From Candidatus Obscuribacterales bacterium (GTDB lineage: Bacteria; Cyanobacteriota; Vampirovibrionia; Obscuribacterales; Obscuribacteraceae), in the NCBI GenBank assembly GCA_031292355.1, contig JARLHI010000040.1, positions 36,090 to 100,089 of the forward strand: DNA of 64,000 bases, in the 5' to 3' direction. Of the stretch, positions 1 through 64,000 are shown piece by piece. The notes beneath the pieces were generated by a model, which was given only the letters and a program-made list of their open reading frames with translations, made no database searches and had not been told where the DNA came from. Both the position numbers and the translations under genes were made by a program. How positions within the stretch are numbered: the stretch's first letter is position 1; every line of letters starts with the position of its first letter.

Positions 1-236
1 AGCGCGTTGTGTGTTTTTTTCTTCCGATCTTCAGTGACTGATTTTTCAGAACCGGCTGGCTCCGGCGTTATCTTAAAATCGCGCTTACGCTTATATTCCT
101 GCAGCATGTATCTCTCTCCGAGAGTGCTTATTGTAGGATATTTGACGTCCCGAAAACAAAGTCGGTTCCACGCCGACAGTCATGTGCTAAATTGTGGACT
201 TAGCCACTCAGCCTTTATGCGAGTCCTTTGCCTTGA

Positions 237-248
237 CTTTGCCTAAAA
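237..248 (+). repeat. conserved intergenic 12-mer CTTTGCCTAAAA, site 1
   Basis: Exact 12-mer. Context TTGACTTTGCCTAAAAAGATATAATTG. Confidence 0.6.
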
Positions 249-404
249 AGATATAATTGAAAAAATGTCGGCAAGAATCGCCTCGCTTGGGAGACGAAAC
301 TTGCCGATTCTTTCAGACTCTGTCCGGCCCTTTGCTGTTTTTCTTCTTTTTGTTTTCGAAGGTTTTGGCGACACCGAGAACGGTTTCCGATTGTCTTTCT
401 CTGT

Positions 405-800
405 TTAGTCAGCAGTTGAAACCTTCAACTGCCACTTTTTGATCACCTGTGACGCGAGGTGATTAGCTCCGCCGCTGAAAGCACCGATGCCAAAGAACAA
501 CAGGCTAGGTTGAAAGAAAAATTGCCACGATATTGCTTGGTGCAGGTGTAACATTGTGCAAACGGCGAGGCAAAACCAGAACACAGATAGACACACAGCC
601 GAGACCAGAACGCTATTGCGCAAAGATGGCGACACCCAGGATCTGAAATTGTTGTTCCAGGTCCAGGTTAAATAACCAAGTGCGGCACCAAATAGCGAAG
701 CGAAGAAACATTGACTAGGAGCGCTCTGCATAAAGTAGCTGAAGAGACCGTAGCCGAGAGAGGCTGCAAGCATGCTTGCAAGCAAAGGGACAAACTTCAT
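405..800 (-). CDS. small polytopic membrane protein, unknown function
   Basis: ORF 405..845 re-started at the internal ATG (MKFVPLL) preceded by AAGAGGAA. Several hydrophobic helices. Confidence 0.5.
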   Translation of the reverse strand: MKFVPLLASMLAASLGYGLFSYFMQSAPSQCFFASLFGAALGYLTWTWNNNFRSWVSPSLRNSVLVSAVCLSVFWFCLAVCTMLHLHQAISWQFFFQPSLLFFGIGAFSGGANHLASQVIKKWQLKVSTAD

Positions 801-866
801 AGTTGGATTCCTCTTGTTGCGACTGCGAAACGCAATGTAGGGCACTGCATTTGGTGTTAGGTGAAT

Positions 867-1154
867 TTAGATTCCGATGATCTTCCTCTGTTCGCAGGTC
901 AGCTGGTCGATTACTGAGTCGCGATGGGTTCGGTAGATCGGGCGGGGCGAAGTAATTTCATAGGCTATTTCGCCGATGACGACGCAATCGATTTCGCGTG
1001 GCTCGATATTGCCGCCCCATACGTCTTTACCTTTGCCGACTGCAACTGCTACGGCCCTGTCATAAAAACGTCCGATATGCTTGACTCCCCCTTTGCCTTC
1101 GACTGTGTCCAGCGGTTCGAAGACATCATAGGCTTGAATGATTTCGGTGGCCAT
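867..1154 (-). CDS. hypothetical protein (95 aa)
   Basis: ATG preceded by GGAG about 7 nt upstream. Same strand as the flanking genes. No recognisable motif. Confidence 0.45.
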   Translation of the reverse strand: MATEIIQAYDVFEPLDTVEGKGGVKHIGRFYDRAVAVAVGKGKDVWGGNIEPREIDCVVIGEIAYEITSPRPIYRTHRDSVIDQLTCEQRKIIGI

Positions 1155-1442
1155 AAGGAGACTCCATCATTTGAGTGGTTCCTGGCGTAGATTTGGTAAC
1201 TGGTATAACTGGTGGTTTTTTTTTAGAGGCTCGGATGGAGAAGAGAAAAGACGAATTGACAACTTCAAGCTAGGCTGTAAATAGCGGCGATTGCAAGCAG
1301 TCTTATCGTTTCTAACTCGAATACTGCTAGCTGACGAGACACCGGCACGGCAATTGTCGCAAAAACTGGTATGTGGCATCGTATTTTCGCTAATGATAAT
1401 GATATTGAATGGCAGCATCAGTTGAGCTGAGAGGGCGCCTTG

Positions 1443-2240
1443 CTAAGCCACTTTGCCAGAGCCACTCTTTGTACGCTTAGAAATATTGTTCATGCTCGCT
1501 TTCAAAGCCGCCATCAGATCAATAGCCTGTGTCGGTGCTGTCACTTTCGGTTGTTTCAAGGTGGTACCTTTTAACTTTGCAGCTATCAGCTTTTTTAGAG
1601 CAGCTTGATATTTGTCTTTGAATTTCTTTGGTTCAAACGTTGAAGTCATCGCCCCAATCAACGAACTGGCCATCTTTTTTTCTTGTGCTGAAATCGATAC
1701 TGAAGATTTAGGAGCATCTTCCATCGATTTAATTTCGTCTGCATAAAGCAAAGTTTGAAGCATCAAAGTCTTGCCCATTGGCCGCAAAGCGCACAACCGC
1801 TCTTTATTGCGGAAGGCGATAGTGGCTATTCCTGCCATGTTTTTGGACGACAATGCGTCGACCAACAGTCTATAAGGTTTAAGCCCAGCCTTATCTACTT
1901 CTAAATAGTAAGTCGAGTCGTAGTAGATGGGGTCAATTTCTTGCAATTCCACAAAATTAGACACGTCTATAGTGTGCTTGCTTGGCAGTGGTAGTTGTTC
2001 AAAATCTGCGGCTGTCAACTCAATGTACTCGTTTTTCGCGTACTCAAAGCCTTTGACGATTTCTTCCCATTCTACGTTTCGCTTACAATGCGGGCAATAT
2101 CGCAACTCTTTAATTCGCGTGTCGCACTTTTTATGCAGTTGATGGAAGTTGACACCGTGACTCTCGGTGGCTGTGTGTAGCTTTACCGGAATGCTCACCA
2201 TGCCGAAGCTAATAACGCCAGTCCACATCGATCTGCCCAT
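1443..2240 (-). CDS. ku: Ku (non-homologous end joining DNA-end-binding protein)
   Basis: N-terminus MGRSMWTGVISFGMVSIPVKLHTAT matches the bacterial Ku signature (…WKG.ISFGLV.IPVKL..A.). Start re-placed at the ATG after GAAAAAGGAGGAAACTTT. No LigD gene in the window. Confidence 0.85.
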   Translation of the reverse strand: MGRSMWTGVISFGMVSIPVKLHTATESHGVNFHQLHKKCDTRIKELRYCPHCKRNVEWEEIVKGFEYAKNEYIELTAADFEQLPLPSKHTIDVSNFVELQEIDPIYYDSTYYLEVDKAGLKPYRLLVDALSSKNMAGIATIAFRNKERLCALRPMGKTLMLQTLLYADEIKSMEDAPKSSVSISAQEKKMASSLIGAMTSTFEPKKFKDKYQAALKKLIAAKLKGTTLKQPKVTAPTQAIDLMAALKASMNNISKRTKSGSGKVA

Positions 2241-2265
2241 AAAGTTTCCTCCTTTTTCAATTCGC

Positions 2266-2790
2266 TTATGCCATGGCTTTATTGATGGCAAGCCTGGCCG
2301 CATCGCTATCCTTCCAGCCCAGTATTTTGAATTGCTCTCCCTTGCTCTGATTTTGCAAGACAAAAAACATCTCCAATTCTTTGAGGAAGTTTGGCGCTAC
2401 TTCCTGCCAGCTTTTTAATTCTCCGTACTCAATGGAATAGTTGTGCACTACAAGCACCCTATCGTTACGATAAACCTTTCCATTCTTGGTTTGCTCAGCT
2501 TCCATCACGCCGATCAGTATCGTGTGCACCAAACAACCTGCAAAAGCCGGCTGGTCCATCAAGACAATAATGTCTAAAGGATCGCCATCTTCGGCTCGCG
2601 TGGATGGCACAAATCCAAAATCGAAAGGAAAGGTGAGACCCGCGGTGAGCGCTTTTGCGCATTCGAACATCTTCGTTTGCGGCGAATACTTGTATTTATT
2701 GCGACTGCCTTTGGGCGTTTCAATGATCACATGCGTCAGGCCTTCGCTGTCAAAGGGGGGCAAGTCGTTTACTGCAGTCACTGGGTTCAC
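2266..2790 (-). CDS. ppa: family I inorganic pyrophosphatase
   Basis: 174 aa with HVIIETPKGSRNKYKY and DGDPLDIIVL motifs typical of soluble PPase. GTG start. Confidence 0.85.
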   Translation of the reverse strand: MNPVTAVNDLPPFDSEGLTHVIIETPKGSRNKYKYSPQTKMFECAKALTAGLTFPFDFGFVPSTRAEDGDPLDIIVLMDQPAFAGCLVHTILIGVMEAEQTKNGKVYRNDRVLVVHNYSIEYGELKSWQEVAPNFLKELEMFFVLQNQSKGEQFKILGWKDSDAARLAINKAMA

Positions 2791-2996
2791 CTCAAACGCT
2801 CAAGTGGCATAGACGGGACGGAGAATGCTTTGCACCACCATATGGTTAAAAGATCGTGTTTCTTACAGAATTATATGTGGACAAGCAGTTGTCTGCTGAG
2901 GTATTCATCCCTGCCTGAACATCGGGTTAACTTGCTAAGACCAAATTCTCGATGTAGACTCGGGGACGACCATTTACTACCGACGCGTATCGACAA

Positions 2997-4241
2997 TTGA
3001 TGATGTCTTCACCGCCAGCCTTAACAGGGCTATATTTATTGCGCCCAAACACAGGAGCGATGCGAAAACTCGCTCTTGGTAGCGCGACTACAATCGCCAC
3101 GCTGATGTGTATTCCGGATGCCGTCGGCATCATACCTGTGGTCCCGGATCCGCTCGCCTGGTGCATCCGCATTACTGGGCTCTGGCTTTCAGCTTTTATT
3201 TTGTGGGCTTTTGGTTTTATCGCCACTCTTTATTTTGCACGTTTTGCTGGTGGTGGTATTTTGATCAGTGCCAAAGGCATCAAATTCTCGCGCTTTGGCA
3301 AGGTTGTGGAATGGAAGAACATCAAAGCATTGACGCTGGACACACAGCCGTTATTCTCTCTAGCTTTCGGTTTGGCTGGAACAGCAAGACGATTACTCGT
3401 TTTTGAGGAGAAATCAGACAAAGCGAGTGGCAAGAAAAAGCTTGTGCCGCATCCAGTGCCTTCCTTTCAATTCTCGCCAGAGGAATTTACTTCGCTCTTT
3501 GCATACATTTGCGACAATGCGTTGCACTTTGTGCCGCATTCCACCGAAGCCTATATTTTTCAGCAAGAACAAAGTCAATTCTTACGATCGTCAGGAAAAC
3601 GTGCGGCAACTCTGAGAAAGGTCTTGTCGGTAATTATCGCCATTGGTCTCGTATTGTTTCTAGGACGGAAAGCCAGTCTTAACTATTTTTTCAATCAAGG
3701 CACGGTTAGTTTTCGACATGAAAATTATGCCGCCGCAATTAAGGATTTTCAAACGGCAACGAAAATAGATCAGACATTTGCCGCAGCTTGGGATCAACTT
3801 GCGCGTTCGGAATTTAGACGTGGAGACTCGCTCAAAGCCGAGCAACACTGGCAGCGAGCCCTGCAAATGAAGCCAGACTTGGTCGAAGCGAAAGTTGGAC
3901 TCTCTAACATTTTGATGAGTCGGGGCGAATACAAACAAGCCGAATCACTCCTTGAGCAATGTGCTCAGTTAGCTCCGCATAACTTTGCGGTCTATCTGAA
4001 TCAGGCGGTTCTCTACCAAAAGTTGGGACAGATCGATAATTCCAGAGAGCTTCTTAGCACTGTGCTTCACGAAGCGAGCAATGATCCGGATTCGCTTGCC
4101 AAAGCAGCCAGAATCTACGATGAAATTGGCGATCGAGCTGTGGCACTTGTGGTGCTTAAACAGGCCTTGAATATCGCTCCTCAAAATCGCATAGCCCTGT
4201 CTTTGATGGCTCAATTGAAGAACGAGCGTGGTGCACAATGA
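2997..4241 (+). CDS. membrane-anchored TPR-repeat protein
   Basis: N-terminal TM helices, then C-terminal TPR-like repeats (AWDQLARSEFRRGD…, …LNQAVLYQKLGQ…). The true start may be the internal ATG near 3060 (MRKLALG). Confidence 0.6.
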   Translation: MMMSSPPALTGLYLLRPNTGAMRKLALGSATTIATLMCIPDAVGIIPVVPDPLAWCIRITGLWLSAFILWAFGFIATLYFARFAGGGILISAKGIKFSRFGKVVEWKNIKALTLDTQPLFSLAFGLAGTARRLLVFEEKSDKASGKKKLVPHPVPSFQFSPEEFTSLFAYICDNALHFVPHSTEAYIFQQEQSQFLRSSGKRAATLRKVLSVIIAIGLVLFLGRKASLNYFFNQGTVSFRHENYAAAIKDFQTATKIDQTFAAAWDQLARSEFRRGDSLKAEQHWQRALQMKPDLVEAKVGLSNILMSRGEYKQAESLLEQCAQLAPHNFAVYLNQAVLYQKLGQIDNSRELLSTVLHEASNDPDSLAKAARIYDEIGDRAVALVVLKQALNIAPQNRIALSLMAQLKNERGAQ

Positions 4242-4774
4242 AGGATAAAATTGAGTCATTACTTGCCAATGAAATTCTCAAAGCGGTATTGTTCGTTTCT
4301 TTGCCATTCGCCTTAGCAGTGTTTATGGGAGCGGTCTGGGGGCTCGTCGATTGGCTTCGAACATACGGCAGTGGTACAGCCGCTTTTCCTTATTTTGATC
4401 AATCGCAAAGTGGTTTGGAATTTCACAATCGCTATCAGCCTGGCACCTTTTTCGGCTTTGTCGAAACCGCTGTTAACTGGTACAACATGTCTTTTCGCGG
4501 TGGTACTAGATTCGGTTCAGGGCTGGGTTTCATGGGGGGAGCCTTCCTGGTCATGGGCTTTTACAAAGAGCGCAAAGTTTTTGTCCGCACGGTGGCAGGC
4601 ATGACAGTGGGCGCCGAGATCGGCGCTAGATTTGCTCTTAATCTCGGTAGTGGTGTGCCGTTGTTTTTAGTGGGAGTAACAGTGGGAGCCATTATCGGCG
4701 GGCTCTATATGAGCTTTGGCGCTGCTCCATCTAAGGCGAAGACGCTGCCATTGAAAGTATTGTCACAAGTCTAA
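4238..4774 (+). CDS. polytopic membrane protein, unknown function
   Basis: ATGA stop/start overlap with the upstream TPR gene, so probably co-transcribed. Gly-rich hydrophobic helices. Confidence 0.55.
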   Translation: MKDKIESLLANEILKAVLFVSLPFALAVFMGAVWGLVDWLRTYGSGTAAFPYFDQSQSGLEFHNRYQPGTFFGFVETAVNWYNMSFRGGTRFGSGLGFMGGAFLVMGFYKERKVFVRTVAGMTVGAEIGARFALNLGSGVPLFLVGVTVGAIIGGLYMSFGAAPSKAKTLPLKVLSQV

Positions 4775-5067
4775 AATAGGCAGCCCAGCGCAGACCGCTT
4801 TTTGCAAAAAGTGGCATGCCGGTGACTGGTCAGCTAGCACTCTTTGGGCCGAGAATTGCAAGAGTGCTTGCAATAACTCCTCCTTACAACCTAGCGTGAA
4901 GACATCACTTCGTCTTTCCAATTTTATATTTGAGTCTGCAAAAACAGTAAGCACTCACTCTAATTCCAAACCTCATCAAGCACACCACTGCCTAATGGCT
5001 GTCTGGTAGCCGTCTTTGCACCGTCTGTCGAAGGCCACGCCTTGCCGCTCAATTTAACTTGTCATCG

Positions 5068-5340
5068 TCAATAAGCCCAAATCGAAGGCTTCGGGCTACG
5101 TCGGTGAATCCATGGGGGGTAAACCTGGATGCGATTTGTTTGCAAACGTTTCTGGATTCCAACGCCCAAGAGTTTGGCAGAGTCACCGGCACGGTTGCCC
5201 AGAAGCTTCTTGCCGGCGCGCCGCATATTGAGTTCGTCGACGTGGGTATACGCTATCAAACGGTTGAGGTAAGACGGATGATTCAGCAAGGACTTGAGCC
5301 CACCGTAGGCGCAAATGCTCTGGTGTAGGAGCTTGACCAA
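5068..5340 (-). pseudogene. remnant of a tyrosine recombinase/integrase C-terminus
   Basis: The minus-strand reading gives LKSLLNHPSYLNRLIAYTHVDELNMRRAGKKL, which resembles the XerC/D-integrase box II end (LLGHSS..TT.IYTHV..E.L). Only ~90 aa are open, with a stop upstream. An overlapping + strand ORF (5059..5328) is presumably a shadow. Confidence 0.4.
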
Positions 5341-5439
5341 GCGATAGCGATGAATAAACTCACTAAAAAGTGAGCAGGCAGTAAATACGTGCGGTGGTAT
5401 TCAAAACGTTCAGAAACTGGAAAAGGAAAGGGTACTGCT

Positions 5440-5676
5440 ATGGAATCGGAATCCGTTATTGGAGAACTTCTCTCGTCAACAAGAGAAATTTGCCGTCGAT
5501 ATCTACTGATTTTCCTCATTGGCGCAATCGTTGTGCCTCTCGTCTGCGGCGGCATCGAGATCCATGCAGGAGGTCCGTTCTGGCTGGGAGTGAAGTGGGG
5601 CCTTTCCGGATGGCTGTATGTTGCATTTGTCGTGTACTCGTTCGCCATGTTTAATGCCTCTCGTGGTTACAACTAG
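5440..5676 (+). CDS. small membrane protein (78 aa), hypothetical
   Basis: ATG preceded by AAAGGAAAGGG. Two hydrophobic helices. Confidence 0.35.
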   Translation: MESESVIGELLSSTREICRRYLLIFLIGAIVVPLVCGGIEIHAGGPFWLGVKWGLSGWLYVAFVVYSFAMFNASRGYN

Positions 5677-5836
5677 GGGTACAAGGCTACGAACTGCACT
5701 GTGTCGAAATGGTGATGAGAAGCCAGTCTTGGCTTCTCGTTATCGTTTTCTGTACGTGGTGGCAGCTTGGGCACCACTTGCAGAACAGGCGTTGGGTTGG
5801 CCCTGTGTCGAGCACTTATCTCTTTTTTTTTGCCAA

Positions 5837-5848
5837 CTTTGCCTAAAA
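5837..5848 (+). repeat. conserved intergenic 12-mer, site 2
   Basis: Exact 12-mer. Context CAACTTTGCCTAAAAGAG. Confidence 0.6.
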
Positions 5849-5949
5849 GAGTTCATGTTTTGACGAAATTGCATTGCGTAATTTCCCCCTTGATCACGGC
5901 GTTTTGAAAACCTAAGATGCTTTCAGACTTACACCTGAGGTTGCACAAA

Positions 5950-6183
5950 ATGGCTGACATTATTATCAATCCAGAAAAAACAGCCAGCACAGAAGCTGTG
6001 TCTCATTCTTTTTCGCCGGCTCAGAGCGAGGGTTACGCCAGTGGCGGTGCCTTCAAAATAGCTGAATCTACCGCCGCCACGCTTCCACTTTTTGTAATTT
6101 GTCCTGATGGCAACGTTGCAGGAACCGCTACCACTAAAGCAGAAATAATCAAGCTTAACGGACAGTGTCGCGAAAAGGGTTGA
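5950..6183 (+). CDS. small hypothetical protein
   Basis: ORF 5917..6183 with a plausible ATG at MADIIINPEK after GAGG. About 100 bp downstream of an occurrence of the conserved 12-mer. Confidence 0.3.
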   Translation: MADIIINPEKTASTEAVSHSFSPAQSEGYASGGAFKIAESTAATLPLFVICPDGNVAGTATTKAEIIKLNGQCREKG

Positions 6184-6184
6184 T

Positions 6185-7066
6185 CTAATGCATTAGCGCT
6201 TTGAGAGCTGTCATTTTGCTGTCTGTATCGAGCGAATCATCACGCAGAATATGACCAATTGCTCCTTTGCGATCTTCGGAGAGATTTAGTTCTCCTTGAG
6301 ATTTATTCATCAACCCCAGACTGCGAGCCATGTCTCGGGTATTTTGATCGCTCATGGCACGCGAAATATCGCCATTGTATTTGGTATTAACGGTGTCAAT
6401 GAAAGAATTAGCAAACGGCGCATTTTTGCTTGGCTTTGGCGCTTTGCCGCGGGAGTTGCCAGAGCCGTATGAGGTCGGATTGTGAGGAGAGCCAGGGCGG
6501 GCATAGTTGTTTCCGGTACTTCCTCCTGCGCCGCTGATGGGGGTTAAAAATGGGTCAGGACCTTGGGCATTGGCTTGATTCGTTGGCGTAAAATTTTGTC
6601 CGCCGTTTCTTGAAGATTGAAATGCGCTAGTGCCGTTGTTTTGTTGATTCTGGTTCTGATTTTGATTGTTGAACTGATTTGAATTGGGGTAACCATAGCG
6701 AATCACTTGTTGTGGATTGGCATTAGGATTTGGATTCGGATTATGTTCGTCGGCATTGATTTGATAAAAATTTGGATTGCCGTAGGGACTATAGCCACCG
6801 TAACCAACGCCGCCTGTGCCTCGGCTCGTTTGCTGCAGAATTTTTCCGCCCCACCAGATAGGATTAGTCTGGCCGTTTCCACCCCAGGGTGAATAACTGA
6901 AGTATCGCAACGGCTGTAAAAGCGAACTGCCAATGGCTAAGGGGTTGGCCGCCTGAGCGTGCGATGGTGCTGTACTTGAACCGAATAACAGAATGACGCC
7001 GAACAGCAAATTGATTTTTTGATTTTGCATCTTTAAATACTCGAGTGCAGACCTCTTTGATACCAT
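6185..7066 (-). CDS. secreted low-complexity Asn/Gln/Gly/Pro-rich protein
   Basis: Signal-peptide-like N-terminus (LLFGVILLFGSSTAPSHAQA). NPNPNPNANP and NNQNQNQNQQNN tracts. Gly/Tyr/Pro-rich middle region. Confidence 0.6.
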   Translation of the reverse strand: MVSKRSALEYLKMQNQKINLLFGVILLFGSSTAPSHAQAANPLAIGSSLLQPLRYFSYSPWGGNGQTNPIWWGGKILQQTSRGTGGVGYGGYSPYGNPNFYQINADEHNPNPNPNANPQQVIRYGYPNSNQFNNQNQNQNQQNNGTSAFQSSRNGGQNFTPTNQANAQGPDPFLTPISGAGGSTGNNYARPGSPHNPTSYGSGNSRGKAPKPSKNAPFANSFIDTVNTKYNGDISRAMSDQNTRDMARSLGLMNKSQGELNLSEDRKGAIGHILRDDSLDTDSKMTALKALMH

Positions 7067-7219
7067 TAAAACCGGTAACTAGCTCATTTCTTTAAGATCG
7101 TTTATGCAAGAATTTCATTTGCGCCCCAGCTTGAGCTTTATCAATGAAGCCGGGATATGTGAAAGTGCGGCACCGCAAATGGTGTCGGAAAATGCTCTGC
7201 TTAGTCCTTCCGACCTGGC

Positions 7220-8368
7220 TCAGGCGCGCAAGGCAGCGCTCACTGCTGCACCCTTTTCGCAACGATGACCGTTATCGATCAACACGCTTTCTAGAGCAGC
7301 AAGTGTCATCAAAACGTCGCGTTCGAACACATAGCCCATATGACCGATGCGGAATATTTTGCCCTTCAGCTCTTCCTGACCATCGGCGACGAGAATGCGA
7401 AATTTTTCTTTGAGTCCTTTGCGAATCACATCGACACCGATATTCGCTGGTGGATAGACAGCCGTAATCGTTGATGAAGCGCAGTCTTCGGCTACGAACA
7501 ATTCTAGATTGAGAGCTTTTAGACCTTCTCGTGTCATTTTTTGCAGCCGTTTGTGTCTGGCGAAAATTGATTCAGTGCCTTCTTCTTTCATCATCTGCAA
7601 AGCAACCTGCAAGCCCATGACGAGCGAAACGTTCGGTGTGAAGGGCGTGGTGTCGGCAGACATGGATTTTTTGTACTTGGCGGCATCGAGGTAGAAGCGC
7701 GGCGTTTTGCACAGTTTGTGAGCATCCCAGGCGCGTGGACCAAAGAAAACAAAAGACAGACCTGGAGGAAGCATCAGGGCTTTCTGACTGCCTGTAGCGA
7801 CAATATCGGCTTGCCATTCATCTATAGGAAAAGGCACGGCGCCGAAGCTGGTTACTGTATCTACAATTGATAATGCGCCATGTTTGCGAATGGCGGCGAG
7901 CATCGGTTGAATGTCGTGCACCACTCCTGTGGATGTTTCATTGTGAGTGATGATCACCGCTTTGAATTTCTTTTCTTTATCTGCTTCCAGTTTTTGCTCT
8001 AATGCTTTGACCGACACAGCTTGCCCGGCAGGAGCACTCAGACGCTCGACCTTGGCGCCTAGGGCCTCGCTCATGCGCGCCCAGCGTTCGCCGAAGACGC
8101 CATTGACGACGCAGAGAACGTCATCTGCCGGACTTATCGTGTTGAAGATGGCAAGTTCCAGAGCTGCGGTACCGGAGGCGGTCAAGACGAAAACATCGTG
8201 TTTCGTTTGACCCAGCCACTGTAAGTTTTCGACTGCGCTTTTGAGCGCTTTGGAAAAATCTGGTGTGCGATGACCAATCGGATGACGGGCAATTGCTTCA
8301 AGGACCGCATCCGGGACAGGTGTTGGTCCAGGAATCATCAAGAATTCACGTGGTTTAAGTACGCTCAT
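7220..8368 (-). CDS. class V aminotransferase (serine--pyruvate / alanine--glyoxylate aminotransferase family)
   Basis: LMIPGPTPVP N-terminal motif and overall AGXT/SgaA-like sequence. Start re-placed at MSVLKPR after GAGGAT. Confidence 0.75.
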   Translation of the reverse strand: MSVLKPREFLMIPGPTPVPDAVLEAIARHPIGHRTPDFSKALKSAVENLQWLGQTKHDVFVLTASGTAALELAIFNTISPADDVLCVVNGVFGERWARMSEALGAKVERLSAPAGQAVSVKALEQKLEADKEKKFKAVIITHNETSTGVVHDIQPMLAAIRKHGALSIVDTVTSFGAVPFPIDEWQADIVATGSQKALMLPPGLSFVFFGPRAWDAHKLCKTPRFYLDAAKYKKSMSADTTPFTPNVSLVMGLQVALQMMKEEGTESIFARHKRLQKMTREGLKALNLELFVAEDCASSTITAVYPPANIGVDVIRKGLKEKFRILVADGQEELKGKIFRIGHMGYVFERDVLMTLAALESVLIDNGHRCEKGAAVSAALRA

Positions 8369-8488
8369 GGTTATCCTCATTTAAAGCCTGGGGCTGTCCC
8401 GTGAACTCAGGATAGACTCTTTATTTCACGAGTGTCAAAGATCTGCGCGGCATCTTTGCGCAAGTTTAGAATTAGGCATAAAAAGAGA

Positions 8489-8520
8489 CCAAAAAAAAGA
8501 AGGAGTGGAGTCTCCTTCTT
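8489..8520 (-). terminator. rho-independent terminator for the 8546..8926 gene
   Basis: Perfect 9-bp stem AAGAAGGAG/CTCCTTCTT with a 6-nt loop, followed on the minus strand by a run of 8 T (A8 on the plus strand at 8491-8498). Confidence 0.7.
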
Positions 8521-8545
8521 TGAGCGTTTTTGAGAAAAAGTGGTC

Positions 8546-8926
8546 TTAGCTGATTTGCCATTCCATGGATTGGCCGCCGGCATTTAGTTGCTTGCTTACT
8601 TCAAAGACTGTTTGACGTGCCATAGAGTCGGTGAAATTGCCGTGCTGGCGGTGATATTCAATGTGTTTATCCATGGTTGCGATATCTTTTTGTTTGATGG
8701 CGGTTGCGAGTTCGTTATTGCGAGCTTCCAGTTCAAGCAAGGCTTGAACCATTGCCGCCAGGCGTTGTTCGGTGGGTGAGAGCTGTCTGCTCTGTGACCA
8801 TTCCTGGGACTCGGACAGCTTAAATCTTTCGCTGATTGATTCGTGTTTTGCACCGTATACGGTGTCGCTTAGATCGTTTCGCATATTAGATGCCATAATC
8901 GATTCACTTTTGCCCGCTTCCATCAT
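8546..8926 (-). CDS. hypothetical protein (126 aa)
   Basis: ORF followed by a strong intrinsic terminator. No recognisable domain. Confidence 0.5.
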   Translation of the reverse strand: MMEAGKSESIMASNMRNDLSDTVYGAKHESISERFKLSESQEWSQSRQLSPTEQRLAAMVQALLELEARNNELATAIKQKDIATMDKHIEYHRQHGNFTDSMARQTVFEVSKQLNAGGQSMEWQIS

Positions 8927-9032
8927 GATTCTCCCCCAGCCATAACCGCTCTTGCTTTTGCCGCTTGTTGATTGTCTTGCTTTGACAATTGAATCCTAAG
9001 CTCTCCAGAAAGGGCAGTCAATTCACTGGCTC

Positions 9033-10001
9033 TCATGTTCGACGTTTTCTAGGGGGAGGACCACCACTGAGAGGAGGTCTATTTTGAAAATCGATTTCAG
9101 AGCCTTCCTCTTGTATACCCGTTTGCGCCCCTGAATTAACGTCTTCATCGGGCTGGATTAGCTCGACAGCGGGCTCTTCATCTCCTTCTTCTTTTGCAGT
9201 CGCAGGGCTCGGAGAAACCGGTGCAGTTGTATCTTTTGGAGTTTCTTTGGTTGTACTTTCGGCTAATTGTTTTTGCTGATTCTGAAATGCAGCTAACTCA
9301 GCGTCGAATACTGAGTGGGGGATTTCCCCTCCTGAAGCTGATGTGGACAGTTCTTCATTCTTTTGTATGTCATTTGGAATTGCAGAATTGCTCTCTTCTT
9401 CTTTTTCCTCTTTGGGTGTCTGTTGATTTTCCATCGCGTTCAACAGTGAACTGGCGGCAAGTGGCGTCGCCGCTTCATCGTACTCTCCGAGCAATTCATC
9501 GAGCGGGTCGGAAAAATCCATCGGCTCATCGAAAACTTCTTCGATTGCTCCAAGTCTTGGTGAAATGATGAATGCTCTTTCAGCGAGTTCTTCTGCTTCT
9601 TTTGCATTTTGCCCATAGTCTTTTAGTGGACCGACCGCTGCACTTTCGGAAGTGGCTGATTCCTGATCTGGATTGCTTTGACTGGTACTGGATGTGGTGC
9701 TGCGCTGCAGATCTGCTTGTGGCTGCCCATTGACTATGTAACCATAATCTTTGGCGCTCAATGATTCAGCAATGAAAATTTGTAGCTCTCTATGCAAGCG
9801 TTTCAATTCGCCGGTAACACTGGTCAAATCTTGCGCTCTGGTGGCTTTCAGGTTTTTGCTACCCAAGTTAAGCCCAACTGCTGCAAGCAATTTTTCGCGA
9901 GCGTATGTTCCTACTGATCTTGCGCCAGCAGTGCGTGCCAGGCGTTGGATTTCTTGAAATTGTTCGGCTTGCAAAGTGATTGTAATTTGATGTTCGCGCA
10001 T
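9033..10001 (-). CDS. ribbon-helix-helix (CopG-like) N-terminal domain protein with long acidic disordered tail
   Basis: N-terminus ITITLQAEQFQEIQRLARTAGARSVGTYAREKLL has the RHH pattern. The remaining ~250 aa are E/D/S/T/P-rich low complexity. Confidence 0.5.
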   Translation of the reverse strand: MREHQITITLQAEQFQEIQRLARTAGARSVGTYAREKLLAAVGLNLGSKNLKATRAQDLTSVTGELKRLHRELQIFIAESLSAKDYGYIVNGQPQADLQRSTTSSTSQSNPDQESATSESAAVGPLKDYGQNAKEAEELAERAFIISPRLGAIEEVFDEPMDFSDPLDELLGEYDEAATPLAASSLLNAMENQQTPKEEKEEESNSAIPNDIQKNEELSTSASGGEIPHSVFDAELAAFQNQQKQLAESTTKETPKDTTAPVSPSPATAKEEGDEEPAVELIQPDEDVNSGAQTGIQEEGSEIDFQNRPPLSGGPPPRKRRT

Positions 10002-10139
10002 GTGATCCCACTGTTGCTATTTCTAGCAATTCTAGCGGAACATCGACTGTCGTTGTTGTTCTCTATCGTTTTAGGCAAAGTTGCGTATAAAAACTTGAGA
10101 CAGAAGATTGGCTCCGTCTCAAGCAGTCACCGTGCAATG

Positions 10140-11039
10140 CTATTTCTTGCGCTGCTCCACAAAAAGTGGATTGATGCGCAGTCGTGGTGTTGGGCGTGGA
10201 TACTGGATTACCTGGGCGTCGGGCAGATTGTCAGGATTGAAGTCCAACTGAAATGCGCCGAAAGACAGGGCATAAGCCAGCTCAGACGCAGTCAACAGAT
10301 GCTGGATGGTTGCTTCCGCAGTGACCAGATCCTGGTCTGCTGTGATGTCGGCTATCTCCATTAAGGGCAACGGTCGACCCAGGTCGTGGATGGCGTCCTG
10401 GATAAACTCGTAGCGGGTAACCCAGATCATCTGCCTGAAACTTTGCAAATTGAGTGGGAAACCAGAACCGCCGGCAAAAAGAAGACCCCAGGCAAACGTG
10501 CGGTTGGGGCACAAATTGATTCCGGCAAAGACTTCTTCGGCTGCGCCGTTTGCATTGTCTTGAGCGCTGAGAAAAACTCTCAGTATGTCCATTCCCTCGA
10601 CCTTGGACCAGCGACTTAACTGGCGTTTGAGGGCGCTTACAGCTCCGTCGACCAGACGTGGCTGAATGGACTCACGCGCTTCGGATTCTTCCGGTGTCGG
10701 TGCGGCGCGTGCGCTTATCTGCTGCCAGGTTTGAACGAGCGTTTGGGCCAATGTGGTGTCATCAGCTTGACTTATGGTTTTGAGGAAACTCTGTAAGTCG
10801 CTCAGCATGAGCCTGATAGGTTCGCGGCAGGTGAGGCGTCCGCGTGTGCGAGTCATTTGCTCATGCAACCATGGTGTGAGAATGGCGCTGAGAGCGATTG
10901 CATTTGTGATTTTGCCCTGATTGCCTTCAGCAAAATTTTCATGACTGAGGCTGTAAGTGGCAAGGGTCGTATCGGCGGCGATAGCGGTGGGAAAAAGGCG
11001 AACCTTCCGTGTTGGCGCTCGGTTCGATTTACGGGACAT
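10140..11039 (-). CDS. hypothetical protein (299 aa)
   Basis: Long ORF on the same strand as its neighbours. No recognisable motif. Confidence 0.5.
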   Translation of the reverse strand: MSRKSNRAPTRKVRLFPTAIAADTTLATYSLSHENFAEGNQGKITNAIALSAILTPWLHEQMTRTRGRLTCREPIRLMLSDLQSFLKTISQADDTTLAQTLVQTWQQISARAAPTPEESEARESIQPRLVDGAVSALKRQLSRWSKVEGMDILRVFLSAQDNANGAAEEVFAGINLCPNRTFAWGLLFAGGSGFPLNLQSFRQMIWVTRYEFIQDAIHDLGRPLPLMEIADITADQDLVTAEATIQHLLTASELAYALSFGAFQLDFNPDNLPDAQVIQYPRPTPRLRINPLFVEQRKK

Positions 11040-11164
11040 TGGGGTATTCCTGTGTGCTCGCTGTTAAAAATTTCCTTGTGAAGTCTTGCAACTCTGTCTC
11101 TTGGGGTGGTGGTTAGAGTGGCTTGAGACAGGAGAACAGGGTCTGTCTCAAGCCATTACGGTAC

Positions 11165-11992
11165 TTAGAGCGGGCAGGCATCCTCCGGCCAGAGCTCTTC
11201 AGCCTTCAGCTGGCACAGCCTGGCACGCTCCGTGTGGATGTCGCGTTTCAGTTTCCAGAGAAATGCTCGATTTGGATCCTCGGCAAAACGCTTGAGACCC
11301 TCGTTGACCAGTCTTTCCGCTTGATCGAGCTTGCCGAGCGCGATCAGATGCCAACCGGTCTGGGTCCAGGAAGCAATTCTCTCTTTATCGCCTGCGTCAT
11401 TGAGCTCGCGAGCAAGTTTGAGTCCCCGCAGTGCCCGCTTCAACGCCGTTTCGCGGTCGCCAAACCGGGCGTACATGACGCTCAGATTGGTGAGATTGCC
11501 GCTTAGGGAAGACAAGTCGCCCTGGCGTTCGATGACGACGATTTGCTTCTCGTACCAGTTGAGCGCCTCCTGGCGGCGTCGTTGGAGGTTCTTCGAGCGC
11601 GCTTTGGAGAAGAAGCAGATGCCCCAGAGGTTTTCGTACGCTTCAGCGAGATCCGCACTAGCCGGTGCAAACTTTTCGAAGAGCCTGGCCGCCTCGATGA
11701 GCAGCGTACGCGCCTGCCAGTCTTTCTTCTCTTCTCGCAACTTTTTCGCCTTTTCGACGAGCATCTGCGCTCCGAGAAAGTCTGGGCCCCAGTAAGTCGC
11801 GCGGCCGGAAGGGATTTCCTTGCCGTCGACGATTCGGTACAGCTGCACCACGCCGCTGGTCTTGGGCGGCGGATTCCATTCCACAGCAGGCGTATCGCCG
11901 ATTGCGAAATCCTGCTTCAGCACTTCGGTGCCGTTGAACGTGGCCCTGATGGTCACGGGCTTCGAGATTGGTTTTTCGTAGTTCATGCGCAT
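11165..11992 (-). CDS. hypothetical TPR-like helical-repeat protein
   Basis: ORF 11165..12028 with a probable ATG at MRMNYEK after TGAGGA. C-terminal half has TPR-like repeats (AEAYENLWGICFF…, LSVMYARFGD…). Confidence 0.5.
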   Translation of the reverse strand: MRMNYEKPISKPVTIRATFNGTEVLKQDFAIGDTPAVEWNPPPKTSGVVQLYRIVDGKEIPSGRATYWGPDFLGAQMLVEKAKKLREEKKDWQARTLLIEAARLFEKFAPASADLAEAYENLWGICFFSKARSKNLQRRRQEALNWYEKQIVVIERQGDLSSLSGNLTNLSVMYARFGDRETALKRALRGLKLARELNDAGDKERIASWTQTGWHLIALGKLDQAERLVNEGLKRFAEDPNRAFLWKLKRDIHTERARLCQLKAEELWPEDACPL

Positions 11993-12068
11993 TTGGTTAG
12001 TCCTCATGTTGCAGAATTTCTTGGCCATTGGATTTCGACCAAGGCGATTTTCAGAAGTCGCAGAGTCA

Positions 12069-12566
12069 CTAGCTTTTTGGTGCTGGTGCTTTCAACCACA
12101 AAGTGCGTTGATCGCAGTTTGATTCAGAGCGAGCCGGAAAAACTTCCCAACCCCTTTCGACGAGCAAAGAAACCGCACCTTCAACGATGGTCGGCTCAAG
12201 AGTTTCGGCTGGAAGTATGGCGACGGTCGTCACAGCCGGATTGCCACCACAGTTTTTGTGGAACAAGTCGACAAATGCAAAAGACGTCGCGAGAGTCTGC
12301 CGCTCCGGTTGAGGCATGGCCACGATGGTCTGCCAGGAGTAACCGGACCGGGAAGCCAGTTCGTGGATTTTCTTCTCGTAGCCCTGTCGTATGGAAAACA
12401 AGTCTCCGTCTGCTTCCGTTGCCTCGAAAGCCTCGCCAGTGAGAACGCACCGACGAGACCCATCCTCGAGAACGTTGACGCCGTGGTGGTGGCAACACGG
12501 GCACGCAACGACCCGACCGTCGCAATGAAGGCCCAGAAATTTGTCCTGATTTCCAATTGAGGTCAT
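12069..12566 (-). CDS. hypothetical Cys/His-rich protein
   Basis: ORF immediately downstream of adk. CPCCHHHG cluster suggests a metal site. Confidence 0.45.
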   Translation of the reverse strand: MTSIGNQDKFLGLHCDGRVVACPCCHHHGVNVLEDGSRRCVLTGEAFEATEADGDLFSIRQGYEKKIHELASRSGYSWQTIVAMPQPERQTLATSFAFVDLFHKNCGGNPAVTTVAILPAETLEPTIVEGAVSLLVERGWEVFPARSESNCDQRTLWLKAPAPKS

Positions 12567-12608
12567 GGATTACTTACTCTTTGGTTGGAGGAGGAATTCT
12601 CATTACGC

Positions 12609-13346
12609 TCAGAAAAGACTAATGACCGCCTTCAACACTGTGTCTTTTCCAGTTGTATTGTCGGCACGGACTGTTTTGAGCAAACCCTCCTTGGCGTAAA
12701 ACGCTATAAGCGGGGCTGTCTGCGTGCGATATGTGGCAAGCCTTGCTTCAACTACAGCAGGCGCGTCGTCGGGGCGCTGGTAGAGTTTGCTCTGGCAGTG
12801 ATCGCATACACCTGAGACCTTCGGGGGCAGCATCTTCAGATGAAATGTGCGCCCACATTCCTTGTTTGAGCAGGTGAGGCGATAAGCCAGCCTGTTAAGC
12901 AAATCTGGTTCAGGCACGGCGAATTCGATCACTATTGTTAGCGCAGCGCCTTGTTCTTTGAGCATGGTGCCAAGCAGTATTGCCTGATTGATATTGCGTG
13001 GAAAGCCATCGAGAATTCCTCCGCGCCAGTATTTGAATTTGAGCAACTCCTTCTTCAAGACTCCGATGGTCAGCTCATCTGGCGCGAATTTGCCTTCGTT
13101 GATCAGAGTCGAAAGGAGAACACCAATAGCGGTACCATTGGCCTGCTCGCGGCGGAAGAGATCGCCCATGCTGACGGTCGGAATTTCGAGGAAAGCAGCC
13201 AGTTCGTTTGCGATTGTGCCTTTGCCGGCTCCAGGCGGACCCACAAAGACAACAAATTTCGGTTTGCAAATAATCCAAAAAAGGCTGCGAAGTACCGTTC
13301 GAAAACGCTGTGGGTTTTCGGTGGGATATGCGGTGCGGACAAACAT
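12609..13346 (-). CDS. adk: adenylate kinase, long zinc-lid form with ~30-aa N-terminal extension
   Basis: P-loop GPPGAGKGT. LID domain CSNKECGRTF…CDHCQ carries the four-Cys zinc motif of the Gram-positive type. ILDGFPR motif. Confidence 0.85.
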   Translation of the reverse strand: MFVRTAYPTENPQRFRTVLRSLFWIICKPKFVVFVGPPGAGKGTIANELAAFLEIPTVSMGDLFRREQANGTAIGVLLSTLINEGKFAPDELTIGVLKKELLKFKYWRGGILDGFPRNINQAILLGTMLKEQGAALTIVIEFAVPEPDLLNRLAYRLTCSNKECGRTFHLKMLPPKVSGVCDHCQSKLYQRPDDAPAVVEARLATYRTQTAPLIAFYAKEGLLKTVRADNTTGKDTVLKAVISLF

Positions 13347-13631
13347 TGGAGGTCCTTGTTAGTGAAGATGGCACAGAAAAATACACCGGAGTGATGCATT
13401 TCGCGAAAAGTGAAATCAACTGCCGGATAAAGTTCGATGATGTTGAAAGGCTTGGAGTTTACGACGTGTAATAGAGATTTGTATAAGCACGCGTAGCCTG
13501 ACAAAAATTTGCTCCTCATTGCAAGCGATGAGCGTAGCTGGCCATGAAAAGAAATCAAAGCGCTTTAGATTGGTCTAGCGCGGCTAGTGTTCCACTTGGC
13601 AATTGTTGCCATTTGAGGCGACACAGCTCGA

Positions 13632-15407
13632 TTAATGGGCGAATTGTTTCTTGAAGAATTCGCCTAATTTGGCCGGTGCGGACTTCACCAGTACCTGTGA
13701 AAGCGACAAATCCTCGTGAATTGCATCCTGCCACTGTCCACTTTCAACACAGACATTGAGAATGTAAGTGTGCAAGTCAGCATCGTCATCATTGATTTTT
13801 TCGGCTTCTTTATATTCGCTCAATGATTCAGAATAACTTTTGGTTTCGAACAACATGTCGCCTAGCAAGATGTGTTCCTGAATTTCTCTTTCTTTTTTCA
13901 GTTGGCTGAGTACAATGTGGTCCGGGCGCAGATTAAGCAGTTGCAGCCCGTTGGCTAGGTGCACAATAAATTTCAACGAATTGAAGATTTTTGCTTCTTC
14001 TAGAGCCTTAGACTTATCTTCTTGCGCATAATAGATAAATCCCATACCAGCGTGAATTTGCCCAATTTCGTTTTTGGCAAGAACATTTAGATCATCGTAC
14101 TTATTTGACACTAACGAGAGCGCTTTTTGATAAGCGGCTAGGCTTTCGGTCCATCTTTTTTGCTTGCGGTAGGCATCGCCCAGTTTGCGCCATCCGCCTA
14201 TAAATTCGGGGCACAGCTGATTCATGGTTTGAATTTCTTTGAAGGCTTCGTCATCTTTTTTCTGCTCGATCAACAGGTTGATTAGGTCGACGCGAGCGCT
14301 GCCGGCCTTTGGATTAAACGTAAGCCCCTTTTTTATTGCAGCAATCGCTTGATCGAGTTTTTTCTGTCGTCTCAATGGTCGTGATAGAGAAAACTGCGCC
14401 TCGGCACTGCGTGGACGGAGCTTGATGACGTGCTCAATATACTTTTCTGATAGCTCATATTTTTGTTCGTTTTGCAGATCAAAACTCATTGTGTAATAGC
14501 TGCGACTCGTAAATCGCTTGCTGTGCAATGCTAATTTGGCCTGTTCTTTGGCAGCACTATGGTCGTGATGACCATATGCTATCGCTAAATCGTTATGCCA
14601 GACTGGATCGCCCTCGACAATGGTACCGGCTTCTTTAAGGATTTTGATTCGCTCAAGTCGGTTTTGTTCTCCTAGTTCTTGCTCCCCAGGTTTTTCTTCG
14701 AGAGCAAGTGCGGCAGCTTTCCATAACAGACTGACATAGCGGTTGTTATTAACTTGCGCTGCTTCTTTAAATTGTTTGACCGCTGCTTCTTGCAGACCAT
14801 TTCTTAGAGTGCAACGCGCTTTTGTGATGGCAAAACCGGCGTCGTTAGCCGCATTTTTTGACAAGGCCGGGTCAAGTGCATATTCTTCCAGCAGTTTGCG
14901 TGCTTTAAGTGGCGCTGTTTCTCGCAGAGCAATCATCGCTTGCACCTTGATTAGCTCAAGGTCTTGTTTGTTTTTGCACTCAGCAATCAGTGCGGCGGCG
15001 CGCTCAGGGTAACCTGCCCGCGAACAATTGTCGATTAAGGAAGCGGTAATCGCCAGATCGTCTGGAGCCAGGCGGTGAGCCATAGACAGAACTGAAACAG
15101 CGGCAATTTCGTTTTCATCAAAAAGCAAAGCGCGGCCAATCCAGGCCAGATCTCGTGCAGCTTTCTTTGCGTTATTCGCTTGTGTCAGAGATAGGCGAAC
15201 ATCATGAGCGTATAGCGGCATAAGATCCAGGATTGCTTTGCGAGGGTTCATCTGTTGCAGATCTGTGTACGCTTCTTTTTGACAATTAAGCGAAGACGAT
15301 TGTGAGTTTGTAGCGATGACGTTGTTTGTCTGTGCGCTGCTGTTAAGCGTTAAAAATCCCACCATCAAGAGGCTAAAAGTCAGATAGGTTGCTGTTTTTG
15401 CTTGCAT
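13632..15407 (-). CDS. secreted TPR-repeat protein (591 aa)
   Basis: Signal-peptide-like N-terminus (…FLTLNSSAQT), then many TPR-like 34-aa repeats. Confidence 0.65.
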   Translation of the reverse strand: MQAKTATYLTFSLLMVGFLTLNSSAQTNNVIATNSQSSSLNCQKEAYTDLQQMNPRKAILDLMPLYAHDVRLSLTQANNAKKAARDLAWIGRALLFDENEIAAVSVLSMAHRLAPDDLAITASLIDNCSRAGYPERAAALIAECKNKQDLELIKVQAMIALRETAPLKARKLLEEYALDPALSKNAANDAGFAITKARCTLRNGLQEAAVKQFKEAAQVNNNRYVSLLWKAAALALEEKPGEQELGEQNRLERIKILKEAGTIVEGDPVWHNDLAIAYGHHDHSAAKEQAKLALHSKRFTSRSYYTMSFDLQNEQKYELSEKYIEHVIKLRPRSAEAQFSLSRPLRRQKKLDQAIAAIKKGLTFNPKAGSARVDLINLLIEQKKDDEAFKEIQTMNQLCPEFIGGWRKLGDAYRKQKRWTESLAAYQKALSLVSNKYDDLNVLAKNEIGQIHAGMGFIYYAQEDKSKALEEAKIFNSLKFIVHLANGLQLLNLRPDHIVLSQLKKEREIQEHILLGDMLFETKSYSESLSEYKEAEKINDDDADLHTYILNVCVESGQWQDAIHEDLSLSQVLVKSAPAKLGEFFKKQFAH

Positions 15408-15418
15408 AGGTTGTGAGA

Positions 15419-15982
15419 TTATTTGATGCTGCGTGCTTTGTTTTTAAAGAAATCAATTAGCAGTTTCTGACAATTGTGTTCAAGTACTCCGCCTTTTACT
15501 TCTGGTAATGGATAAATGCGACCTTCGCAATAGAGATTGAAAGCCGAGCCAACCGCACCCGATTTGATATCATACGCGCCAAAAACCAGACGCGGCACAC
15601 GTGCTTGTAACAGTGCCTCTGCACACATGGGACAAGGTTCCAGTGTTGTGTATAAACAAACATCGTCCAGGCGCCAGCGATTCAGATGCGCAGCAGCCTG
15701 GCGAATAGCGATGATTTCTGCGTGCGCGGTTGGATCTTGATTTAATTCGCGTTGATTATGTGCGGAGGCGATAATGACGTTATTTCTAACGATGACACAC
15801 CCCACCGGCACGTCTGTGGCTGAATTTTCGGCTTCTGCAAGAGCCGCTTTCATCCAATTTTGGTCCGGGTTAAGCGAATTTGGGTCAGTCACGGCAAGAT
15901 TGTTCTTTTCGAAAAATGTTTTCGAGAAATTGTCCAGAAATACCTTCATCAGTATATATCCAGAAGTTAAGCGAGAAGCCAA
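15419..15982 (-). CDS. tadA: tRNA-specific adenosine deaminase
   Basis: HAE…PCPMC zinc-deaminase motifs (HAEIIAIRQAA, LEPCPMCAEAL). The true start may be the internal MKAALAEA. Confidence 0.8.
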   Translation of the reverse strand: MASRLTSGYILMKVFLDNFSKTFFEKNNLAVTDPNSLNPDQNWMKAALAEAENSATDVPVGCVIVRNNVIIASAHNQRELNQDPTAHAEIIAIRQAAAHLNRWRLDDVCLYTTLEPCPMCAEALLQARVPRLVFGAYDIKSGAVGSAFNLYCEGRIYPLPEVKGGVLEHNCQKLLIDFFKNKARSIK

Positions 15983-16726
15983 TCTGGCGAAGGGTTTTGA
16001 TTCAGGGGTGCATCAAAGCTGTTCGTTTGGTTTCAAATTAGGATTCGGGCGAGATTGGTGGGAACATTCCTTGACCTCTCTCGCCCGTATCGCCTTTCTA
16101 GCTTTTTTTTCAATTTTTTTCGGTGGTCATGGCTTTTATGCCAAAGCGTCACTGGGACTGATTGCTCTGGTGCAAAAGTCGAATGCATTACCGATTTGAT
16201 TTTTATAGCACACCGATTGCTTTTTTATGACCATCTTTAGCGAGTCTGAAGCTTTGCCGTTACACCAGGCTTATGACAAATCGATCATAAATGTGTCTGC
16301 GTCGCGCGAACTGCGCCATATCTGTGCGTGCTACATAGCTGCGCGAAGTAATCAAGCTGAACTGAAAATGTGCAAATTTGTTACATCCCTTACTGCCACG
16401 GGCCGAGCGTTTGCAGAGGTGGCCAGGAAGATCTGAACAGAGCATTAGCAGGTGCTTATGTGTTTTAAGCTCTTGATATATCTCTTTGAATTTATCTAGA
16501 TCTAAGTACAAGTTCTATACCTACTTCTCTGTTTAGCATTCCAACACAGCACAAAACGCAATTCCAATTGAAACAGAACGCCGATTGAACGAGCTTTTGC
16601 TTGTCTGTCGTCGACTGCTTCTGAAGACACCAAACGGAATTTTGTCGTTGCCGCGTGCTCACCATCTTTTGCATCACTGCTCTCAGGGTTGCCTGCTTGC
16701 AGAACTAATCCACTTGGGAGGCAATC

Positions 16727-17761
16727 ATGCCTAACATCCACATCATCTGGTCTTTCAACGGTGGCGGCACACGCGGCATCATGCAGGCGCGTGCGGTTCA
16801 ACGTCTTGAAGAACGTCTCGGTACCCAACTTGCATCCATCCAGGGCCTCAAGCATTACTTCATTGGCACATCCACCGGAGCCATTGTCGCTCTTGCGCTC
16901 ACCAAGCCCAAAGCCGATGGCACACCTCTTTACCGCGGTGGTGACATCGTCAATCTCTACTACAACGACAGCCCCACCATCTTCCCCAAAAACTTCTGGC
17001 GCCTGCTGCTTTCGCTTGTTGTTAATTGCGGCAGATATCCAGCGTCCGGCATCGAGTCTGTGTTCAAGAAGTATCTGGGTGGCACCACTCTCGGTGAACA
17101 CATGCACAATGTGATCGTTCCGGCTACGCAGACCGGGCCGATTTTCCAACCCTTTTTCTTCAAGAATTACGACAAAGACGACGCCAAGCGTCAAGCCTGG
17201 TTTGTCTGCAGAGCATCAACTGCGGCTCCGCAGTATTTCCCGCCGCTGGCTGATCCTTCGCTTGGACCGGATGGTTGCTTCATCGACGGTGGCATTGAGG
17301 TCAATGCACCGGCGATTAGCGGACTGGCCGAGGCCATGCTTAAGGCCAATGACGATGACGAATTCATCGTTGTCTCCTTCGGTACCGGAATGTATCTGCG
17401 CTCCTTCAGCTACAAGACGATGTCGCGTGCTCCCATCTGGAAGCTCCTCGGCACCGTTCTGGATATGCTGACCGGCGGTCAGGGATACATCGTCAGTTAC
17501 CAGTTGAAGCTGCTGTTGAACAAGCAGATACCGCAGATGTTCCAGCATCGCGACAGTGCCATGCGGCGCTTCTTCAACTTCGACACGATGATTCCGCCGG
17601 ACGTCGATAGCATCGATGATACGAGCAAAGCTACTTTGGATAAGCTTGTCGCGCTCGCTGACGAGATGATCGATGTCGAATTGAAAACCGACTTCGACGC
17701 GCTCTGTGAGATGCTCAAGAAGATCCACGCCGGGACTTTCAGCGTTAGAACTGGGGTCTAG
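16727..17761 (+). CDS. patatin-like phospholipase
   Basis: GGGTRG oxyanion motif, GTSTG (GxSxG) nucleophile elbow and a DGG catalytic Asp motif (FIDGGIEVNAP). The minus-strand ORFs 16502..17194 and 17216..17770 are antisense shadows. Confidence 0.8.
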   Translation: MPNIHIIWSFNGGGTRGIMQARAVQRLEERLGTQLASIQGLKHYFIGTSTGAIVALALTKPKADGTPLYRGGDIVNLYYNDSPTIFPKNFWRLLLSLVVNCGRYPASGIESVFKKYLGGTTLGEHMHNVIVPATQTGPIFQPFFFKNYDKDDAKRQAWFVCRASTAAPQYFPPLADPSLGPDGCFIDGGIEVNAPAISGLAEAMLKANDDDEFIVVSFGTGMYLRSFSYKTMSRAPIWKLLGTVLDMLTGGQGYIVSYQLKLLLNKQIPQMFQHRDSAMRRFFNFDTMIPPDVDSIDDTSKATLDKLVALADEMIDVELKTDFDALCEMLKKIHAGTFSVRTGV

Positions 17762-17932
17762 AAAATGCAAAGTCAGCGACAGTTGTTCTTATCTCATAAG
17801 ACAACTGGAGCTGACTTTGTATAAACGCAGCGCATGGTGCGTATGCGGCCGCTTGAGATAAGTAATCTCTTGAGTCGACGGTAAGAATTCGGCGCGGTGC
17901 GACCCACCATTGGTTAAGAAGGATATTCTGGA

Positions 17933-18148
17933 ATGACTTTAACGAAGACCAAGAACGTTCAGACTGTCGCTCGCGAAGTGGTCGGTAAGCCCATTCGTGA
18001 GGCGGAAGCCTTCATCACCGAGGCTGGTTTTATCAGCCGCGTGGTGATCGTTCATGGGGTCGGTATTCCCGGCGCTCATGAATATAACGATAAACGCGTC
18101 AAGCTTTTCGTCGAGAACGACGTGGTTTACGACACCCGCGTCGGTTGA
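17933..18148 (+). CDS. potato inhibitor I (MEROPS I13, CI-2/eglin-like) family serine protease inhibitor, copy 1
   Basis: 71 aa ending …RVKLFVENDVVYDTRVG, with VGKPIREAEAFI…; matches the CI-2 fold signature (…VGK..E.A…R.DRVRLFVD…PRVG). No signal peptide. Confidence 0.65.
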   Translation: MTLTKTKNVQTVAREVVGKPIREAEAFITEAGFISRVVIVHGVGIPGAHEYNDKRVKLFVENDVVYDTRVG

Positions 18149-18158
18149 GGAGGTGACA

Positions 18159-18485
18159 ATGTTTGGTCGTAATAAAACCGCCACGCGGGCGCCTCCTGTC
18201 GAGTGCAATGGGCGAATTCTCAATAGAGCCCCCTATCTGTTTGGAGGAGGCTACACCTTCATCACCGTCGCTATTCTGGTTGAACTCCCAGATGGCGGCG
18301 AGGAGGTGGTGTTGGAATATTCAAACAGTGCTTCGGTCAAGGCTCTCGCTTTGTGTAAACCCGGGCACAAGGTCAAAGTCTCGTTGGATCGTGAGAGCTC
18401 TGAAGCTCCGTGGAGTATTCAGAATTTTAAGATTGACTACGACGTCAAGGGTGAAAAGCTTGCCCTTGAGAAACTGACCGGCTGA
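18159..18485 (+). CDS. hypothetical protein (108 aa)
   Basis: ATG 10 nt after the I13 stop, preceded by GAGGAGG. ORF track frame 18054..18485, trimmed to MFGRNK. Confidence 0.5.
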   Translation: MFGRNKTATRAPPVECNGRILNRAPYLFGGGYTFITVAILVELPDGGEEVVLEYSNSASVKALALCKPGHKVKVSLDRESSEAPWSIQNFKIDYDVKGEKLALEKLTG

Positions 18486-18501
18486 GATCAGTCAAACGCT
18501 A

Positions 18502-19080
18502 GTGAAACGGGCGATGCACACTTTAGAATTGGCCGTTTCTTTATGCAGTTGGCACCATCTTTTTCCAACTAAACTTCATTGCTTGTTTATAAACTCTTCG
18601 GTCTATACGACTGAGAAAGACTACAAAGTGTCGATTTTCTCTAACACCGCTGGTGCGGCATTGTGCTTTTTGATTGTGTTTGTCATTTGCGTTGCAGCGC
18701 TTGTGGACTGGCGGCAAGCCCGTAAGGAGCGTGCGGAACTTAGACTGTCCGACGATTTGTGGCGCTTCCCAATCTCGTACAGGGCGCTTCTCAAAGATTG
18801 CGGTGCGTACATGACAGATGACGCTGTGCAAAAATATTTAAAGGCAATAGTCAAAGGCTATGAGGATTCGCGAACTCTGCTCCGAATGGGACAGGTTGAT
18901 CGCGCCTCCAAGCGTTTTGTTTATGTGCAGTGGTGCTTTCACAAGGCTCGCGAAAGTGCAGCTGCAGCAGCTTACAACGCTGAAACGGAATCTCTTTTGT
19001 TGGACGAGGCGGATGTAGACTTCGATGAAGTCGCAAGTTCTAACGCGCTTCTGGCTAGACGTCGAGCGGCCAAACAGTAA
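18502..19080 (+). CDS. hypothetical membrane protein
   Basis: One TM helix (AGAALCFLIVFVICVAALV). Start uncertain. Confidence 0.4.
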   Translation: MKRAMHTLELAVSLCSWHHLFPTKLHCLFINSSVYTTEKDYKVSIFSNTAGAALCFLIVFVICVAALVDWRQARKERAELRLSDDLWRFPISYRALLKDCGAYMTDDAVQKYLKAIVKGYEDSRTLLRMGQVDRASKRFVYVQWCFHKARESAAAAAYNAETESLLLDEADVDFDEVASSNALLARRRAAKQ

Positions 19081-19162
19081 TTCAAACGCGCCTTCTTTGG
19101 TTTTGCAAGCGCCATTTGCATGACCAGAGGAGGTTTCACGACCCCAGGTTGGAGTATAAGAG

Positions 19163-19906
19163 ATGCTGTGTACTAAACATCCCACCACGCTGAAAGGCGC
19201 CGCCGAAATCATGGACAGAGCATGCAGTGACTGCGGCAACCTGACCTACTCCGATTGCCAAATTTGCGCGCAGTGCAGCAAGGGCTATGACGAATGTCAG
19301 CGCTGTCGTGCACCGTTGAATAGTTACGTCGACCCACGCAAGCTCGCCGCATTCACGTCGCCTCTCGCTCAAGAGATTCGTAAAAACAAGCTGCTGGCCA
19401 GGGAAACCTTTCTGACCAAAAAGCATGATGCCGAGCGCAACTTTACTGTGTGCACGGCAGAATATAGAAATCTGGTGCGTGAGCAAATTGCACCACATCA
19501 GCTAATCTGCGAAAAAGCCTGCAAGCCCCACAGAGACAAAGTGGCGGCTGTGAGCGAGTCGCTGGGTGGCGAGCTGGCTGACGACAATTTGATGTTCCTG
19601 CAGAAGTCAGTGATTCATCCACGGCTCAAGGAAGCCATCGAAAAATGCGATGCGGCCTGTTTGTCTATCCAAGATAAATATGAGCATGATGTGAAGGGCT
19701 TCTTCGCGGCGTATCGCAAAGCAATAAGACCGGCGAATGCATCGTTGAAAAGGCAGGTAGCCAACGCTCAAGATGAGATGAATCAGCGAATTCGTTCGCT
19801 GGATGATCAGCTGGAAATCTTGCTATATCGTTCGACAAGAATTCGGTACATGGTCCTCGGTGCCATCAGCGATTTCTTTCGAGGCATTCTTCGTCCAAAG
19901 CGTTAG
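19163..19906 (+). CDS. zinc-ribbon (multi-CxxC) N-terminal domain protein with coiled-coil C-terminus
   Basis: CSDCGN…CQICAQCSKGYDECQRC cluster, then a helical region. Followed by a terminator. Confidence 0.55.
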   Translation: MLCTKHPTTLKGAAEIMDRACSDCGNLTYSDCQICAQCSKGYDECQRCRAPLNSYVDPRKLAAFTSPLAQEIRKNKLLARETFLTKKHDAERNFTVCTAEYRNLVREQIAPHQLICEKACKPHRDKVAAVSESLGGELADDNLMFLQKSVIHPRLKEAIEKCDAACLSIQDKYEHDVKGFFAAYRKAIRPANASLKRQVANAQDEMNQRIRSLDDQLEILLYRSTRIRYMVLGAISDFFRGILRPKR

Positions 19907-19947
19907 CCGCGTCAGGTCAACGTAGTGAAATTGAATGAGCAACAGTG

Positions 19948-19990
19948 AAACGGATGATGCGCAATCTGCATCGTCCGTTTTCTTTTATTA
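19948..19990 (+). terminator. rho-independent terminator
   Basis: 13-bp stem AAACGGATGATGC/GCATCGTCCGTTT (one mismatch) with a 7-nt loop, followed by TCTTTTATT. Confidence 0.65.
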
Positions 19991-20117
19991 CCAGTCGCAT
20001 CCCATTCGCTTCACGGAGCAAATTGGCTGAAATTGGCGGATTCCATGTTTTCCTAATAAACCCTCACACCAAAGGTGGTGCATCACCACGCGATACAAAC
20101 AGATAGAAAGACAGAAC

Positions 20118-20546
20118 ATGTATTCCCGCTTGCAACAATTCGAGACCTGTTTTACCACATTCACCGGGCAGGACTTTTTCGTAGTCTTGTTCTACATGGC
20201 GTTGGCATTTGTTGTCGCCGTCATTTTCTTTGTCGCCAATGAGCTCCTGAATTACAACCTTACGAATCTGGTGCCCCATACCGTCGACCAGGCGCGTGAA
20301 CATCACAATAGACTGAAAGATCGCATTGGCTCGGCACGAACAAACCGCAGCCCTGCGTTTGATTACGATTTTGGAGACAAATTGCTCCTAGCGGTCACCT
20401 TGTGTCTCGATGACGCCGACCGAAAGGTGGCACGCGCTCCTTCGCATATCAAAAGCTATAAGGAAGCGTGGAAAGACGTCAAACTGGCGCTGAGACAGCT
20501 TCGGGAAGTCGAGGCACTCTTCGACTACGTACCCAACGAAGATTGA
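20118..20546 (+). CDS. single-pass membrane protein, unknown function
   Basis: One TM helix (FFVVLFYMALAFVVAVIFFV). 16-nt gap to the downstream QueC-like gene. Confidence 0.5.
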   Translation: MYSRLQQFETCFTTFTGQDFFVVLFYMALAFVVAVIFFVANELLNYNLTNLVPHTVDQAREHHNRLKDRIGSARTNRSPAFDYDFGDKLLLAVTLCLDDADRKVARAPSHIKSYKEAWKDVKLALRQLREVEALFDYVPNED

Positions 20547-20562
20547 CAGTGAGGAGCTAATT

Positions 20563-21660
20563 ATGCAGGAATTGTCGATAGTGCTCAAAGAGCGTCGGCT
20601 AGAGATGAAAGGTCCAAAGGGACTGGAAAGTCTTGAGCTCGCGCAGAATTATTCTCTGACGCCGCTTTCGCGCTTTCTGTTTTCTCAGCTCGGCGCGATG
20701 TTTCTTGTTTCACCATATGTTGAGCCTCGAATTCGGACGAATTTTCAAATCTGTCCGGAGATACGCTCGCTCTTTGCTGGCATGTATGAGTCGCTTCAAC
20801 AAGCTCCTCCTCGATTCTTCTCGTCGGACGATCAGCCGTGGCAACTTCCAACTCTCCGTGAACCTTCGCTTCAGCGAGCAGCTGTTGCTCACGGAGGGGG
20901 CAAGGATTCGCTGCGCAACATCTGGTGGGCTGAAGAAGAATACGGAAGAGAAAACGTCCTAGCAGTACATGTAAGTGGGCTGAATCGAGCGGTTGCAAAA
21001 CGCGAGCATGAATATTGCGATCGTCAACAGAAAGAGTTGGGGTTTCACAACTTCAAATTTGTCGAGCTCAAGAACGGCTCGCGAAGCGCCGGACATGAAA
21101 TCATGCGCGCCAGAGACTTCTTTCTCCTGGCGTTAATCATTCCGGATGCACTCGAGTTTGGAGCTTCCACTGTTATCACCGAGGGCTATGCTGAGACAAA
21201 GGAGAATGAGCCGTTTTCTGGAAAGGTTGAGAACATGCGGTTCTTCAATCAGATATTGAGTCGGCTCAAGATTCCATGTCAGGTCGCCTGGCGCGATAGA
21301 GAAGAAGTTTACGCCGTGAAAGATCTGCTCATTCACCGCAGTGGGTGGCTCGATCACGTCGCCAACTGTTTCACCCCGGCAAAATACTTTGGTGTTTATC
21401 GTAGCTGCTGGGAGCGCAACGCACCATCACTTCGACTCTACGATTCACAGTGTGGCTCGTGTCCAAAATGCCGGACGGTAAATCTGGCGAGGATTCTTTA
21501 CGACAAGCGCACCACTGATAATTTGGCATTGTCAGATGCGCAGTATTTTCTCGCCAACACAAAAAGCTGGATGGGCAGGAATCGGGTCAAATTCGCCGAT
21601 TTCATTGACGGTAGTTTTGGCGAAGAATTTGCCAGAGCCTGTCAACGGTATTCTCGTTAG
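20563..21660 (+). CDS. QueC-like PP-loop ATP pyrophosphatase (adenine nucleotide alpha-hydrolase superfamily) with ~110-aa N-terminal extension
   Basis: PP-loop HGGGKDS (SGGxDS-like). Blocks align to QueC: IMRARDFFLLALI ~ VPGRNILFLTLA, ITEGYAETKENEPFSGK ~ ITGVCETDFSGYPDCR, and C-terminal CGSCPKCRTVNLARIL ~ CGHCAACNLRANGL. No queD/queE/queF nearby. Confidence 0.65.
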   Translation: MQELSIVLKERRLEMKGPKGLESLELAQNYSLTPLSRFLFSQLGAMFLVSPYVEPRIRTNFQICPEIRSLFAGMYESLQQAPPRFFSSDDQPWQLPTLREPSLQRAAVAHGGGKDSLRNIWWAEEEYGRENVLAVHVSGLNRAVAKREHEYCDRQQKELGFHNFKFVELKNGSRSAGHEIMRARDFFLLALIIPDALEFGASTVITEGYAETKENEPFSGKVENMRFFNQILSRLKIPCQVAWRDREEVYAVKDLLIHRSGWLDHVANCFTPAKYFGVYRSCWERNAPSLRLYDSQCGSCPKCRTVNLARILYDKRTTDNLALSDAQYFLANTKSWMGRNRVKFADFIDGSFGEEFARACQRYSR

Positions 21661-21748
21661 CTCAACGGTTTTTTAGATAGAACCTGGCTGCAGTCATCGG
21701 ATTGATGCAGACCAGGTTCCATTGCAGCATGTTTTTGTGGAGACTAAC

Positions 21749-22405
21749 ATGACCCAAAGCAAGCAACCAGCAAAGAATAAAGTGTCTTACGAACATCTTC
21801 GCGAAGTCGGCGACCGTTTAATGGCGAGTCTCAGACCGCATTTCGAAAAGCTTTATCGCGAGCACAATCCTCTCAACGTGACGTTTCTCCATCCGGGTAG
21901 CCTCATGTGCAAACAGTTGCTCTCGAAGGAAGAGCCGTGGATTACTCACGTGCACAAGGGATACTATTTGGTCCGTGCAAATTCGCTATTTGTGGTTCTC
22001 GATGAAGCGCTGCCCGAAGCTGTTTTGCCGAAGGCTTTCGAGGGCATTCCTGTGGATTATGTCGTCTATCATGCTCCGCAAAAGACTGCTTGTTATCGCG
22101 ACAAAAATATGAGAACGCCCGAGTGGAAAGCCGCCATCACCGAAGCGACAGCGCTCTGGTCGCGGCTTTGCGAAGAATTTTACTCTGCTCATGGTGACGG
22201 TGGTTCATGCGTATTGGGTGCTGGAATTGCGGTAAGGTATTTGCCTCCGCGGTGCCGTAACACAACGCTGGAAATTGTTATCCATGACTATCAAGGGTTT
22301 CGCAGCCAATCTTGCGCAGTGCACGAGGCGACCAAAATGGAAGTAATCATTTTTCTCGCAAGCAAGGGCATCGAGGCCGTTTGGGATGCAGGTCATATGG
22401 GCTGA
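21749..22405 (+). CDS. hypothetical protein (218 aa), third gene of the QueC-like operon
   Basis: ORF 21722..22405 re-started at MTQSK after GGAG. No recognisable motif. Confidence 0.5.
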   Translation: MTQSKQPAKNKVSYEHLREVGDRLMASLRPHFEKLYREHNPLNVTFLHPGSLMCKQLLSKEEPWITHVHKGYYLVRANSLFVVLDEALPEAVLPKAFEGIPVDYVVYHAPQKTACYRDKNMRTPEWKAAITEATALWSRLCEEFYSAHGDGGSCVLGAGIAVRYLPPRCRNTTLEIVIHDYQGFRSQSCAVHEATKMEVIIFLASKGIEAVWDAGHMG

Positions 22406-22489
22406 CATCTGCAAAGGTGTTGGAAAGAGCGATCTAAACGAGGGTGTAAGCGGTATTTCCAAAATGCCGCTCACATTTTTTAGAATTGA

Positions 22490-22501
22490 CTTTGCCTAAA
22501 A
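22490..22501 (+). repeat. conserved intergenic 12-mer, site 3
   Basis: Exact 12-mer. Context GAATTGACTTTGCCTAAAAAGAAG. Confidence 0.6.
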
Positions 22502-22965
22502 AGAAGTGAGTTTCACCTAACGTTTGCATCGCTAGTATCTGCTAGGCAGTCCACTATTTGTTCATCAGCGCATACCGGTTTACCTTCGCCAGTCTGATTT
22601 GCTGACCACTTCTTCCATTATCTTGAACTTCTAGGCTGTCGCTTAGCCTTATCTGTGCAGGCTTCTAGGGCTTATGTGTCGATAGCCGCGAGTTCCGTAG
22701 GAGCCGCCTATGAGTTGCGATGTCATCGTCATGACGAGCAGAATGAAGTCACACATCCAATTAAAACTAATTTGCCTGAAAGCTAACTCCATCTTCTAAT
22801 TATCTCGATCATCTAAATCAATCTAGTACTCGTAATGTGAGTGCAGGCTCGCTCGCTAGAGATCTGCTTGGGCATTAGAGACTCAATAATCTCCGCGCTT
22901 TTTTGGAACACAAGGCGCTGAGTGATGAAGACAACCTCGACCACAAACCTTTATGGAGACAAAGG

Positions 22966-23187
22966 ATGACTGATATGAATGATACGACCAACGAAGTGCA
23001 GGCGGTGGCCAGCGAAGCGATCGGTAAGACGCTTCGCGAAGCCGATGCTCTAATCTCTGCTGCTGGATTCGTGAGCAATGTGGCTTTCAATCATGGGAAG
23101 GCCATTCCCGGCATTCTCAACTTCAGAGGCGGGCGCATACAACTTCACGTCAGAGACGACATAGTCTTCGACGCAAAGGTCGGCTGA
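22966..23187 (+). CDS. potato inhibitor I (I13) family serine protease inhibitor, copy 2
   Basis: 73 aa, IGKTLREADALI…GGRIQLHVRDDIVFDAKVG. About 50% identical to copy 1, same family signature. ATG after AAAGGA. Confidence 0.65.
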   Translation: MTDMNDTTNEVQAVASEAIGKTLREADALISAAGFVSNVAFNHGKAIPGILNFRGGRIQLHVRDDIVFDAKVG

Positions 23188-23226
23188 CTGGCGAATAGCT
23201 CGAAAAGCATAAGAAAAGGAACGGTT

Positions 23227-23793
23227 ATGAAAAATGGAAATAGCAAATCCCAGTTAAGATCGCTTAATCGCGCCGCTCATCGCGTGTTTGGCGATTTGTT
23301 CTCTATCGGCGAACCACTTCCGATCAATTCTATCAGCGGCGACGAGCTTTCCAATTGCGATCCAACTGATGGATTGGCGAAGTTTGTTCAAAACTTCCAA
23401 ATGGTCATTTGTCCGGTGCTCCGACACGAACACCTTATGTGCACCTTCACAATGTTGAAGGAAGGAAGTTCCTGGGGACTACACTCGTTCACTTATGGAA
23501 CGTCGACTGAAAGTCAAGTTTTGTTCAGTCAGGTTGCCGAGTGCAAAAAAACTATAGGGCACACTGATTTTCGATTAATCGATTTCAACAGTCTAAATCG
23601 TCAGTGCTTGAGTTATAACACTCCCGCTGGTCTGAGACTTTATTGTCTTCGTTACTGGCCGAACGATCCCGACCTAATTCGGCGCAGCAGAGATCCTATC
23701 GTTTTACTGAACTTTTTCAAAGAAGAGTGGGCGAGAAAGAAGAAGATGATCGACGAGAACACTTCTTCTGATCTCGTTGGCGGCTCTAGCTAG
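23227..23793 (+). CDS. hypothetical protein (188 aa)
   Basis: ORF 40 nt after I13 copy 2. No recognisable domain. Confidence 0.5.
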   Translation: MKNGNSKSQLRSLNRAAHRVFGDLFSIGEPLPINSISGDELSNCDPTDGLAKFVQNFQMVICPVLRHEHLMCTFTMLKEGSSWGLHSFTYGTSTESQVLFSQVAECKKTIGHTDFRLIDFNSLNRQCLSYNTPAGLRLYCLRYWPNDPDLIRRSRDPIVLLNFFKEEWARKKKMIDENTSSDLVGGSS

Positions 23794-23935
23794 TTAGAAC
23801 AAACAAGATGTGTTGCACTGGCTTCGCTCGTGCAGCACATCTTAGACTAGTTCTTTTCAATTTTGAGGTTGCGACTTTGCTTTAAATGATATTTTAAGCA
23901 ATAATTCGTATGAAAAATGAGTATCCGAGCCGGTG

Positions 23936-23957
23936 CGAGAGACCCACCGGTCTCTCG
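23936..23957. terminator. bidirectional hairpin between convergent genes
   Basis: Perfect 9-bp stem CGAGAGACC/GGTCTCTCG with a CACC loop, 21 nt downstream of the minus-strand gene ending at 23981. T-richness is only moderate on both sides. Confidence 0.5.
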
Positions 23958-23980
23958 TTCCAGACTGGCTTTCTCTGAGT

Positions 23981-24367
23981 TCAGTACAGCACTGATGCTG
24001 CGCGCTCACCACCTCCGCGGCTGACGATTTCGTCTTCGAGCTTGTAGTGTTCGCTGAGAACGACGAAGCCAGTCAAAACCAAAGCGACGGTCCAGAACGA
24101 AACAACGTCCGTCCCTGACCAACTGTCCCCGGCAATGAAGCGCATCGAGAACATTACGGCGAGCATACTCACGAATGACGTTCCGAGAAGGAATTGCGAT
24201 CTTTCGAGTCGCTTCCAGGGCATGCGATCGATTTTGCGCATTGCGTCGCTCGCCTGCAGCACTTGCAAATGCGCCGCATTCGTGCGACGACTGAGGTTGT
24301 TATACAAAGCGAGTAATGGAACGCTAAAGAGCGCCACTATGACAAGAACAACAGTGTGAGGCACCAT
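23981..24367 (-). CDS. small three-helix membrane protein, last gene of the SPFH operon
   Basis: Three predicted TM helices. Directly downstream of the two SPFH genes. No NfeD-like OB region is evident. Confidence 0.5.
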   Translation of the reverse strand: MVPHTVVLVIVALFSVPLLALYNNLSRRTNAAHLQVLQASDAMRKIDRMPWKRLERSQFLLGTSFVSMLAVMFSMRFIAGDSWSGTDVVSFWTVALVLTGFVVLSEHYKLEDEIVSRGGGERAASVLY

Positions 24368-24472
24368 CGGTGTTTCCTTTTTTTATGGTTTGTCGAATCC
24401 TTGCTGTGAAGAAGAAAGGCAGTAGTACAGTCAACTTCGACTGTACCACTGCCTTTGTGGAGCAAAGATGCG

Positions 24473-25426
24473 TTACTTGCTGTCCGAACTGGCCAGCAGT
24501 TGACCGACAGCAAAGTCACTGGCGGTGCTCGAATTCTGAGGCACCATCAGCACCTTGGTCGCGGCGACGCCGATCTTGAGCAGCGTATCCATGTCGAGTT
24601 GCTTGTTCAGAATGACGAGGATCTCACGGCGAAGTGAGCGCTTTTCCTCGGCAGTCGCTTTGCCCAGACCGAGCGCTGTGCCGAGCGACTTGATGGAGTT
24701 GGCATAGGCTCTGCCGATTGCGATACGCTGCAGACCCACGCCTTCACCGCCAAGTTTCATCTTCTGCTTGTTGGCAGTCGCTCGGGCAACGGTCTGAATC
24801 TTGTTCGTCTCGCCCTGAGCCTCTGCCGTCAGCTTCTTCTGAGTCTGCTCGTAGACCGCATCACGTGCGTCTTTGACAGTCGTCGGCAGGATGATATTGT
24901 TCAGATTGACGCTGAGAATATCGTATCCATTGTCTTCGAGGAAGTGCTCGAGTTCCTCTCTGACCGCCAGAACGATGCCGGTGGTGTCGGTGAACACCTC
25001 TTCGAGGTCCATTCTGGGCGCCTTGGCGAATGCCACCTTGCCGACATGGGACTCGATTTGCTTGAGGGGCTCGCGCAGATTGAACATGGCTTCGCGTTCG
25101 CGACCCGTCTTGACCCGAATCGCGATGGTCAGTTCGAGTACGACGGGAACCTTGTCCTTTGTGGTCGTGTTGACCTTGATCACGTGCTGCTGACTTTGCA
25201 GCGACCAAGGCGCCGTCAGCGTCTCGAAGATCGGCAGTTTCAGGCAGGGACCGGAACCGACGATCTTGATGAATCTCCCCTGACGAAGCTTCGCCCGGAA
25301 GTGCTTGGGCGGAGTGATTCGAATGCTGCCGATCAGTGTGCATATGAAGAGGATCGCCAGGACGGCTGTGAGACCGAGAGTGACGTAGAAACCGATGTTC
25401 GATGAATCTTCCATTGTAGACTCCAA
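24473..25426 (-). CDS. SPFH/Band-7 (stomatin/flotillin-like) membrane protein, paralog B
   Basis: N-terminal TM, then an SPFH core (…TKDKVPVVLELTIAIRV…, NGYDILSVNLNNIILP…). About 45% identical to the upstream paralog. Confidence 0.75.
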   Translation of the reverse strand: MESTMEDSSNIGFYVTLGLTAVLAILFICTLIGSIRITPPKHFRAKLRQGRFIKIVGSGPCLKLPIFETLTAPWSLQSQQHVIKVNTTTKDKVPVVLELTIAIRVKTGREREAMFNLREPLKQIESHVGKVAFAKAPRMDLEEVFTDTTGIVLAVREELEHFLEDNGYDILSVNLNNIILPTTVKDARDAVYEQTQKKLTAEAQGETNKIQTVARATANKQKMKLGGEGVGLQRIAIGRAYANSIKSLGTALGLGKATAEEKRSLRREILVILNKQLDMDTLLKIGVAATKVLMVPQNSSTASDFAVGQLLASSDSK

Positions 25427-25498
25427 TAGTGCTTGGCTTGAACAGCCGACAGGTTTCGTTGCAGGTTTTCGCTTGTTCTTAGGTCGTGTTTAAGCGAC

Positions 25499-26458
25499 CT
25501 AGGCTGCGAGAACCCCCTTGTCGGTGACACCGAGGTTGTGCTGGAACACCAGAACCGTGCCGGTCGAAGTGCCGACCTTCACGAGAGTCGCGAGCTCGAG
25601 CTGCCGATTGAGCAACTTGGTGATCTCGTCGTGCAGTTCCTTCTTCTCTTCCTCGGGAGCGTCTTCAAGTTCGAGAGCTTCGCTCAGTTCGTTGATGGTG
25701 ACGACAGAAGCATCTGCAATCGCCATACGCTCTTCGCCGACGCCTTCACCGTCGAGCTGCCGTTCGATCTTGTCGGCTTCGGCCGCTGCGAGAACCAGAA
25801 CGGCTGCTGTTTCACCGGCAGCCTTTGCGGCGATCTGCAGCTGGGTGTTCACGTAGACCGCATCGCGCGACTTCTGAACCGAATCCGGCAGGGTGATGCC
25901 GTTGAGGTTCACCGAAAGAATGTCGTAGCCGTTGTCGTTCAGGAATTTCGAGATATCCGTCGCGATAGCGGCGATGACCTTGCCAGAGTCGCCGTAGAGG
26001 GTGTCGAGATCCATGGTGGGCACGAGCGCGAGTGCGACTTTGCCAACATGGGACTCGATCTGCGGAACGGGATCGGCCAGGTTGAACATCGCTTGTTCTT
26101 CTTTGCCGCGCTGAACCCGGATGGCGACATTGAGCAGAAGCGAAACCGCGACCTTGTCCTTGGTTGTCGTGGTGACGGTGATCGCATACTGGACGCTCTG
26201 CAGCGAGAAGGGCTCCGAGAGCGAGTGCAGAATCGGCACGACGATGCACCAGCCCTCATGGACGATCTTGACGAAGTTGCCCATTCGCATCTTAGCGCGG
26301 AACGTCATGGTCTGCGTCTTGCGAACGAATATGGCGATGAACAAGGTGGCGGCGACGAGCACCGTACCGAGTAGAAGTATGGCTGTCTGAAAAAGTTGCA
26401 TGAGAAGACTCTCCTTAAGGTTGGTTGATTTCTCTTCTGTGCTCTTTTTATTTGGCAT
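25499..26458 (-). CDS. SPFH/Band-7 membrane protein, paralog A
   Basis: Same architecture as paralog B (…TKDKVAVSLLLNVAIRV…, NGYDILSVNLNGITLP…). Confidence 0.75.
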   Translation of the reverse strand: MPNKKSTEEKSTNLKESLLMQLFQTAILLLGTVLVAATLFIAIFVRKTQTMTFRAKMRMGNFVKIVHEGWCIVVPILHSLSEPFSLQSVQYAITVTTTTKDKVAVSLLLNVAIRVQRGKEEQAMFNLADPVPQIESHVGKVALALVPTMDLDTLYGDSGKVIAAIATDISKFLNDNGYDILSVNLNGITLPDSVQKSRDAVYVNTQLQIAAKAAGETAAVLVLAAAEADKIERQLDGEGVGEERMAIADASVVTINELSEALELEDAPEEEKKELHDEITKLLNRQLELATLVKVGTSTGTVLVFQHNLGVTDKGVLAA

Positions 26459-27037
26459 GGATTCTTTGACGACGCGTTCACTCCGACAGTTTGAGGCTGC
26501 AGAAGAAGTGTCAAAGAAGGTGAGGCGCTTAGAGACTAAATGGTTGTGTGCCAGAAAAAGAGGAGAACAGAAGATAACTTACCGTATGACACTCATTCAC
26601 CTTCGTTCAACGGACTATACAAATTTAAATATGAACAACGGCCCTGGTGGGGGGGTTCCCTATTGCCCAGAAGGCTGATTGGGCTCAAGCGCGCGCACAG
26701 TCTGCAGCGATTTACGCTGATACATCGAGCCCTTGGTTAGCTCGCGCGAGGGCGTTCTATCCGTTGTCGCCAGTGGTGTACATGTGCGCGGCTTAAGGAA
26801 TGCCGCGTGCTGTGGCGCGCTTGGCAGAGTTCTGTCTCAATGATTGCTTGTTAATTTATCGTTTTCAGGCGTGATTTTAAGATGCAATTTATAAAGGCTG
26901 GATAGCATTTTTAGTCGACTTTTACTTAGGGTCAATTTACTTAACTCACTTCAACATCTTCGCGGAATAGCTAAAGCAACAGCCTTCACTTTCAATCAAA
27001 CTTTCATAACAGTACTCAAACAGAGGAGTGCGCGGTC

Positions 27038-27592
27038 ATGTATCGACTTATCGAAATTCCGTTATGCCTCATGCTCTGGTATGTGTTTTATTCGTTTTTG
27101 GAATATACAGAGCATCGCTGGTTATTGCATAAAATGCGTGTGGCTAATTCGCTTCAAAGTGAATGGCTTCGCCAGATGTGCCGCAATCACATGAAGCTTC
27201 ATCACGGACGTGACTACGAACACGATGAGCATCATCAAGACGATAATCCATTGCAACTGGCAATCGTCGGTTTCTTTCCTAGTCTTCTGGCGGCCTTTTT
27301 CGTGCATAAATTGGACGCCTTCGCGGCTAAGCTGCTTATCAGTTATGGAGCCGCCTATGCAGTGTTGTTTTATGTAGTACATCTTGAAATGCACCTCAGG
27401 CGGGGTTGGTTCTTTTCCAAAACATGGCTGTTTAGAAAGCTTGATGAACGTCATCGCGATCATCACGTTCAGCCAAATAGCAACTACAACGTCGTTCTGC
27501 CATTGTTCGATTGGATTTTCAGAACAACTGCAAGCAAACATCGCGTACTTCCAAGAATAGTCAAAGCTGTTAATGAGAGTAAAAATGGTTAG
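27038..27592 (+). CDS. fatty acid hydroxylase superfamily membrane enzyme (sterol desaturase / carotene hydroxylase-like)
   Basis: Three His boxes: HRWLLH, HHGRDYEHDEHH and HRDHH, plus the C-terminal NYNVVLPLFDWIF motif typical of the family. Transcribed divergently from the SPFH operon. Confidence 0.7.
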   Translation: MYRLIEIPLCLMLWYVFYSFLEYTEHRWLLHKMRVANSLQSEWLRQMCRNHMKLHHGRDYEHDEHHQDDNPLQLAIVGFFPSLLAAFFVHKLDAFAAKLLISYGAAYAVLFYVVHLEMHLRRGWFFSKTWLFRKLDERHRDHHVQPNSNYNVVLPLFDWIFRTTASKHRVLPRIVKAVNESKNG

Positions 27593-27626
27593 GCATGGCT
27601 TGGCTGAAATGGTTTTAGAACTCGGT

Positions 27627-27675
27627 AAGAGCGGCGAAAATGCTATATTCCGCTCTTTTTCTTTTGCTTTTTATT
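27627..27675 (+). terminator. rho-independent terminator
   Basis: 8-bp stem AAGAGCGG/CCGCTCTT, followed by TTTTCTTTTGCTTTTT. Confidence 0.7.
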
Positions 27676-28319
27676 TAGCCTAAAATAGATAAAATTAGCA
27701 ATTAACGTATTTTAAAAAGTGACACCAACGACATTTTTGCTGAGTGTAGTTGGACGTGCTTTCTTTGATTCGGGTGGGATTCGGGGCGCACCAAGAGTGT
27801 GCAACCGCGACTTCACCTCGACGCTCCGACCGACGTCGGCAAAGACATTGATAGCGTCTTTCTCTGCCACAACGTTCAGCGTTTCGGAGCCTCCCATGTC
27901 ATGGCAGACGATGCTGAAAGCATAATGCGGCGCGGCCGATAGCCAGAAGAGAAGCGTCCGGTTGGGCGGGATAGCAGCAGCAGACCAATGGCAATGAGCA
28001 CGGCCCACACAGGAAGCGGTATCTGATTTATTTGGTTGATCATGGGATGTACCTTTCGATGCCTAAGATTTGGTTCCGTCGCCGTTGTTGCGTGAGCTTC
28101 GCTAGTTCTGGTATCGCCGGTGGTGTTTCAAAATGACAAAAACCAGCAGATCGCAGGTAAACGATCTACTGGTTTTTAATGTTGGCGGAGAGGGGACTCC
28201 GGTTGTCTGAATCATGGGCAGACTATTACATTTTAACTATCAAAATAACACTGACATGACATGGAAAATCGCGCAGGCGTGCGATACTCCATTACAAAGA
28301 GAAAAACATCTCCGATAGG

Positions 28320-28955
28320 ATGCATTTAGTGCAAAAGATTGTGAAAAAACAAATCAAGAATATTTTCAGTGACGTTGGCGGCGTGCTTGCTACAAATGGA
28401 TGGGATCACATTTCTCGACGCAAGGCTGCCGAGCAATTCAATCTCGATTACGAGGAATTTGAAAGCTATCACCAGAAAGTAGCAGATTCTTTTGACGCCG
28501 GATTGATTACTTTAACTCAATATCTCAAGGCCACTGTTTTTTATGAGGCGCGCAGCTTTTCGGTTGATGATTTTTTTGCTTTTATGAAAATGCAATCGCA
28601 GGCGAATTCAGACGCTCTAGGAGTGGTTAAAGCACTGCAAGCCACTGGAAAATATCGACTGGCAACGATTAACAACGAATCATTCGAACTGAATGATTTT
28701 CGCATCAAGAAATTTGCACTAGCGGATTATTTCGAATCGTTTTTTTCATCGTGCTATATGGGTCTGAGAAAACCTGAGCCTGAGATTTATCGTCGGGCGC
28801 TGCTTATCTCCAACTCTTGCGCTGAAGATTCAGTATTTATTGATGATCGGGAAGAGAATCTGGTAGCACCGAAAGAGTTGAATATGCAAACGATTTTGTT
28901 TGTGGACGCTCAGCAATTGCGAGATTCGCTGAGCGCCATTGGTGTCGATTGCTAA
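28320..28955 (+). CDS. HAD-superfamily hydrolase (subfamily IA-like)
   Basis: Motif I FSDVGGVL (DxG). Motif IV-like FIDDREEN. Overall HAD-IA pattern. Confidence 0.7.
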   Translation: MHLVQKIVKKQIKNIFSDVGGVLATNGWDHISRRKAAEQFNLDYEEFESYHQKVADSFDAGLITLTQYLKATVFYEARSFSVDDFFAFMKMQSQANSDALGVVKALQATGKYRLATINNESFELNDFRIKKFALADYFESFFSSCYMGLRKPEPEIYRRALLISNSCAEDSVFIDDREENLVAPKELNMQTILFVDAQQLRDSLSAIGVDC

Positions 28956-30052
28956 AGCTCCTGGAGCAGCTGCAGTGTTCGGCGTCCGACTGCAATACCA
29001 CAACTATGCTTCTGACCGTGCACGCTGAGGCTCCAGAGCATAATCAGTGCCGCAGAGAGTTTCATGTAATTGCTGAAGACACGATTGTCCCGAGCCGAGG
29101 GAGTGAAGTAGCAGTCAGGCAAGCACACTGGTTCATGACCGACCTCTGCAATTTGATCCACATATCCTTGCAGAAATTTGCAAGACAAATTGGTATCGAA
29201 TGGCGCGGGCTCTTGTGAGGACAAATTGCCTGCGTACATGAGCAAGCCATATGCTAGGTCCATCAGAGGATTATCCAGACGTGTGTAATCCCAATCGATC
29301 AGCCCACAGGCATTACCATTGCGGTAGAGAATATTGCCTGGTTGAAAATCCCCATGTACAACCACTTCTTCGGCTTTAAGAGCTTTAGCGTGGATTCCGT
29401 CTTCGATTTCGGCAGCAGCCTTGCGCAAAATGGCCAGCAGTCTCTGGTGCTCCAGGCTCTCGAGACCGATGCGCGCGAGATACTTTGACCCTGCATCTGC
29501 GCACGCATCAAGCAGAAGTTGCGGCACGCTAGATGCTATCGACGTTTCTATTTCACAGCCGAGGTCAAGCAATCTGGTTTTGACGGATCGTGTCGCTGCG
29601 TGGGTTCTGGCAAGCAGGTTTCCAGCCGAATAACTGTGCGAGTCTGTCCAGGGTGGTGGAGATTGAAGCCAATCGAAAGATGGTGCGTTTGCTTCGAAAG
29701 TGGTGACACTCCAGACGGTCTTTTCCGCTCCTGAAAATCCGGTTGCAATGTGAATGTCTTTGCCAGAGGCAGTGAGTCGACGCGCGGGAACGACTATGTG
29801 GTGGTCATTTTTGGCCAGTAAGTTTTCGACCGCGGTCATCGCCGAAGATTGTCTATGAATGGAGAACGGAGTGGCCTTTAAAACAAAATCCTGGATCGTT
29901 CCATTTTGATTGCAGCGTGCTTGTACGACGATGGATGTTCCGTCGTTTTTGAGAAATCTAAGAGCCGCGCTTTCATTACTTTCGGACTCTAAGGTCAATC
30001 CGAATGCTTCGAGGCAGGGCATGCACAATATTTGAAGGGCGTTTGAGGACAT
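28952..30052 (-). CDS. aminoglycoside/choline/homoserine-kinase-type phosphotransferase family protein
   Basis: HGDFQPGNILY catalytic-loop and GLIDWDY metal-binding motifs of the APH kinase-like fold. Confidence 0.7.
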   Translation of the reverse strand: MSSNALQILCMPCLEAFGLTLESESNESAALRFLKNDGTSIVVQARCNQNGTIQDFVLKATPFSIHRQSSAMTAVENLLAKNDHHIVVPARRLTASGKDIHIATGFSGAEKTVWSVTTFEANAPSFDWLQSPPPWTDSHSYSAGNLLARTHAATRSVKTRLLDLGCEIETSIASSVPQLLLDACADAGSKYLARIGLESLEHQRLLAILRKAAAEIEDGIHAKALKAEEVVVHGDFQPGNILYRNGNACGLIDWDYTRLDNPLMDLAYGLLMYAGNLSSQEPAPFDTNLSCKFLQGYVDQIAEVGHEPVCLPDCYFTPSARDNRVFSNYMKLSAALIMLWSLSVHGQKHSCGIAVGRRTLQLLQEL

Positions 30053-30175
30053 CGAGTAGATCTTTCTTGGATGGTGTCAGTTTAACGCAAATTGAATGCC
30101 CGAAATGACAAAAAGAGAGAGTGCTCGCGCGAGATTCGGAACGCTCTCTCATTCTGTTACTTAATTAGTTGTGGG

Positions 30176-30742
30176 TTATTCGGAGGTGTCTTCGAAGGCT
30201 CTTCCGCCGGTGAGTTCCGAGCGGATCACTTTGAGAACGTCTTCGAAATCTGTCGTCGCATAGACGGCGCCGTACAGATTTCGCAATTCTTTGTCGCGGA
30301 AATCTTGCGGCGTTGGCTCTCCTTGCCCGAAGAGCTGATTGGGAAAATCTCCGTTGAGGACAGTATAGAGCTGGGCGTGAGTCGCTTCGCTGCCGTCACT
30401 GCTGGCGGTGCCCGACAATTGATCGGCTCTCAGTACAAACTGGATTTTTCTCGTGGTAGCCTTGACGCCCAAGCTAGCCAGCCAAGCAAACAGCAAAGAA
30501 GCTCGGCTGGGCACTTCGAGTGTTACATCAATGCGCCAGCTGTCGTCCTCGCTGATAGTGGTGCCGACTGAAGTTTGGATGTATGACGTCGATAGGCCAA
30601 ATATGCTTCCACCTGTTGGAACGAGCTTAATCAGTTGAGAAAGCGCATGATTCGCTGCGCCCGTCGATATTGGGGCTCCCCGATTCTCGAAGGCTTCGTC
30701 AGCGGTCGCGTAAGTTGTTTCATTAGCCGCGATGTCAGTCAC
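30176..30742 (-). CDS. hypothetical protein (188 aa), downstream of the large flotillin-like gene
   Basis: Same strand and probably co-transcribed. No motif recognised. Confidence 0.45.
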   Translation of the reverse strand: MTDIAANETTYATADEAFENRGAPISTGAANHALSQLIKLVPTGGSIFGLSTSYIQTSVGTTISEDDSWRIDVTLEVPSRASLLFAWLASLGVKATTRKIQFVLRADQLSGTASSDGSEATHAQLYTVLNGDFPNQLFGQGEPTPQDFRDKELRNLYGAVYATTDFEDVLKVIRSELTGGRAFEDTSE

Positions 30743-30913
30743 TGTGGTACCTCATGTTTGAGTTTGCAGCGCGTCGCTCAATTCGAGAGACCCGACGAGG
30801 GACCCGAAATGAGCAAAAAGGGAGAAAAAAGGTGAGACATCAAAAGATGCCCCACCTCCTTCCATTACTTATTCAACTCTGCGATACCATGTGCATGGTA
30901 CTGCGGAGTGGAA

Positions 30914-33088
30914 TTACACTACGTCGGTCTTCGGGGCGCTGGAAGCGTCCGTAGAAGCCGGCGCAGCACTGGCGTCAGCATCAGGAGCCGGAGCGACTGT
31001 GGGCTTTGCGGCAACTGCGGCGGGAGCACCACCGTCGATACCAGCGAGCTTGGGCAGCAACATGGCGCCGATGAGGTCGGCCATTGAACCACCGCCATTG
31101 CCACCACCGGTGGAAATTTGCGGCACGATAGGCACCCTGATCTCGACGAGCGCGCGCGTCTGTTCGAGACGAGCAACGTTGTCTTGACCGAGTGCGTCGG
31201 ACTTCTTGCGATAGGCTTCGGCTTCGGCAGTACCAGTCGCGAGAACGACGGCCGCTTCGGCTTCACCCTTGAGCTGAATTGCTTTCGCTGTTGCAACGCC
31301 GACTGCTTCGATGCGGGCAGCTTCACCAGAAGCCCGTTCCCTGGCAGCAAGAGCGTCGTTCTTGGCGATGAGGATGCCGGCTTCAGCCTTCCGGATGGAT
31401 GACTGCTGATCGGCTTCAGCCTTGGTGTTCTCGAGCGTGACGCGCGCCACTTCGGCGAGCTGCTGCGAGGTGTACATCTCCTTGCGTTGATCGGCAAGGT
31501 TTTTGGCCGACTGCGTATCCATCAGGTCCTTGGGCAGGTTGATGTTGGTGATCAAAACGGCAATCACCTCGATACGATAGTCACGCAGCGCGTTCTGCAC
31601 CTCGACGAGGGCACTGGCTGCTTCTTCGGCACGCTTCTTCATGTAGTTCAGCGCCGGCGACTTGGAGACCTGCGAGCGGAAAATGCCGTCCACCTGTGGG
31701 TGAATGACGTTTGCTTCCAGGGCATCGATGTCACCGAGCTTGGAGATGACGTAAGGGACGTTCTCCGGCAGCACGCGGTAGTTGACCCGAACTTCGACGG
31801 TCATCTCGAAGCCGTCATTGGAGACGACCATGAAGGGGTCGAAGTAGTTCGTCTTTTGGTCTTCCTTGGCATTGGCCCACTCGACGGTACGAGCAGACGT
31901 CGGCCATGGAATGACTTTTTCCGCGTAGGGGTTGATAGCATACTTGGCCGGCTGCAGCACTTCGCTCTGCAGACCGCGTTCGCCTCGATTGACGACATGA
32001 AGTGCGCGACCACCGCTGTTAAGCCGGTGTTCGGCGGTGTCGGTGGCCGACCCGTCGATTGTCGTGGTAGATGGTTCTGCCTTGCTGGTGGGCTCGCTGC
32101 CTGTGTAGGCAATGCGGGCGGCCACGAAGCCAGGAAGCACCTCGTACAGTTCCTTCATTTCGATTTCGAAAGCATCGGTGTTGATGTAGTATCGACCGGC
32201 ACCAAGCACGCGATCTTGTGGACCAGCAAAGCCGCCGAGGGTAACAAACTGCTGCGCGTCGGAGAAGATGTTGTCGGTCGCGGCAGGAGTGGTGGCACAT
32301 ACTTCGCCAGCAGGCAGCGGTCGGCCGATCTTGGCGATCACGATACCGACCTTGCCCTTCGGCACATCGGTGGCGGGCATCGTCTTGACGTCGAAGACTG
32401 CGGTGTTGATGTTGTAGACACCGGGCGGCAGAATCTCGATCTGTCGACCTTGCTGTCCGCCATTCTTGATGAAAGTGGCAGCATCCTGGAAGCGGTCGTG
32501 ACCTTCGACCTTGTCGCCGAGAATCTGACCGGCAGACGTCCGTAAGGGCTTACCGTCCTTGGCGTAAACGAGACCGACCTGACCTTCGGGAATGACAGTC
32601 CGATCGATGATGTCGATCTTGAACTGCAACGGATGGATGAACTTGGCGCCAGCCGTCAGCAGCTTGAGCTGCGTGCCGACGATGCCGCCGTTTTCCATGA
32701 AGCCGTTGACGTCCTGGAAGTTGTCGTGATGATCGCCAGCGGCGTCATCGGCGAAGTTGCGACCAGCCGGAAGCGGCTTGCCATCGAGCGCCGTGACGAC
32801 AGCCAGTTTTCCCTCGGGCACGATGGTGATGTCTTTCATCTCCTTGATGCGCCGATTGGGATAGGCTACGAAGTGCCATCCCTGCTTGTAGTAAGTGCGT
32901 AGCACGCCGATTTCGTTGTCGCGAGCGAGGATGCGACCGGTTTCGATGCTCTTGCCCTTGAGGGTGTTTTCGAGCAATGCGAGCTTGCCGCTGGGAACCT
33001 TGCGGACCCAACGCGTAGCGAGCCAGAGAAGCGCTGCCAGAACGACTACACCGATTCCGGTGTAGATGCCGAGATTAACGAAGTTCAT
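30914..33088 (-). CDS. large flotillin-like SPFH protein with three N-terminal ~65-aa repeats and an Ala/Glu-rich coiled-coil
   Basis: N-terminal TM. Three repeats of VPEGK.GVV.A.DGKPL…H..FQD…F…GG…. SPFH core (MTVEVRVNYRV…, YRIEVIAVLITNINLPKDL). Flotillin-like EA-repeat coiled-coil. Pro/Ala-rich tail. Confidence 0.7.
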   Translation of the reverse strand: MNFVNLGIYTGIGVVVLAALLWLATRWVRKVPSGKLALLENTLKGKSIETGRILARDNEIGVLRTYYKQGWHFVAYPNRRIKEMKDITIVPEGKLAVVTALDGKPLPAGRNFADDAAGDHHDNFQDVNGFMENGGIVGTQLKLLTAGAKFIHPLQFKIDIIDRTVIPEGQVGLVYAKDGKPLRTSAGQILGDKVEGHDRFQDAATFIKNGGQQGRQIEILPPGVYNINTAVFDVKTMPATDVPKGKVGIVIAKIGRPLPAGEVCATTPAATDNIFSDAQQFVTLGGFAGPQDRVLGAGRYYINTDAFEIEMKELYEVLPGFVAARIAYTGSEPTSKAEPSTTTIDGSATDTAEHRLNSGGRALHVVNRGERGLQSEVLQPAKYAINPYAEKVIPWPTSARTVEWANAKEDQKTNYFDPFMVVSNDGFEMTVEVRVNYRVLPENVPYVISKLGDIDALEANVIHPQVDGIFRSQVSKSPALNYMKKRAEEAASALVEVQNALRDYRIEVIAVLITNINLPKDLMDTQSAKNLADQRKEMYTSQQLAEVARVTLENTKAEADQQSSIRKAEAGILIAKNDALAARERASGEAARIEAVGVATAKAIQLKGEAEAAVVLATGTAEAEAYRKKSDALGQDNVARLEQTRALVEIRVPIVPQISTGGGNGGGSMADLIGAMLLPKLAGIDGGAPAAVAAKPTVAPAPDADASAAPASTDASSAPKTDVV

Positions 33089-33122
33089 AGCTTGTCCTTG
33101 AGATTGAAGTTACTTGGAAGAG

Positions 33123-33153
33123 TCTCTTTAGCTGCACGTCGCAGCTAAAGAGA
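33123..33153. repeat. perfect 13-bp inverted repeat (hairpin) between pncA and the flotillin-like gene
   Basis: TCTCTTTAGCTGC-ACGTC-GCAGCTAAAGAGA. No strong T-tract follows. Possibly a terminator for pncBA or an operator. Confidence 0.45.
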
Positions 33154-33196
33154 CAGGGTTGGAATAGTCCGTTTACGTTTTACACAGTTGGAACGC

Positions 33197-33853
33197 TTAC
33201 AGAATGTCCGCCGCGGTGATCAACGTGACACCATGGGCGGTGAGATCCGCGTCGTCGGCAGCGGCCATTTCAGGTGCGAGCATCGAGCAGGCATCGGTGA
33301 CAAGATATGTCTCGAAGCCTTCGTCGACCGCGTCTTTGGCGGTATAGCTGGCACAGAAAGGACGTGTGATGCCGACCACAACGACGGTCGTTACGCCCTT
33401 ACTGCGCAGCCAATCGGCGAGGTCTGTTTTCTGACCTTTCTTGTTGTCTCGGAAACCCGAGTAGCTGTCGACCTGTTTGTCGGTCCCCTTGCGGACGACG
33501 TGATCGCATCGCGAGCGGTCGAAACTCGGATGGAATTCGGCACCAGGCGTATTCGCGCGTCCGTGGACGGTCCAGAGCATCTGCTGCACGCCGTGCAGGT
33601 CGATGATCTCGCCGGGGTTTTTACCCAAGTGTTGTTCGGCGAAACTTTCGTGATCCGGCGGATGGTGGTCTGCCGTATCGACGACGAGATTGAACTTCGG
33701 TGACGCCGAAAGCTTGTTGACGTTGTGCACAATGGTTGGCGCTGTGGCGACGGGCAGCTCGCCTGTGCCAGGAATGTTTCTGTCTTCCGGAAAGAAGCAG
33801 TTCTGCCCATCCACGCGGATGAGAGCAGTGGTGCCATTGAACGAGATTGTCAT
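33197..33853 (-). CDS. pncA: nicotinamidase / isochorismatase-family hydrolase
   Basis: ALIRVDGQNCF (DxQxDF-type) motif, VVVVGIT…C catalytic Cys region. Adjacent to pncB. Confidence 0.75.
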   Translation of the reverse strand: MTISFNGTTALIRVDGQNCFFPEDRNIPGTGELPVATAPTIVHNVNKLSASPKFNLVVDTADHHPPDHESFAEQHLGKNPGEIIDLHGVQQMLWTVHGRANTPGAEFHPSFDRSRCDHVVRKGTDKQVDSYSGFRDNKKGQKTDLADWLRSKGVTTVVVVGITRPFCASYTAKDAVDEGFETYLVTDACSMLAPEMAAADDADLTAHGVTLITAADIL

Positions 33854-34002
33854 ATGACCTCTTGCTGGTTGATGATGACTGAGACAATGGTGGCAGAAAC
33901 TGGCACCATTGTCCCCGGAAATCTGTCATGTAAGTTCGCCCGGGCAGCTGAGTGCGCGAGCGAGCCGACATGCTCAGATGGTTTTGAGTGCGATCAGGCG
34001 AC

Positions 34003-35202
34003 CTAGGCTGCCTTTTTCAGCTTCAGCGTCCCGTCTATTGGCCGCCCGTGATGAGTCCAGAGTGCGACCTCGACGGCATCGGGGTCGCCGCTGGCCTTTT
34101 CGGGAGAATCGGAAAGTTTGACGACCGGCACGACGATGCCGCTATGGTCGATCACTTCCGCGAGTTTGATCACGATTTTCAGTGCCGGACTTTGGGCGCC
34201 GTAATCGTTGCTCATGGAGGTACCGATGCCAAACCAGCATTTTCCGCCCTTTTCTGCCACCCACAACTTGATGGCGATCGCTGAATCGACATCATTGCCA
34301 TCGGTGAATCCAAGCGGCTTAGTCACCCAGTTGATGCCCAGCTTCCCGTAGTGAGCGATCATCTTCTCCGCCCAGATGTAAGGATCGGCCGAGTCATGGC
34401 GAACGGAGTCGAACTGGCTCGCGAGCAATTTGTCGAAATCTCGCAGGAAAGCGTCCGTACCAAAGGTGTCCGGAAGCGCGACCCCCAGTGCACCCTGATA
34501 GACATCCATCCAGGCTCGCAGTGCGAAGCGGTTGGCGTGACGCAGTGAGAACAAGGCGGAGTGCGCCATGATCCATTCGTGGGCCATGGTGCCGAGCGCC
34601 TTCACTCCGTATTTCATCGCCAGATAAACGTTGCTCGTTCCGGTGAAATTTGGGTTGTGCTGGCAGATGCGCACAACACGCTCCTGGGCTTCGAAATGTC
34701 GGCGACGACGCGTGCCGAAATCGCCCCAGATCACGTTCGCTTCCGTCAGACGCCTGGACTTCTCGAGCATCAGCTCGTCTTGCCCATCGTCGGTCCAGTT
34801 GGTGTCGATTTCCTCGTAGTAGGTTTCGCTGATCATGGCCAGAAGCGGCACTTCCCAGAGGATGGTGCGGCACCAGAGACCAGCTATCTCCACCTGGAGC
34901 TTGCCCTTGTGCAAGCCGACTTTCACCTCCTTGGAATTGAAGCGATAGTTGGCCAGGTATTCCCAGTAGCCGCGATTGATCCACGGCATGTTTTTTTCGC
35001 ACCAAATTCGCTCTACGAGCGAAAGTTTGGCTTTTTCTGCGGCTTTGATCTTGCGCTTTAGAGCCCGCAGAGCCTCTTTGGTCCAGTTGCCCTTGGGCGC
35101 ACGATCCGTAAACCTGTATTTGACGACGATGTCTGGATACAGGCGCAGAACCGCATTCTGCATCGAAAACTTGTAGAGGTCATTGTCGAGAATTGATCGC
35201 AT
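34003..35202 (-). CDS. pncB: nicotinate phosphoribosyltransferase
   Basis: N-terminus ILDNDLYKFSMQNAV matches PncB (…DTDLYKLTMQQA…). 399 aa. Confidence 0.85.
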   Translation of the reverse strand: MRSILDNDLYKFSMQNAVLRLYPDIVVKYRFTDRAPKGNWTKEALRALKRKIKAAEKAKLSLVERIWCEKNMPWINRGYWEYLANYRFNSKEVKVGLHKGKLQVEIAGLWCRTILWEVPLLAMISETYYEEIDTNWTDDGQDELMLEKSRRLTEANVIWGDFGTRRRRHFEAQERVVRICQHNPNFTGTSNVYLAMKYGVKALGTMAHEWIMAHSALFSLRHANRFALRAWMDVYQGALGVALPDTFGTDAFLRDFDKLLASQFDSVRHDSADPYIWAEKMIAHYGKLGINWVTKPLGFTDGNDVDSAIAIKLWVAEKGGKCWFGIGTSMSNDYGAQSPALKIVIKLAEVIDHSGIVVPVVKLSDSPEKASGDPDAVEVALWTHHGRPIDGTLKLKKAA

Positions 35203-35463
35203 GTTTTGCTCTTTCAGGTTGGTGGTGGGTGCTTGCGTTTGCCTGGCTGCTGTTTGCGCAACTGGGCGGCGAAATCACTGCGAACTAAGCCTGCCGTCTT
35301 TACAGATGCGGAAGTGCAGGAGTGGTGGCTAAAAGGTTTGACTTCGTAGTGAGTGCTATGAAAATTCCGGTGGTTGAGTGTTGAAATACGATTGACCCTA
35401 CCGTGCCTACCGGAGTGATATCAAGGTGGTCGTGGCGCCGTTCACTGGTTTTGTCATTAGTAC

Positions 35464-35519
35464 CTTTAAAGAGAACCTCTTGGCAAATTTGCCGCTTTTG
35501 TAGAACTCTTTAAAGCCGT
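35464..35519. promoter_or_regulatory. nested palindrome upstream of pncB (candidate operator)
   Basis: 10-bp inverted repeat CTTTAAAGAG…CTCTTTAAAG enclosing the perfect 12-bp palindrome GGCAAATTTGCC. About 260 bp upstream of the pncB start on the minus strand. Confidence 0.35.
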
Positions 35520-35638
35520 TACAGAGAGGGATTGGTCGACAGATTCAGTTGTGTCACGGCCTTGTGAACCTAGCGATGCTTCGCGCGAGTGCAATTTTTT
35601 GTTCACGAATTGGCAAGACCGTTCCAAAAGAGAATGCA

Positions 35639-36064
35639 TCATCCCGGGGCGGCGAGGCTCGTGTGGTGCCACATGCCGAAGCCGATGGTCTGAAAGCCAT
35701 GGCGCTCATAAAAAGCCTGAAGCCACGGCTTAGAATCATCGAAGGTAAGACCGAGGTAGCGAATCTTGTAATTGCTTGCCTCAAGAATCAGCCTGTCGAC
35801 CAGGCAACCGCCGACGCCCATCTGACGTGCGGATGGATGCACTGACAGGTCGCAAATTGTTCCGTGTCGGCGATTCCCAGCGAGAAATCCGACGCCTATC
35901 AACGTGCCGGAAGCGTCTCTTGCACCGGCGACAAAAAGAGACTGCTTTAAGCAATCTTGCCACTCTTTTGCACTTTCAGCTGTGAATAGCTGTTCGCGCA
36001 CTGCAAGCACTTCCGCTGGCATGATTATGCTTGCAGATGGGTCGTTCACCGAGAATTTCAACAT
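35639..36064 (-). CDS. GNAT-family N-acetyltransferase
   Basis: Acetyl-CoA binding motif region …RQMGVGGCLVDRLILEA… and C-terminal YERHGFQ. Confidence 0.7.
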   Translation of the reverse strand: MLKFSVNDPSASIIMPAEVLAVREQLFTAESAKEWQDCLKQSLFVAGARDASGTLIGVGFLAGNRRHGTICDLSVHPSARQMGVGGCLVDRLILEASNYKIRYLGLTFDDSKPWLQAFYERHGFQTIGFGMWHHTSLAAPG

Positions 36065-36205
36065 GCTTTCCCTTTGTCTTCAGATGTTTTTTCAGTATCT
36101 TACGACGATCTTCGGGAAGGAGTGCTTCCCGGAAATAAAGAAGAGGGACGCACCTTAGATTTAAGACGCGTCCCCTAGAGTTTAGATCTCGACTGTTATC
36201 GACGA

Positions 36206-38230
36206 CTACTTGCCTGCGTTGCCTGGCGCAGCACAGGAGCTGTCCAGGTTGTCCAAGATTTTATCGACGTCGGCTTGAGAGTCGACATCGTCGTAGTGCT
36301 GTCCGTGACCGTCTGCCAGGGTGTTTCTGGAATACCCGTGGTAGGCAGGGTTGGTTTGCTGCATCAGGGCTGCAAGTACGTAGATGCAGTGATTCTTGGA
36401 CACGGAGATGAGCGGATCGCGGGCCGTTACGTTGAACAGACCGGGATGAGACGCATTCGCTGCGTTCAGCACCAGCTGCTTCGTGCCGGTCAAATTGAGC
36501 GATTCGATTTGCACCACGGTCATCGAGAGCGACGCCCGGTCAAACAGACCAATGCGTACCCAGGAATTCTGTTGCGTGCCGATTGGCTCGAAGTTGACCA
36601 CTCCCTTGAGACCCCAGTGTTTGAAGTCCTGCCAGTAGGGAGAGGCATTGGCATTGCCAGCGTCAGTCGGATTTTCCGAAAGCTCCAACTGGTTGCCGGT
36701 AATGTGCTTGGCCCAGAACGATGAGTCGTGCGCCCAAAGGTCGGCATATTGCCTGGCAAGATCGCTTGGAACGAAGGCCACACCCGGGAATTTTGCAGCC
36801 GCTTGCGACGGCAGAAGATCCTGAATGAAGCCGTGAGACGAGATGGTCATGACGCCGGAGAGATCCGGAATCATCGAGCCCAACTGGAGCTCTTTGTTGA
36901 CGAACGGAATGACGACGTAAGCGTCCTGGTCTGCCGTCAAAGCGATCATGCCGGGTTGCGGCGTGGCGCCTGGATGACGAGCATAGAATGCGCCCATGGC
37001 AAAGACACTTTCTTCGCCAAAGAGGAATTCCGTTTTGATCGGTTCGCCATAACGACCACGCTCGCCGGCATCGACGAGAACTGCTCCTTGCGTACCGCCG
37101 GTCAGAGCTAGCGGATGGGAGAGAAACAGACCCTTTCGATTCTGGATCGCGGCGAGATCGGGGTGGCGGACACATTCCCAGTAGAAGCGACTGGCACCAC
37201 CAGGTCCATCGTTGATAACGATTGGTCGAGGGGTTTTCGAGATCGTTGTGATTGTCTCCTGGTTGTTGCCCGCACAGTAATCCGAAGCCGCCAGGCGAGG
37301 AACCAGGCGGTTATTGTTCGTAGCATCGAGAGCACTTGCGTCGATTTCGGTGATCGAGACGGCGTTTGCCATCTGGTAATCGTAAATCGTCTGCGACACA
37401 TTCGAGACGAAATAGACCAGACAGAAGACGCCACCGACAGCGGTTGCTGCAAGAAACGTACGATGTGCAGCGATTCCCTGGGCGTCACCTGTGCGCCCAA
37501 GAAACGCGAGGACCGAAAGCGCAACTGCAGTTGCAATGACCAGAGTCATGCCGATGTAGCTGTGCGCCGGCCAGAAGCATGCAACGAACAAGGCGGCCAG
37601 AACCGGCGTCGTCAGCCAGTAATAGTTGGCAGTGGAGGTTTTCTGGCGGATCGAGCTGTAGCCGATGATGGCAAGAGTCGGAATCATCGACAGGACGGGC
37701 CACAGGTTGTACACATGGATTGTCAGCGGGTGCACCGCGGGCAATACCGTCGTGTACAGCACATAGTAAGCGCCGAAGACGACAGCCGGGGCCAGGAACA
37801 GCGCAAGCAGTGCCGCCACTACCTTGCGCCAGATGGCGCCTGGCGCGAGGTATGCTGCGCCCCCAGCTGCGAGCACCGCAAGCAGTGCGCACAGCACCAG
37901 AACGATTGCCGGTTGTACGAGAAAGTAGTACAGAACGGCAACCGTCAGGAACGTGAGGCTGGCCACGGCAAATTTGCGACCGAGGTAGTAAGCCCCGCCC
38001 GCTGCGACGACGAGCACGGCCGGAGTGATATAGAATGGCAGGTAACGACCCACCAGTCCAAGCACAAACGCAAGCAGCACGCCGAGGACACCCTGTTCGC
38101 ACTTGACCAAGGTGTCATGGTTGAAAGCTGGCACAGCTCTCGAAACCGGCAGGTAGCGACCGATAGCGCCGCCTGCCGTTGTAAACCAATTCAAAAGTTT
38201 GTTCATCGTTGACCTCGTGTGAGATGTCAT
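36206..38230 (-). CDS. polytopic membrane protein (~8-10 TM) with large extracytoplasmic C-terminal domain
   Basis: N-terminal ~290 aa is strongly hydrophobic. C-terminal ~380 aa is soluble. First gene downstream of the PstS-like gene in the kinase operon. Confidence 0.55.
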   Translation of the reverse strand: MTSHTRSTMNKLLNWFTTAGGAIGRYLPVSRAVPAFNHDTLVKCEQGVLGVLLAFVLGLVGRYLPFYITPAVLVVAAGGAYYLGRKFAVASLTFLTVAVLYYFLVQPAIVLVLCALLAVLAAGGAAYLAPGAIWRKVVAALLALFLAPAVVFGAYYVLYTTVLPAVHPLTIHVYNLWPVLSMIPTLAIIGYSSIRQKTSTANYYWLTTPVLAALFVACFWPAHSYIGMTLVIATAVALSVLAFLGRTGDAQGIAAHRTFLAATAVGGVFCLVYFVSNVSQTIYDYQMANAVSITEIDASALDATNNNRLVPRLAASDYCAGNNQETITTISKTPRPIVINDGPGGASRFYWECVRHPDLAAIQNRKGLFLSHPLALTGGTQGAVLVDAGERGRYGEPIKTEFLFGEESVFAMGAFYARHPGATPQPGMIALTADQDAYVVIPFVNKELQLGSMIPDLSGVMTISSHGFIQDLLPSQAAAKFPGVAFVPSDLARQYADLWAHDSSFWAKHITGNQLELSENPTDAGNANASPYWQDFKHWGLKGVVNFEPIGTQQNSWVRIGLFDRASLSMTVVQIESLNLTGTKQLVLNAANASHPGLFNVTARDPLISVSKNHCIYVLAALMQQTNPAYHGYSRNTLADGHGQHYDDVDSQADVDKILDNLDSSCAAPGNAGK

Positions 38231-38254
38231 TTTCGGTTAGAGGGACTCTGGCGC

Positions 38255-39340
38255 TTATGGCGCCAGGGCTGATTTGCCGTTCACGTCGATGGACTGGATG
38301 AGCTTAGTGGCCTGACTGACGACGTTGTCGGGCAGAGGCACGTAGTTAAGCGAGGCTTCGACCGATTGACCGTCATGCAGTCCCCAGAGCAGAAACTTCG
38401 CAAGCGAGGAAGCGGTGCTTGTGTCGTGTTGATGCTGGTGGACGATGATGTAGGTCGCGGTCACCAGCGGATACGATGAGTCGCCGCCGGCATCGATCAG
38501 ATTCAGGCGCAGATCGTCTGAACCCTGGGCTTTGAAAGCGACGCTCGCGACAGCCTGGCGGATGTTTTCGAGCGTGGGCTGCACGAAATTGCCGCTGGCG
38601 TTTTTGAGGCTGGCCATCGGCAATTTCTTCGCGACAGCGAAGTTGTAATCGGCGTAGCCGATGGAATAAGGATTGCCATTGACGGCATCGACCACCGGTC
38701 CGTTGCCACCTCTGCCGTCGCCGACAGGCCATATTGTGGCAAAAGCGGCTCCGTTAGTTGCATGCCAGTCCTGGCTTGCAACATTCAGATAGCTGGTGAA
38801 ACCGAATGTGGTGCCTGACCCGTCTCCGCGATGGAAAGCGATGATGGGGAAATTGATGTTCGCCAGGCTGGGATTGACCGCGACCAGGCGCGAATCATTC
38901 CAGTTGCGAATCTTGCCCAGATAGATGAGCGCGATTTGCTCGCCGGTCAGATTGAGAGTGCCCTTGAAGCCTGGCAGGTTGTAGGTGATGACAATGCCAC
39001 CATAAGCGGTGGGGATGTGTAGTACATCTTTGCTGCCGCCTTTGGTGTCACTGAGCTGGTCATCGTTCATCGGCACGTCCGAGCCGGCGAGATCCACGAC
39101 CCGATTTTGGAAACGACCGATGCCTGCGCCCGAGCCGATGCCGTCGAATGTCAGATTGCCCGGATTCTTCTGGAAGAAGGACTTCGCCCAGTTGTCGTAG
39201 AGCGGTTTGGCGAAGGTGGAGCCTGCACCGGTGATGGTGGTCGGCTCCGCTGCATTTGCTGGCAATGCGGAGAGCCATGCCGAAGAGAGCAGTGCGGAGC
39301 CAACCGCGGCGACAAGCAATCTCGACTTTGTCATTTTCAT
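38255..39340 (-). CDS. PstS-like phosphate-binding periplasmic protein (orphan, no pstCAB adjacent)
   Basis: Signal peptide. GAGSTFAKPLY…GIGSGAGIGRF…DLAGSDVPM matches the PstS N-terminal lobe (GAGSTF…IGSG.G…ASD). Confidence 0.75.
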   Translation of the reverse strand: MKMTKSRLLVAAVGSALLSSAWLSALPANAAEPTTITGAGSTFAKPLYDNWAKSFFQKNPGNLTFDGIGSGAGIGRFQNRVVDLAGSDVPMNDDQLSDTKGGSKDVLHIPTAYGGIVITYNLPGFKGTLNLTGEQIALIYLGKIRNWNDSRLVAVNPSLANINFPIIAFHRGDGSGTTFGFTSYLNVASQDWHATNGAAFATIWPVGDGRGGNGPVVDAVNGNPYSIGYADYNFAVAKKLPMASLKNASGNFVQPTLENIRQAVASVAFKAQGSDDLRLNLIDAGGDSSYPLVTATYIIVHQHQHDTSTASSLAKFLLWGLHDGQSVEASLNYVPLPDNVVSQATKLIQSIDVNGKSALAP

Positions 39341-39416
39341 AGAAGCCTCTTGGTGTGAGAGAAATCTGGTAGAGGCAGGGTCAACGAATTGACACTGCGC
39401 TCCTCAGAGAAATAGA

Positions 39417-40925
39417 TCAGGCCTTTGAAAGAGCACGCCATCTGGCGACGGCGCGTTCGGGGCTGGTAGCGGAACGCACGAAGAGGGTGCCCCCGAAGAC
39501 CAGCAGTTGAATTAGAAACAGGATGGCCGGAGTCAGCCATTCGAGGTTGTCGATGTCAGCAAAACCACGCTGAATCGCCGCATTCTGCTGCGCCAGGTTG
39601 ATCTGATAGGTCGAGCCCAGCGTGCCATTCTTAGCCTTCTCATCGATCAGCTGATCGAAAAGATAATTGCCTTGTCCAGGATTGCCGCCGGCCAACAGTG
39701 TGATGGCTTTGGCGTGTTGCCCCTGAAGTTCCAGGCTGCGAACTTGCTTGTCGAGGGCAAGGAAATCCGCATAGACTTTGACCGTTTTCGTGGCACCTTC
39801 GAGTTCACCCGGGAAGGTCACGTTATTCAGTTCGTCGGCGATCTCGCCAGAAAGAACGTCAGGCTTGAGCGGACCACCATCGGTGGTGGCGCTCCAACCG
39901 AGACCTCCCTTGACGTACCCGTGCGTGGCGATGGCGTTGATCGTGTCGGCAGTCTGCCCACGACCGAATTTGCCGATTTTGTCGATGTAGGCATCAAATG
40001 CCTTTTGATGTTGATCGGCGTTCGGGCGATCGAGCAGCCACAGGCTCGCTTCCGCCTTTGCCTGCAGCAGGTCGGCTCGAGTTTGCGTCAGCACTTTCAC
40101 TGAAGGATAGGCGGCTGTGCCGGCGATATAGAGGTCTTCATTCGCGTTGATGAAGGCATAGCCACAGTAGGCGAAGAAGATGAAAGCGAGGCCTGTTGCT
40201 GCCGCGAAGAACGGATTGAGACCGCGCTTGAAAGTCCGCGTTAGCAAGATGCCCTGCACATACAACATGAAGAGGACGAAGATGATGCCGACGCCGGCAG
40301 CTCCGAGTCCCACTATGAGGTGATGTACGCGCGAGGCATACTTGTCTTGCAGATGGGCGTCGTTGACCCCCGAGAGGGCATCGGCCGACGGCAACAAAAC
40401 TTCATTCACAACCGTGTTGATGTCACGAGCCGTGGACAGCACCGCCGCGTCTCCATTTTCATGGAAGACACGCGCTTTGGCTGCCAGCATCAGAAACTGC
40501 GCCCAACCTTCCTGCAGACGATTGACCGGGCCAAGTTCACCCTGAGGCTCACTGGGGTAAAGATGATCGGCATCGTCGGTGTAGGTGATGTTGTGAGCAG
40601 CCTCGGTCAGATTGGCGGCCACGAGCACTTTCGTAGCGTCGAAGTCTTTCACCAAGTCATAGTTTTCGCCAGGCTTGGCGTCGAGCTCGGTGTTCAAATC
40701 TTCGAACATGCGCCCGACGCCAGACTTGATGTTCTGAGCTAGCACTACAGACGGTGCGGCATCCACGCCGATGGTTTTGATCAAGTCGTGATCGCTATAG
40801 CGAGCGGTTTCGATGAAACCGAACGCCAGAATGAGGACGAGGAAGCTCAGAACTGGAACGCGGTTAATGCGCGCCAAGGGATGACTGTTTGTCAGCCAAC
40901 CGATCAGTGATTTTAACGACTGCAT
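39417..40925 (-). CDS. membrane protein with two TM segments flanking a large external domain, unknown function
   Basis: N-terminal TM, central soluble region, a cluster of TM helices around residue 230-290, then a second soluble region and a C-terminal TM. Confidence 0.5.
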   Translation of the reverse strand: MQSLKSLIGWLTNSHPLARINRVPVLSFLVLILAFGFIETARYSDHDLIKTIGVDAAPSVVLAQNIKSGVGRMFEDLNTELDAKPGENYDLVKDFDATKVLVAANLTEAAHNITYTDDADHLYPSEPQGELGPVNRLQEGWAQFLMLAAKARVFHENGDAAVLSTARDINTVVNEVLLPSADALSGVNDAHLQDKYASRVHHLIVGLGAAGVGIIFVLFMLYVQGILLTRTFKRGLNPFFAAATGLAFIFFAYCGYAFINANEDLYIAGTAAYPSVKVLTQTRADLLQAKAEASLWLLDRPNADQHQKAFDAYIDKIGKFGRGQTADTINAIATHGYVKGGLGWSATTDGGPLKPDVLSGEIADELNNVTFPGELEGATKTVKVYADFLALDKQVRSLELQGQHAKAITLLAGGNPGQGNYLFDQLIDEKAKNGTLGSTYQINLAQQNAAIQRGFADIDNLEWLTPAILFLIQLLVFGGTLFVRSATSPERAVARWRALSKA

Positions 40926-40959
40926 ATTTTTCTCTCCTGATTGTTTCGTTAAGAAGGGT

Positions 40960-41661
40960 TCAGTCCTGCTCGTGATAGACGATCAGAAAGAAATCACCGA
41001 TCTTGATGGCGTCACCATCTTTGAGTGCGACCGTTTGTCCTTTGGCGATTTCGACGCCGTTGACCTCCGTGAAGTTCTCGGTATCGCATTGCAGTTCATA
41101 GCCGCCGGCCGGTGTGCGATGAAAATAGCCATGCACGCGAGAGACGGTCTGGTCGCCCAGGATCGGGATAACCGGACTCATGCGACCGAACGGTACACGT
41201 ACGCCGCTCAGTGTGTAGCCCGTGCTCGGCACTGTGGGCGCCACCACATCATCAGGACGCAACGGACGCGGATCGAGATCCACGGAAACTTCGATGTAGC
41301 AGAGTTTGCAACTGGTGTTGCCAGCCGTGTTGTCTGCATTCGCCTGGGTGGAAGCGGCCGGCTGCGCGATTGCAGGCGCTTGCACTGCCGGTTGCGGTTC
41401 GGATGATGGCGCAAGCGCAGGTGTGTGCGTATCCGCATCGTCGACATGAACGACGGTGCTTGCTTGCACATTGGTGCTTGCGTCGTCAGTGGCAGGGTCG
41501 TGAACGCTTCCATCCGAATTTAATTGAACGATCGGGTCTGCGTCGCTGAAAGCATGTCCGCAGCCGCTCGAACAGAATAAGTCGTCCACCTCTGCGATCG
41601 TCTTGCAAACAGGGCAGATACGTCCCTGTTTGAGCGGAGACGAAGTCTCGTTGCTGGTCAT
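40960..41661 (-). CDS. zinc-ribbon + FHA-domain protein
   Basis: N-terminal CPVCK…FCSSGCGH. C-terminal FHA (…PFGRMSPVIPILGDQTVSRVHGYFHRT…NGVEIAKGQTVALKDGDAIKIGDFFLIVY). Start re-placed at MTSNE after GAGGAG. Confidence 0.75.
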   Translation of the reverse strand: MTSNETSSPLKQGRICPVCKTIAEVDDLFCSSGCGHAFSDADPIVQLNSDGSVHDPATDDASTNVQASTVVHVDDADTHTPALAPSSEPQPAVQAPAIAQPAASTQANADNTAGNTSCKLCYIEVSVDLDPRPLRPDDVVAPTVPSTGYTLSGVRVPFGRMSPVIPILGDQTVSRVHGYFHRTPAGGYELQCDTENFTEVNGVEIAKGQTVALKDGDAIKIGDFFLIVYHEQD

Positions 41662-41745
41662 AAAAAACTCCTCATTGGTCAAGGGGCAAGCGGACGAACA
41701 CTTGAGTGCTCGTCCGCTCATGCTGTCGCTTTTCGTAAGGAGTCC

Positions 41746-43131
41746 TTACGACTGAGTGGTGGTCGCAGCGGCGGCCGTGGTGTCGGCCGGAGCCGCCGTC
41801 GGTGCAGCGACTGCGCGCGTGCGACGAACGCTCGAACCGGCGTTGATCTTCATGCCGGTCGCGGCGTCCGTGTTCTTCAGCTTCACCTTGCCGGTTGCAG
41901 CGTCCAGAATCTCAACGAATTCCTTCAGCTGCTCAAGCAGATCGATGTCGCCGTCTTCATGCGCTGTCTTGACCAGATCGCCGAGAATATCGCTTGCGCC
42001 GCGGGTGTTGCCACCCTTGAGCAGATCGCCTGCTTCACGCATGCGGCGCTGCGAACCCTCGATGCCCTGAGCCACCTTGACGCCGCGGGTGACGCGCTGG
42101 CTGAGTGACGCTTCCTCCGAGTTGCGCGCCCACTGAGCCTTGATCGGGAACGGATCGCTCTTCACGAGCTGCCCGCCGACTTTGTATTCGAACCAGATTT
42201 TGGCTGCCATCACCGCTGGTGCGTTGCTCGGACGAGCGACTTCGAAAGCGAGGTAGAACAGACGCGTTTCGGCATCCCAGGAACCGAGGTTGACGCGGAT
42301 GAACTTCTCGCCTTCCTTGCTGCAGGCGTTTTCCAGGTCGAGGCTGACCGGGGAGCGCACGGCGATGTCCAGGATGTCGCCCATGTTGAACTTCTGGATC
42401 ACCATGGTCACCCCAGACAGAGCCTGACTGGCTGCCTGAGCTACCATGCCCTCGAAGTCGGCCTTGACTTCGGAAGGATTGGCGAGCACCACCGGCGGTG
42501 CCGAGCCGGTGCCGTCCGAGATCAAGCGCAGCTTGTCCATTTCCCAGTCGGTGCCGACGCCGCGAGCGAGGACTCGCAGAATCTGCCCCTGCTTGGCGAG
42601 ACCCTGGTAGGCAACGAGCTCTTCGCCGACTGAGACGCGATCACCGTAATCACCATCGGTGAGCAAGCCGGCGAAGCCTTCGGTCACTTTGCCGGCCTTT
42701 GCAAGAGCGCAGTAGTCCTCCCGGAAGAGCTGCAGACCGCCGGCTGTCTGGGTCGAACCCTCGAGCGCAGGCAGTTTCTGGCGCAGGGCGTGCTTGGCCG
42801 CCTCGATGTTCTGCGGCGTCGCGAGGGCCGGATGGAAGAGCCGGTGCTTGGACGAGCCGAAGAGGTAGACCGCGACGTAGTTCTGCGGCGACTTGAGCAT
42901 GGCGTCGAGGAAGGCGCACGCCCCTTCGACAGCCGCTTGAATCTTGGCGCCCTTCATGGAGACCGAGATATCCAGAATTACGGCCGCCAGACGCGGAGGC
43001 TGCACCGTCGCTGTGGCATCGAAGCCGACAGGGGTAACGAAGAAGGCGGCGTCCTGACGCGTGGCGTCGGCCTTCAGGATCTCGTTGATGTCGGTCTTGA
43101 TTTGCAGCGAGGGGGAGGCGATGTTTGACAT
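41746..43131 (-). CDS. von Willebrand factor type A (VWA) domain protein
   Basis: MIDAS motif AAVILDISVSM…, then YLFGS. Long C-terminal region. Start re-placed at MSNIASP after GGAG (the ORF track TTG start at 43218 is unlikely). Confidence 0.7.
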   Translation of the reverse strand: MSNIASPSLQIKTDINEILKADATRQDAAFFVTPVGFDATATVQPPRLAAVILDISVSMKGAKIQAAVEGACAFLDAMLKSPQNYVAVYLFGSSKHRLFHPALATPQNIEAAKHALRQKLPALEGSTQTAGGLQLFREDYCALAKAGKVTEGFAGLLTDGDYGDRVSVGEELVAYQGLAKQGQILRVLARGVGTDWEMDKLRLISDGTGSAPPVVLANPSEVKADFEGMVAQAASQALSGVTMVIQKFNMGDILDIAVRSPVSLDLENACSKEGEKFIRVNLGSWDAETRLFYLAFEVARPSNAPAVMAAKIWFEYKVGGQLVKSDPFPIKAQWARNSEEASLSQRVTRGVKVAQGIEGSQRRMREAGDLLKGGNTRGASDILGDLVKTAHEDGDIDLLEQLKEFVEILDAATGKVKLKNTDAATGMKINAGSSVRRTRAVAAPTAAPADTTAAAATTTQS

Positions 43132-43226
43132 ATTTGGCTCCATCAGTGTCATTGAGAATTGGTGATTGTCTGCAAGGAATTTGCAGACTCGATCACATTG
43201 GATACGCACGAAAGTCAAGCAGGCTT

Positions 43227-44399
43227 TTAAAAGTTGATCACAGCGATGGTGTTGTTGTCTGCACCACTTGCTCTTTTGAGGACAGCCTCGGCAAAGCCCA
43301 TGGCGCTCCTCGGATTGCTCGCAAATATCTTGGCGAACTCGCCGGACTGGGGTAAGTCCATATCATGGACGTCATTCCAGGCTCCGTCAGAACAGCCGAA
43401 GATAGACACAAGGGTTGAATCGATGGTCACAGTCGACGTCGACGGTGCATAGATCTCACCCTCAGGCACTTCACCAAGGCATTGCGTCATCGTATGCAAT
43501 TCCTTAGTAGTGAACTTCTTGTAGGCTTCTGCCGCAGAGACACCCGTCTGGTCAATCATCTCGTTGAGAAGGGTATGGTCGCGCGACAGCAGTTTGTCGG
43601 AGTAACCGCAACTCGCAGTCGAGTCACGATAGATGGCATAAAGGCGACTATCGCCGCACCACCCTAGAGACGCCACACCATCATCGATGAAGGCGACGAT
43701 GATGGTGCAAGCTGGAGCAGAGAAGTCAGCGTCGGCGTTGAGTTCGGCTGGGACTTTCAAAACCGCCGACTGGGCAGAATTGATAGCCGCAAGCACGAGT
43801 CCTTCACTGCCCTTCTGGCGACTGAGAGCAGCAATTCTCAGCGTTGCCGATGCGGCTCTGCACGCTTCTTCCGAGGCTTGTTGAGGAGCCTTAGAAGAAG
43901 AGACACCGTCTGCCACCACGAACCAGCTGATTCTCTTGCCGTCGACTACAACGGAGTCCATCGCCGCGTAATCTTCGTTGCGAGAATGGCCGATCGTGGG
44001 ATTGCCGAGATTGCTTCGTGCCACTATATTCGGTGTGACTTCGATGAAGAAGTCATCGCGACATGGTAGCACTGCTTGAACCCAGCACTTCGTGCAAAAG
44101 CCATCTTCATCGAAATTTGATGAATCGGCATTGCAGCCGACACACTTTGGCGCAATATAGTGACGGATGTTATCCGCCTCCTCTGGCACCTGGATGGCGA
44201 CTGCTGCCGCTTGCTCTGTTTTGGGCGGTTCGACTTCGACAATCGTCGCTGCCGCCGGAGTTGTCGTTGCCTTTTCGATCGAGCCGGCATCGTCTTGTGC
44301 CGAGTCGTATTCTTTGCCACACTTCGAGCAGAAAAGATCTCCTGGCTCACGCGTTGGACACGGGTCTCGTCGTGCATTGAGGTAAGGACAGGGCTCCAT
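43227..44399 (-). CDS. zinc-ribbon + PP2C-family Ser/Thr phosphatase
   Basis: N-terminal CPYLN…CPTRE…FCSKCGKEY. PP2C motifs GHSRNEDYAA, VVADGVSSS, GDSRLY, CSDGAW, DNNTIAVI. Confidence 0.75.
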   Translation of the reverse strand: MEPCPYLNARRDPCPTREPGDLFCSKCGKEYDSAQDDAGSIEKATTTPAAATIVEVEPPKTEQAAAVAIQVPEEADNIRHYIAPKCVGCNADSSNFDEDGFCTKCWVQAVLPCRDDFFIEVTPNIVARSNLGNPTIGHSRNEDYAAMDSVVVDGKRISWFVVADGVSSSKAPQQASEEACRAASATLRIAALSRQKGSEGLVLAAINSAQSAVLKVPAELNADADFSAPACTIIVAFIDDGVASLGWCGDSRLYAIYRDSTASCGYSDKLLSRDHTLLNEMIDQTGVSAAEAYKKFTTKELHTMTQCLGEVPEGEIYAPSTSTVTIDSTLVSIFGCSDGAWNDVHDMDLPQSGEFAKIFASNPRSAMGFAEAVLKRASGADNNTIAVINF

Positions 44400-44408
44400 T
44401 GATGCACC

Positions 44409-46712
44409 TCAAATGTATTTGAAGGGCCCTGCTTTGAGCGCCTCCGCGATGAGACTATTGCGTTCGTCTCCAGAGGTGTGACTGGCGCAGATGCTGAGAT
44501 GGAGATTTGCTGCGGTGCGAAGATCGTAGCTTTTGAGCTTGACGCCCATCAGTTTGATCTGAGCATCGGCTGCAACATCGCCGCTTTCGACGGCTCGTGT
44601 TCCCGCCAGATACAAATCAGCGGCCAGACGATGCCAGTCGAGATTGTCTTGCATGACACCGGCGATGATACCGGCGGCCGCAACCAATTCGTCTTTGCCT
44701 GGTTTGCTGCTCGGTAGCGTCTCGATGAGCACCCTTGCTGCCTGCATTTCAGCCGGCACGTGGGCGATCGAAGATGACGGTACTCGCTTAAGGGCTTTCA
44801 CCGCCGAAGCGCGATTGCCTTCAAGTGCCAGGCTGCGAGAGTGAACGAAGGCGGCCATGGCGAATCTGTCGGCATCGACCAATGTGACCAAGTCACAGCA
44901 GCCAATCGCTGTCGAGGTGTCGCCGACAAGCTCCGAAGCAAAGCCCAGAGCCAACTTGGCCGCGGGTTCGCCAGGCAGCTGGACGACGACCGAGCTGTAA
45001 AATTCCACAGCGCGATTGTGATCGCCCTTTGCCAGAGCCAGTAGACCGCGTAACCAAACGGTCTTCCAGTCATCCGGTTCAGACTCTGCCAGGGTGTTGA
45101 GAAGTCCTTCGGCTTCATTGTGTTCGTCGAGCTGGATCAGACAGTGAGCCAGACGAAAGCGTGCCTCGCGTGATTTCGGATGCTTGTCGGCGAGAGCCAC
45201 CAGGACGGGCTTCAACTCACTGGCTGCGGTTGCGGCTTTTAGAGCCGTCTCCACTTCTCCGCGAGCAGAATCGTCCATGTCGATTTTGAGACCAGGCAGC
45301 AAACGCCAGTTGGCTTCAGGCGAGCCGTTGCTGATGTCGCCGTCGAAGAACTCGGACTCGAGTGGCTTGGTCGCACCCGTATCGATTGCTACCACTTCTC
45401 TGAGAACGCCCCAGAGTTGTGCTTCGAATTCGGCTACGGATGAGAAGCGATCGAGCGGGTCGGGAGCCGTCGCGCGCCTGATGATTGCGGCATACGAAGG
45501 ATATTTGTCGAAGTTTTCGAGATCGTCTGGCAGCGAGTAGCGGTACATCTCTTCGAAGTCGAAGACGTTCGAAAGTACAGCCAGCACGCGTCCTAGCGAG
45601 TAGAGGTCCGACTGCTCCGACAGAATAAGGTCGACGCTTTCGTCATCGACTTCGCGCGGAGCATAGCCCTTGGTGGATGTGACATTCGGCATCAGGTTCG
45701 TAGCCAGAACGCAGCCACCGGCGTCGATCATCACCATGCGATTGCCGGTGACCATGAAGTTGCCTGGCTTGATGTCGGGGTTGAAAACCTTCGGCTTCTG
45801 CTCATGGAGGAAGCCGATGGACTGACACATGCCCAGAACATAGGCGATAGACTGCGCGACAGGTAGCGGTTCGTTGTTGTCTTCGTAGATCTGTTCGACC
45901 GTTTTTCCGTCGACCAGCTGCATGGCGATGAGCGGCTGATTCTGGTGGGTTTTGAAGCCGAAGATCTGCACCACCGACGGATGAGAAAGCTTAGCGAGCA
46001 TCTGCTTTTCGGCAATGGCCGCTTCGCGATCCATCTTGTTGTTGGTGATCACGCCCTTGACGATAGCCCAGCGTTCGACGTCGAGGTCCCAGCACAGGTA
46101 AATGTAGCCGCAACCTCCCTTGGCGATGGTGCCTTTCACTTCATATTGGTTGGCGACGATGGTGCCGGGCAACATCGCGTACGAATATGGTGAACCGCAT
46201 TTGGTGCAGACACCAGAATCCGCCAGGTTGCCGTCCTTGTCGCGACGGGTAAGAGGAACCCTCACACCGGGATGGCGCTTGCCGGTCGGATCATCGCAGA
46301 AGCGCTGCTCGACAGGCACATCCCACTTGGTCTTGATCAAGTGCAACGGATCTGTCTGCGGCACTTCGCTCACAGCGACAAAACCGCCGCCCAGGTTGCG
46401 TCGCTTTGAAGAGGAGGTTTGGCTGCTGGCACCGCCCAGACGCTTCTTGTTCAATAGCCCTTGGGCTTGTGCCGCCGGCTTGCCGATGAATCGTACGGAG
46501 CGCCTGGACGAACGCAGAGATGAGCCGCCGATTTTCGCGCTGCTGCGTGCCGAGTTCGTATTCTTCGCCACCGCTACCGCCACCGATGGCAGCAGCGTAA
46601 GGTCAACCATGGCGCCGCAGTCGTTGCAGAAGCCATCTGCGATGACACCGCCGCATTTGGCTCCATTGACTATCTGTTCACATATTGGCATGGCCATTAC
46701 TGATCTCTCCAT
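44409..46712 (-). CDS. zinc-ribbon + Ser/Thr protein kinase (non-RD type) + TPR-repeat C-terminal domain
   Basis: N-terminal CEQIVNGAKCGG…FCNDCGAM. Gly-loop AKGGCGYIY, VAIK-like AIVKG, catalytic loop NPDIKPGNFMV (HRD replaced by NPD), DAG in place of DFG, APE-like region. C-terminal TPR repeats. Confidence 0.75.
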   Translation of the reverse strand: MERSVMAMPICEQIVNGAKCGGVIADGFCNDCGAMVDLTLLPSVAVAVAKNTNSARSSAKIGGSSLRSSRRSVRFIGKPAAQAQGLLNKKRLGGASSQTSSSKRRNLGGGFVAVSEVPQTDPLHLIKTKWDVPVEQRFCDDPTGKRHPGVRVPLTRRDKDGNLADSGVCTKCGSPYSYAMLPGTIVANQYEVKGTIAKGGCGYIYLCWDLDVERWAIVKGVITNNKMDREAAIAEKQMLAKLSHPSVVQIFGFKTHQNQPLIAMQLVDGKTVEQIYEDNNEPLPVAQSIAYVLGMCQSIGFLHEQKPKVFNPDIKPGNFMVTGNRMVMIDAGGCVLATNLMPNVTSTKGYAPREVDDESVDLILSEQSDLYSLGRVLAVLSNVFDFEEMYRYSLPDDLENFDKYPSYAAIIRRATAPDPLDRFSSVAEFEAQLWGVLREVVAIDTGATKPLESEFFDGDISNGSPEANWRLLPGLKIDMDDSARGEVETALKAATAASELKPVLVALADKHPKSREARFRLAHCLIQLDEHNEAEGLLNTLAESEPDDWKTVWLRGLLALAKGDHNRAVEFYSSVVVQLPGEPAAKLALGFASELVGDTSTAIGCCDLVTLVDADRFAMAAFVHSRSLALEGNRASAVKALKRVPSSSIAHVPAEMQAARVLIETLPSSKPGKDELVAAAGIIAGVMQDNLDWHRLAADLYLAGTRAVESGDVAADAQIKLMGVKLKSYDLRTAANLHLSICASHTSGDERNSLIAEALKAGPFKYI

Positions 46713-46824
46713 TAAGGTTTGATGGACTGAATTCCAGGCAGGGTCTCAACCGGACCCTACCAGGCTAGACTTGAGCCCTCATCGGGTTTTCATTGAGACT
46801 GACCTGGAAATCAGAGCGAAAATT

Positions 46825-47865
46825 TCAGGTTTTGCTGCCGGCGTCGGCTTCGAGCCGCGCGAGCATCTCCTGGAATTTCTGCACCGCGTCCTCGGCCGCC
46901 TTCACATCGCACGGGCGCTTGCGAGCGAGCGTGAGAACGAGAGCCGCCTGACTGTTCAGCGCTTCGTTTCCACCTTCGCCGGCAAATTTGCCGCGCTCGG
47001 CTGCCCGATACAAGGTGGAAAAGAATCCCTCCACAGACTCGGGCTGAGCGGCCTGTTTGTTCTTGGCCTTGAGCGTCTTCTGACGTTCCTCCAGCAGTGC
47101 CTGGGCAGTGGAGAACCACGAATATACAGTGAGAGCCGCCTGCGGGAAATTGTTCTCGTCTGCCGCCATTTGTGCGGTGGTGAGTGTCGTCGCCAGGGCG
47201 CCTATCGCATCCTTTTGATCGACATTTTCGGCCGCCGCGCCGAGAACGATGGAAACCAGCTTGACCTGCGTCGCAACGACCCTGGTGTTGATCTTCTCGA
47301 GATCGCTGAGGAGCGTCGTGGCGTCGGCGAGCTTGTTGCGGACCGAAGTTTCGTCGGTCGAGAAAGAATCGACGGCAGTGCTTGCGGCGATGATGAGTGC
47401 CTCGAGATTCGTAGCTTCGGCCGAAACGTCGGCGTTGGGATTGGTCTTGAGGGCATCGCGGATGGTGTCAACCGCCTTGGCGCAGGCGGCGACTTCTGGT
47501 AGCTCGAGAGCGCCCTTGGCTGAGGCGATTTCTTGAACGCTCGCGAAGGTAGCGAGCTTGACGGCGAGCTGAGGAGGCATGCCGTTCGCGGCCTCGCGTA
47601 AGCTTGCTACAACGCTGGACAAATCACCGAGAGCGGCGGTGCCGGTTGTTTTCGCGCGGGCGATGATGGCATCGAGTTGAGCGAGCGCCTGTGCGCGTGC
47701 CTGCGGGTCGGTCATCGAGCGAGCTTTGTTCAAAGCGGCAGTGACGCCCGGTTCCACGGCAGTCCAGGCTTCGCGGGCGGCTGTGCTAGCTGTGCGTGCA
47801 TACTGACCGGCCTTGTGAGCAGCGCCAAGAAGGGTCTCGAAGATATCGGAAGACGACATTCGCAT
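46825..47865 (-). CDS. Ala-rich all-helical hypothetical protein, first gene of the kinase operon
   Basis: 346 aa, predicted helical and Ala-rich. 112-nt gap to the kinase gene on the same strand. Confidence 0.5.
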   Translation of the reverse strand: MRMSSSDIFETLLGAAHKAGQYARTASTAAREAWTAVEPGVTAALNKARSMTDPQARAQALAQLDAIIARAKTTGTAALGDLSSVVASLREAANGMPPQLAVKLATFASVQEIASAKGALELPEVAACAKAVDTIRDALKTNPNADVSAEATNLEALIIAASTAVDSFSTDETSVRNKLADATTLLSDLEKINTRVVATQVKLVSIVLGAAAENVDQKDAIGALATTLTTAQMAADENNFPQAALTVYSWFSTAQALLEERQKTLKAKNKQAAQPESVEGFFSTLYRAAERGKFAGEGGNEALNSQAALVLTLARKRPCDVKAAEDAVQKFQEMLARLEADAGSKT

Positions 47866-48313
47866 TCTCCATTGAGTTGAAGCGGTTGACAGTTAAAGAG
47901 TTGCTCTAGCCCCGCCCAATACATCTGGCACCAGTCACCACTATCACCAAACCAAAAGCGCAAACGACGTCGCTTAGACCAGAAGTGCTAAGAGACGATG
48001 TAAGTGATTGGTGATAAGCGCTGAGTAGTAAGTTTTTCTGCTGCGAGTAAGTATGTGGGGAGTACCTTCACCCTACAATTCTTATATGCGCAGATGCCAA
48101 GAACTTTGCGCACCTGCAACAAACTTTGGGTGAATCAGTTCGCGCTACGTTGATGAGTACAAAACTTAAACACATCAACATTTAGATACGAAATAGTGTC
48201 ATCGATGTGGCAAGGCTATTTATGCGGCTTTTCTGTGAAAAACGAAAGAGATTATAAACAGCATTGGTATGATAAAATGACGGCGCCAAGTTTAAAAATA
48301 AAGAAAAACGAAA

Positions 48314-49222
48314 CTACTCGAACACGCGAAGACTGTCTTCTAGTGCTAACTTCGCGCTAACTGATGGATCTCTTCTTTTGATAATAATTGGTGTCTGCAA
48401 AATGAAGTCTTGCTTGCCAACTTTCTTCAAGCGGCCGCCCGGCACTACGACTGCGTTCTCCGGTACTCGGCCGAAATATTCCTCGCCGGTGTTAATGTCG
48501 ACGATAGGAGTCCGCGCAGTGATAATTGTGCCGGCGCCAAGAACTGCACCAGCTTCCACAACACAGCCTTCATAGACGCCGCAACTGCCGCCGATAAAAG
48601 CACCGTCTTCGATAATGACAGGAGTGCTGTTTGGTGGTTCAAGCACGCCACCAATAACGGTGCCAGCTCCCAGGTGAACATTTTTGCCGATTTGTGCACA
48701 CGAGCCAACCAGCACGAGTGAATCAACAAGAACACCTTCATCTACATAGGCGCCAATATTGATAAAGCTGGGTGCCATTATTACTACTTTAGGGGCGACA
48801 TAGCAGCCTCTTCGTACCGATGAATACGGCAGCAGTCTGTTTGTTGCTGGTGAAAATTCCTTTAGAGGAATTTTGTCGCAAAAAGGACCTTCGTCCATTT
48901 TTACAACCGGGCGTAGTCTGAAATATAAAAGAATTGCTTTTTTGACCCAGGCGTTTACTTTCCAAATACTGGAGTCGTGGTCTCCGTAAGCTTTTTCGGC
49001 TACTCGTACACGTCCTGAATCAAGAGCCTCGATTACTTCTTCGACAATCTCCAGAGTGTTTTCTGGAAGAGTCGTCATCTCGAAATATTCTTCAATGATG
49101 TGGGCTAAGTCGGCAATTTCTTTTGGCACGGGATTTTCTCTTTTGTGGAGGACATTTACTTGCTGCGCAGCACTTGATGCAGGCGCAAAGCGGTTTGTGA
49201 CAATATGGCAGAACCTATCCAC
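48314..49222 (-). CDS. dapD: 2,3,4,5-tetrahydropyridine-2,6-dicarboxylate N-acyltransferase (DapD/DapH family)
   Basis: N-terminal IIEEYFE…LDSGRVRVAEK matches the DapD N-domain. C-terminal left-handed beta-helix hexapeptide repeats. The true start is probably the GTG near 49129, which avoids a 67-bp overlap with the upstream gene. Confidence 0.75.
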   Translation of the reverse strand: MDRFCHIVTNRFAPASSAAQQVNVLHKRENPVPKEIADLAHIIEEYFEMTTLPENTLEIVEEVIEALDSGRVRVAEKAYGDHDSSIWKVNAWVKKAILLYFRLRPVVKMDEGPFCDKIPLKEFSPATNRLLPYSSVRRGCYVAPKVVIMAPSFINIGAYVDEGVLVDSLVLVGSCAQIGKNVHLGAGTVIGGVLEPPNSTPVIIEDGAFIGGSCGVYEGCVVEAGAVLGAGTIITARTPIVDINTGEEYFGRVPENAVVVPGGRLKKVGKQDFILQTPIIIKRRDPSVSAKLALEDSLRVFE

Positions 49223-50394
49223 AAACCAGATTCATCTATATCGAATGTTGCTGTATGGTGCGGAAAATATCCTTCATGCTGACCGGGGCGCTTTAATTCG
49301 CCACCCAAAAACATGAATGCTCCTGGAGCCAGATTGGCAAACATTGAAAAATCTTCACTCCAGCCTTTTGGTTTAAGTGTGATGACGTTTTCTTCACCAA
49401 TCATTTCAATAGCTACTTCTCTCATCACATCAACAATAGTTGGATCATTAACGAGACACGGATAGCCTTCTTCGTATTCGATTTTGTAGTCTCCGCCGAG
49501 TACTCGCGCAATTGAACAGGCGCGGTCGAGTTCGTCTTTGATTTTGGCTCTGGTTTTTAAGTCGAAAGTGCGGAATGTTCCTTGCAAAATCACTTCGTCT
49601 GAGATGACATTGCCACGTTGGCTGGAGCTATGAAAGGAGCCAATGGTGACTATCGCTGGTTCGGCACCGGCAATTTTGCGAGAGACGATTTGCTGAATTG
49701 TTGAAACGATTGTGGAAGCAATGACAACAGCATCGATTGTTGTCTCAGGGAAGGCTCCATGACCGCCTTTGCCGTAAATATGGATAGTGAAGGCATCCGA
49801 CGCTGCCATAACAGGTCCTGCTGCGAGACCGATTTTGCCAGCCGGTAAGCCGCCGTCCATATGCAAACCAATCACTGCGTCGACGCCGTTCATTGCATCG
49901 TCTTCGATCATGCGTGCTGCGCCTGATTTGCCTTCAGCGTCACCTATTTCTTCGGCCGGCTGCAGGAGCATACGAATGCCGCCTTGCAAGGCGCTGCCTT
50001 GTCCTGCCAAGATTTTTGCCGTAGCCATGGCACAAGACACATGGGCATCATGTCCGCAAGCGTGCATCACTGCTGGGTTTTTCGAACGATAGGCAGTTTC
50101 GTTTTTTTCTTCTATAGGTAAGCCATCCATATCGGCGCGAATGGCTACAACAGGGCCGCTACCATGAGCTAGATCGGCTATGACGCCCGTTTTACCAACG
50201 CCCTTTTTGACTTTGAAACCGCTCGTTTCCAGCTTTTCAGCAGCAAGTTTGGCGGTTTCGAATTCTTCGAAGCCAAGTTCAGGATGCTCATGTAAATGCC
50301 TGCGCAATTTGACGATTTCGCCCTGTAATTCTTGCGCCTGGGCGGCGATTTTGGCTGACTCAGCTGCTTTATCTGAATGCGATCTCTCTGTCAT
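49156..50394 (-). CDS. M20D-family amidohydrolase (probable N-acyl-diaminopimelate deacylase)
   Basis: HEHPELGFEE…MHACGHDAH metal-binding motifs of peptidase M20D. Adjacent to dapD. Confidence 0.7.
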   Translation of the reverse strand: MTERSHSDKAAESAKIAAQAQELQGEIVKLRRHLHEHPELGFEEFETAKLAAEKLETSGFKVKKGVGKTGVIADLAHGSGPVVAIRADMDGLPIEEKNETAYRSKNPAVMHACGHDAHVSCAMATAKILAGQGSALQGGIRMLLQPAEEIGDAEGKSGAARMIEDDAMNGVDAVIGLHMDGGLPAGKIGLAAGPVMAASDAFTIHIYGKGGHGAFPETTIDAVVIASTIVSTIQQIVSRKIAGAEPAIVTIGSFHSSSQRGNVISDEVILQGTFRTFDLKTRAKIKDELDRACSIARVLGGDYKIEYEEGYPCLVNDPTIVDVMREVAIEMIGEENVITLKPKGWSEDFSMFANLAPGAFMFLGGELKRPGQHEGYFPHHTATFDIDESGLWIGSAILSQTALRLHQVLRSK

Positions 50395-50396
50395 GA

Positions 50397-50567
50397 TTAA
50401 TAACGACCGCCGCCTTTGGGACTCCAGTTAGCAAATGCTTCTTCTACTGTTCTTGTGCAAATTTTGGTAACGAGCAGACAAATTGCTTGAATTTGCTCTT
50501 CGGTAAAAGTTGCTCCGGTTTCTTCAAGGGCTTTGCGTACGATGTGTTCTGCATCAGAATGGAACAT
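50397..50567 (-). CDS. small 56-aa protein translationally coupled to the M20D gene
   Basis: Not in the ORF track (below 60 aa). ATG after GGGAGAG. Its stop lies 2 nt before the M20D ATG. Sequence MFHSDAEHIVRKALEETGATFTEEQIQAICLL…. Confidence 0.4.
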   Translation of the reverse strand: MFHSDAEHIVRKALEETGATFTEEQIQAICLLVTKICTRTVEEAFANWSPKGGGRY

Positions 50568-50765
50568 AACAGCTCTCCCGTTTGATATGGTGCGACCGCT
50601 TGAGTTTATCGCGAATAAGCTTGCTGAGAGCAGTCAAGCGCTGTTTTTGTGCATTTTCAAAAGAAGTTGCAACACGAAACGAGATTTGCTTGTCAACTAA
50701 ACCTCGGAGTTTGCTAGGCTAAGGGGCCGATGCTGTTAATAATTGGAGTAATTGCAGGTTAATTT

Positions 50766-51380
50766 ATGTCAGACGAGCCACACTTTGAAGTCGAGCGCAA
50801 ATTCCGATTGACTGATGAGGAATTCGACGTCATGCCTGCTCGTCTGGTTGAGGATTTGAATTTCGTCAAAGTGCGTGAAGTAACCGAGACAGACACTTTT
50901 TTTCCAGCGGAAAAGCCTGGAGATATGGTGCGCATCCGAGATGAAAAATGCGGCACAGATACAGTTCATTATTTGACACAGAAAACCTGGAAGATTGTTG
51001 GCGAATCAAAAGAGCGAAGCGAGCAAGAAGAAAAGCTTACCGCCAATGTGCGCAATTGCATGATTGCAGTCGGTGAGCGAATGAACGACGGCAAACCTTT
51101 GCTGACCTTGTTCAAGACCAGGACTTTTTATGAGCGTTTGCAAAAATCAGATCCTGGTGCCAAAAAAGTGTTGGTCGTGCTCGACACTCTGCCTGAATTG
51201 GGCAGTTATTCGGGGCATTATATGGAAGTGGAAATTTTGGTGCCAGAAGGAGCAAATGTAGAGGCTGCTCGAACACAGATTTTGGGTATAGCCAAGGCCT
51301 TGCTGCAAGGCGAAGAGCGGGCGCCAATGGAAATTTCGTATATGAATATGCTAATTGAGTCTAAGAAACAGACTGTATAA
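50766..51380 (+). CDS. CYTH (triphosphate tunnel metalloenzyme) domain protein
   Basis: N-terminal FEVERKF (ExExK) signature of CYTH/CyaB-ThTPase, followed by a run of acidic residues. Confidence 0.65.
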   Translation: MSDEPHFEVERKFRLTDEEFDVMPARLVEDLNFVKVREVTETDTFFPAEKPGDMVRIRDEKCGTDTVHYLTQKTWKIVGESKERSEQEEKLTANVRNCMIAVGERMNDGKPLLTLFKTRTFYERLQKSDPGAKKVLVVLDTLPELGSYSGHYMEVEILVPEGANVEAARTQILGIAKALLQGEERAPMEISYMNMLIESKKQTV

Positions 51381-51410
51381 GTGGTGTTGTCTGCAGTGGC
51401 AGTCGTGCCG

Positions 51411-51710
51411 TCATTCTTTCGGTGGCGGCTTATCCAACATAGTTTGGGTGCCTTGATTGCCTGTTAATGATGAGGTCACGGCTTTATAGAGCGAATCTCT
51501 GCATGTATAGACGCCAGCGCCAAGCGCGATAATAACCACGATTATAATCAATGGAGCGTTATTTGAGGGCGCTTTGTATTTTGGTACGATGTATTTTTGC
51601 CCGCAGCTTTTGCAGGTGGAGAAGTCCGTGACATCGACTTCGTTGCAACGATTACATCTTTTAGAAACAGCATCACTCATGAGCACGTACTCCAAATCGG
51701 TAGCCACCAT
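51411..51710 (-). CDS. zinc-ribbon + single TM small protein
   Basis: CNRCNEVDV…CKSCGQKY, then a hydrophobic helix (LIIIVVIIALGAGVY). Start uncertain (alternative ATG at 51680 after GGAG). Confidence 0.45.
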   Translation of the reverse strand: MVATDLEYVLMSDAVSKRCNRCNEVDVTDFSTCKSCGQKYIVPKYKAPSNNAPLIIIVVIIALGAGVYTCRDSLYKAVTSSLTGNQGTQTMLDKPPPKE

Positions 51711-51953
51711 TAGCGGCAACCAATTGAGTAACTGACTAACCCGTAGGTATAGCTCAAAAGAAAGCTTTTATAGATGTACTTCGATAATATCACTATTGAG
51801 CTTTGGTAACTGGAAATAACTGTTGGAATTTCATTTGTCCTTTTCGGCAAAGTCGCATCTATAAAATAGACAGTAGCGTAGTCGGACTTTTACCACGCTA
51901 CTGTCTATCAGAAAGTAAGAGTTTGAAAGTTACACAGAGTCAGTCTATGCGCA

Positions 51954-52259
51954 TTACGACTTGAGTTTCTCCTGCGCCCGCTGGTATTCCTTTTGTGCAG
52001 CGTTCTCGATGAAACTGAGCTCCGCCCAAACAGCAAAGTTCGGACCATCTTTCATTGTCTGCACTAGACGCAGGAGCCGTCGAGCCGACTTCCTCAGCTC
52101 AACATTATCGATCGCCCGGACGTCATACGCAATGGCACGACAGGCGGTGAGGGCCACTTGGAGGTACTTATCGACCTCCATCAAGACGTCTTGTGCGCGG
52201 CGCCGGTCTTCCATTGCTGCAACAGCAGATCGCGCTTTTAGATTTTTGTTGGTATTCAT
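51954..52259 (-). CDS. small hypothetical protein (101 aa)
   Basis: ORF 51954..52592 trimmed to MNTNKN after GAGGAAAGGA. The N-terminal part of the long ORF overlaps the upstream small gene. Confidence 0.5.
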   Translation of the reverse strand: MNTNKNLKARSAVAAMEDRRRAQDVLMEVDKYLQVALTACRAIAYDVRAIDNVELRKSARRLLRLVQTMKDGPNFAVWAELSFIENAAQKEYQRAQEKLKS

Positions 52260-52273
52260 GATGATTCCTTTCC

Positions 52274-52480
52274 TCAGTAAGAACGCTTGCGTGCCTGTAT
52301 GCGGGGGCCGCCGCCGATGAAAACGGTAGCCTTTTTGTCCGTGGAGCCTGGTCCGGTCGGGTGGGCTGCAACGTCTAGACGACGTTTGTCCGGGGCCAAG
52401 AATGACAGCAAGCAGAGGACGAACAAGAGTACGGCGATAATGGCTAGGAGTACGATGATGGCTACAAAGTGGGGGGACAT
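52274..52480 (-). CDS. small membrane protein (68 aa)
   Basis: ATG after AAAGGAAA. One hydrophobic helix (FVAIIVLLAIIAVLLFVLCLL). Confidence 0.45.
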   Translation of the reverse strand: MSPHFVAIIVLLAIIAVLLFVLCLLSFLAPDKRRLDVAAHPTGPGSTDKKATVFIGGGPRIQARKRSY

Positions 52481-52533
52481 GTGTTGTTTCCTTTCTTTTC
52501 TTCTCTTTTCTTTCGTGAAATGCGGGGCGCAGT

Positions 52534-53055
52534 TTATAAAACCAGTCCGGCTCCAAATGGAAACGTTGCCGACTGGGCGGCACTGGGGGCAAGAGCTAGG
52601 GCACGCTGCATGATGTTCTTTAACTCCGCCCGCAACTGAGGAGTGATATTTACTCTCCGGCGCCCAGCTGCAAGAGATTCTTTGGCACCGGCGATTGTCT
52701 CATAGGCACCCAGCACATCCAGTTGCCAAAGCTCCTTGTTGACACCTTGGAACTTTTTGCCGTATCGGGCCAAATACTGGGTCATCCGGTGAGCCGAGGC
52801 TTCGAGCATAGCTATGCGATTGGCAAACTCCTGGTCAACGTAGGATACCAGGGCAACGTTTTTTGCATAGAGAAGCATGGCGTAGTCTAATTGGGTCGGA
52901 TGGCAGCCGTTTTTCAGCTGCTCTGCATACTCCGCCTGACGAGTCAGCAAACGCTTTATATTGTCCGACAATTGGCGCTGGAATGCGATCAATTCCTTGA
53001 CCTCCTCCGAGAATGCCTGTCTTCTTGGATCTTGGTAGGTGTATCTGTTGCTCAT
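52534..53055 (-). CDS. hypothetical protein (173 aa)
   Basis: ORF 52534..53085 re-started at MSNRYTYQ after GGAGAG. Helical. First gene of a three-gene small-protein operon. Confidence 0.5.
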   Translation of the reverse strand: MSNRYTYQDPRRQAFSEEVKELIAFQRQLSDNIKRLLTRQAEYAEQLKNGCHPTQLDYAMLLYAKNVALVSYVDQEFANRIAMLEASAHRMTQYLARYGKKFQGVNKELWQLDVLGAYETIAGAKESLAAGRRRVNITPQLRAELKNIMQRALALAPSAAQSATFPFGAGLVL

Positions 53056-53517
53056 TTTTCTCTCCATTTGTTTTTGAAGGTGCACAAGTACACACCATGC
53101 AACTTACATGGTCGAGTCGAGTTTTGATTGCGATGGTGTTTAGGACTGCTGCCCAATGAAAATCTCATTCATCGCTAGGCTGCAGAAAAGCGCTGAGGCG
53201 CCCGAGTTTGATTTAAAAGAAAGATGCATTGAATGGCTTGTGGCTAACTAGAACTCCAGAAAAAAGAAATGAGACGATATGCCTCAATCCTAATAACGTC
53301 CTTGTGTCAGCTCAAGCTATTTTGCCTCGAAGAGAGCAAGAACAAGTTTAAATTGACTCTTTTACTTGAAAACCACTTTTACTAGCCAAACTGGATCGCT
53401 TCCGGTATCAACTTTTGGCCAGAAGAGAATCCTCAAGAAAAACGCGGAGGAAAACGTGGAGGAAGGCATGGTGCAGTTGTGCAATAATTGCCATCCATAA
53501 AAGCGGTCCCATTGCTC

Positions 53518-54933
53518 ATGATACCGATCATTCTTTCTGATGATGCGAATATTGCTCTCTACAAACGCATTGCGTCAGCTGTGGAGGAAGGAATTAGCCA
53601 GGCGAAACTCAGCTCTGGAACCAAAATGCCTTCCAGCAGAGAGCTTGCGGAATCTTTAAGTGTATCTCGCGGCAGCGTTGTCAGAGCCTACGAGGAGTTG
53701 ATTCACAGCGGTCACCTTTTTGCGCGGGCTGGAGGCCAAACTTTCGTTGCCGAAAAGTCCAGTCATAAGCAGACTCTGTCGAACGGTGATAGTGCGGAAG
53801 ACGACTCTGAGCAGAATCCAGAAAATGTGAGCGAGTTCGCTAAACGCTTGTCGAAATTCAGTTGGTCCTTAGGTTCTGCAGCAGACATGCCATTGTTGAA
53901 TTATGGTGCACCACCTGAATGGGCCTTACCTGTTTCTAAATGGAAATATGCTCTAAATAAAACGTGCGCTGATCTTAGTCCAGCTTCCATCGAATATGCT
54001 CCGCCACCTTTTGGTGATTTTTGGGTGCGAGAAGTGCTCTGTGAATTTCTTCGTCGGCGCAAGGGCGTTCTAGCCAATGTAGCGCAAACAATTGTCTTTG
54101 CGGATTCGGAGAGCAGTCTGGTCTATATAGCGCGTTTGCTCATAAACGTGGGTGATGTCGTTCTAGTGGAAAACCCGTGTCACGCTGGCGCTCGGGATAC
54201 ATTCCGCACACATGGTGCTCACGTGATAACGGTACCGATTGATGAAGATGGAATCAGAACAGACATCGTTGAAGAATATCTAAATAATGGTTCAGTGAAA
54301 TTGATTTATGTGTCTCCGTCCTTTCAAGACCCAGTCGGTGTCAATATGTCTTTAGCGCGCCGACAGCAGTTGTTGAAACTGGCAAATGCTCATAACGTCT
54401 GCATCGTGGAAGATGCATGGGATAGCGACTATTCTTACATCAGCCCTAATTTTCCACCGCTTTTCACGCTTAGCCAAAATTCAAATGTTTTTTTCATTTA
54501 CAGCTTTTGGAAGCTGCTGTATCCGCTTTCTATGGTTGGTTGTTTGTTAATACCGCCTCGGTACGCGGCAACGTTTGCAGCAGCAAAAGTGCAATCGAAT
54601 AGCATCAACCCTGTGATTGAGCATCGCACTCTTGCTGATTTCATCGAAAGCGGCAACCTAGAAAAACACATAAAGCTGACACGAAAGCAATTAACCATCA
54701 AGCGACAGACCATGATTGCTTTGCTTGTTGCTCTTTTCGGCAAAGATGTGCAAATAAGAAAACGTAGCTCAGCCTTCTGGCTCGTAGTGGAATTTAGTGA
54801 AGAGTTGACGCAAGGAGATATTGAAAGGATGGCGGCGGACAACAATATTGTCTTGTTCTCGACAGACTGCTACTACTTAGATCCGCGTAAAATTCCCGCT
54901 CGCGAATACATGGTTCCTTTCGCTGATTACTAA
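53518..54933 (+). CDS. MocR/GabR-type regulator (GntR HTH fused to class I aminotransferase-like domain)
   Basis: N-terminal winged HTH (…KMPSSRELAESLSVSRGSVVRAYEEL…), then a ~350-aa PLP-fold domain. Start ATG at 53518 or 53488. Confidence 0.7.
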   Translation: MIPIILSDDANIALYKRIASAVEEGISQAKLSSGTKMPSSRELAESLSVSRGSVVRAYEELIHSGHLFARAGGQTFVAEKSSHKQTLSNGDSAEDDSEQNPENVSEFAKRLSKFSWSLGSAADMPLLNYGAPPEWALPVSKWKYALNKTCADLSPASIEYAPPPFGDFWVREVLCEFLRRRKGVLANVAQTIVFADSESSLVYIARLLINVGDVVLVENPCHAGARDTFRTHGAHVITVPIDEDGIRTDIVEEYLNNGSVKLIYVSPSFQDPVGVNMSLARRQQLLKLANAHNVCIVEDAWDSDYSYISPNFPPLFTLSQNSNVFFIYSFWKLLYPLSMVGCLLIPPRYAATFAAAKVQSNSINPVIEHRTLADFIESGNLEKHIKLTRKQLTIKRQTMIALLVALFGKDVQIRKRSSAFWLVVEFSEELTQGDIERMAADNNIVLFSTDCYYLDPRKIPAREYMVPFADY

Positions 54934-55609
54934 GCGCGTTCTAGCAGGTGCGATTCAAGTTTGCTCGGCGTCGTGCTCAAATATAAACAAAAGGTGATTC
55001 TTGAGCGTGAACTCCGCTAGCGCCTATCTTGGTAAATTGAGTCTCATTACCATTTGATACGCAAACTCGCAGGTATTAAGACGCAGCAAGACCAATTGCA
55101 TCTATATACGTTGGATTGCTTTAGACATCCTGAGACTGGTGGTTTTAAGTTCGCGATCGGTTGGAACTCCATTACTCATCAAGGTTTCGGAATTTCTCCA
55201 CGCAATGCTCGCATTGCTTTGTTAATGCCTTGCAACAAGCGCTTGGAATCATTTGTTTTATGGTTCACCTCCTTGTTACGGTCAGATGTCTTTCCATCCC
55301 CAAACCTTCTCTGAGTTTCCCCGCACAATAAACAGCTGCTTGTTCTACTGAAAATTCGCTCGATCCTCAAAGGGATGGTCGGTCTCGTGTGCGGTTTGTC
55401 TATCAGTGTCAATCAGCAGCTCCAGCCTTCAACCCCTAGCTAGCTGTTGTCACCGTAAGTGTCTGTAGCGCGTTCGTGCGGCTAGCGCTGATCTGTTTGT
55501 GTGTATCCAGTCTGGATTACTACGCACGAGCAGATGTTTGCTGACCGTTTTCCTTCTCATCTACTGCAAATCATCAACCGTGTTTGCAGCTTTCACCCGG
55601 AGGTTCAAT

Positions 55610-58585
55610 ATGGCTTCTTCGTTTGCCAGGCGTCTTCTTTTGCCGCTGATGGCCGTGTTCGCGATGCTCACCCTCTCACCCATGGCCGCTTATGCCGCCG
55701 CCAGTGTGTGGGTGCCCGACTTCAATTCCGGTCAGACCGTCTACGTCGACCCTGCTCTGAGCAATGATTCGCAGTATCCAGTGCGCCTGGATGGTCTCGA
55801 ATCGAAGCTTCAGGATGCGGGGCAAAAGGAAGGAGTGCACTACTTCTTCATTTACGAGAAGTCTGTGCCCGAGGCCCAGATTCCTCCGCAATACGGCAAG
55901 CAGTACGCCGAATGGCAGCTCGATGACGTCGCCAATCGCTGGGCCGGTAAGGCAGGATTCTCTTCGAAGGATTCGGTCGTGATTCTGCTGGTGCGTTCGG
56001 CGAAGAACCCCAACGCTTTCAGCTATGCTGCCGACTCGGGCAGTCAGTGGCAGCAGGCGGGGCTGACCAAGTCCTACTACACCAATGTCCTTGCGGGCAT
56101 CAAGAAGTCCTATCTGCCCGGCGACCCCTCGGGTTTCGCTCTGGCGGTCGCTCAGGACAGCTCGTCCCACATCGGCGCCGTGAACGCGCAGGTTGCTTCT
56201 GCGGCCGCTCACAAGGCCTTCGTCTCGCATCTGCCGCTCTACATCGGCATCTTCCTGGCACTTGCTCTCCTCGCCGGCTACAGCATCTTCATGCTGGTGC
56301 GGTTCGGCAAGGCCAAGAAGCTTCTCGCCGACCTGCTCGCCGACCTCCAGCCCAAGTTCGATTCCTTCAATCAAGTCAGCATGAAGATCCAGAATTCCTA
56401 TATGGGTTTTCTTTCTGACCAGCGCGGTTGGCAGGGCAAGCTCACGGGCGTGACGCAGAAGAAGTTTTCGGCTGCGGTCGCTTCCTATTCTGATCTGACG
56501 ATTCAACGTCAGGTGGCCCTCGACCTGCTCGCAGCCGGTCAGAAGGCTCTGGAATCTGCGTCCATGTTCAAGGTCGGCGCTCTCACGACCGCTTACGATA
56601 ACCTGACCTCGACTCCTGTCGTCATCACCGGCGACGAGATCGAGTTCAAGAAGATCACCGATGCTTTCGGCGGTCTGGTCTCCAAGAAGACGTTCACGCC
56701 CGAGCAGCTGTTCGCCAATTTGAACAGCCTGTTCACCACCAGCAACTCGCTCCTTTCGGAAATCTACGATGCTTTCGAGTCGGCCAACGCCAACAAGACT
56801 GCCATCGCCGATGCCCTCAAGGCGGCGTCTGAACTGCAGCCGGAAATCGAGGCGGTCGGCCTTTCGTTCGCCCCGTATTTGACGGCTTACAACGATCTCG
56901 TCGCTCGTGCAGGTACCACCGTCGCCGGCATCAGCTCCGACCCTGTCAGCGCCGTTTCTGGTTCCACCAGTCTGCGTTCTGACGCCGAGAAGTTGAAGGC
57001 CTCCATCCAACAGGCCGTCTCTTTGAAGAAGGACGTGTTGACGGTTTCGACCGCCATCGCGGATGCGCGCACTGAAATCGCTGCCAAACGTGCTGTGGCT
57101 GTCGATTTCACATTCGTTTCGTCGGCTGATCCTGCCACCTTCGCGTTCGCCGAAGAGGGGTACAACCCCGATACGGTGCTCGCACAGGCTGATGGTTCGC
57201 TGAAGTCGTTCAGCGATGCGCTTGGGGCTGGTCGGGTCGAGGAAGCGCAGTCCGCCAAGGCGGCGGCTCTTGCTTCGGTGACTGCGGCTCTGGCGCTCGT
57301 CGCGTCATCGCTTGCGGCAAAGAAGGCAGTAGAAGAGAAAGTGCCGGTTCTTTCGGCGACATTCTCCGACTATGCTGCTTTGTCCAAGGTGGGTGTCCTG
57401 TATAAGGCGCAGTCATTCGTTGGTGCGGCGGCTATCCTCTCTGCTCTCGAGTCGCTCACCGAACTCGAGAACAATGGGGCGATGCTGTCTGCTTCGGCTG
57501 CGAAGAACCCCAAGCTCTCGGATGTCACCTTGAGCAAGGTGACGACTCTGAGCGCGCGCATCGCAGATGTGGTTTCGGCGTACAAAGGACCGTCTTTCGA
57601 TGGTGCTCGGGCGCAGGCGCTGCATGACACGGTCGCTCAGGAGTTCGAGGGTGCACAAGACGCCATCGCAGCCGATGAAAAGGTGTTCAAGTCGGCCAGC
57701 GACGCCGTTGCTTCGTTCCGTGCGGCTTATAGCCAGGCGGTCAACGTCGTCAACGACTCACGTGTCGGCCAGCATCGTCGCGACTCGTTGAGCACTCTCA
57801 ACGGCACGCTCACTTCTTTGACCGCTGCGGTGCAGTTCACCGTCGGCGCTTCGAAGGATTGGTCGACGGTTGAAGCCGATGCCGTCGCCAGCAAGTCCCA
57901 GGTCGATTCGCTCAAGGCGGCTGCCCAGGGCGATATTGATGCGGCCGTCGCCGATGCTAAGGCGCTGGCCGAATTGCAGGACGCCGAGCGCGAGCTCGCG
58001 GGTTACGGCAGCCGTCGTTACGTGCGTACGATCAACAATTACAGCTTCGGCGGTAATGTGTTCTTCGATGCTTCGCGTCCGACGTCGCAACTGTCACTCG
58101 CCCAACAGTACTACCATGCGCGCAACTATTCGGCGATGCGTCAGGCTATCGCCGAGATGCAGGAGGAAGCCTATCAGGCTGACACCTATGCATGGTGGTT
58201 GACCATGGAGTTGATGTCCGAGAGCAACAATGTCATGGCCCAGCGCTATGCGTATGAGCTCGGCTACCGTCAAGGTGGCTACGATTCTTGGTATGGCAAT
58301 CATATCGGATCGGGCATCGACTACAACCAGCCCTGGGAGCCGACTCCGGACACCAACTGGGAGCCCTCGCATGAGAGCGCTCATCTGGACCCGGATTATG
58401 TCGAACCGGCTCAGGGGCACAGCCGTGACGACGACGATGACACCACGGGCAATGCCGGTGGAGGCACCGATCGTGGCTTTGGCGGCGGTGGCAACGACGA
58501 CGACAACAACAACGTCTCGGACGACCGTGACGACACACCTGCTGACACCGGCAATTCTGGCGGTGGCACTGACGACTCGTTCTAA
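55610..58585 (+). CDS. TPM-domain (TLP18.3/Psb32/MOLO-1 family) membrane protein with ~700-aa Ala-rich helical insertion and Gly/Asp-rich C-terminal tail
   Basis: Signal peptide (…MAAYAAASVW). The N-terminal ~170 aa align block-wise with the TPM domain of YgcG-like proteins. TM helix (LPLYIGIFLALALLAGYSIFMLV). C-terminal GNAGGGTDRGFGGGGNDDD…GNSGGGTDDSF mirrors the Gly-rich tails of TPM proteins. ATG after GGAGG (the ORF track GTG at 55499 is unlikely). Confidence 0.6.
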   Translation: MASSFARRLLLPLMAVFAMLTLSPMAAYAAASVWVPDFNSGQTVYVDPALSNDSQYPVRLDGLESKLQDAGQKEGVHYFFIYEKSVPEAQIPPQYGKQYAEWQLDDVANRWAGKAGFSSKDSVVILLVRSAKNPNAFSYAADSGSQWQQAGLTKSYYTNVLAGIKKSYLPGDPSGFALAVAQDSSSHIGAVNAQVASAAAHKAFVSHLPLYIGIFLALALLAGYSIFMLVRFGKAKKLLADLLADLQPKFDSFNQVSMKIQNSYMGFLSDQRGWQGKLTGVTQKKFSAAVASYSDLTIQRQVALDLLAAGQKALESASMFKVGALTTAYDNLTSTPVVITGDEIEFKKITDAFGGLVSKKTFTPEQLFANLNSLFTTSNSLLSEIYDAFESANANKTAIADALKAASELQPEIEAVGLSFAPYLTAYNDLVARAGTTVAGISSDPVSAVSGSTSLRSDAEKLKASIQQAVSLKKDVLTVSTAIADARTEIAAKRAVAVDFTFVSSADPATFAFAEEGYNPDTVLAQADGSLKSFSDALGAGRVEEAQSAKAAALASVTAALALVASSLAAKKAVEEKVPVLSATFSDYAALSKVGVLYKAQSFVGAAAILSALESLTELENNGAMLSASAAKNPKLSDVTLSKVTTLSARIADVVSAYKGPSFDGARAQALHDTVAQEFEGAQDAIAADEKVFKSASDAVASFRAAYSQAVNVVNDSRVGQHRRDSLSTLNGTLTSLTAAVQFTVGASKDWSTVEADAVASKSQVDSLKAAAQGDIDAAVADAKALAELQDAERELAGYGSRRYVRTINNYSFGGNVFFDASRPTSQLSLAQQYYHARNYSAMRQAIAEMQEEAYQADTYAWWLTMELMSESNNVMAQRYAYELGYRQGGYDSWYGNHIGSGIDYNQPWEPTPDTNWEPSHESAHLDPDYVEPAQGHSRDDDDDTTGNAGGGTDRGFGGGGNDDDNNNVSDDRDDTPADTGNSGGGTDDSF

Positions 58586-58734
58586 CAAATTCTGCAATCC
58601 GTCCTAAGCGGTGCAGTCAAGTTCCGTAGCAACTTGAATTTCGCGTATTGGAAAGTGCCAGGCCCGGCTGGCGCTTTCTTCACAGGTGTGTCACATGAGT
58701 GGTGCATCCTCAACTTTAGAACCAGGAGATCAAT

Positions 58735-59469
58735 ATGTCTGTTGTTATCGAAGTAGTTGGTGTCGTCGCCGTTGTCGGTGGTCTGGCCTACTGGCAGATC
58801 CCGGCTGTCCGTCAGCTTTTCCGCATCAACCGCGATAAAGTCATCGCGGCGAGCTCGACTCCTCTGGAGCGCATCACCGACAACGTCAATCAAGCCATCG
58901 CCAAGCTGCCGGCTCAGCGCGCGCTGGTCGCCCAGCAGATGACGGCGGCGCAGCGGGCTCAGACCAACGCCCAGAACAAGCGTGACGAGGTCGAGGATCT
59001 GTTCAAGCAGGTGAATGTGGCGATCGGCGCGAATGCCACCGCGGCGACCATCACCACGCTGAAGCAGCGCTGGCTGACGGCCAAGGGTGCAGTCGTCGAC
59101 CTGGACAAGGTGTCCGAGGAGGCGCACAAGAGTGCCGACGACGCGCAGGCCGAACTCGAGGATCTGCTCACGTTGATCCAGCAGAGCAAGGCCGGCGCCG
59201 AGAAGCTGAAGAGCGATGCCAACTTGACCGCGATTCTGCAGCAGTCGACCCAGTTCCGCACGCAGGTCAACGACCTGAAGTCGGGGCTCGGGGCGAATGC
59301 CGCCGATGTGCAGGAAGTGCAGGACGCGCTGTCGAATGCTCGCAACGCCAACGAACTCTCCAAGGGTTCGGCTGCCGATCGCGAGATGGCCGATATCGCC
59401 AAGAAGACCCAGGCAAGCGCCGCCGATGACGCCTTCGCCGCGGAGCTCGCCGCGCGCGCCGGCAAGTAA
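58735..59469 (+). CDS. PspA/IM30 (Vipp1/ESCRT-III-like) family protein, paralog 1, with N-terminal hydrophobic extension
   Basis: Helical heptad sequence aligns with PspA (LERITDNVNQAIAKLPAQRALVAQQMTAAQRAQ…). Extra N-terminal MSVVIEVVGVVAVVGGLAYW. ATG after CAGGAG. Confidence 0.6.
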   Translation: MSVVIEVVGVVAVVGGLAYWQIPAVRQLFRINRDKVIAASSTPLERITDNVNQAIAKLPAQRALVAQQMTAAQRAQTNAQNKRDEVEDLFKQVNVAIGANATAATITTLKQRWLTAKGAVVDLDKVSEEAHKSADDAQAELEDLLTLIQQSKAGAEKLKSDANLTAILQQSTQFRTQVNDLKSGLGANAADVQEVQDALSNARNANELSKGSAADREMADIAKKTQASAADDAFAAELAARAGK

Positions 59470-59492
59470 GCACCATAAGCGGTGCTTGGACA

Positions 59493-59531
59493 AGCAGTGA
59501 TCCTGCTTTAATGAGGTAAGCAAAACTTACC
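59493..59531 (+). repeat. conserved double-hairpin 3' element, copy 1
   Basis: AGCAG-TGATC-CTGCT and GGTAAG-CAAAA-CTTACC hairpins 7 nt apart. A nearly identical copy lies after paralog 2. Confidence 0.6.
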
Positions 59532-59540
59532 TATAGACTC

Positions 59541-59589
59541 ACCAGCTCGACAGAGCCACAAGCTTCGTCGGGCTGGTGTTGTTTTTCTG
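59541..59589 (+). terminator. rho-independent terminator after pspA paralog 1
   Basis: About 10-bp stem CCAGCTCGAC/GTCGGGCTGG (one mismatch), followed by TGTTGTTTTTCTG. Confidence 0.55.
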
Positions 59590-59680
59590 CGTTCCAACAG
59601 ACTGTTCCAACCCTCTTTCTCATCGCGGCAACTTCAGCTCAACCGAGTTGAAGAAATCGAACCATCATCAGGAGTTACAC

Positions 59681-60361
59681 ATGAGCCTCGCTTCTTCTTT
59701 CCTTCAGGCTTTCCGCATCAACGGCGAAAAGGTCGTCTCGCATGGCTCGACCCCGCTCGAGCGCATCGAAGACAACGTCAAGCAGGCCGAAGCTCACCTG
59801 CCGCAGCAGCGTGCGCTGGTCGCCCAGGAGATGACGGCCGCGCAACGTGCGTCCACGAATGCGGATAACAAGCGTGCCGAAGTCGAATCGCTGTTCAAGG
59901 AAGTGCAGACTGCGATGTCCGCCTCGGCATCAGCCGCCACCGTCACCACGCTGAAGCAGCGCTGGCTGACGGCCAAGGGCGAGGTCGAAGCGCTCGACAA
60001 GATCGCTCTCGATGCCCATACGGCCGCCGACGAAGCGCAGCATGACCTCGAAGGGCTGCTCTCGTTGATCCAGCAGAGCGAACAGGGCGCCCAGAAGCTC
60101 AAGGACGACGCCAATCTGGCCGAGACCCTGAAGCACTCGACCGAGCTGCGTCAGCAGGTCAACGACCTGAAGGCCGGCCTCGGTGCGAACGCCGCCGATG
60201 TCGCCGCCGTCGAAGACGGTCTGGCCAACGCGCGCAACGCTGCCGAACTCTCCAAGGGTTCGGCTGCCGACCGCGAGATGGCTGCCATTCACGAGAAGAC
60301 CCAGGCGAGCGCCGCCGACGATGCCTTCGCCGCGGAACTCGCCGCGCGCGCCGGCAAGTAA
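59681..60361 (+). CDS. PspA/IM30 family protein, paralog 2
   Basis: About 65% identical to paralog 1 over the helical core. Identical C-terminal KGSAADREMA…AADDAFAAELAARAGK. ATG after CAGGAG (ORF track start 59576 trimmed). Confidence 0.6.
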   Translation: MSLASSFLQAFRINGEKVVSHGSTPLERIEDNVKQAEAHLPQQRALVAQEMTAAQRASTNADNKRAEVESLFKEVQTAMSASASAATVTTLKQRWLTAKGEVEALDKIALDAHTAADEAQHDLEGLLSLIQQSEQGAQKLKDDANLAETLKHSTELRQQVNDLKAGLGANAADVAAVEDGLANARNAAELSKGSAADREMAAIHEKTQASAADDAFAAELAARAGK

Positions 60362-60387
60362 GCATCGCTTTCGTTGCGAGCTAAGTA

Positions 60388-60426
60388 AGCAGTGATCCTG
60401 CTGTAACGCGGTAAGCAAAACTTACC
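60388..60426 (+). repeat. conserved double-hairpin 3' element, copy 2
   Basis: Same AGCAGTGATCCTGCT…GGTAAGCAAAACTTACC arrangement as copy 1. Confidence 0.6.
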
Positions 60427-60560
60427 CGAAGTGGGCACCGGTCTGGTTGAGTCAAAAGCTTGATTTGACCGGTGTTCCTTTCAACTGAAGTTTTTTTGGG
60501 GTGTGTTGAATATTATCGTGTGCATGTTGCATGCGATATCTCAAACTGTGAGGTACTTAT

Positions 60561-61658
60561 ATGCTAGTTCAAATGGCTATCGGCGACGCTTACGGCGCCG
60601 GTTTCGAATACGCCAGTGCCGAATTCGTCCTGGCAAATCACAGGCTTACGATGTATGTGCAGCATCCCAAGCATAAGCTGGTGCCAGGCGTTTACACGGA
60701 CGACACTCAAATGTCGATCGCCAACGCTGAGGTCATTCTCGCCGGGATACTTTCTCGGGAAGCCTTCGCTCAAGCTTATGTCGATTGCTTCAAGCGCGAT
60801 CAACGCGAGGGCTATGCAAGTGGCTTCTACAACTTTCTGTGTAGCGTCAAGGACGGTGAGGAATTCTTGTCACTGATGAAGCCTATCAGCGACAAGAGCG
60901 GTAGTGCCATGAGGGCTTTGCCGTTTGGAATTTATCCCGACATAGAAGTTGTGATTGCTCTTGCTACTTTGCAGTCGACGATCACCCACAATAGTTTCCA
61001 CGGCATCAACGCGGCAGTGGCTGCTGCTTTGATGTCACACTATTTTCTCTATCAGCTTGGTCCCAAAAGCGAACTCGGTGCTTTCATCGAAAAGCACGTG
61101 CCGGGTACGTGGGCGGAACCATATACGATACCTGTCGCCCAAAAGGGCTGGATGTCCGTTCGTTCGGCCATCACGGCTATCATGGGCAACGATTCAATGA
61201 CTGAGATTTTGCGCGCCTCTGTTGCCGTTACGGGTGATGTGGATACGGTTGCCGCACTCGCTCTGGGGGCAGCGGCGGCTTGCAGCGAGGTCAAACAAGA
61301 CTTGCCCGAGTTCCTTGAAAGGGATCTGGAGAATGGCGCTTACGGGCGAGATTTTCTCGCTGACTTAGACGCCAAGTTGATGGCCAAAATGGCAGATCTC
61401 AAAGCCGAAAAAGCTGCGTCACAGCAAGTCGCAGTCAGCGGTCCGCGAATCCTCGTGGTGCAGTCGCCAGAACAGTGGACGGGAGCGATAAACAGTCAGT
61501 CGTTTCTGGAAATTCCGACTGCGCTGGATGTGCAGAAAGAAGAAAATGCCTGGTTTGCAGCTGGAGGTGATTCCAGTGGCAAATCTTTCGTCGAGCATTT
61601 GCTCGCTCTGGGCGCGACGCGGCTGACCGTCGAAGTCTGGAATATCAACTACCAATGA
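60561..61658 (+). CDS. ADP-ribosylglycohydrolase (ARH/DraG family) with ~85-aa C-terminal extension
   Basis: N-terminal GDAYGAGFEY and YTDDTQMS metal-site motifs of ARH. C-terminal ~85 aa not assignable. Confidence 0.7.
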   Translation: MLVQMAIGDAYGAGFEYASAEFVLANHRLTMYVQHPKHKLVPGVYTDDTQMSIANAEVILAGILSREAFAQAYVDCFKRDQREGYASGFYNFLCSVKDGEEFLSLMKPISDKSGSAMRALPFGIYPDIEVVIALATLQSTITHNSFHGINAAVAAALMSHYFLYQLGPKSELGAFIEKHVPGTWAEPYTIPVAQKGWMSVRSAITAIMGNDSMTEILRASVAVTGDVDTVAALALGAAAACSEVKQDLPEFLERDLENGAYGRDFLADLDAKLMAKMADLKAEKAASQQVAVSGPRILVVQSPEQWTGAINSQSFLEIPTALDVQKEENAWFAAGGDSSGKSFVEHLLALGATRLTVEVWNINYQ

Positions 61659-61742
61659 TTGAAGTGCAGGCACTCTCATCTCGTGAGTGCCTGCTAGTCA
61701 AATCATGTGCCTGCGTTATTTAACTAGCCGGAGTAATTGAGA

Positions 61743-62405
61743 ATGAATGAACTGCAATCGAGTTTCCAAGGATGGCCGTCTGCTGTCTGGGCTCTCGCTG
61801 TGATCGTTATTGCGGTCTTAGTCTATCGCTATGCAATCAGCACCGCCGCGCAGCGTTTTCAAGCCAAGGAAGCGAACGCGGTTCGCGAACAGGCACGGGA
61901 TGCCTTGCGTCGCGAGGATAGACTGAAGCAAGAAGAAAGAAGTGCGGCAACGACGGCTACAAATCAACAGCAAAGGCGCGCAGATGAAGCGCAAGAGCGG
62001 GAGGCTCGCGCTGCTCTACTGGCGGCTCTTAGAGAGGAAGCCAAGGCAGACGTTGCTGGCAACGCACGTTGCGCCGAGGAAACGAAAAGAATACTCGCTG
62101 AAGCCGATGTTTACCTTGTGAAAATCTGCCGCTACTATGTGGTGCGCGACGAAGAGATCGATGAAAACGACGAAGACCAGGAAGACCCGCAAATCAACCT
62201 GGGCAACATGAAGGGCGACATCTCCGACAGTTATGAAAGCGCTTTGACATATTTTGCACAAGCGCAAGAGTTCGTAGCTCAAGGTGTGTACCTCGCGGCG
62301 AAGTGGAAAGCTGAAAACTGCTTGCTGGAAGCTAGATACGCTGCCGACAGAATCGCCAATCTTGACTCTCGTGCATGGAACGAAATTCAGGCTGCGGTGC
62401 GCTGA
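61743..62405 (+). CDS. membrane-anchored coiled-coil protein, hypothetical
   Basis: One N-terminal TM (VWALAVIVIAVLVY), then a charged R/E/A-rich helical region. ATG at 61743 (ORF track TTG start at 61737). Confidence 0.5.
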   Translation: MNELQSSFQGWPSAVWALAVIVIAVLVYRYAISTAAQRFQAKEANAVREQARDALRREDRLKQEERSAATTATNQQQRRADEAQEREARAALLAALREEAKADVAGNARCAEETKRILAEADVYLVKICRYYVVRDEEIDENDEDQEDPQINLGNMKGDISDSYESALTYFAQAQEFVAQGVYLAAKWKAENCLLEARYAADRIANLDSRAWNEIQAAVR

Positions 62406-62501
62406 TCTCTGAATCATAATTGAGGCAATCTGCGCGACGGGGATGGGCACGCCATTGCGTACTTGTCAACGTCGCGCAAATTGTGTTTTATTTTGAAAAG
62501 T

Positions 62502-62513
62502 CTTTGCCTAAAA
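62502..62513 (+). repeat. conserved intergenic 12-mer, site 4
   Basis: Exact 12-mer. Context AAAAGTCTTTGCCTAAAATAAT. Confidence 0.6.
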
Positions 62514-62607
62514 TAATAAAAAAGAATCGCTGAAGGAGAGGTAAAAGCGCAAGTCCTATCGCTCTCCCCTTCAGTCGATTTGATTTTGCTCAGAGTTTCT
62601 AAAGAAT

Positions 62608-63654
62608 CTAGATTCGCGCAAAGTTAAGAGCTTGTTCTAGAAATGGCTTTCTGATCTCGTCGCTTTCCAGAAATAAATCGTGCCTTGCAAATTCGCCGGC
62701 TTCGTACAACTGCAGGTTGCTCAGTTTTCTGACGCATTGCCGTTGCTTGTAGGGTTTTATGATCAGGTCAGCACCGGGACATCCCACTAAAACTGGCGTT
62801 TTTATGTCCTTTAAGTAGTGTCCAGACCAAATAATGTCCAGTGACTTTTGATATTCTTGCAGCCATTCCCAGGTTGCGCCACCAGAGCGCAATTTGGGAT
62901 TTTGCTTGGCCCAGGCGGCTTCTAGTCGCACCCGTTTTTCGTCGTGAGAGTGTGTCGCCGCCTTAGTTACTTTTGGTTCCATGAAGTCCCAGTTGCCCTG
63001 ATCGTCAAGATACTTGTTGCCATTACCTGTGGTGCACTGCCACCACGTCATAAGAGAAATCAGTGTTGGGTTTTCTTTGCTGGCAAAATCCACGGCGGGC
63101 GCAGACAGTATCGCTTTATCCACTAAACCTGGATGGTCGTGCAGAAAACGTAGAGCAATATGACCTCCGAGTGAATGTGCCATGAGAATCAGTTTTTGTT
63201 TGCCCTGAGGTTTCACAACAGTCTCAATCAATTGAGCAAGGTCATTTGCATCATGGTCAAATCCCAGAGAATAAGCTTTTTCTCGGTCATCTAAATAACG
63301 GTCAGAACCGCCTTCGCCTCGCCAGTCCATCTCGTAAACGTTCCAATGAGCTTCAAGCAAATCATTAATCAGCTCGAAATAGACCTCGCCGAATTCTGTG
63401 AAGCCGGTCACCAGGATAATTGTGCCTTTAGGTTTTTCGGCTTGCGCCTGACCATAACGAATAGAGGCGCCGTCAGCATTTTTAAAAAAATGCCACTGCC
63501 AGTTCGGTGGTTGCTGAAATCTCTTTTCTTTTAGCAGCTCTTCATCTGATACTGCTGTTTTGGTAATAGTTGCATCTGCAAGGCATGGTGCTGCCAAAAT
63601 TATTGAACAAAGCAAAACAATTGCTAGTTTATAAAAATTTGTCCAGGCTGGCAT
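62608..63654 (-). CDS. secreted alpha/beta-hydrolase (lysophospholipase-like)
   Basis: Signal peptide. GxSxG nucleophile elbow AHSLGGH. Overall alpha/beta-hydrolase length. Confidence 0.7.
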   Translation of the reverse strand: MPAWTNFYKLAIVLLCSIILAAPCLADATITKTAVSDEELLKEKRFQQPPNWQWHFFKNADGASIRYGQAQAEKPKGTIILVTGFTEFGEVYFELINDLLEAHWNVYEMDWRGEGGSDRYLDDREKAYSLGFDHDANDLAQLIETVVKPQGKQKLILMAHSLGGHIALRFLHDHPGLVDKAILSAPAVDFASKENPTLISLMTWWQCTTGNGNKYLDDQGNWDFMEPKVTKAATHSHDEKRVRLEAAWAKQNPKLRSGGATWEWLQEYQKSLDIIWSGHYLKDIKTPVLVGCPGADLIIKPYKQRQCVRKLSNLQLYEAGEFARHDLFLESDEIRKPFLEQALNFARI

Positions 63655-64000
63655 TACTTTCTTCCACTCAGTATAGGGCTCGTTCGCATTTTAGCATTAT
63701 CGCCGGTTTGCTCTTTTCCGTCAGGTAAAATGCCTTCCTCAGTCCAACGAAGATGTCGCGATGCATGAAATAAGATGCATTGATTGATTCTCTTGTGGTT
63801 TGAGTGTGACACCTTCGAAAAATGGAAAGTCGCTATGTCCATACTGGAACAGTCTTCCGTCAAGATACTATTAAGGTTTTGCTCTCTCGTAGTCAAGTTG
63901 GTTGGCCTTTATTTCTTGAGCTGATATATTCTGGTCACATTCTTGCGAATTCAGTTCAGCGCGACTATTCAGCCGATGAACTTGATGACGTGGCGTTTTG

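Follow-up and report, generated by a model that had tools for sequence, protein, structure and literature searches.

Three consecutive genes in an Obscuribacterales genome, here called A, B and C, raise the question of what an enzyme resembling QueC does away from queuosine genes, and whether the genes on either side of it belong to the same system. The original prediction was that B is a divergent QueC-like protein acting outside queuosine synthesis and that, together with A and C, it makes up a distinct, membrane-anchored module of three genes. Our analysis of the 64-kb stretch of DNA that holds these genes (the window) and of the loci of relatives bears out the first of these ideas, as judged by context, but not the second. 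We consider it fairly probable that B is a stand-alone PP-loop enzyme of the QueC branch, a member of a small CPR/Woesearchaeota family that was horizontally acquired and now sits in a hypervariable islet, with A and C being unrelated islet genes.

Organization of the A-B-C locus

Gene A (20118-20546, plus strand; 142 aa), gene B (20563-21660, plus strand; 365 aa) and gene C (21749-22405, plus strand; 218 aa) are separated by spacers of 16 nt (A-B) and 88 nt (B-C) and lie between two terminator-like hairpins. Coordinates and hydropathy agree with the earlier description of three same-strand ORFs, the first of them coding for a single-TM protein. The likely start of C is the ATG at 21749, which has a GGAG 8 nt upstream, within an ORF that opens with TTG and spans 21722-22405. 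The terminator predicted in front of the three genes was found, by terminator scan and in the sequence, as a hairpin plus T-run at 19947-19981 (plus strand), with a 15-bp stem followed by TTTTCTTTTATT; it ends the upstream gene (19163-19906), lies 136 nt upstream of A and sets the 5' bound of the A-B-C unit. This hairpin is kept in two relatives' loci, L027 and L029, and a third, L009, has a 40-bp match (90%) to window positions 19944-19982 that ends about 50 nt upstream of its own B gene. On the 3' side, the local transcription unit is bounded by a terminator-like hairpin at 22449-22471 (plus strand), a 10-bp stem then CACATTTTTT, 44 nt past the stop of C. A further stable hairpin occupies the B-C spacer (21676-21723, plus strand; MFE -27.6 kcal/mol, z -2.94). 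It has no T-run directly after it and may serve for insulation or processing. The homology of L009 and L010 to the window ends at 21642 and 21627, respectively, i.e., at this spacer hairpin.

Gene A codes for a protein whose one strongly hydrophobic segment (aa 21-39; Kyte-Doolittle mean 3.02) is a predicted transmembrane helix, and C for a soluble protein that begins with MTQSKQPAKNK, a polar and probably flexible tail. Neither has a Pfam, PADLOC or NCBIfam match, and each has 3 homologues among 5.8 billion cluster representatives, those of A being 67-68% identical. A dN/dS of 0.23-0.40 indicates that A is coding; the value for C is 0.17. Gene B is the sole PP-loop ORF of the window, and a Pfam scan of 30 window ORFs detected no queD, queE, queF or tgt, as had been noted originally. 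The islet holding A-B-C is hypervariable and is flanked by a patatin gene on one side and two SPFH genes on the other. The patatin gene matches PADLOC phospholipase-effector models (E 3.5e-42) and is the only gene of the window with PADLOC matches to known defence systems, there being none for A, B or C.

A QueC-type core with added domains

Gene B encodes a member of the PP-loop superfamily, with an SGGxDS-type loop and the Rossmann-like alpha/beta/alpha fold also seen in QueC, LarE, TilS and GMP synthase. Both motifs on which the original prediction relied are present, HGGGKDS at aa 110-116 (nt 20890-20910, plus strand) and CGSCPKC at aa 297-303 (nt 21451-21471). Across the family the PP-loop has the consensus S-[AG]-G-K-D-S, in which K114 and D115 are invariant and S116 and the first Ser nearly so. 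The window protein reads G-G-G-K-D-S at these positions, the His being the residue that precedes the loop, and this replacement of the first Ser by Gly could alter ATP handling. The same replacement suggested that B might be a pseudoenzyme or a decaying gene in this genome, an idea that was rejected because B is under strong purifying selection; its dN/dS of 0.05-0.11 is comparable to that of the patatin gene (0.09), so the gene is considered functional. The CxxCxxC of CGSCPKC, which lies within a family QCGSCxKC motif, is joined by a fourth invariant Cys at aa 269 to form a Cys4 set (C269 and C297-x2-C300-x2-C303; nt 21367-21471, plus strand) whose layout is that of the QueC zinc site, here putative, but with the first Cys 27 residues, not 8, ahead of CxxCxxC. 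In total, K114, D115, R184, E207, C269, C297, C300 and C303 are the invariant residues of the core.

The motifs of QueC have been defined experimentally and comprise YxQxHxxE (Y35 essential), VPxRN (R99 essential), YPDC (an aromatic residue required at position 131) and the zinc motif C(x)8CxxCxxC (PMC13329287). Alignment of the B family with E. coli QueC by hhalign (86.8% probability; B 104-304 vs QueC 2-204) takes in the PP-loop, R184 opposite R99, E148 opposite E42, an FSG motif and CxxCxxC, which falls on the QueC Zn motif. Within this span, V137, G139 and N141 stand opposite Y35, Q37 and H39, and E148 is the only part of YxQxHxxE that is kept. At the VPxRN position the Arg is retained (R184) in a motif that reads M-R-[SA]-R-D, while the YPDC position, which follows the conserved FSG, is K-V-E-N in the window protein and variable across the family. 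The AF2 model of B (pLDDT 93.9, pTM 0.91) has QueC as its best structural match (PDB 3bl5 and 2pg3 being listed as QueC structures). The block-by-block correspondence with QueC claimed previously thus holds by profile and structure methods but not by sequence score; Pfam PF06508 reaches 14.7 bits where 22 are required, in the PP-loop region only, and of 26 family members the NCBIfam QueC model TIGR00364 matches 5, with E values of 0.034 or higher, short of its threshold.

The LarE model (TIGR00268) reaches 15.1 bits of the 150 required and covers the PP-loop region only; the Cys pattern of B is QueC-type, unlike the single or triple catalytic Cys of LarE, and LarB and LarC are not nearby. The equivalog NF041275, which has a cut-off of 700 bits, gives 19.2 bits for a 37-residue stretch at the Cys cluster and is matched by 2 of the 26 members. 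MurL, an ATP-dependent epimerase, was considered on the basis of a weak NCBIfam match at aa 273-309 of B, and was set aside as local Cys-motif similarity (37 residues, 2 of 26 members).

Two further parts surround the core. The N-terminal extension of about 110 aa described originally is present, but it is not a loose extension. It is a highly conserved domain of about 100 residues (aa 1-100, nt 20563-20862, plus strand) that folds independently in the model and is rigidly docked, with a beta-beta-beta-alpha-beta-alpha-beta, RNase-H-like/ASKHA-like topology and E22, F40, M46, L70, M74, Y75 and P83 as invariant residues. A nuclease function was rejected despite the RNase-H-like topology, since there are no conserved DDE-type acidic residues and no catalytic acidic triad, and from the model we treat this part as a putative non-catalytic docking domain. 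At the other end, B carries a helical extension of about 60 residues, and all members of the family share both additions.

By analogy with the fold and chemistry of all characterised QueC-type enzymes, B is most likely an adenylate-forming enzyme, and its membership in the superfamily points to adenylation followed by amidation. The S/G-x-G-K-D-S loop would hold ATP-Mg, the carboxylate of the substrate would be adenylated with release of PPi, and AMP would then be displaced by an amine, either ammonia or a macromolecular amino group, to yield an amide. A putative structural Zn in the Cys4 site (C269, C297, C300, C303) would, as in QueC, Cap9 and QatC, lie beside the pocket. The residues with which QueC and Cap9 handle 7-carboxy-7-deazaguanine (CDG), namely Y35 of YxQxHxxE and the YPDC motif, are replaced and an N-terminal domain and a C-terminal extension are added, which suggests that the substrate is probably not handled as in QueC. 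It is possible that the substrate is a macromolecule, or is presented by one, and that this macromolecule is encoded elsewhere.

Distribution of the B family and turnover of its neighbours

Homologues of B account for 37 cluster representatives among 5.8 billion, and about 250 proteins of the family were found at E <= 1e-3 among 1.84 billion representatives. In 185,579 species genomes the family occurs at 15 loci, whose hosts are Patescibacteria or other CPR (12 loci; Paceibacteria, WWE3, Saccharibacteria and Sungbacteria), Woesearchaeota (2 loci) and one genome labelled Pseudomonadales. The window protein itself is on record, letter for letter, from a Candidatus Obscuribacterales MAG. The B family is therefore a very small, unnamed branch of QueC-type ATP-using enzymes that is almost confined to Patescibacteria (CPR) and Woesearchaeota (DPANN). 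Judged by this distribution, the Obscuribacterales lineage most likely acquired B horizontally; the gene has no compositional anomaly. An origin in mobile elements was considered and rejected. Searched with B by tblastn, 50,697 phage records and 72,556 plasmids gave no match, nor did IMG/VR in a profile-guided scan; the one relative that lies on a phage-like contig, P0081, is more distant (24% identity). Such distant relatives match the PADLOC 'QueC' model at about 1e-7.

No neighbour family recurs beside B in the 23 loci compared. Its neighbours are heterogeneous (GNAT, EF-P, TspO, UDG, M50 and others), genes on the opposite strand often flank it (in L013, L017, L018 and L019, which are 4 of the 15 genome loci, both flanking genes are of this kind), and in CPR genomes it stands among housekeeping genes. 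In the 8 loci for which there are gene tables, no gene with a Pfam annotation was a que gene, and none was seen among 10 scanned neighbours in the genome loci. A DoxX-clan membrane protein adjoins B in L001-L003, L007 and L008, but this DoxX/MauE partner was rejected because it is absent elsewhere and is unrelated to A.

The two genes next to B in the window fare no better as partners. By tblastn, neither A nor C lies beside B in L009 (B 84% identical), in L010 (B 82%) or in 8 further loci, and B occurs without both of them in 20 CPR/DPANN loci. The triad recurs in one very close relative only, L029, with identities of 97% for B, 94% for C and 67% for A, and there the dS values disagree (0.60 vs 0.21), a discordance that indicates independent recombination histories. 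A C-like gene (a 46% homologue) is found without B in L030. In the syntenic relative L027/L028, blastn and tblastn breakpoints show that the segment equivalent to window positions 20622-23867 is missing, that is, B from codon 21 on, C, a 94-aa inhibitor-like gene and a 188-aa ORF. Gene A is kept there and the alignment diverges after about codon 20 of B; the survival of the first 20 codons indicates that the absence is a deletion in that lineage. From these sequence comparisons, A and C appear to be lineage-specific, fast-turnover passengers of the variable islet rather than partners of B, and on the best explanation the three genes happen to share a terminator-bounded transcription unit in this genome, with A and C otherwise unrelated to B. 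A lineage-specific functional link is nevertheless conceivable, above all between B and C, a pair inherited together in L029 and lost together in L027, and so is co-transcription of A-B-C.

Competing explanations and known systems

The conservation of the neighbourhood, proposed earlier as a check, bears on the idea of a dedicated module in which A serves as membrane anchor for B and C, possibly with a defence or metabolite-modifying role at the membrane. The arrangement on one strand with short spacers between two terminator-like hairpins, the triad in L029, the joint loss of B and C in L027, the evolution of all three genes as coding sequences and the adjoining patatin gene, with its match to phospholipase effectors, are what such a module would predict. 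Against them stand two near-orphan genes that are missing beside B in L009, L010 and every CPR/DPANN locus, a gene A that persists in L027/L028 after the loss of B, a C-like gene in L030 that occurs without B, the uneven identities and dS values of L029, the lack of PADLOC matches, and a stable hairpin between B and C at the very point where the homology to other relatives stops. As a conserved system the module is already largely refuted, and we regard it as very doubtful. That B might simply be a divergent housekeeping QueC converting CDG to preQ0 is hardly credible. An 84%-identical protein (P0002) has been auto-annotated by JGI as 7-cyano-7-deazaguanine synthase, QueC is the best structural match, and the Zn-type Cys cluster and R184, the equivalent of essential R99, are kept; but B falls below the Pfam and NCBIfam QueC cut-offs, does not conserve the essential Y35 and Y131 or the motifs YxQxHxxE and YPDC, has 365 aa and an extra domain vs about 222 aa for QueC, lacks queD/queE linkage, was deleted in a close relative and belongs to a family present in just 15 of 185,579 species genomes. 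The Cys cluster could in principle bind [4Fe-4S] and deliver sulfur to an adenylated substrate, as in sulfur transferases of the TtuA, NcsA or non-sacrificial LarE type. This is improbable, as the LarE, TtuA and other matches cover the PP-loop region only and the cluster aligns with the QueC Zn site in order and position; its four Cys ligands, vs three in such thiolases, would leave no open Fe site of the thiolase kind (PMC13329287).

An activity like that of QatC or Cap9, in which B would ligate 7-carboxy-7-deazaguanine or a similar base carboxylate to a protein N-terminal amine in an anti-phage or conflict system, with C or a protein encoded elsewhere as target, is somewhat less remote but still unlikely. 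The three-part layout resembles that of QatC, whose extensions bind its protein substrate QatB (PMC13639016), the distribution of B is rare, patchy and cross-domain, distant relatives resemble the PADLOC 'QueC' model and include the one on a phage-like contig, B lies in a variable islet beside the patatin gene, and C starts with a tail of the flexible kind. However, B has no PADLOC match to QatC or Cap9 (E <= 0.1), and, as noted in the original prediction, the genes nearby are unlike those of QatABCD or type IV CBASS, with no QatA, QatB, QatD, CD-NTase or Cap10; no partner is conserved in any of the 23 loci, and CPR B genes stand among housekeeping genes. The substrate of QatC has a flexible N-terminal tail whose essential Gly2 is inserted in the active site (PMC13279940), but position 2 is Thr in C (Tyr in A), and C is not conserved with B. 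The deazaguanine-contacting motifs kept by Cap9 are missing as well. A defence role of the QatC or Cap9 kind thus stays conceivable for B. A broader proposal is that the family is a hitherto unrecognised fourth functional QueC-type branch, beside QueC, QatC and Cap9, made of a self-sufficient, single-gene ligase whose RNase-H-like N-terminal domain and C-terminal helices would dock a protein or nucleic acid to which a carboxylate-bearing base or metabolite is attached, and that it is exchanged among CPR, DPANN and Melainabacteria, serving in an accessory or conflict role and having cousins borne by phages; this we advance as a speculation with a modest chance of being right.

The reading that we favour, a stand-alone QueC-branch enzyme, bears on current views of the QueC fold. 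Cap9 and QatC place a deazaguanine on protein N-termini in anti-phage immunity, taking the fold beyond preQ0 (PMC13329287, PMC13279940, PMC13639016). A 2026 survey defined the QueC family by membership in Pfam PF06508, and since the window protein fails PF06508, the B branch lies outside the map of that survey. If characterised, the B family would widen the repertoire of the QueC scaffold with a new domain architecture in which the ATP and Zn elements are kept and the deazaguanine-binding motifs are gone, and it would add a rare enzyme common to CPR bacteria and DPANN archaea. The name 7-cyano-7-deazaguanine synthase is unsuitable for B and its homologues, and annotations should not pass on the apparent A-B-C operon as though it were a system.

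Among known PP-loop enzymes, LarE, TilS, ThiI, TtuA/NcsA and GMP synthase resemble B in the nucleotide-binding half only and differ in their Cys patterns, and B has neither tRNA-binding domains nor LarB/LarC. QueC itself (cluster 1 of PF06508) is a protein of about 220 aa linked to queD/queE, whereas B is larger by its N-terminal and C-terminal parts, has no que context and is rare and patchy. With about 185 aa, Cap9 of type IV CBASS (PDB 9nto) is a minimal protein; it retains the catalytic signature of QueC, and its gene adjoins those of a CD-NTase and the TGT-like Cap10 (PMC13329287); B is twice as long and has neither the signature nor these neighbours. QatC is encoded in an operon with qatA (KAP ATPase), qatB and qatD (TatD nuclease), domains that the neighbours of B do not have, and it was not among the PDB matches of the B structure search. 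Its N-terminal extension of about 147 aa, with four parallel strands and three helices (PMC13639016), seems unlike the beta-meander-alpha-beta-alpha-beta domain of B when QatC is compared by its published description. In its predicted model, B nevertheless resembles QatC in the order of its parts, an N-terminal extension, a QueC-like core with SxGxDS and a Cys4-Zn-type site, and a C-terminal helical extension (PMC13639016 for QatC). In both, the spacer after the first Cys is lengthened, to 19 residues in QatC and 27 in B, and the canonical substrate motifs of QueC are remodelled (PMC13329287).

Organization of the A-B-C locus

Three same-strand ORFs were present as the original prediction had described them: A (20118-20546, +; 142 aa), B (20563-21660, +; 365 aa) and C (21722-22405, +, as a TTG ORF), with an ATG at 21749, preceded by GGAG 8 nt upstream, giving the expected 218-aa protein. 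The view of A as a single-TM protein agrees with its hydropathy, which has one strongly hydrophobic segment (aa 21-39), and the PP-loop HGGGKDS and Cys cluster CGSCPKC of B were located at aa 110-116 and 297-303. B is the sole PP-loop ORF of the 64-kb window, and its start (GGAG-N8-ATG) is kept in 5 of 5 relatives. A hairpin scan placed a terminator-like 15-bp hairpin with a T-run (19947-19981, +) upstream of A and a second terminator-like hairpin 3' of C (22449-22471, +); because these hairpins bound the three genes, A, B and C look like one transcription unit in this Candidatus Obscuribacterales genome. Another stable hairpin in the B-C spacer (21676-21723, +; MFE -27.6 kcal/mol, z -2.94, equalled by 1 of 200 shuffled sequences) lacks an immediately following T-run and sits where homology to L009 and L010, two loci carrying relatives of B, stops.

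Thirty ORFs spread over the window were scanned with Pfam; none matched queD, queE, queF or tgt, as had been predicted, and the matches included a TadA-like deaminase, adenylate kinase, patatin, SPFH proteins and NAD-salvage genes. No tRNA or Rfam families were found in the window. Base composition is heterogeneous, with G+C of 54-60% in 30000-48000 and 56000-62000 versus about 46-50% elsewhere; the B islet, at about 49-50%, shows no contrast with its flanks.

A mosaic islet between patatin and SPFH genes

The islet is anchored by a conserved gene for a patatin-like phospholipase (16727-17761, +), which matches PADLOC phospholipase-effector models (E 3.5e-42) and is strongly constrained (dN/dS 0.09); neither a CD-NTase nor any other known defence partner lies near it. 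Comparison of Obscuribacterales-like relatives showed that the small orphan genes downstream of it form a mosaic. L009 carries patatin, a 71-aa inhibitor-like gene, an o143-like ORF and B, while L010 has patatin, the 71-aa gene, the small ORFs o192 and o247, and B; L029, a very close relative, has o247, A, B and C. The syntenic relative L027/L028 retains patatin through o247 and A, no more of B than its first 20 codons, and then the SPFH genes; this is a deletion of window 20622-23867 that took B, C and two more genes (3.2 kb in L027). From patatin to SPFH (17800-24400), o143, o192, o247, A, B, C, pi94 and o188 are present or absent in a different subset in each of these relatives, and the region acts as a variable islet or a recombination hot spot would. 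In L030, a C-like gene (46% identity) lies among unrelated small ORFs without B. Identities in L029 are 97% for B and 94% for C, with A at only 67%, and dS is discordant (0.21 vs 0.60); this disagreement points to separate recombination histories of the triad genes. Values of dN/dS of 0.05-0.11 for B, 0.23-0.40 for A and 0.17 for C indicate that all three are real genes.

Several neighbours deserve description in their own right. Paralogous small proteins of 71 and 94 aa are encoded at 17933-18148 (+) and 22903-23187 (+), each followed by an unrelated ORF (18054-18485 and 23227-23793, respectively). The 71-aa protein exceeds the Pfam threshold for potato inhibitor I, a serine-protease inhibitor (25.4 bits, cut-off 24.5); its gene adjoins patatin in L009 and L010, and a 40-aa remnant is found in L027. 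A 247-aa protein (19163-19906, +) has an N-terminus rich in Cys (CSDCGNLTYSDCQICAQCSKGYDECQRC), possibly a zinc ribbon; it is kept in L010, L027 and L029 (58-77% identity), and in L027 and L029 the conserved terminator hairpin comes after it. The tandem SPFH/Band-7 paralogues (24473-25426, -; 25499-26458, -) share about 48% identity with each other's L027 orthologues, and 5 kb beyond the pair lies a further Band-7 protein, larger at 724 aa (30914-33088, -). A TadA-like (MafB19/dCMP_cyt_deam) deaminase (15419-15982, -), encoded on the other strand, directly precedes the islet; it is syntenic in L027, as are adenylate kinase and a TPR protein.

Distribution and fold of the B family

Among 5.8 billion cluster representatives, a word-indexed search found 37 proteins of the B family; the 100% match is annotated as a hypothetical protein from a Candidatus Obscuribacterales MAG, and the best identities outside that lineage are 48-50%. 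When 1.84 billion representatives were searched exhaustively with a profile, only 250 proteins matched at E <= 1e-3, and 50 reached E <= 1e-30. Among 185,579 GTDB species, one genome each, 15 loci were found: 12 whose titles name Patescibacteria or another CPR lineage (Paceibacteria, WWE3, Saccharibacteria, Sungbacteria), two from Woesearchaeota and one labelled Pseudomonadales; one further locus carries an archaeal L15e gene. B itself matched nothing in IMG/VR or among phage and plasmid records. In L022, a Saccharibacteria MAG locus, two short ORFs (7134-7595, -; 7907-8290, -) just downstream of the B homologue and on the opposite strand cluster with the family by BLASTP, and may be fragments of a decayed second copy.

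Second-tier relatives (about 350 aa) share the motifs FTGGKDS, NLNR..E, SCY and CGxCxKC, include ParB_N and methyltransferase-like fusions and one member on a phage-like contig, and in some cases match the PADLOC 'QueC' model at about 1e-7. The distant fusions are P0147 (579 aa), P0137 (905 aa) and P0143 (987 aa), one with an N-terminal ParB_N; P0137 continues from its QueC-like domain into a long C-terminal region with a weak type II methyltransferase match (PADLOC E 0.003), and the similarly long P0143 has a C-terminal region without any match. Such fusions hint at nucleic-acid-directed roles in the wider clade.

From sequence alone, B is a generic PP-loop protein. It scores 14.7 bits against Pfam QueC (cut-off 22), the match being confined to the PP-loop region; family-wide scans match Diphthamide synthase, ATP_bind_3, QueC, LarE, TilS and others, always over the first ~60 core residues, and the family profile finds GMP synthase, TtuA and QueC among PDB sequences at E about 1e-3. 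For the AlphaFold2 model (26 homologues as input; pLDDT 93.9, pTM 0.91), Foldseek ranks the two QueC crystal structures at the top (3bl5 E 7e-6, target TM 0.70). With hhalign, the family aligns to E. coli QueC at 86.8% probability (B 104-304 / QueC 2-204), pairing the PP-loop, R184 with essential R99, E148 with E42, the FSG motif and CxxCxxC, and the relatives P0066, P0137 and P0143 exceed the Pfam QueC threshold. The QueC-like core originally assigned to B is therefore right, and the predicted structure settles its placement among PP-loop proteins.

Probable role of B and its relation to QueC, QatC and Cap9

B combines a QueC-type PP-loop fold and intact K-D-S loop residues with a Cys4 site and a conserved Arg and Glu where QueC has catalytic residues; it is under strong purifying selection and occurs alone. 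By analogy with the adenylation-type chemistry common to characterised QueC, Cap9 and QatC (PMC13329287, PMC13279940, PMC13639016), B would use ATP to adenylate a carboxylate, and an amine would then displace AMP. In B the motifs that contact deazaguanine are replaced and, as in QatC, the core is flanked by two additional domains; the enzyme therefore probably treats its acyl substrate differently from QueC, and a macromolecule encoded elsewhere may serve as acceptor. We consider it probable that B is a stand-alone, horizontally acquired QueC-superfamily adenylate-forming enzyme and that A and C are unrelated islet genes. As a member of an uncharacterised and very small branch of the QueC scaffold that is centred on CPR/DPANN and has a new N-terminal domain, B is relevant to current work on QueC-family proteins in immunity; from sequence it can be assigned neither a mechanism nor a partner. 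The proposal of a distinct, membrane-anchored three-gene module fared poorly: tblastn found neither A nor C in the ten loci first collected, including L009 (B identity 84%) and L010 (82%), and the whole database holds three homologues of each. Clustering of genes within 4.5 kb of B, carried out at 23 loci as the check on neighbourhood conservation, revealed no family that recurs, apart from synteny between near-identical genomes. Opposite-strand genes often flank B in the 15 genome loci (both sides in 4), and same-strand neighbours are mixed (GNAT, EF-P, TspO, M50 protease, nucleotidyltransferase, haem-oxygenase-like protein). Judged by these comparisons the triad is not a module, and the contrary is very unlikely.

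That B is simply housekeeping QueC is barely credible. The QueC signature comprises SGGxDS, YxQxHxxE, VPxRN, YPDC and C(x)8CxxCxxC, with Y35, R99 and Y131 (of YxQxHxxE, VPxRN and YPDC) essential, according to a 2026 mutagenesis study (PMC13329287). Beyond the PP-loop, the B family retains just the Arg, the Glu that ends YxQxHxxE and the Cys4 site; it has V/I, G and N where QueC has Y35, Q37 and H39, variable residues at the YPDC positions, and a first Cys4 spacer of 27 residues instead of C(x)8, and B has 365 aa against about 222. By these motifs B is not QueC, and with no que genes in the window the analysis supports reading it as QueC-like yet outside queuosine synthesis. A role as an Fe-S sulfur transfer enzyme is quite unlikely. 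Within the stand-alone enzyme reading, a QatC/Cap9-like role in protein conjugation or conflict is unlikely too, though less so; PADLOC gave no QatC or Cap9 match for B. The N- and C-extensions of QatC clamp its protein substrate QatB (PMC13639016), and B, whose model ends in a ~60-residue helical extension, resembles the QatC layout in its three-part order of N-terminal domain, QueC-like core and C-terminal helices.

Follow-up and report, generated by a model that had tools for sequence, protein, structure and literature searches.

The GlnH-GlnX-PknG-GarA/OdhI system of the Corynebacteriales, found in Mycobacterium tuberculosis (Rv0412c-Rv0410c) and Corynebacterium glutamicum, includes the binding protein GlnH (SBP_bac_3, Asp/Glu), the transducer GlnX, the kinase PknG and an FHA protein. 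To our knowledge, GlnH-GlnX-PknG is the only characterised Ser/Thr kinase system that is stimulated by a binding protein. In this sole experimentally studied member, the binding protein delivers a nutrient as the stimulus (PMC6069109, PMC9769921), and PknG orthologs are described as mostly restricted to Actinobacteria (PMC8546545). In Pseudomonas aeruginosa, the chemoreceptor CtpL has a helical bimodular periplasmic domain to which phosphate-loaded PstS docks, activating it (PMC8050422). Ter stress-response and defence loci carry the TerY-P triad, made up of a kinase, a PP2C phosphatase and a VWA protein, which is predicted to act as a phosphorylation switch that senses metals and is linked to tellurite resistance (PMC11090510). 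Here, we describe an operon from a Melainabacterium (Obscuribacterales) that is a relative of the mycobacterial GlnH-GlnX-PknG pathway, with a phosphate-binding protein replacing the amino-acid-binding sensor. With a probability of about 60%, we favour a PknG/GlnX-type pathway as the explanation of the locus: transmembrane Ser/Thr phosphosignalling coupled to a binding protein.

The operon comprises eight genes (g1 to g8) on the minus strand of the window, which is the whole stretch of 64,000 nucleotides analysed. All eight ORFs were found at the coordinates given by an earlier sequence-only reading, and seven of its eight descriptions hold, the exception being g6. Gene starts were taken from a separate, independent gene prediction for this contig; for g4 (M30) and g5 (M21) shorter starts are favoured by the alignment of homologs. 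Every gene has a ribosome-binding site of the GGAG/GAGG type at its start, and the gaps from g1 to g8 are 127, 9, 95, 84, 34, 76 and 48 nt. Upstream of g1 are 454 nt of non-coding DNA. A hairpin on the minus strand (36144-36175), 31 nt past the stop of g8, has a GC-rich 14-pair stem (7 G-C) followed by the T-rich tail CTTCTTTATT; judged by consensus match only, it is the strongest terminator-like site of the region and probably ends the transcription unit. The neighbours in the window are housekeeping genes (dapD, an M20 peptidase gene and NAD salvage genes).

The kinase g2 (44409-46697, 762 amino acids) belongs to the PknG family. From the N to the C terminus it has a zinc ribbon (C-x9-C...C-x2-C, CEQIVNGAKCGGVIADGFCNDCG, 46614-46682) whose cysteines are conserved in the kinase alignment, a Ser/Arg-rich linker, a rubredoxin-like domain (46179-46409), the catalytic domain (residues 190-380, 45573-46145) and a TPR domain (residues 508-756, 44445-45191). 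The last three were recognised by Pfam as PknG_rubred (1.1e-12; 48 bits at a cut-off of 28.5), Pkinase (2.4e-19) and PknG_TPR (3.9e-32), an arrangement shared with PknG. Among solved structures, M. tuberculosis PknG (2pzi) matches best, with 250 bits across the rubredoxin, kinase and TPR regions, compared to 51 bits for PknB. The catalytic Lys, Glu, Asp, Asn and DxG are invariant in the kinase alignment; g2 has the catalytic loop NPDIKPGN and IDAG as the DFG equivalent. Three of the four canonical cysteines are present in the rubredoxin-like domain, the first CxxC being reduced to a single Cys in the g2 clade. The TPR domain is of the type that couples PknG to GlnX in actinobacteria and is presumed to be the docking site of the membrane transducer. 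The sequence-only reading had correctly described a Ser/Thr kinase with zinc ribbon and TPR, but did not recognise the PknG family; the homology of the trio of kinase, membrane protein and binding protein to PknG, GlnX and GlnH was missed.

The product of g6 (39417-40925, 502 amino acids), previously taken for a bitopic membrane protein, is instead a GlnX-like four-pass transducer. Like GlnX, it has four predicted transmembrane segments and two periplasmic four-helix bundles, and the top structural neighbours of its AF2 model (pLDDT 82.6) include both of those reported for GlnX (PMC9769921). The score against the curated GlnX family model is 126 bits, below the cut-off of 250. Solved sensors with this type of fold dock solute-binding proteins. 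Unlike GlnX, g6 lacks the conserved C-terminal REY motif: PR(I/L)xEY, which is present at the C terminus of almost all other cassette transducers and whose Glu-Tyr pair is required in M. smegmatis GlnX, is absent, and the transducers of the window clade end in SPERAVARWRALSKA instead, so that coupling to the kinase may differ here. The divergence of g6 tracks the binding-protein partner, because the kinases of L009 (a PstS locus) and L010 (an SBP_bac_3 locus) are equidistant from the window kinase (44% and 43% identity), whereas the identity of their g6 proteins to that of the window is 40.5% and 24%, respectively.

Judged from its sequence, g7 (38255-39340, 361 amino acids) is a genuine PstS that is secreted and whose predicted phosphate-binding site is complete. 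It has a signal peptide and no further transmembrane segment, is assigned to PBP_like_2 by Pfam, scores 307.6 bits with the PstS model TIGR00975 (equivalog cut-off 205) and matches solved PstS proteins from E. coli and other organisms at about 1e-57. The phosphate ligands T10, F11, S38, D56, R135, D137, S139, G140 and T141 are all identical to those of E. coli. As with glnH and glnX, the gene for the secreted binding protein adjoins the transducer gene, and this position is taken by PstS in the window, L001, L005 and L009, and by a protein of the SBP_bac_3 (family-3 amino-acid) type in L010 and in Actinomycetota. The PstS-type cassette is rare and was found on a handful of metagenome contigs. 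The alphaproteobacterial cassettes L046 and L063, in which the genes are ordered differently, also have a PBP_like_2 gene with intact phosphate ligands. The binding protein thus behaves as a modular input (PstS, SBP_bac_3 or none). Many cassettes, L012 among them, are without any binding-protein gene, and therefore the transducer may sense directly and PstS may only modulate.

Three further proteins, g3, g4 and g5, are predicted to be cytoplasmic with intact active or binding sites. The PP2C Ser/Thr phosphatase g3 (43227-44399, 390 amino acids; catalytic domain about 43236-43985) has two N-terminal zinc ribbons and matches PP2C_2 (Pfam, 3.8e-11) and the Stp1/IreP model (NCBIfam, 3.2e-18); the metal-binding motifs NED, DG, GDSR, DG and DN are near-invariant in 57 g3 orthologs. 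For the VWA protein g4 (41746-43131, 461 amino acids; VWA fold about 42508-42981, followed by a VWA_3_C tail) the Pfam matches are weak (VWA, E = 0.01, sub-threshold; VWA_3_C, 3e-4). Nevertheless, the assignment is secure, since the MIDAS residues DxSxS, T and D are kept in 56-57 of 58 sequences and the orthologs clearly match VWA, VWA_2, VWA_3 and VWA_3_C. The protein g5 (40960-41661, 233 amino acids) combines a zinc ribbon with conserved cysteines and an FHA domain (about 40996-41190; 2.1e-08, over the Pfam cut-off), whose phosphothreonine-binding residues GR, SxxH and N are kept in 47-49 of 49 sequences; its alignment revealed no N-terminal threonine motif like that of GarA/OdhI. The PP2C, VWA and FHA calls made before are thereby borne out. 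The first gene, g1 (46825-47859), encodes an Ala-rich coiled-coil protein of 344 amino acids from an uncharacterised family. It is cytoplasmic, with no predicted transmembrane segment, and has no match in Pfam or NCBIfam; a profile of 19 sequences gave no meaningful match in the PDB, and hhalign found no similarity to TelA or PspA. Homologs with 31-55% identity occupy the same position in L001, L005, L009, L010 and L012, and weaker ones occur in cassettes of other phyla.

The genes g1 to g6 form a cassette that is conserved across at least six bacterial phyla; a description of this kinase/phosphatase/VWA/FHA cassette was not found in the literature searched. We surveyed 60 PknG-like loci from species-representative genomes of Acidobacteriota, Cyanobacteria, Verrucomicrobiota, Pseudomonadota, Geobacteraceae and many Actinomycetota. 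Kinase, PP2C and VWA genes occur together in 53 of them and the set from g2 to g6 in 46, and L001, L005 and L009 share the order g1-g2-g3-g4-g5-g6-PstS. Across the surveyed loci, hardly any variation is seen in the catalytic, MIDAS and phosphothreonine-binding residues. Because dozens of genomes from several phyla have these genes in this order, the clustering is not due to chance, and the grouping seen by the sequence-only reading recurs in other genomes. Its count of two large membrane proteins as members of the set applies to g6 only, g8 being a facultative and occasional partner. Accessory genes differ by locus: in other lineages the cassette comes with TelA, PspA/IM30 and an AAA ATPase, and here with g8.

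With a PknG-family kinase, a GlnX-like transducer and PstS, the locus is built like the actinobacterial GlnH-GlnX-PknG-FHA scheme, its input being a phosphate-binding protein. It differs from that scheme in having PstS (PBP_like_2, phosphate) in place of GlnH, the PP2C, VWA, FHA and g1 genes within the operon, N-terminal zinc ribbons on the kinase, phosphatase and FHA proteins and an FHA protein lacking the GarA-type threonine motif. The locus would thus sense phosphate: periplasmic PstS would dock onto the two bundles of g6 and report its phosphate occupancy, thereby shifting the transmembrane helices and the short cytoplasmic tail of g6, which may act on the TPR domain of the membrane-recruited kinase. 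The kinase would then autophosphorylate and phosphorylate its cassette partners, the phosphothreonines would be read by g5, g4 may serve as a metal-dependent adaptor and g3 would reset the switch. A DNA-binding regulator as output is not encoded at the locus; most likely, the output is protein-protein control of a membrane or envelope-linked process. The earlier proposal of a transmembrane sensing and Ser/Thr phosphosignalling device with a phosphate-binding-protein input is supported by these assignments and by the co-occurrence of the orthologs.

Three components of the cassette are also those of the TerY-P triad, with adjoining genes for a stand-alone cytoplasmic VWA protein, a PP2C and a zinc-ribbon kinase. 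It could be a Ter-type switch that senses membrane or envelope stress or toxic oxyanions directly through the GlnX-like protein. PstS would then be an addition specific to this lineage, either tuning the response or reporting an oxyanion (arsenate, for example) instead of nutritional phosphate. Such a switch is favoured by TelA (PF05816, 90 bits), encoded directly upstream of the VWA gene in proteobacterial cassettes (a cluster of five loci, with the Pfam match from L022, the one member scanned) and heading clusters in Nocardioides and Kineosporia, by PspA/IM30 flanking the cassette in 12 loci of Acidobacteriota and Verrucomicrobiota, and by the lack of a binding-protein gene in most cassettes. 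However, no TelA, PspA or AAA gene was called in the window operon, neither g3 nor g4 is matched by the TerY-P models of PADLOC, D56 and every other ligand typical of high-affinity orthophosphate binding are retained in PstS, and the one studied member responds to a nutrient via its binding protein (PMC6069109, PMC9769921). The cassette goes beyond the triad with its FHA protein, GlnX-like transducer and g1, and its kinase has the zinc ribbon at the N terminus and the PknG TPR domain at the C terminus. We consider such a stress switch rather unlikely, but partly compatible with the PknG/GlnX-type pathway, because it concerns output and stimulus, not architecture. TerY-P-like modules of VWA, PP2C and kinase have also been shown to be stand-alone anti-phage defence systems (summarised in PMC11090510), and the kinase domain of g2 matches several PADLOC defence-kinase models. 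These matches span the generic catalytic domain only, and g3, g4 and g5 have no PADLOC match. The kinase of defence TerY-P systems ends in an OB fold or zinc ribbon, unlike the TPR domain of g2. The housekeeping neighbours, the periplasmic sensor, the binding proteins and a gene order conserved across phyla are unlike a defence island, and a role in defence has hardly any probability.

PstS normally serves the PstCAB transporter, and g7 is an equivalog-level PstS followed directly, in the window and in L009, by the polytopic membrane protein g8 (36206-38206, 666 amino acids, with a beta-rich external domain of about 390 amino acids). Phosphate uptake by g7, perhaps with g8, in an operon merely shared with an unrelated kinase module is nevertheless improbable. 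No permease or ATPase gene of an ABC transporter, including pstCAB, was called within 10 kb of the locus or found among the scanned window ORFs of at least 250 amino acids, and g8, an orphan family, has no likeness to any transporter family. Moreover, PstS is found without g8 in L001 and L005, and g8 without PstS in L010 and L012 and without any cassette in L082 and L083; the binding-protein gene adjoins the GlnX-like gene, as glnH does glnX, even when it is of the SBP_bac_3 type. The sequence-only reading had compared the set to PpkA/PppA/Fha1 of type VI secretion, noting that secretion genes are absent. The TagQRST-PpkA-PppA-Fha1 pathway has the same component types (kinase, PP2C, FHA, VWA) under a periplasmic signal, and g5 weakly matches the TagH and GltG FHA models. 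The TagH score of 29.6 bits is far under the cut-off of 120, and no secretion genes were called within 10 kb of the operon or noticed in the Pfam-annotated related loci and the scanned recurrent neighbour families. In PpkA, the VWA domain is a periplasmic part of the kinase; g4 is cytoplasmic and separate from the kinase, and g2 is PknG-type, a family unrelated to PpkA. The comparison is an analogy only, and control of a secretion or motility apparatus encoded elsewhere is very improbable.

For the PknG/GlnX-type pathway, the nearest parallel to the inferred mechanism of g7 and g6 is PstS-CtpL, with PstS as co-sensor on an all-helical periplasmic domain. CtpL, however, belongs to the methyl-accepting chemoreceptors and feeds into CheA instead of a Ser/Thr kinase, and the Pseudomonas PstS is the transporter's own, from the pst operon, whereas g7 has a dedicated gene beside the receptor. 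In PstSCAB-PhoU-PhoR/PhoB, PstS occupancy is likewise the read-out of external phosphate, but a histidine kinase receives the signal by way of the ABC transporter and PhoU; the gene calls of the locus include neither a transporter nor PhoU nor a histidine kinase. The xylose sensor LytS-XylFII of Clostridium beijerinckii differs in output (histidine kinase and response regulator) and in having a single bundle, compared to two in g6. Compared with the larger cassette system, the mycobacterial glnX-glnH-pknG operon looks like a reduced form.

The eight genes g1 to g8, which lie on the minus strand at window 36206-47859 and are read in that order, are with a probability of about 0.85 a binding-protein-coupled signalling cassette of the PknG/GlnX type. 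The sequence-only reading had described them as an operon for transmembrane phosphosignalling. All eight ORFs are indeed present and the signalling function is supported; it can be made far more specific, and corrections concern some gene starts, the family of the kinase, the topology of g6 and the constancy of g8. When the metagenome contig was gene-called independently, g2, g4, g5 and g8 were given slightly shorter starts, which for g4 and g5 are backed by alignments of homologs. The intergenic spacings in this call are 127, 9, 95, 84, 34, 76 and 48 nt, and a ribosome-binding site of the GGAG/GAGG type precedes every start. At the upstream end, 454 nt of non-coding DNA separate the operon from dapD; 31 nt past the stop codon of g8 is a terminator-like hairpin (14 pairs and a T-rich tail), identified by a consensus match only. 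A scan for sigma-70 promoters gave no more sites than in shuffled sequence.

Judged from its sequence, g2 is specifically a kinase of the PknG family and not a generic one. Its kinase domain (Pfam Pkinase, 2.4e-19) has the invariant catalytic residues, i.e. the Lys, the alphaC Glu, the catalytic Asp, Lys and Asn and the Asp of the DxG motif. The best match of solved structure is PknG of M. tuberculosis (2pzi; 250 bits), and the alignment spans the rubredoxin, kinase and TPR domains; PknG of C. glutamicum (7mxb) scores 158 bits and PknB about 51 bits. In the C-terminal region, residues 508-756 match PknG_TPR (PF16918; 111.8 bits vs a cut-off of 27, 3.9e-32) and align with the 2pzi TPR domain. 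The rubredoxin-like domain of PknG has two CxxCG motifs adjoining the kinase core and is absent in corynebacteria. g2 has such a module (PknG_rubred, PF16919; 48.2 bits vs a cut-off of 28.5, 1.1e-12) with three of the four cysteines: the second motif (CTKCG) is intact and the first is down to one Cys (RFCDDPTG), and metal binding by this module is uncertain. Two further elements, a zinc ribbon and a Ser/Arg-rich linker, lie N-terminal to it. The catalytic loop of the kinases of the window clade is unusual, with NPDIKPGN vs CDFKPDN in most other cassette kinases.

The g6 product had been taken for a bitopic membrane protein, which is wrong. Hydropathy revealed four transmembrane segments (residues 23-41, 203-221, 241-259 and 461-479), and in an AF2 model (pLDDT 82.6) the helices run continuously into two helical bundles; each of the two periplasmic domains forms a Tar/CHASE3-type four-helix bundle. 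The reference topology of GlnX is that of four transmembrane helices and two periplasmic domains of about 150-200 residues; for C. glutamicum GlnX the four-transmembrane, two-bundle topology was established experimentally, and LytS and MCP2201 were reported as structural neighbours (PMC9769921). g6 matches the NCBIfam GlnX family NF058618 over nearly its full length (E=1.3e-36), at 126.6 bits and thus below the curated cut-off of 250; it scores 18 bits vs a cut-off of 780 with the GlnX equivalog NF041460, and the precomputed match to Pfam PF28326 (Sensor_actino) is only faint or weak. The gene is linked to genes for a PknG-type kinase and a solute-binding protein not only in the window (g2...g6-g7) but also in the related loci L001, L005, L009 and L010 and in the cultured actinobacteria Nocardioides sambongensis (L080) and Kineosporia (L081). 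Nearly all other cassette transducers (L013-L072, across phyla) have a PR(I/L)xEY C-terminus a few residues past the last transmembrane helix. This motif is missing from g6, which ends in SPERAVARWRALSKA, and from its close relatives; the transducers of the window clade (window, L001, L005 and L009) end in R(S/A)xxSP(E/A)RA. In M. smegmatis GlnX, a Glu-Tyr pair (E437/Y438) is required for signalling to PknG (bioRxiv 10.64898/2026.07.02.735984). In the window clade, transducer and kinase may therefore be coupled in another way, and there are hints that transducer tail and kinase co-diverged there.

g7 is, by its sequence, a secreted PstS and a putative phosphate binder. It scores 307.6 bits with the equivalog TIGR00975 (cut-off 205) and is identical to E. 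coli PstS at the phosphate-ligand residues T10, F11, S38, D56, R135, S139, G140 and T141. The usual gene partners of PstS are pstC, pstA and pstB. No ABC permease or ATPase gene was called within 10 kb on either side of the operon, and none was found among the larger window ORFs scanned. The PstS-type version of the cassette is rare. A second, independent association is seen in two alphaproteobacterial cassettes of different gene order, L046 and L063, which contain a PBP_like_2 gene with intact phosphate ligands. Among cultured hosts, Lichenibacterium minor has a PstS-like gene in its cassette. A profile search of metagenome contigs with the GlnX-like alignment returned only one contig of 1.7 kb, which was already known, and no further PstS-type examples; a search of genome contigs with another GlnX-like alignment found no relative.

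The assignments of g3, g4 and g5 as PP2C, VWA and FHA proteins hold. All three are cytoplasmic. g3 has the full set of metal-binding motifs of PP2C phosphatases, the MIDAS site of g4 is intact and its tail is of the VWA_3_C type, and g5 combines a zinc ribbon with a canonical FHA domain (PF00498; 34.9 bits vs a cut-off of 20.7) in which the phosphothreonine-binding residues GR, SxxH and N are conserved. A search for conserved phospho-acceptor threonines in the VWA family and the FHA linker pointed to no substrate site: the VWA family shares several Thr, which are replaced in g4, and in the alignment of g5 the linker from zinc ribbon to FHA domain has no conserved Thr. g1 is, as far as its sequence tells, a coiled-coil protein with no detectable kinship to any family, TelA and PspA included. 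The idea of a divergent TelA or PspA was considered and dropped: a profile of 41 sequences reached a probability of at most 2.5% against the TelA and PspA neighbours in hhalign, a family profile gave only coiled-coil noise against the PDB sequences, and 19 members of the g1 family had no match in Pfam. In g8, some 7-9 membrane helices are joined to a beta-rich external domain of about 390 residues, and only 127 relatives were found among 1.84 billion representative proteins. It had no family match, ten remote homologs had no Pfam domain, and a Foldseek search of the PDB had no match at E<=0.001, only weak beta-propeller-like ones with TM-scores of about 0.2.

Pairwise identities confirm that every gene has an ortholog among the close relatives. 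L001 and L005 have g1-g7 in the same order and lack g8, L009 has kept all eight genes, and L012 has g1-g6 and g8 and lacks a binding protein. In L010 the order is g1-g2-g6-SBP_bac_3-g3-g4-g5-g8; here, a GlnH-type amino-acid binding protein lies beside the transducer and replaces PstS. For a wider scan, the kinase alignment was searched against one genome per species and profile HMMs of g1-g8 were mapped onto the resulting 60 PknG-like loci. Kinase, PP2C and VWA genes occur together in 53 of these and g2-g6 in 46; most loci lacking the triad or the full g2-g6 set are interrupted by contig ends. Of the three genes that the sequence-only reading had named for a survey of conserved partners, the transducer recurs with the cassette, the binding protein varies, and g8 is facultative, being the last cassette gene in four loci (one of them rearranged in order), missing from the closest relatives L001 and L005, and solitary in the loci L082 and L083.

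The hosts are found in Acidobacteriota (Granulicella, Bryobacterales, Terriglobia, Blastocatellia), Pseudomonadota (Paraherbaspirillum soli, Oxalobacteraceae, Lichenihabitans, Lichenibacterium minor), Cyanobacteria MAGs, Verrucomicrobiota, Geobacteraceae and many Actinomycetota. Throughout, the catalytic, MIDAS and phosphothreonine-binding residues are near-invariant. The accessory genes differ, with PspA/IM30, often plus an AAA ATPase, in Acidobacteriota and Verrucomicrobiota and TelA in Proteobacteria. SBP_bac_3 adjoins the transducer gene in Actinomycetota, and many cassettes are devoid of any binding-protein gene. In the cultured actinobacteria Nocardioides sambongensis (CP041091.1) and Kineosporia sp. 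NBRC 101731 the pknG operon is a cluster of ten genes, in the order TelA, small ORF, 489-562-aa ORF, GlnX, SBP_bac_3, g1-like, PknG, PP2C, VWA and FHA; the 489-562-aa ORF matches an AAA ATPase in Kineosporia only. Compared with these clusters, the operon known from mycobacteria and corynebacteria, with its three genes glnX, glnH and pknG, seems to be a reduced form. A Bryobacterales MAG (L011, the same as L030; 16369-22193) has three consecutive genes for SpoIIE-type (PP2C-like) phosphatases after the GlnX-like gene, one of them with GAF domains, and PspA_IM30 and AAA ATPase genes ahead of the cassette. Two Synechococcales MAGs (L035, L038) and one Actinomycetota MAG (L047) have a PknG-like kinase with no cassette partner despite flanks of several kb, so that stand-alone versions do exist.

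Several known systems share components with the locus. Adjacent genes for a VWA protein, a PP2C phosphatase and a kinase are the hallmark of the TerY-P triad, and g2, g3 and g4 are adjacent as well. The TerY-P kinase, however, is described with a C-terminal fusion to a zinc ribbon or an OB fold (PMC11090510), whereas g2 ends in a TPR domain and has its zinc ribbon at the N terminus; the TerY-P protein models of PADLOC matched neither g3 nor g4. A role in defence is rejected, since PADLOC recognized only the generic kinase domain. With GarA/OdhI, g5 shares the FHA domain and its phosphothreonine-binding residues, but the N-terminal phospho-acceptor threonine motif (ETTS) that is a feature of these proteins was not found in g5, which scores 15.3 bits vs a cut-off of 200 with the OdhI model NF041660. 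The likeness to the PpkA/PppA/Fha1-TagH regulators of type VI secretion, drawn in the sequence-only reading, is apt for the types of components but does not go beyond analogy: there are no type VI or other secretion genes within 10 kb of the operon, and g5 reaches 29.6 bits vs a cut-off of 120.25 with TagH (TIGR03354). A transporter made of g7 and g8 was rejected on the pattern of co-occurrence, as g8 is found without PstS in L010 and L012 and alone in L082 and L083. To the PknG/GlnX/GlnH pathway, in contrast, the locus is homologous and would work alike; what sets it apart is its input, its gene content and the phylum of its host. That pathway was described as a three-gene operon of Corynebacteriales with the only Ser/Thr kinase stimulated by a binding protein, and is seen as an actinobacterial speciality in control of glutamate metabolism and of the virulence of M. 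tuberculosis (PMC8050422, PMC8546545, bioRxiv 10.64898/2026.07.02.735984); PknG orthologs were considered to be mostly confined to Actinobacteria (PMC8546545). No account of the cassette turned up in full-text literature searches that paired PknG with either VWA and PP2C or TelA and FHA.

The best-supported model for the PknG/GlnX-type cassette of the window is the GlnH-GlnX-PknG scheme, transferred to this locus. In this scheme the two bundles of GlnX receive the ligand state of the binding protein, the TPR domain of PknG is in turn the target of GlnX, and phosphothreonines of the kinase recruit the FHA protein (PMC8546545; bioRxiv 10.64898/2026.07.02.735984). For GlnH-GlnX, an interface is predicted in which either lobe of the binding protein touches one bundle. 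In the window, external phosphate would be reported by PstS (g7), and the phosphothreonine would be read by the FHA protein (g5); the PP2C phosphatase (g3) would reset the switch, the VWA protein (g4) could be a MIDAS-dependent adaptor, and the three zinc ribbons may bring the enzymes together. There is a precedent in the chemoreceptor CtpL, whose helical, bimodular sensor domain is activated by phosphate-loaded PstS (PMC8050422). That phosphate is the signal of the window cassette is held with moderate confidence. The kinases of L009, which has PstS, and L010, which has SBP_bac_3, are 44 and 43% identical to g2, but the identity of their transducers to g6 is 40.5% in L009 and 24% in L010; the remaining cassette proteins of L010 are mostly no farther from the window proteins than those of L009, and some are closer. 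These identities are a modest signal for a partner-specific coupling of transducer and binding protein. No DNA-binding output is encoded in the operon, and the TelA, PspA and AAA genes that recur beside the cassette suggest an output linked to the membrane or envelope.

Kinase and transducer are part of a far more extensive set of genes that is conserved across phyla, in which the periplasmic binding protein varies by locus: PstS, a family-3 amino-acid type, or none. It is tempting to go further and to speculate, tentatively and at somewhat less than even odds, that the three-gene PknG pathway is a remnant of an ancient cross-phylum cassette of 6-10 genes (coiled-coil protein, PknG-type kinase, PP2C, VWA, zinc-ribbon FHA protein and GlnX-type transducer, with or without TelA, PspA and AAA ATPase) whose core output was never studied and whose input can be re-programmed by exchange of the binding protein; the Obscuribacterales version would then sense extracellular phosphate via threonine phosphorylation and not via PhoR/PhoB. 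If PstS really feeds the kinase, external phosphate would be sensed here by a path that needs neither the Pst transporter nor PhoU and the PhoR relay. The conserved PP2C, VWA, FHA and coiled-coil genes are candidate partners for the biology of PknG, and the cultured hosts Nocardioides sambongensis, Kineosporia, Paraherbaspirillum soli and Lichenibacterium minor are open to genetics.

Upstream of g1, at a distance of 140-190 nt (window 48000-48052, minus strand), are three exact copies of ACTTAC within 53 nt; the hexamer occurs 22 times in the whole window, counting both strands. The repeat is absent upstream of g1 in L001, L005, L009, L010 and L012, and a different motif, TTCATGACATCTCTCA, is common to L001 and L005 at this place. 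In the whole 64-kb window there was no tRNA gene and no Rfam family at the gathering threshold. The G+C content is 54-59% over window 30-48 kb, which includes the operon and the NAD-salvage and Band_7 genes, and 46-50% in most of the remainder; since the block extends beyond the operon, the cassette alone is not marked as an island. A second block of about 60% G+C, at 56-60 kb, contains a 1028-aa ORF (55499-58585, plus strand) with no Pfam family at E<=1e-5. Genes for SPFH/Band_7 (stomatin/flotillin-like) proteins are found on the minus strand at 24473-25426, 25499-26458 and 30914-33088; one of these proteins has 724 aa and is encoded about 3 kb downstream of the operon. As relatives of the cassette are linked to PspA and TelA elsewhere, a theme of membrane organisation is conceivable for these neighbours, but no conserved linkage of Band_7 genes to the cassette was seen. 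Directly downstream of the operon and on the same strand (33197-35202 and 35639-36064) are genes for a GNAT acetyltransferase, a nicotinate phosphoribosyltransferase and a protein of the isochorismatase family, which may be a nicotinamidase of NAD salvage; between them and the operon are the terminator-like hairpin and gaps of 141 and 436 nt.

Follow-up and report, generated by a model that had tools for sequence, protein, structure and literature searches.

The window, meaning the whole 64,000-nucleotide stretch analysed here, contains an apparent operon on its minus strand. Genes for a coiled-coil protein, a PknG-family kinase, a PP2C phosphatase, a vWA protein, an FHA protein, a GlnX-like protein, a PstS-like protein and a membrane protein follow one another in that order (Table 1). 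The kinase, PP2C and FHA proteins each begin with a Cys4 cluster, as an earlier note on this DNA had claimed, and in each a disordered linker follows the N-terminal ribbon(s). The vWA protein has no such cluster, also as claimed, and neither does any of 27 orthologs (0/27). Catalytic or binding residues are intact in the kinase, PP2C and FHA proteins and in the MIDAS motif of the vWA protein. Two further ORFs said to open with Cys clusters, 19163..19906 and 51411..51719, do have them at their N-termini; no link between these and the kinase–PP2C–vWA–FHA operon was found.

Table 1. Features of the operon and of the proteins it encodes, by position in the window.
Feature	Position	Strand	Remarks
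Terminator-like hairpin	36144..36175		3' of the gene for the 674-aa membrane protein
Multi-pass membrane protein, 674 aa	36206..38230	-	terminal gene of the apparent operon
PstS-type phosphate-binding protein	38255..39340	-	TIGR00975, 307.6 bits (cutoff 205)
GlnX-like signal-transduction membrane protein	39417..40925	-	NCBIfam NF058618, E=1.3e-36, below the curated cutoff
ArnA-like FHA protein, 233 aa from M21	40960..41661	-	ORF reaches 41721
FHA domain	40996..41190	-	Pfam PF00498 over ORF residues 178–242, E=2e-8
FHA ribbon F2	41557..41616	-	CPVCKTIAEVDDLFCSSGCG; C16/19/30/34 counted from M21
ArnB-like vWA protein, 461 aa from ORF M30	41746..43131	-	without ribbon
PP2C phosphatase, 390 aa	43227..44399	-	two N-terminal ribbons; Pfam PP2C_2, E=3.8e-11
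PP2C ribbon P2	44085..44144	-	CVGCNADSSNFDEDGFCTKC; C86-x2-C89-x12-C102-x2-C105; absent from the earlier note
PP2C ribbon P1	44316..44390	-	CPYLNARRDPCPTREPGDLFCSKCG; C4-x9-C14-x9-C24-x2-C27; N-terminal
PknG-family Ser/Thr kinase, 767-aa ORF	44409..46712	-	NCBI start is M6 at 46697
Kinase rubredoxin-like metal site	46197..46298	-	first knuckle C139…H147, second C169-x2-C172
Kinase ribbon K	46614..46682	-	CEQIVNGAKCGGVIADGFCNDCG; C11-x8-C20-x8-C29-x2-C32; N-terminal
Coiled-coil-like protein, 346 aa, all-helical	46825..47865	-	immediately 5' of the kinase gene

The kinase, which is 100% identical to a database protein (P0001) from a Candidatus Obscuribacterales MAG, consists of ribbon K, a disordered Ser/Arg-rich linker, a rubredoxin-like domain, a kinase domain and a TPR domain. 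Pfam matches are to PknG_rubred (PF16919, spanning 102–178 just N-terminal to the kinase domain; 48.2 bits, cutoff 28.5), Pkinase (70 bits, E=2.4e-19) and PknG_TPR (PF16918, 111.8 bits). Its AF2 model (pLDDT 80.6) is matched by Foldseek to Mycobacterium tuberculosis PknG (2PZI, E=4.3e-37, TM 0.69/0.80, 691 columns) and to 7MXB (E=1.6e-31). The Hanks-type catalytic residues K219, D313, N318 and D330 are invariant in an alignment of 18 kinases, as are the four cysteines of ribbon K and G27. In the model, ribbon K forms short strands (pLDDT ~74), and the linker after it drops to pLDDT 25–30; the rubredoxin-like region is of low confidence (pLDDT ~50), and by alignment its first knuckle in this lineage has C…H in place of CxxC.

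The phosphatase matches the NCBIfam Stp1 family (E=3e-18); matches to PP2C structures in the PDB span residues 147–388, and its sequence shows the metal-binding motifs RNED, DGVSS, SDGAW and DNNT. P1 takes the form CPxC-x10-FC[EG]xCG in orthologs; that of the related locus L083 reads CPYDC, so the lineage of the window has an insertion in the first knuckle. The pattern of P2, CxxCG…DG[YF]CxxC, is present in 41 of 51 orthologs.

In the FHA protein, a ribbon, a low-complexity linker of ~100 aa and an FHA domain follow one another. M21 is the likely true start, since close orthologs begin there; in ORF numbering, F2 is C36-x2-C39-x10-C50-x3-C54. It is found in all 56 FHA orthologs, and its four cysteines are invariant in alignments of 17 and of 29 of them. 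Nearly all other lineages have an additional N-terminal ribbon, F1 (CPxGH…D[YFW]CxxCG), which is absent here. The pThr-binding residues of the FHA domain (G159-R160, S174, H177, N196) are conserved. The ortholog profile is colinear with ArnA along its ribbon and FHA domain alike (8S05_C, E=1.1e-9; 5A8I, E=2.5e-9); all its other PDB matches cover the FHA domain only. The ribbon spacing in orthologs, x2/x10/x2, is that of ArnA C21/24/35/38, and ribbon P1 shares it. Resemblance to GarA/OdhI is at the level of the domain only (E~1e-12).

The vWA protein has a split beta-sandwich, a vWA domain with a complete MIDAS motif, and a helical C-terminal domain; residues D55, S57, S59 and D160 are invariant. 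Its AF2 model (pLDDT 83.6, pTM 0.81) is matched by Foldseek to ArnB over its full length (8S05_A, E=9.8e-20, TM 0.59/0.70, 443 columns), to a bacterial structural ortholog, 4FX5 (E=7.5e-32; E=2e-158 with the ortholog profile), to the ArnB paralog 5A8J (E=1.1e-17), and more weakly to Sec24/Sec23 (about E=1e-11). Orthologs have a conserved C-terminal tail, LDTRSTKTxRV, which reads SS-VRR in the lineage of the window, making a pThr site in this tail less plausible. In some vWA paralogs a long hydrophobic stretch extends the N-terminus.

The N-terminal clusters are real, if loosely described at first. The C-P-x-C pattern attributed to all three is literally present in the FHA protein only; in the lineage of the window, the first knuckle of K and P1 is stretched to C-x8/9-C, and the second knuckle of the FHA ribbon is C-x3-C. 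The four cysteines are invariant in the kinase and FHA ortholog alignments, but the spacing as noted is not conserved. All three probably belong to the Zn_Ribbon_1/DZR kind of ribbon and are predicted to bind zinc. In the window they fall below Pfam thresholds (P1, Zn_Ribbon_1, 17.1 bits; P2, DZR_2, 17.4 bits; F2, Zn_ribbon_3, 17.0 bits), and K has no Pfam zinc-ribbon match; N-termini of orthologous PP2C proteins exceed the thresholds of Zn_Ribbon_1 (PF13240) and DZR (PF12773), with 41.0/37.4 bits at locus L005 and 43.6/43.0 at L004.

Profile comparison shows that a similar module on each protein does not mean ribbons of one type. With hhalign, P1 pairs with F2 (score 56), and K with P2, its closest relative (39.4; shuffles, 10±4). 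P1–P2 scores 36 and F1–K 27; Cys-fixed column shuffles give about 10±3. K–F2, at 15.8, is not above the shuffle control. The profiles thus indicate classes that are alike beyond their cysteine spacing; K and F2 of the window are not significantly similar, however, so one common docking site is not required. A ribbon-only profile finds ArnA at E=0.03, with many unrelated Cys4 knuckles at similar E-values, and sequence alone does not link the ribbons specifically to the ArnA zinc finger.

The ribbons are consistently associated with the four-gene set. Among related loci with all four genes, 51 of 51 have ribbons on kinase, PP2C and FHA proteins (L006 and L026, whose ribbons a regular expression missed, were settled by eye and are included). 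They come from Actinomycetota, Cyanobacteriota, Armatimonadota, Acidobacteriota and further phyla, and the usual ribbon counts are one to two for the kinase and two each for PP2C and FHA. Ribbon K is found on every kinase adjoining PP2C–vWA–FHA and is duplicated at 15 loci. Of six canonical PknG loci with full flanks, lacking PP2C, vWA and FHA partners, none encodes an N-terminal ribbon, but these belong to a single clade (Pseudonocardiaceae), so that the correlation amounts to one evolutionary event. The order kinase–PP2C–vWA is found in the window and at more than 50 loci, and the vWA and FHA genes are adjacent in the window and at 56. Two natural fusions occur among the family representatives, vWA–ribbon–ribbon–FHA (P0186) and vWA–FHA (P0166), which could be gene-calling artefacts.

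Of the flanking genes, that for the coiled-coil protein has a homolog immediately 5' of the kinase gene at 60 related loci and at none of the six canonical PknG loci (jackhmmer). The protein has no family match in Pfam, NCBIfam or PDB searches, and none of 20 orthologs has a ribbon. The GlnX-like protein scores 126.6 bits with NF058618, a subfamily model of the GlnX family, under the curated cutoff of 250 bits; homologs are linked to the kinase at 64 related loci (jackhmmer), 3' of the FHA gene in cyanobacteria and other non-actinobacterial phyla and 5' of the kinase gene in actinobacteria. The PstS-type protein occupies the slot of GlnH in the canonical PknG system. No pstCAB genes were found near its gene, which is shared with a close relative (L081); with the PstS-type protein as query, jackhmmer found no binding-protein gene at any of 80 distant loci. 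The 674-aa membrane protein has no Pfam or NCBIfam match, and L083 has a 670-aa gene at the equivalent position (position alone was compared).

Parts of this arrangement are known from other systems. In the module that represses motility in Sulfolobus acidocaldarius, ArnA and ArnB (with kinases ArnC/ArnD and phosphatase PP2A) are likewise a ribbon–linker–FHA protein and a vWA protein with split beta-sandwich and C-terminal helical domain, encoded by adjacent genes. In a 2026 cocrystal, the ArnA zinc finger is docked on the beta-sandwich and helical domain of ArnB, and phosphorylation switches the complex (PMC12852372). Once ArnB has been phosphorylated by a kinase, its phospho-threonines are recognised by the FHA domain; a phosphatase undoes the modification. 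The operon in the window differs in also encoding the kinase and phosphatase, both ribbon-bearing, and in its PknG-family kinase, tied to a GlnX-like sensor. Two ribbons are usual in bacterial FHA orthologs, and there is no archaellum here.

The kinase itself has the rubredoxin/kinase/TPR architecture of the Mycobacterium/Corynebacterium PknG–GlnX–GlnH–GarA/OdhI pathway, and beside it lie genes for a GlnX-like membrane protein and a periplasmic solute-binding protein. The FHA protein is the probable phospho-dependent partner. Canonical PknG, however, lacks both the N-terminal ribbon and the PP2C, vWA and FHA genes that lie 3' of the kinase gene in the window; the binding protein of the canonical system is GlnH, that of the window PstS-type; the FHA protein in the window, with its ribbon and linker, is ArnA-like and not GarA-like; and a conserved coiled-coil gene fills the slot adjoining the kinase gene here.

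A vWA protein, a PP2C and a Ser/Thr kinase are also encoded in one operon in the TerY-P triad (Anantharaman et al., 2012), summarised as a TerY-like vWA protein, a PP2C and a zinc-ribbon kinase that form a predicted phosphorylation switch (PMC10542128). The TerY-P kinase has a C-terminal zinc ribbon or OB fold; the ribbon of the kinase here is N-terminal, the C-terminus being the TPR domain. The system in the window goes beyond TerY-P in having an FHA reader, a GlnX-like protein and a TPR kinase of PknG type. With PADLOC, its PP2C and vWA proteins match no defence model, and the kinase has generic matches only.

Deinococcus radiodurans DRA0331–DRA0334 (vWA, STPK, FraH-like FHA, FHA-PP2C) is a four-gene set in one operon like the one here, and its vWA protein has been proposed as a scaffold; its kinase is a transmembrane STPK and not of PknG type, and its PP2C carries an FHA domain instead of ribbons. 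The paper on these genes does not discuss ribbons, and the word “zinc” is absent from it. Anabaena FraH, with a double zinc ribbon, a Pro-rich linker and an FHA domain, shares the ribbon(s)–linker–FHA architecture of the FHA protein in the window, and AP-MS has found it to interact with a kinase and with a phosphatase. It begins MIVCPNCN, different from the …CPKGHES… of operon-encoded cyanobacterial FHA proteins, and is thus more likely a paralog. The eukaryotic Sec23/Sec24 COPII core likewise combines a zinc finger, a vWA “trunk”, a beta-sandwich and a helical domain, and the ArnAB authors consider ArnAB its archaeal ortholog; the zinc finger of Sec23/24 is joined in cis, whereas here it would be supplied in trans by three different proteins, and the system in the window has no gelsolin domain and no vesicle-coat link.

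The best explanation appears to be that the ribbons dock the kinase, PP2C and FHA proteins onto the ribbon-less vWA protein, as ArnA docks on ArnB; we put this at about even odds (probability roughly 0.5). The fusions P0186 and P0166 would be indirect support for it. The earlier note had suggested co-assembly on a common scaffold. This fits all the findings, with the vWA protein as candidate scaffold, except that a single shared module is replaced by ribbons of differing subtypes. These subtypes could also mean two different partners, and the ribbons might instead bind the cytoplasmic face of the GlnX-like protein, the coiled-coil protein, the membrane or each other, recruiting the enzymes to the sensor. 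The genes for the GlnX-like and coiled-coil proteins show as tight a linkage to the operon as that for the vWA protein, and the hydrophobic extensions of some vWA paralogs hint at a membrane-proximal system. We nevertheless consider recruitment to the sensor rather unlikely: the sole structural precedent for such a ribbon architecture is docked on a vWA partner (PMC12852372), and canonical PknG works with GlnX yet has no ribbon, so contact with GlnX needs none.

A role in bringing the three proteins to DNA or RNA is improbable. Some zinc ribbons, those of RanBP2 type among them, can bind ssRNA; promoter binding was reported for the ArnA homolog of Sulfolobus tokodaii; and a nucleic-acid role has been proposed for the ribbon of TerY-P kinases (PMC10542128). 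Against this, the 2026 ArnAB study saw no sign of DNA binding, the zinc finger being occupied by ArnB (PMC12852372); the ribbons here are short, with acidic or neutral flanks (e.g., DEDGFC, EVDDLFC) and no basic patch; and no DNA-binding domain or nucleic-acid enzyme is among the Pfam and NCBIfam matches of the operon. There seems just as little chance that the Cys4 sites sense redox state or zinc and switch all three proteins together under oxidative stress: the PknG family already has a Cys4 rubredoxin-like module beside its kinase domain, and the related Deinococcus operon was reported to be induced in an OxyR mutant, but long disordered linkers, odd for an allosteric sensor, part the ribbons from the catalytic and FHA domains, and the constant co-occurrence of a ribbon-less vWA gene would be left unexplained. 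The same ribbon could serve for both redox sensing and docking. That the clusters are functionless products of chance or composition, as their sub-threshold scores and irregular knuckle spacing might suggest, has a negligible probability. In shuffled sequences such a motif arises within the first 60 residues with P = 7e-4 for the kinase, 1.3e-2 for PP2C and 3e-3 for the FHA protein, and only 6 of the 134 ORFs of at least 100 aa in the window bear it; on these figures a chance origin is excluded, and the invariance of the cysteines across phyla, with ribbons in every one of the 51 operons, refutes this reading.

Under the preferred reading, docking on the vWA protein, the ribbons would tether a writer (the kinase), an eraser (PP2C) and a reader (the FHA protein) to a single vWA/beta-sandwich/helical-bundle protein. 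The tethered kinase would phosphorylate either this hub or the Ser/Thr-rich linker of the kinase itself, creating a phospho-site for the FHA domain to bind; resetting the switch would fall to the tethered PP2C. As in the PknG pathway, the GlnX-like membrane protein is the probable route of input; it is paired here with a PstS-type phosphate-binding protein and not with the amino-acid binder GlnH, and we infer that the signal may be phosphate. The ribbons are a hallmark of a widespread, uncharacterised bacterial operon, encoding a GlnX-like protein, a coiled-coil protein, a PknG-family kinase, a PP2C, an ArnB-like vWA protein and an ArnA-like FHA protein.

As the earlier note had proposed, the kinase, PP2C phosphatase and FHA protein of the window each begin with four cysteines. 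In the kinase these are spaced C11-x8-C20-x8-C29-x2-C32, in the first ribbon of the phosphatase C4-x9-C14-x9-C24-x2-C27, and in the FHA protein, numbered from M21, C16-x2-C19-x10-C30-x3-C34; the 20 ORF residues before M21 are probably untranslated, since the FHA proteins of both close relatives (loci L081 and L083) start there. The clusters are not due to chance. After shuffling, a four-Cys motif in the first 60 residues has P = 7e-4 (kinase), 1.3e-2 (PP2C) and 3e-3 (FHA protein), and among the 134 window ORFs that are 100 aa or longer, just six carry one at the N-terminus. The C-P-x-C pattern by which the modules had been described is loose as written: the FHA protein has it, but the kinase and phosphatase do not. 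A second phosphatase ribbon (C86-x2-C89-x12-C102-x2-C105) had been overlooked. Two further ORFs thought to open with related clusters do have N-terminal cysteines, but neither could be tied to the operon ribbons. The 247-aa one has seven (CSDCGNLTYSDCQICAQCSKGYDECQRC), in a pattern unlike these, and no Pfam or NCBIfam match; the other has a single CxxC-x16-CxxC ribbon with a weak DZR match (E = 0.018), then a hydrophobic, TM-like segment, and no link to the operon was found.

The kinase, PP2C, vWA and FHA genes lie within eight consecutive minus-strand genes separated by short gaps. A Candidatus Obscuribacterales MAG (Melainabacteria) encodes the same kinase with 100% identity; outside the Obscuribacterales lineage, the closest relatives of the operon have only ~33% identity. 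GC content is 54–59% over the operon and its downstream neighbours (window ~30000..48000), vs. 46–50% in the flanks, with further GC-rich blocks at 10–12, 24–26 and 56–62 kb. The last gene encodes a multi-pass membrane protein with a large C-terminal domain, for which neither a family match nor a homolog in the distant related loci was found; in L083, a 670-aa gene (17699..19711) in the equivalent slot resembles it in size and position.

Coordinates of the operon genes and of other features of the window
Feature	Coordinates	Strand	Remark
Promoter-like site upstream of operon	48296..48269	-	consensus scan only
346-aa helical protein	47865..46825	-	
Ser/Thr kinase	46712..44409	-	
Rubredoxin-like domain of kinase	46197..46298	-	residues 139–172
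PP2C phosphatase	44399..43227	-	
vWA protein	43131..41746	-	
C-terminal tail of vWA protein	41749..41830	-	
FHA protein	41661..40960	-	
Extra CxxC of FHA protein	41301..41312	-	residues 118–121 from M21
GlnX-family membrane protein	40925..39417	-	
PstS-type binding protein	39340..38255	-	
674-aa membrane protein	38230..36206	-	
Terminator-like hairpin downstream of operon	36175..36144	-	14-bp; consensus scan only
ORF with seven N-terminal Cys	19163..19906	+	
ORF with CxxC-x16-CxxC ribbon	51411..51719	-	

A scan of one genome per species yielded 80 related loci. The kinase–PP2C–vWA–FHA order recurs in Actinomycetota, Cyanobacteriota (Nostoc, Tolypothrix, Calothrix and Pseudanabaena), Armatimonadota, Acidobacteriota, Dormibacterota and one Pseudomonadota MAG. 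Wherever all four genes are together (51 loci), kinase, phosphatase and FHA protein all have ribbons; the kinase has one in 35 of these loci and two in 15. The vWA protein had been said to lack the module, and indeed none of 27 orthologs has it; the same is true of 20 orthologs of the helical protein. The orthologous kinase ribbon has the consensus C-x4-C-x-G-x-I-x-D-G-Y-C-x2-C-G. The phosphatase usually has two ribbons, P1 (CPxC-x10-FC[EG]xCG) and P2 (CxxCG…DG[YF]CxxC), as does the FHA protein: F1 (CPxGH-x-S-x3-D[YFW]CxxCG) and F2 (CPxC-x8-10-FCExCGYDF). In the Obscuribacterales lineage (window, L081 and L083) F1 is lost and knuckle spacing is relaxed in the kinase ribbon (K), P1 and F2. Six canonical PknG loci from Pseudonocardiaceae, with full flanks and no PP2C, vWA or FHA genes, encode kinases without an N-terminal ribbon; this absence fits a functional link between ribbons and partners, but the six loci are a single clade. 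Many actinobacterial orthologs have a tandem duplication of the kinase ribbon (L015, L022, L034, L036–L038, L041–L043, L046, L049, L058, L060, L062, L065, L069 and L075), and in Streptomyces a variant ribbon contains an insertion (CQRPGCxGxYEDVGGGELYCDTCG).

Profiles of the five ribbon classes were compared with hhalign, against a control in which Cys columns were fixed and all others shuffled (scores about 10±3). The highest score was for F2–P1 (56.4), followed by K–P2 (39.4), P1–P2 (36.3), F2–P2 (35.6), F1–K (26.9), K–P1 (21.5) and F1–F2 (19.7); K–F2, at 15.8, is not above control. By these scores the ribbons constitute a single related set that divides into two subtypes, P1/F2 and K/P2/F1. 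The closest relative of the kinase ribbon is the second phosphatase ribbon, not the FHA ribbon. Orthologous PP2C N-termini exceed the Pfam Zn_Ribbon_1 and DZR thresholds, and the divergent window ribbons reach just about 17 bits.

Two other families accompany the four genes. A GlnX-like gene was found with jackhmmer in 64 loci. In cyanobacteria and other non-actinobacterial phyla it comes after the FHA gene, and in actinobacteria it precedes the kinase. The helical family is directly upstream of the kinase in 60 of the 80 loci; canonical PknG loci lack it and would be expected to have GlnH in its slot. Its members are all-helical, coiled-coil-like and ~350–430 aa long (e.g., L005 8366..9586, L028 8367..9698); Pfam, NCBIfam and the PDB yielded no relative apart from coiled-coil noise. 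Because both genes are linked to the others across loci, the whole is a six-gene unit in which PknG/GlnX sensing is coupled to a switch of the ArnAB kind. The PstS-type protein (TIGR00975, 307 bits) adjoins the GlnX-like gene in the window and L081 only, and in none of the 80 distant loci; no pstCAB genes are nearby. By analogy to GlnH–GlnX–PknG, this suggests that it could provide a phosphate input to the kinase.

By Pfam domains (PknG_rubred, Pkinase, PknG_TPR) the kinase belongs to the PknG family, and its AF2 model (pLDDT 80.6) matches Mycobacterium tuberculosis PknG (2PZI; E = 4e-37, TM 0.69/0.80). In the model the ribbon (residues ~10–35, pLDDT ~74) is followed by a Ser/Arg-rich linker with pLDDT 25–30, so that it has the look of a tethered module. 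The rubredoxin-like domain deviates in this lineage: its first knuckle is C…H (CDDPTGKRH) rather than CxxC, with CANPAH and CENGH at the equivalent position in homologs P0003 and P0005; the site may be Cys3His, at low AF2 confidence (~50). The phosphatase retains its metal-binding motifs, and the FHA domain its pThr-binding residues (G-R, S-x-x-H, N). Just before the FHA domain is an extra CxxC (CKLC), which is CKIC in L081 and absent in L083; other lineages have a conserved Trp there. A PDB sequence search with the window FHA protein alone was uninformative (E > 0.5), and an ortholog profile was required. This aligns colinearly with Sulfolobus ArnA (8S05_C, E = 1.1e-9), ribbon and FHA domain both included, while all its other PDB matches cover the FHA domain only. 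FraH was rejected as a direct ortholog, its N-terminus being unlike those of the operon-encoded cyanobacterial proteins.

The vWA protein has a complete MIDAS motif. Its model is structurally closest to an actinobacterial ortholog, 4FX5 (E = 7.5e-32), followed by ArnB in 8S05 (E = 1e-19, TM 0.59/0.70 over 443 columns), the ArnB paralog 5A8J (E = 1e-17), and Sec24/Sec23. The family comprises about 720 clusters at 50% identity (E ≤ 1e-30). Two of their representatives are fusions: P0186 (650 aa) is vWA–ribbon–ribbon–FHA in one polypeptide, with both ribbons kept, and P0166 (567 aa) is vWA with a C-terminal FHA domain and no ribbon. These may be real Rosetta-stone fusions or gene-calling read-throughs. 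A paralogous subfamily (L013 14453..16591, P0066 and many of P0112–P0167) has an N-terminal extension of 190–470 aa, Arg/Ala-rich with hydrophobic repeats and often beginning …DRGTxLGxxTRxLT…, which may be a membrane anchor; in L013 its gene is flanked by those for the ordinary vWA protein and the FHA protein. The extensions of P0066 and the second L013 vWA protein contain no ribbons, and these long homologs were rejected as ribbon fusions. Orthologs share a strongly conserved C-terminal tail, M-x-L-[DE]-T-[RA]-S-T-K-T-x-R-[VI], reading …SS-VRR[TV]R… in this lineage; the tail is a candidate motif for phospho-acceptance or docking.

Sulfolobus has a switch controlled by phosphorylation, built from ArnA (zinc finger, disordered linker, FHA) and ArnB (vWA, beta-sandwich, helical bundle). 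The kinase ArnC modifies the helical domain of ArnB, whose phospho-threonines are then bound by the FHA domain of ArnA; PP2A undoes the modification. In a 2026 cocrystal (PMC12852372), the ArnA zinc finger (C21/C24/C35/C38) is docked on unphosphorylated ArnB, at its beta-sandwich and helical domains, an arrangement the authors relate to Sec23/24, which has its zinc finger as a fusion in cis. They name 4FX5, from Catenulispora, a structural ortholog of ArnB; no discussion of its gene neighbours was found in the text consulted.

The reading considered most likely, at a probability of roughly 0.5, is that the ribbons would be docking modules by which kinase, phosphatase and FHA reader are tethered to the vWA protein, which is ArnB-like and has no ribbon itself. 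Several observations support it: ribbons strictly accompany the vWA gene and are missing from PknG without the partner genes, they sit on tether-like linkers, folds and architectures match, and P0186 and P0166 occur as natural fusions. That the ribbons bind another partner instead, such as GlnX, the coiled-coil protein or the membrane, is unlikely. Nucleic acid binding would be a distinctly improbable role, and redox or zinc sensing equally so. Chance clustering of cysteines has a probability close to nil. In the PDB, a ribbon-only profile placed ArnA at E = 0.03 among generic Cys4 matches (MetRS knuckle, Nop10, rubredoxins); the ribbon is too short for subfamily assignment.

A broader and unlikely reading would make the operon a bacterial counterpart of ArnAB and the Sec23/24 core. 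The zinc finger would be supplied in trans by kinase, phosphatase and FHA reader, competing or alternating at one docking site on the vWA hub, to give a self-contained write/erase/read switch. This would be driven extracellularly through the GlnX-like transducer, paired in this lineage with an orphan PstS, and so would be a Ser/Thr-kinase pathway for sensing phosphate, separate from PhoR/PhoB.

Ribbon domains, ZnF–FHA/vWA pairs, TerY-P triads and a Deinococcus vWA/STPK/FHA/PP2C operon are already known. A PADLOC scan for TerY-P and other defence systems gave generic kinase matches only, so the operon is not a recognised defence system. Among the papers searched, none pairs "PknG" with "zinc ribbon", and no account was found of this operon or of ribbons common to kinase, PP2C and FHA protein.

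Little is known of how bacterial Hanks-type kinases and PP2C phosphatases reach their specific substrates. If docking is correct, short ribbons on flexible linkers would be address tags bringing writer, eraser and reader to one vWA hub, a simple, testable code in an operon found in Streptomyces, Nostoc-type cyanobacteria, Acidobacteriota, Armatimonadota and Melainabacteria. It would also join separate fields: actinobacterial PknG/GlnX nutrient sensing, the archaeal ArnAB switch, and the proposal that the Sec23/24 core has prokaryotic ancestors. The presence of PstS in place of GlnH in this lineage suggests that the same chassis may be rewirable for phosphate sensing.
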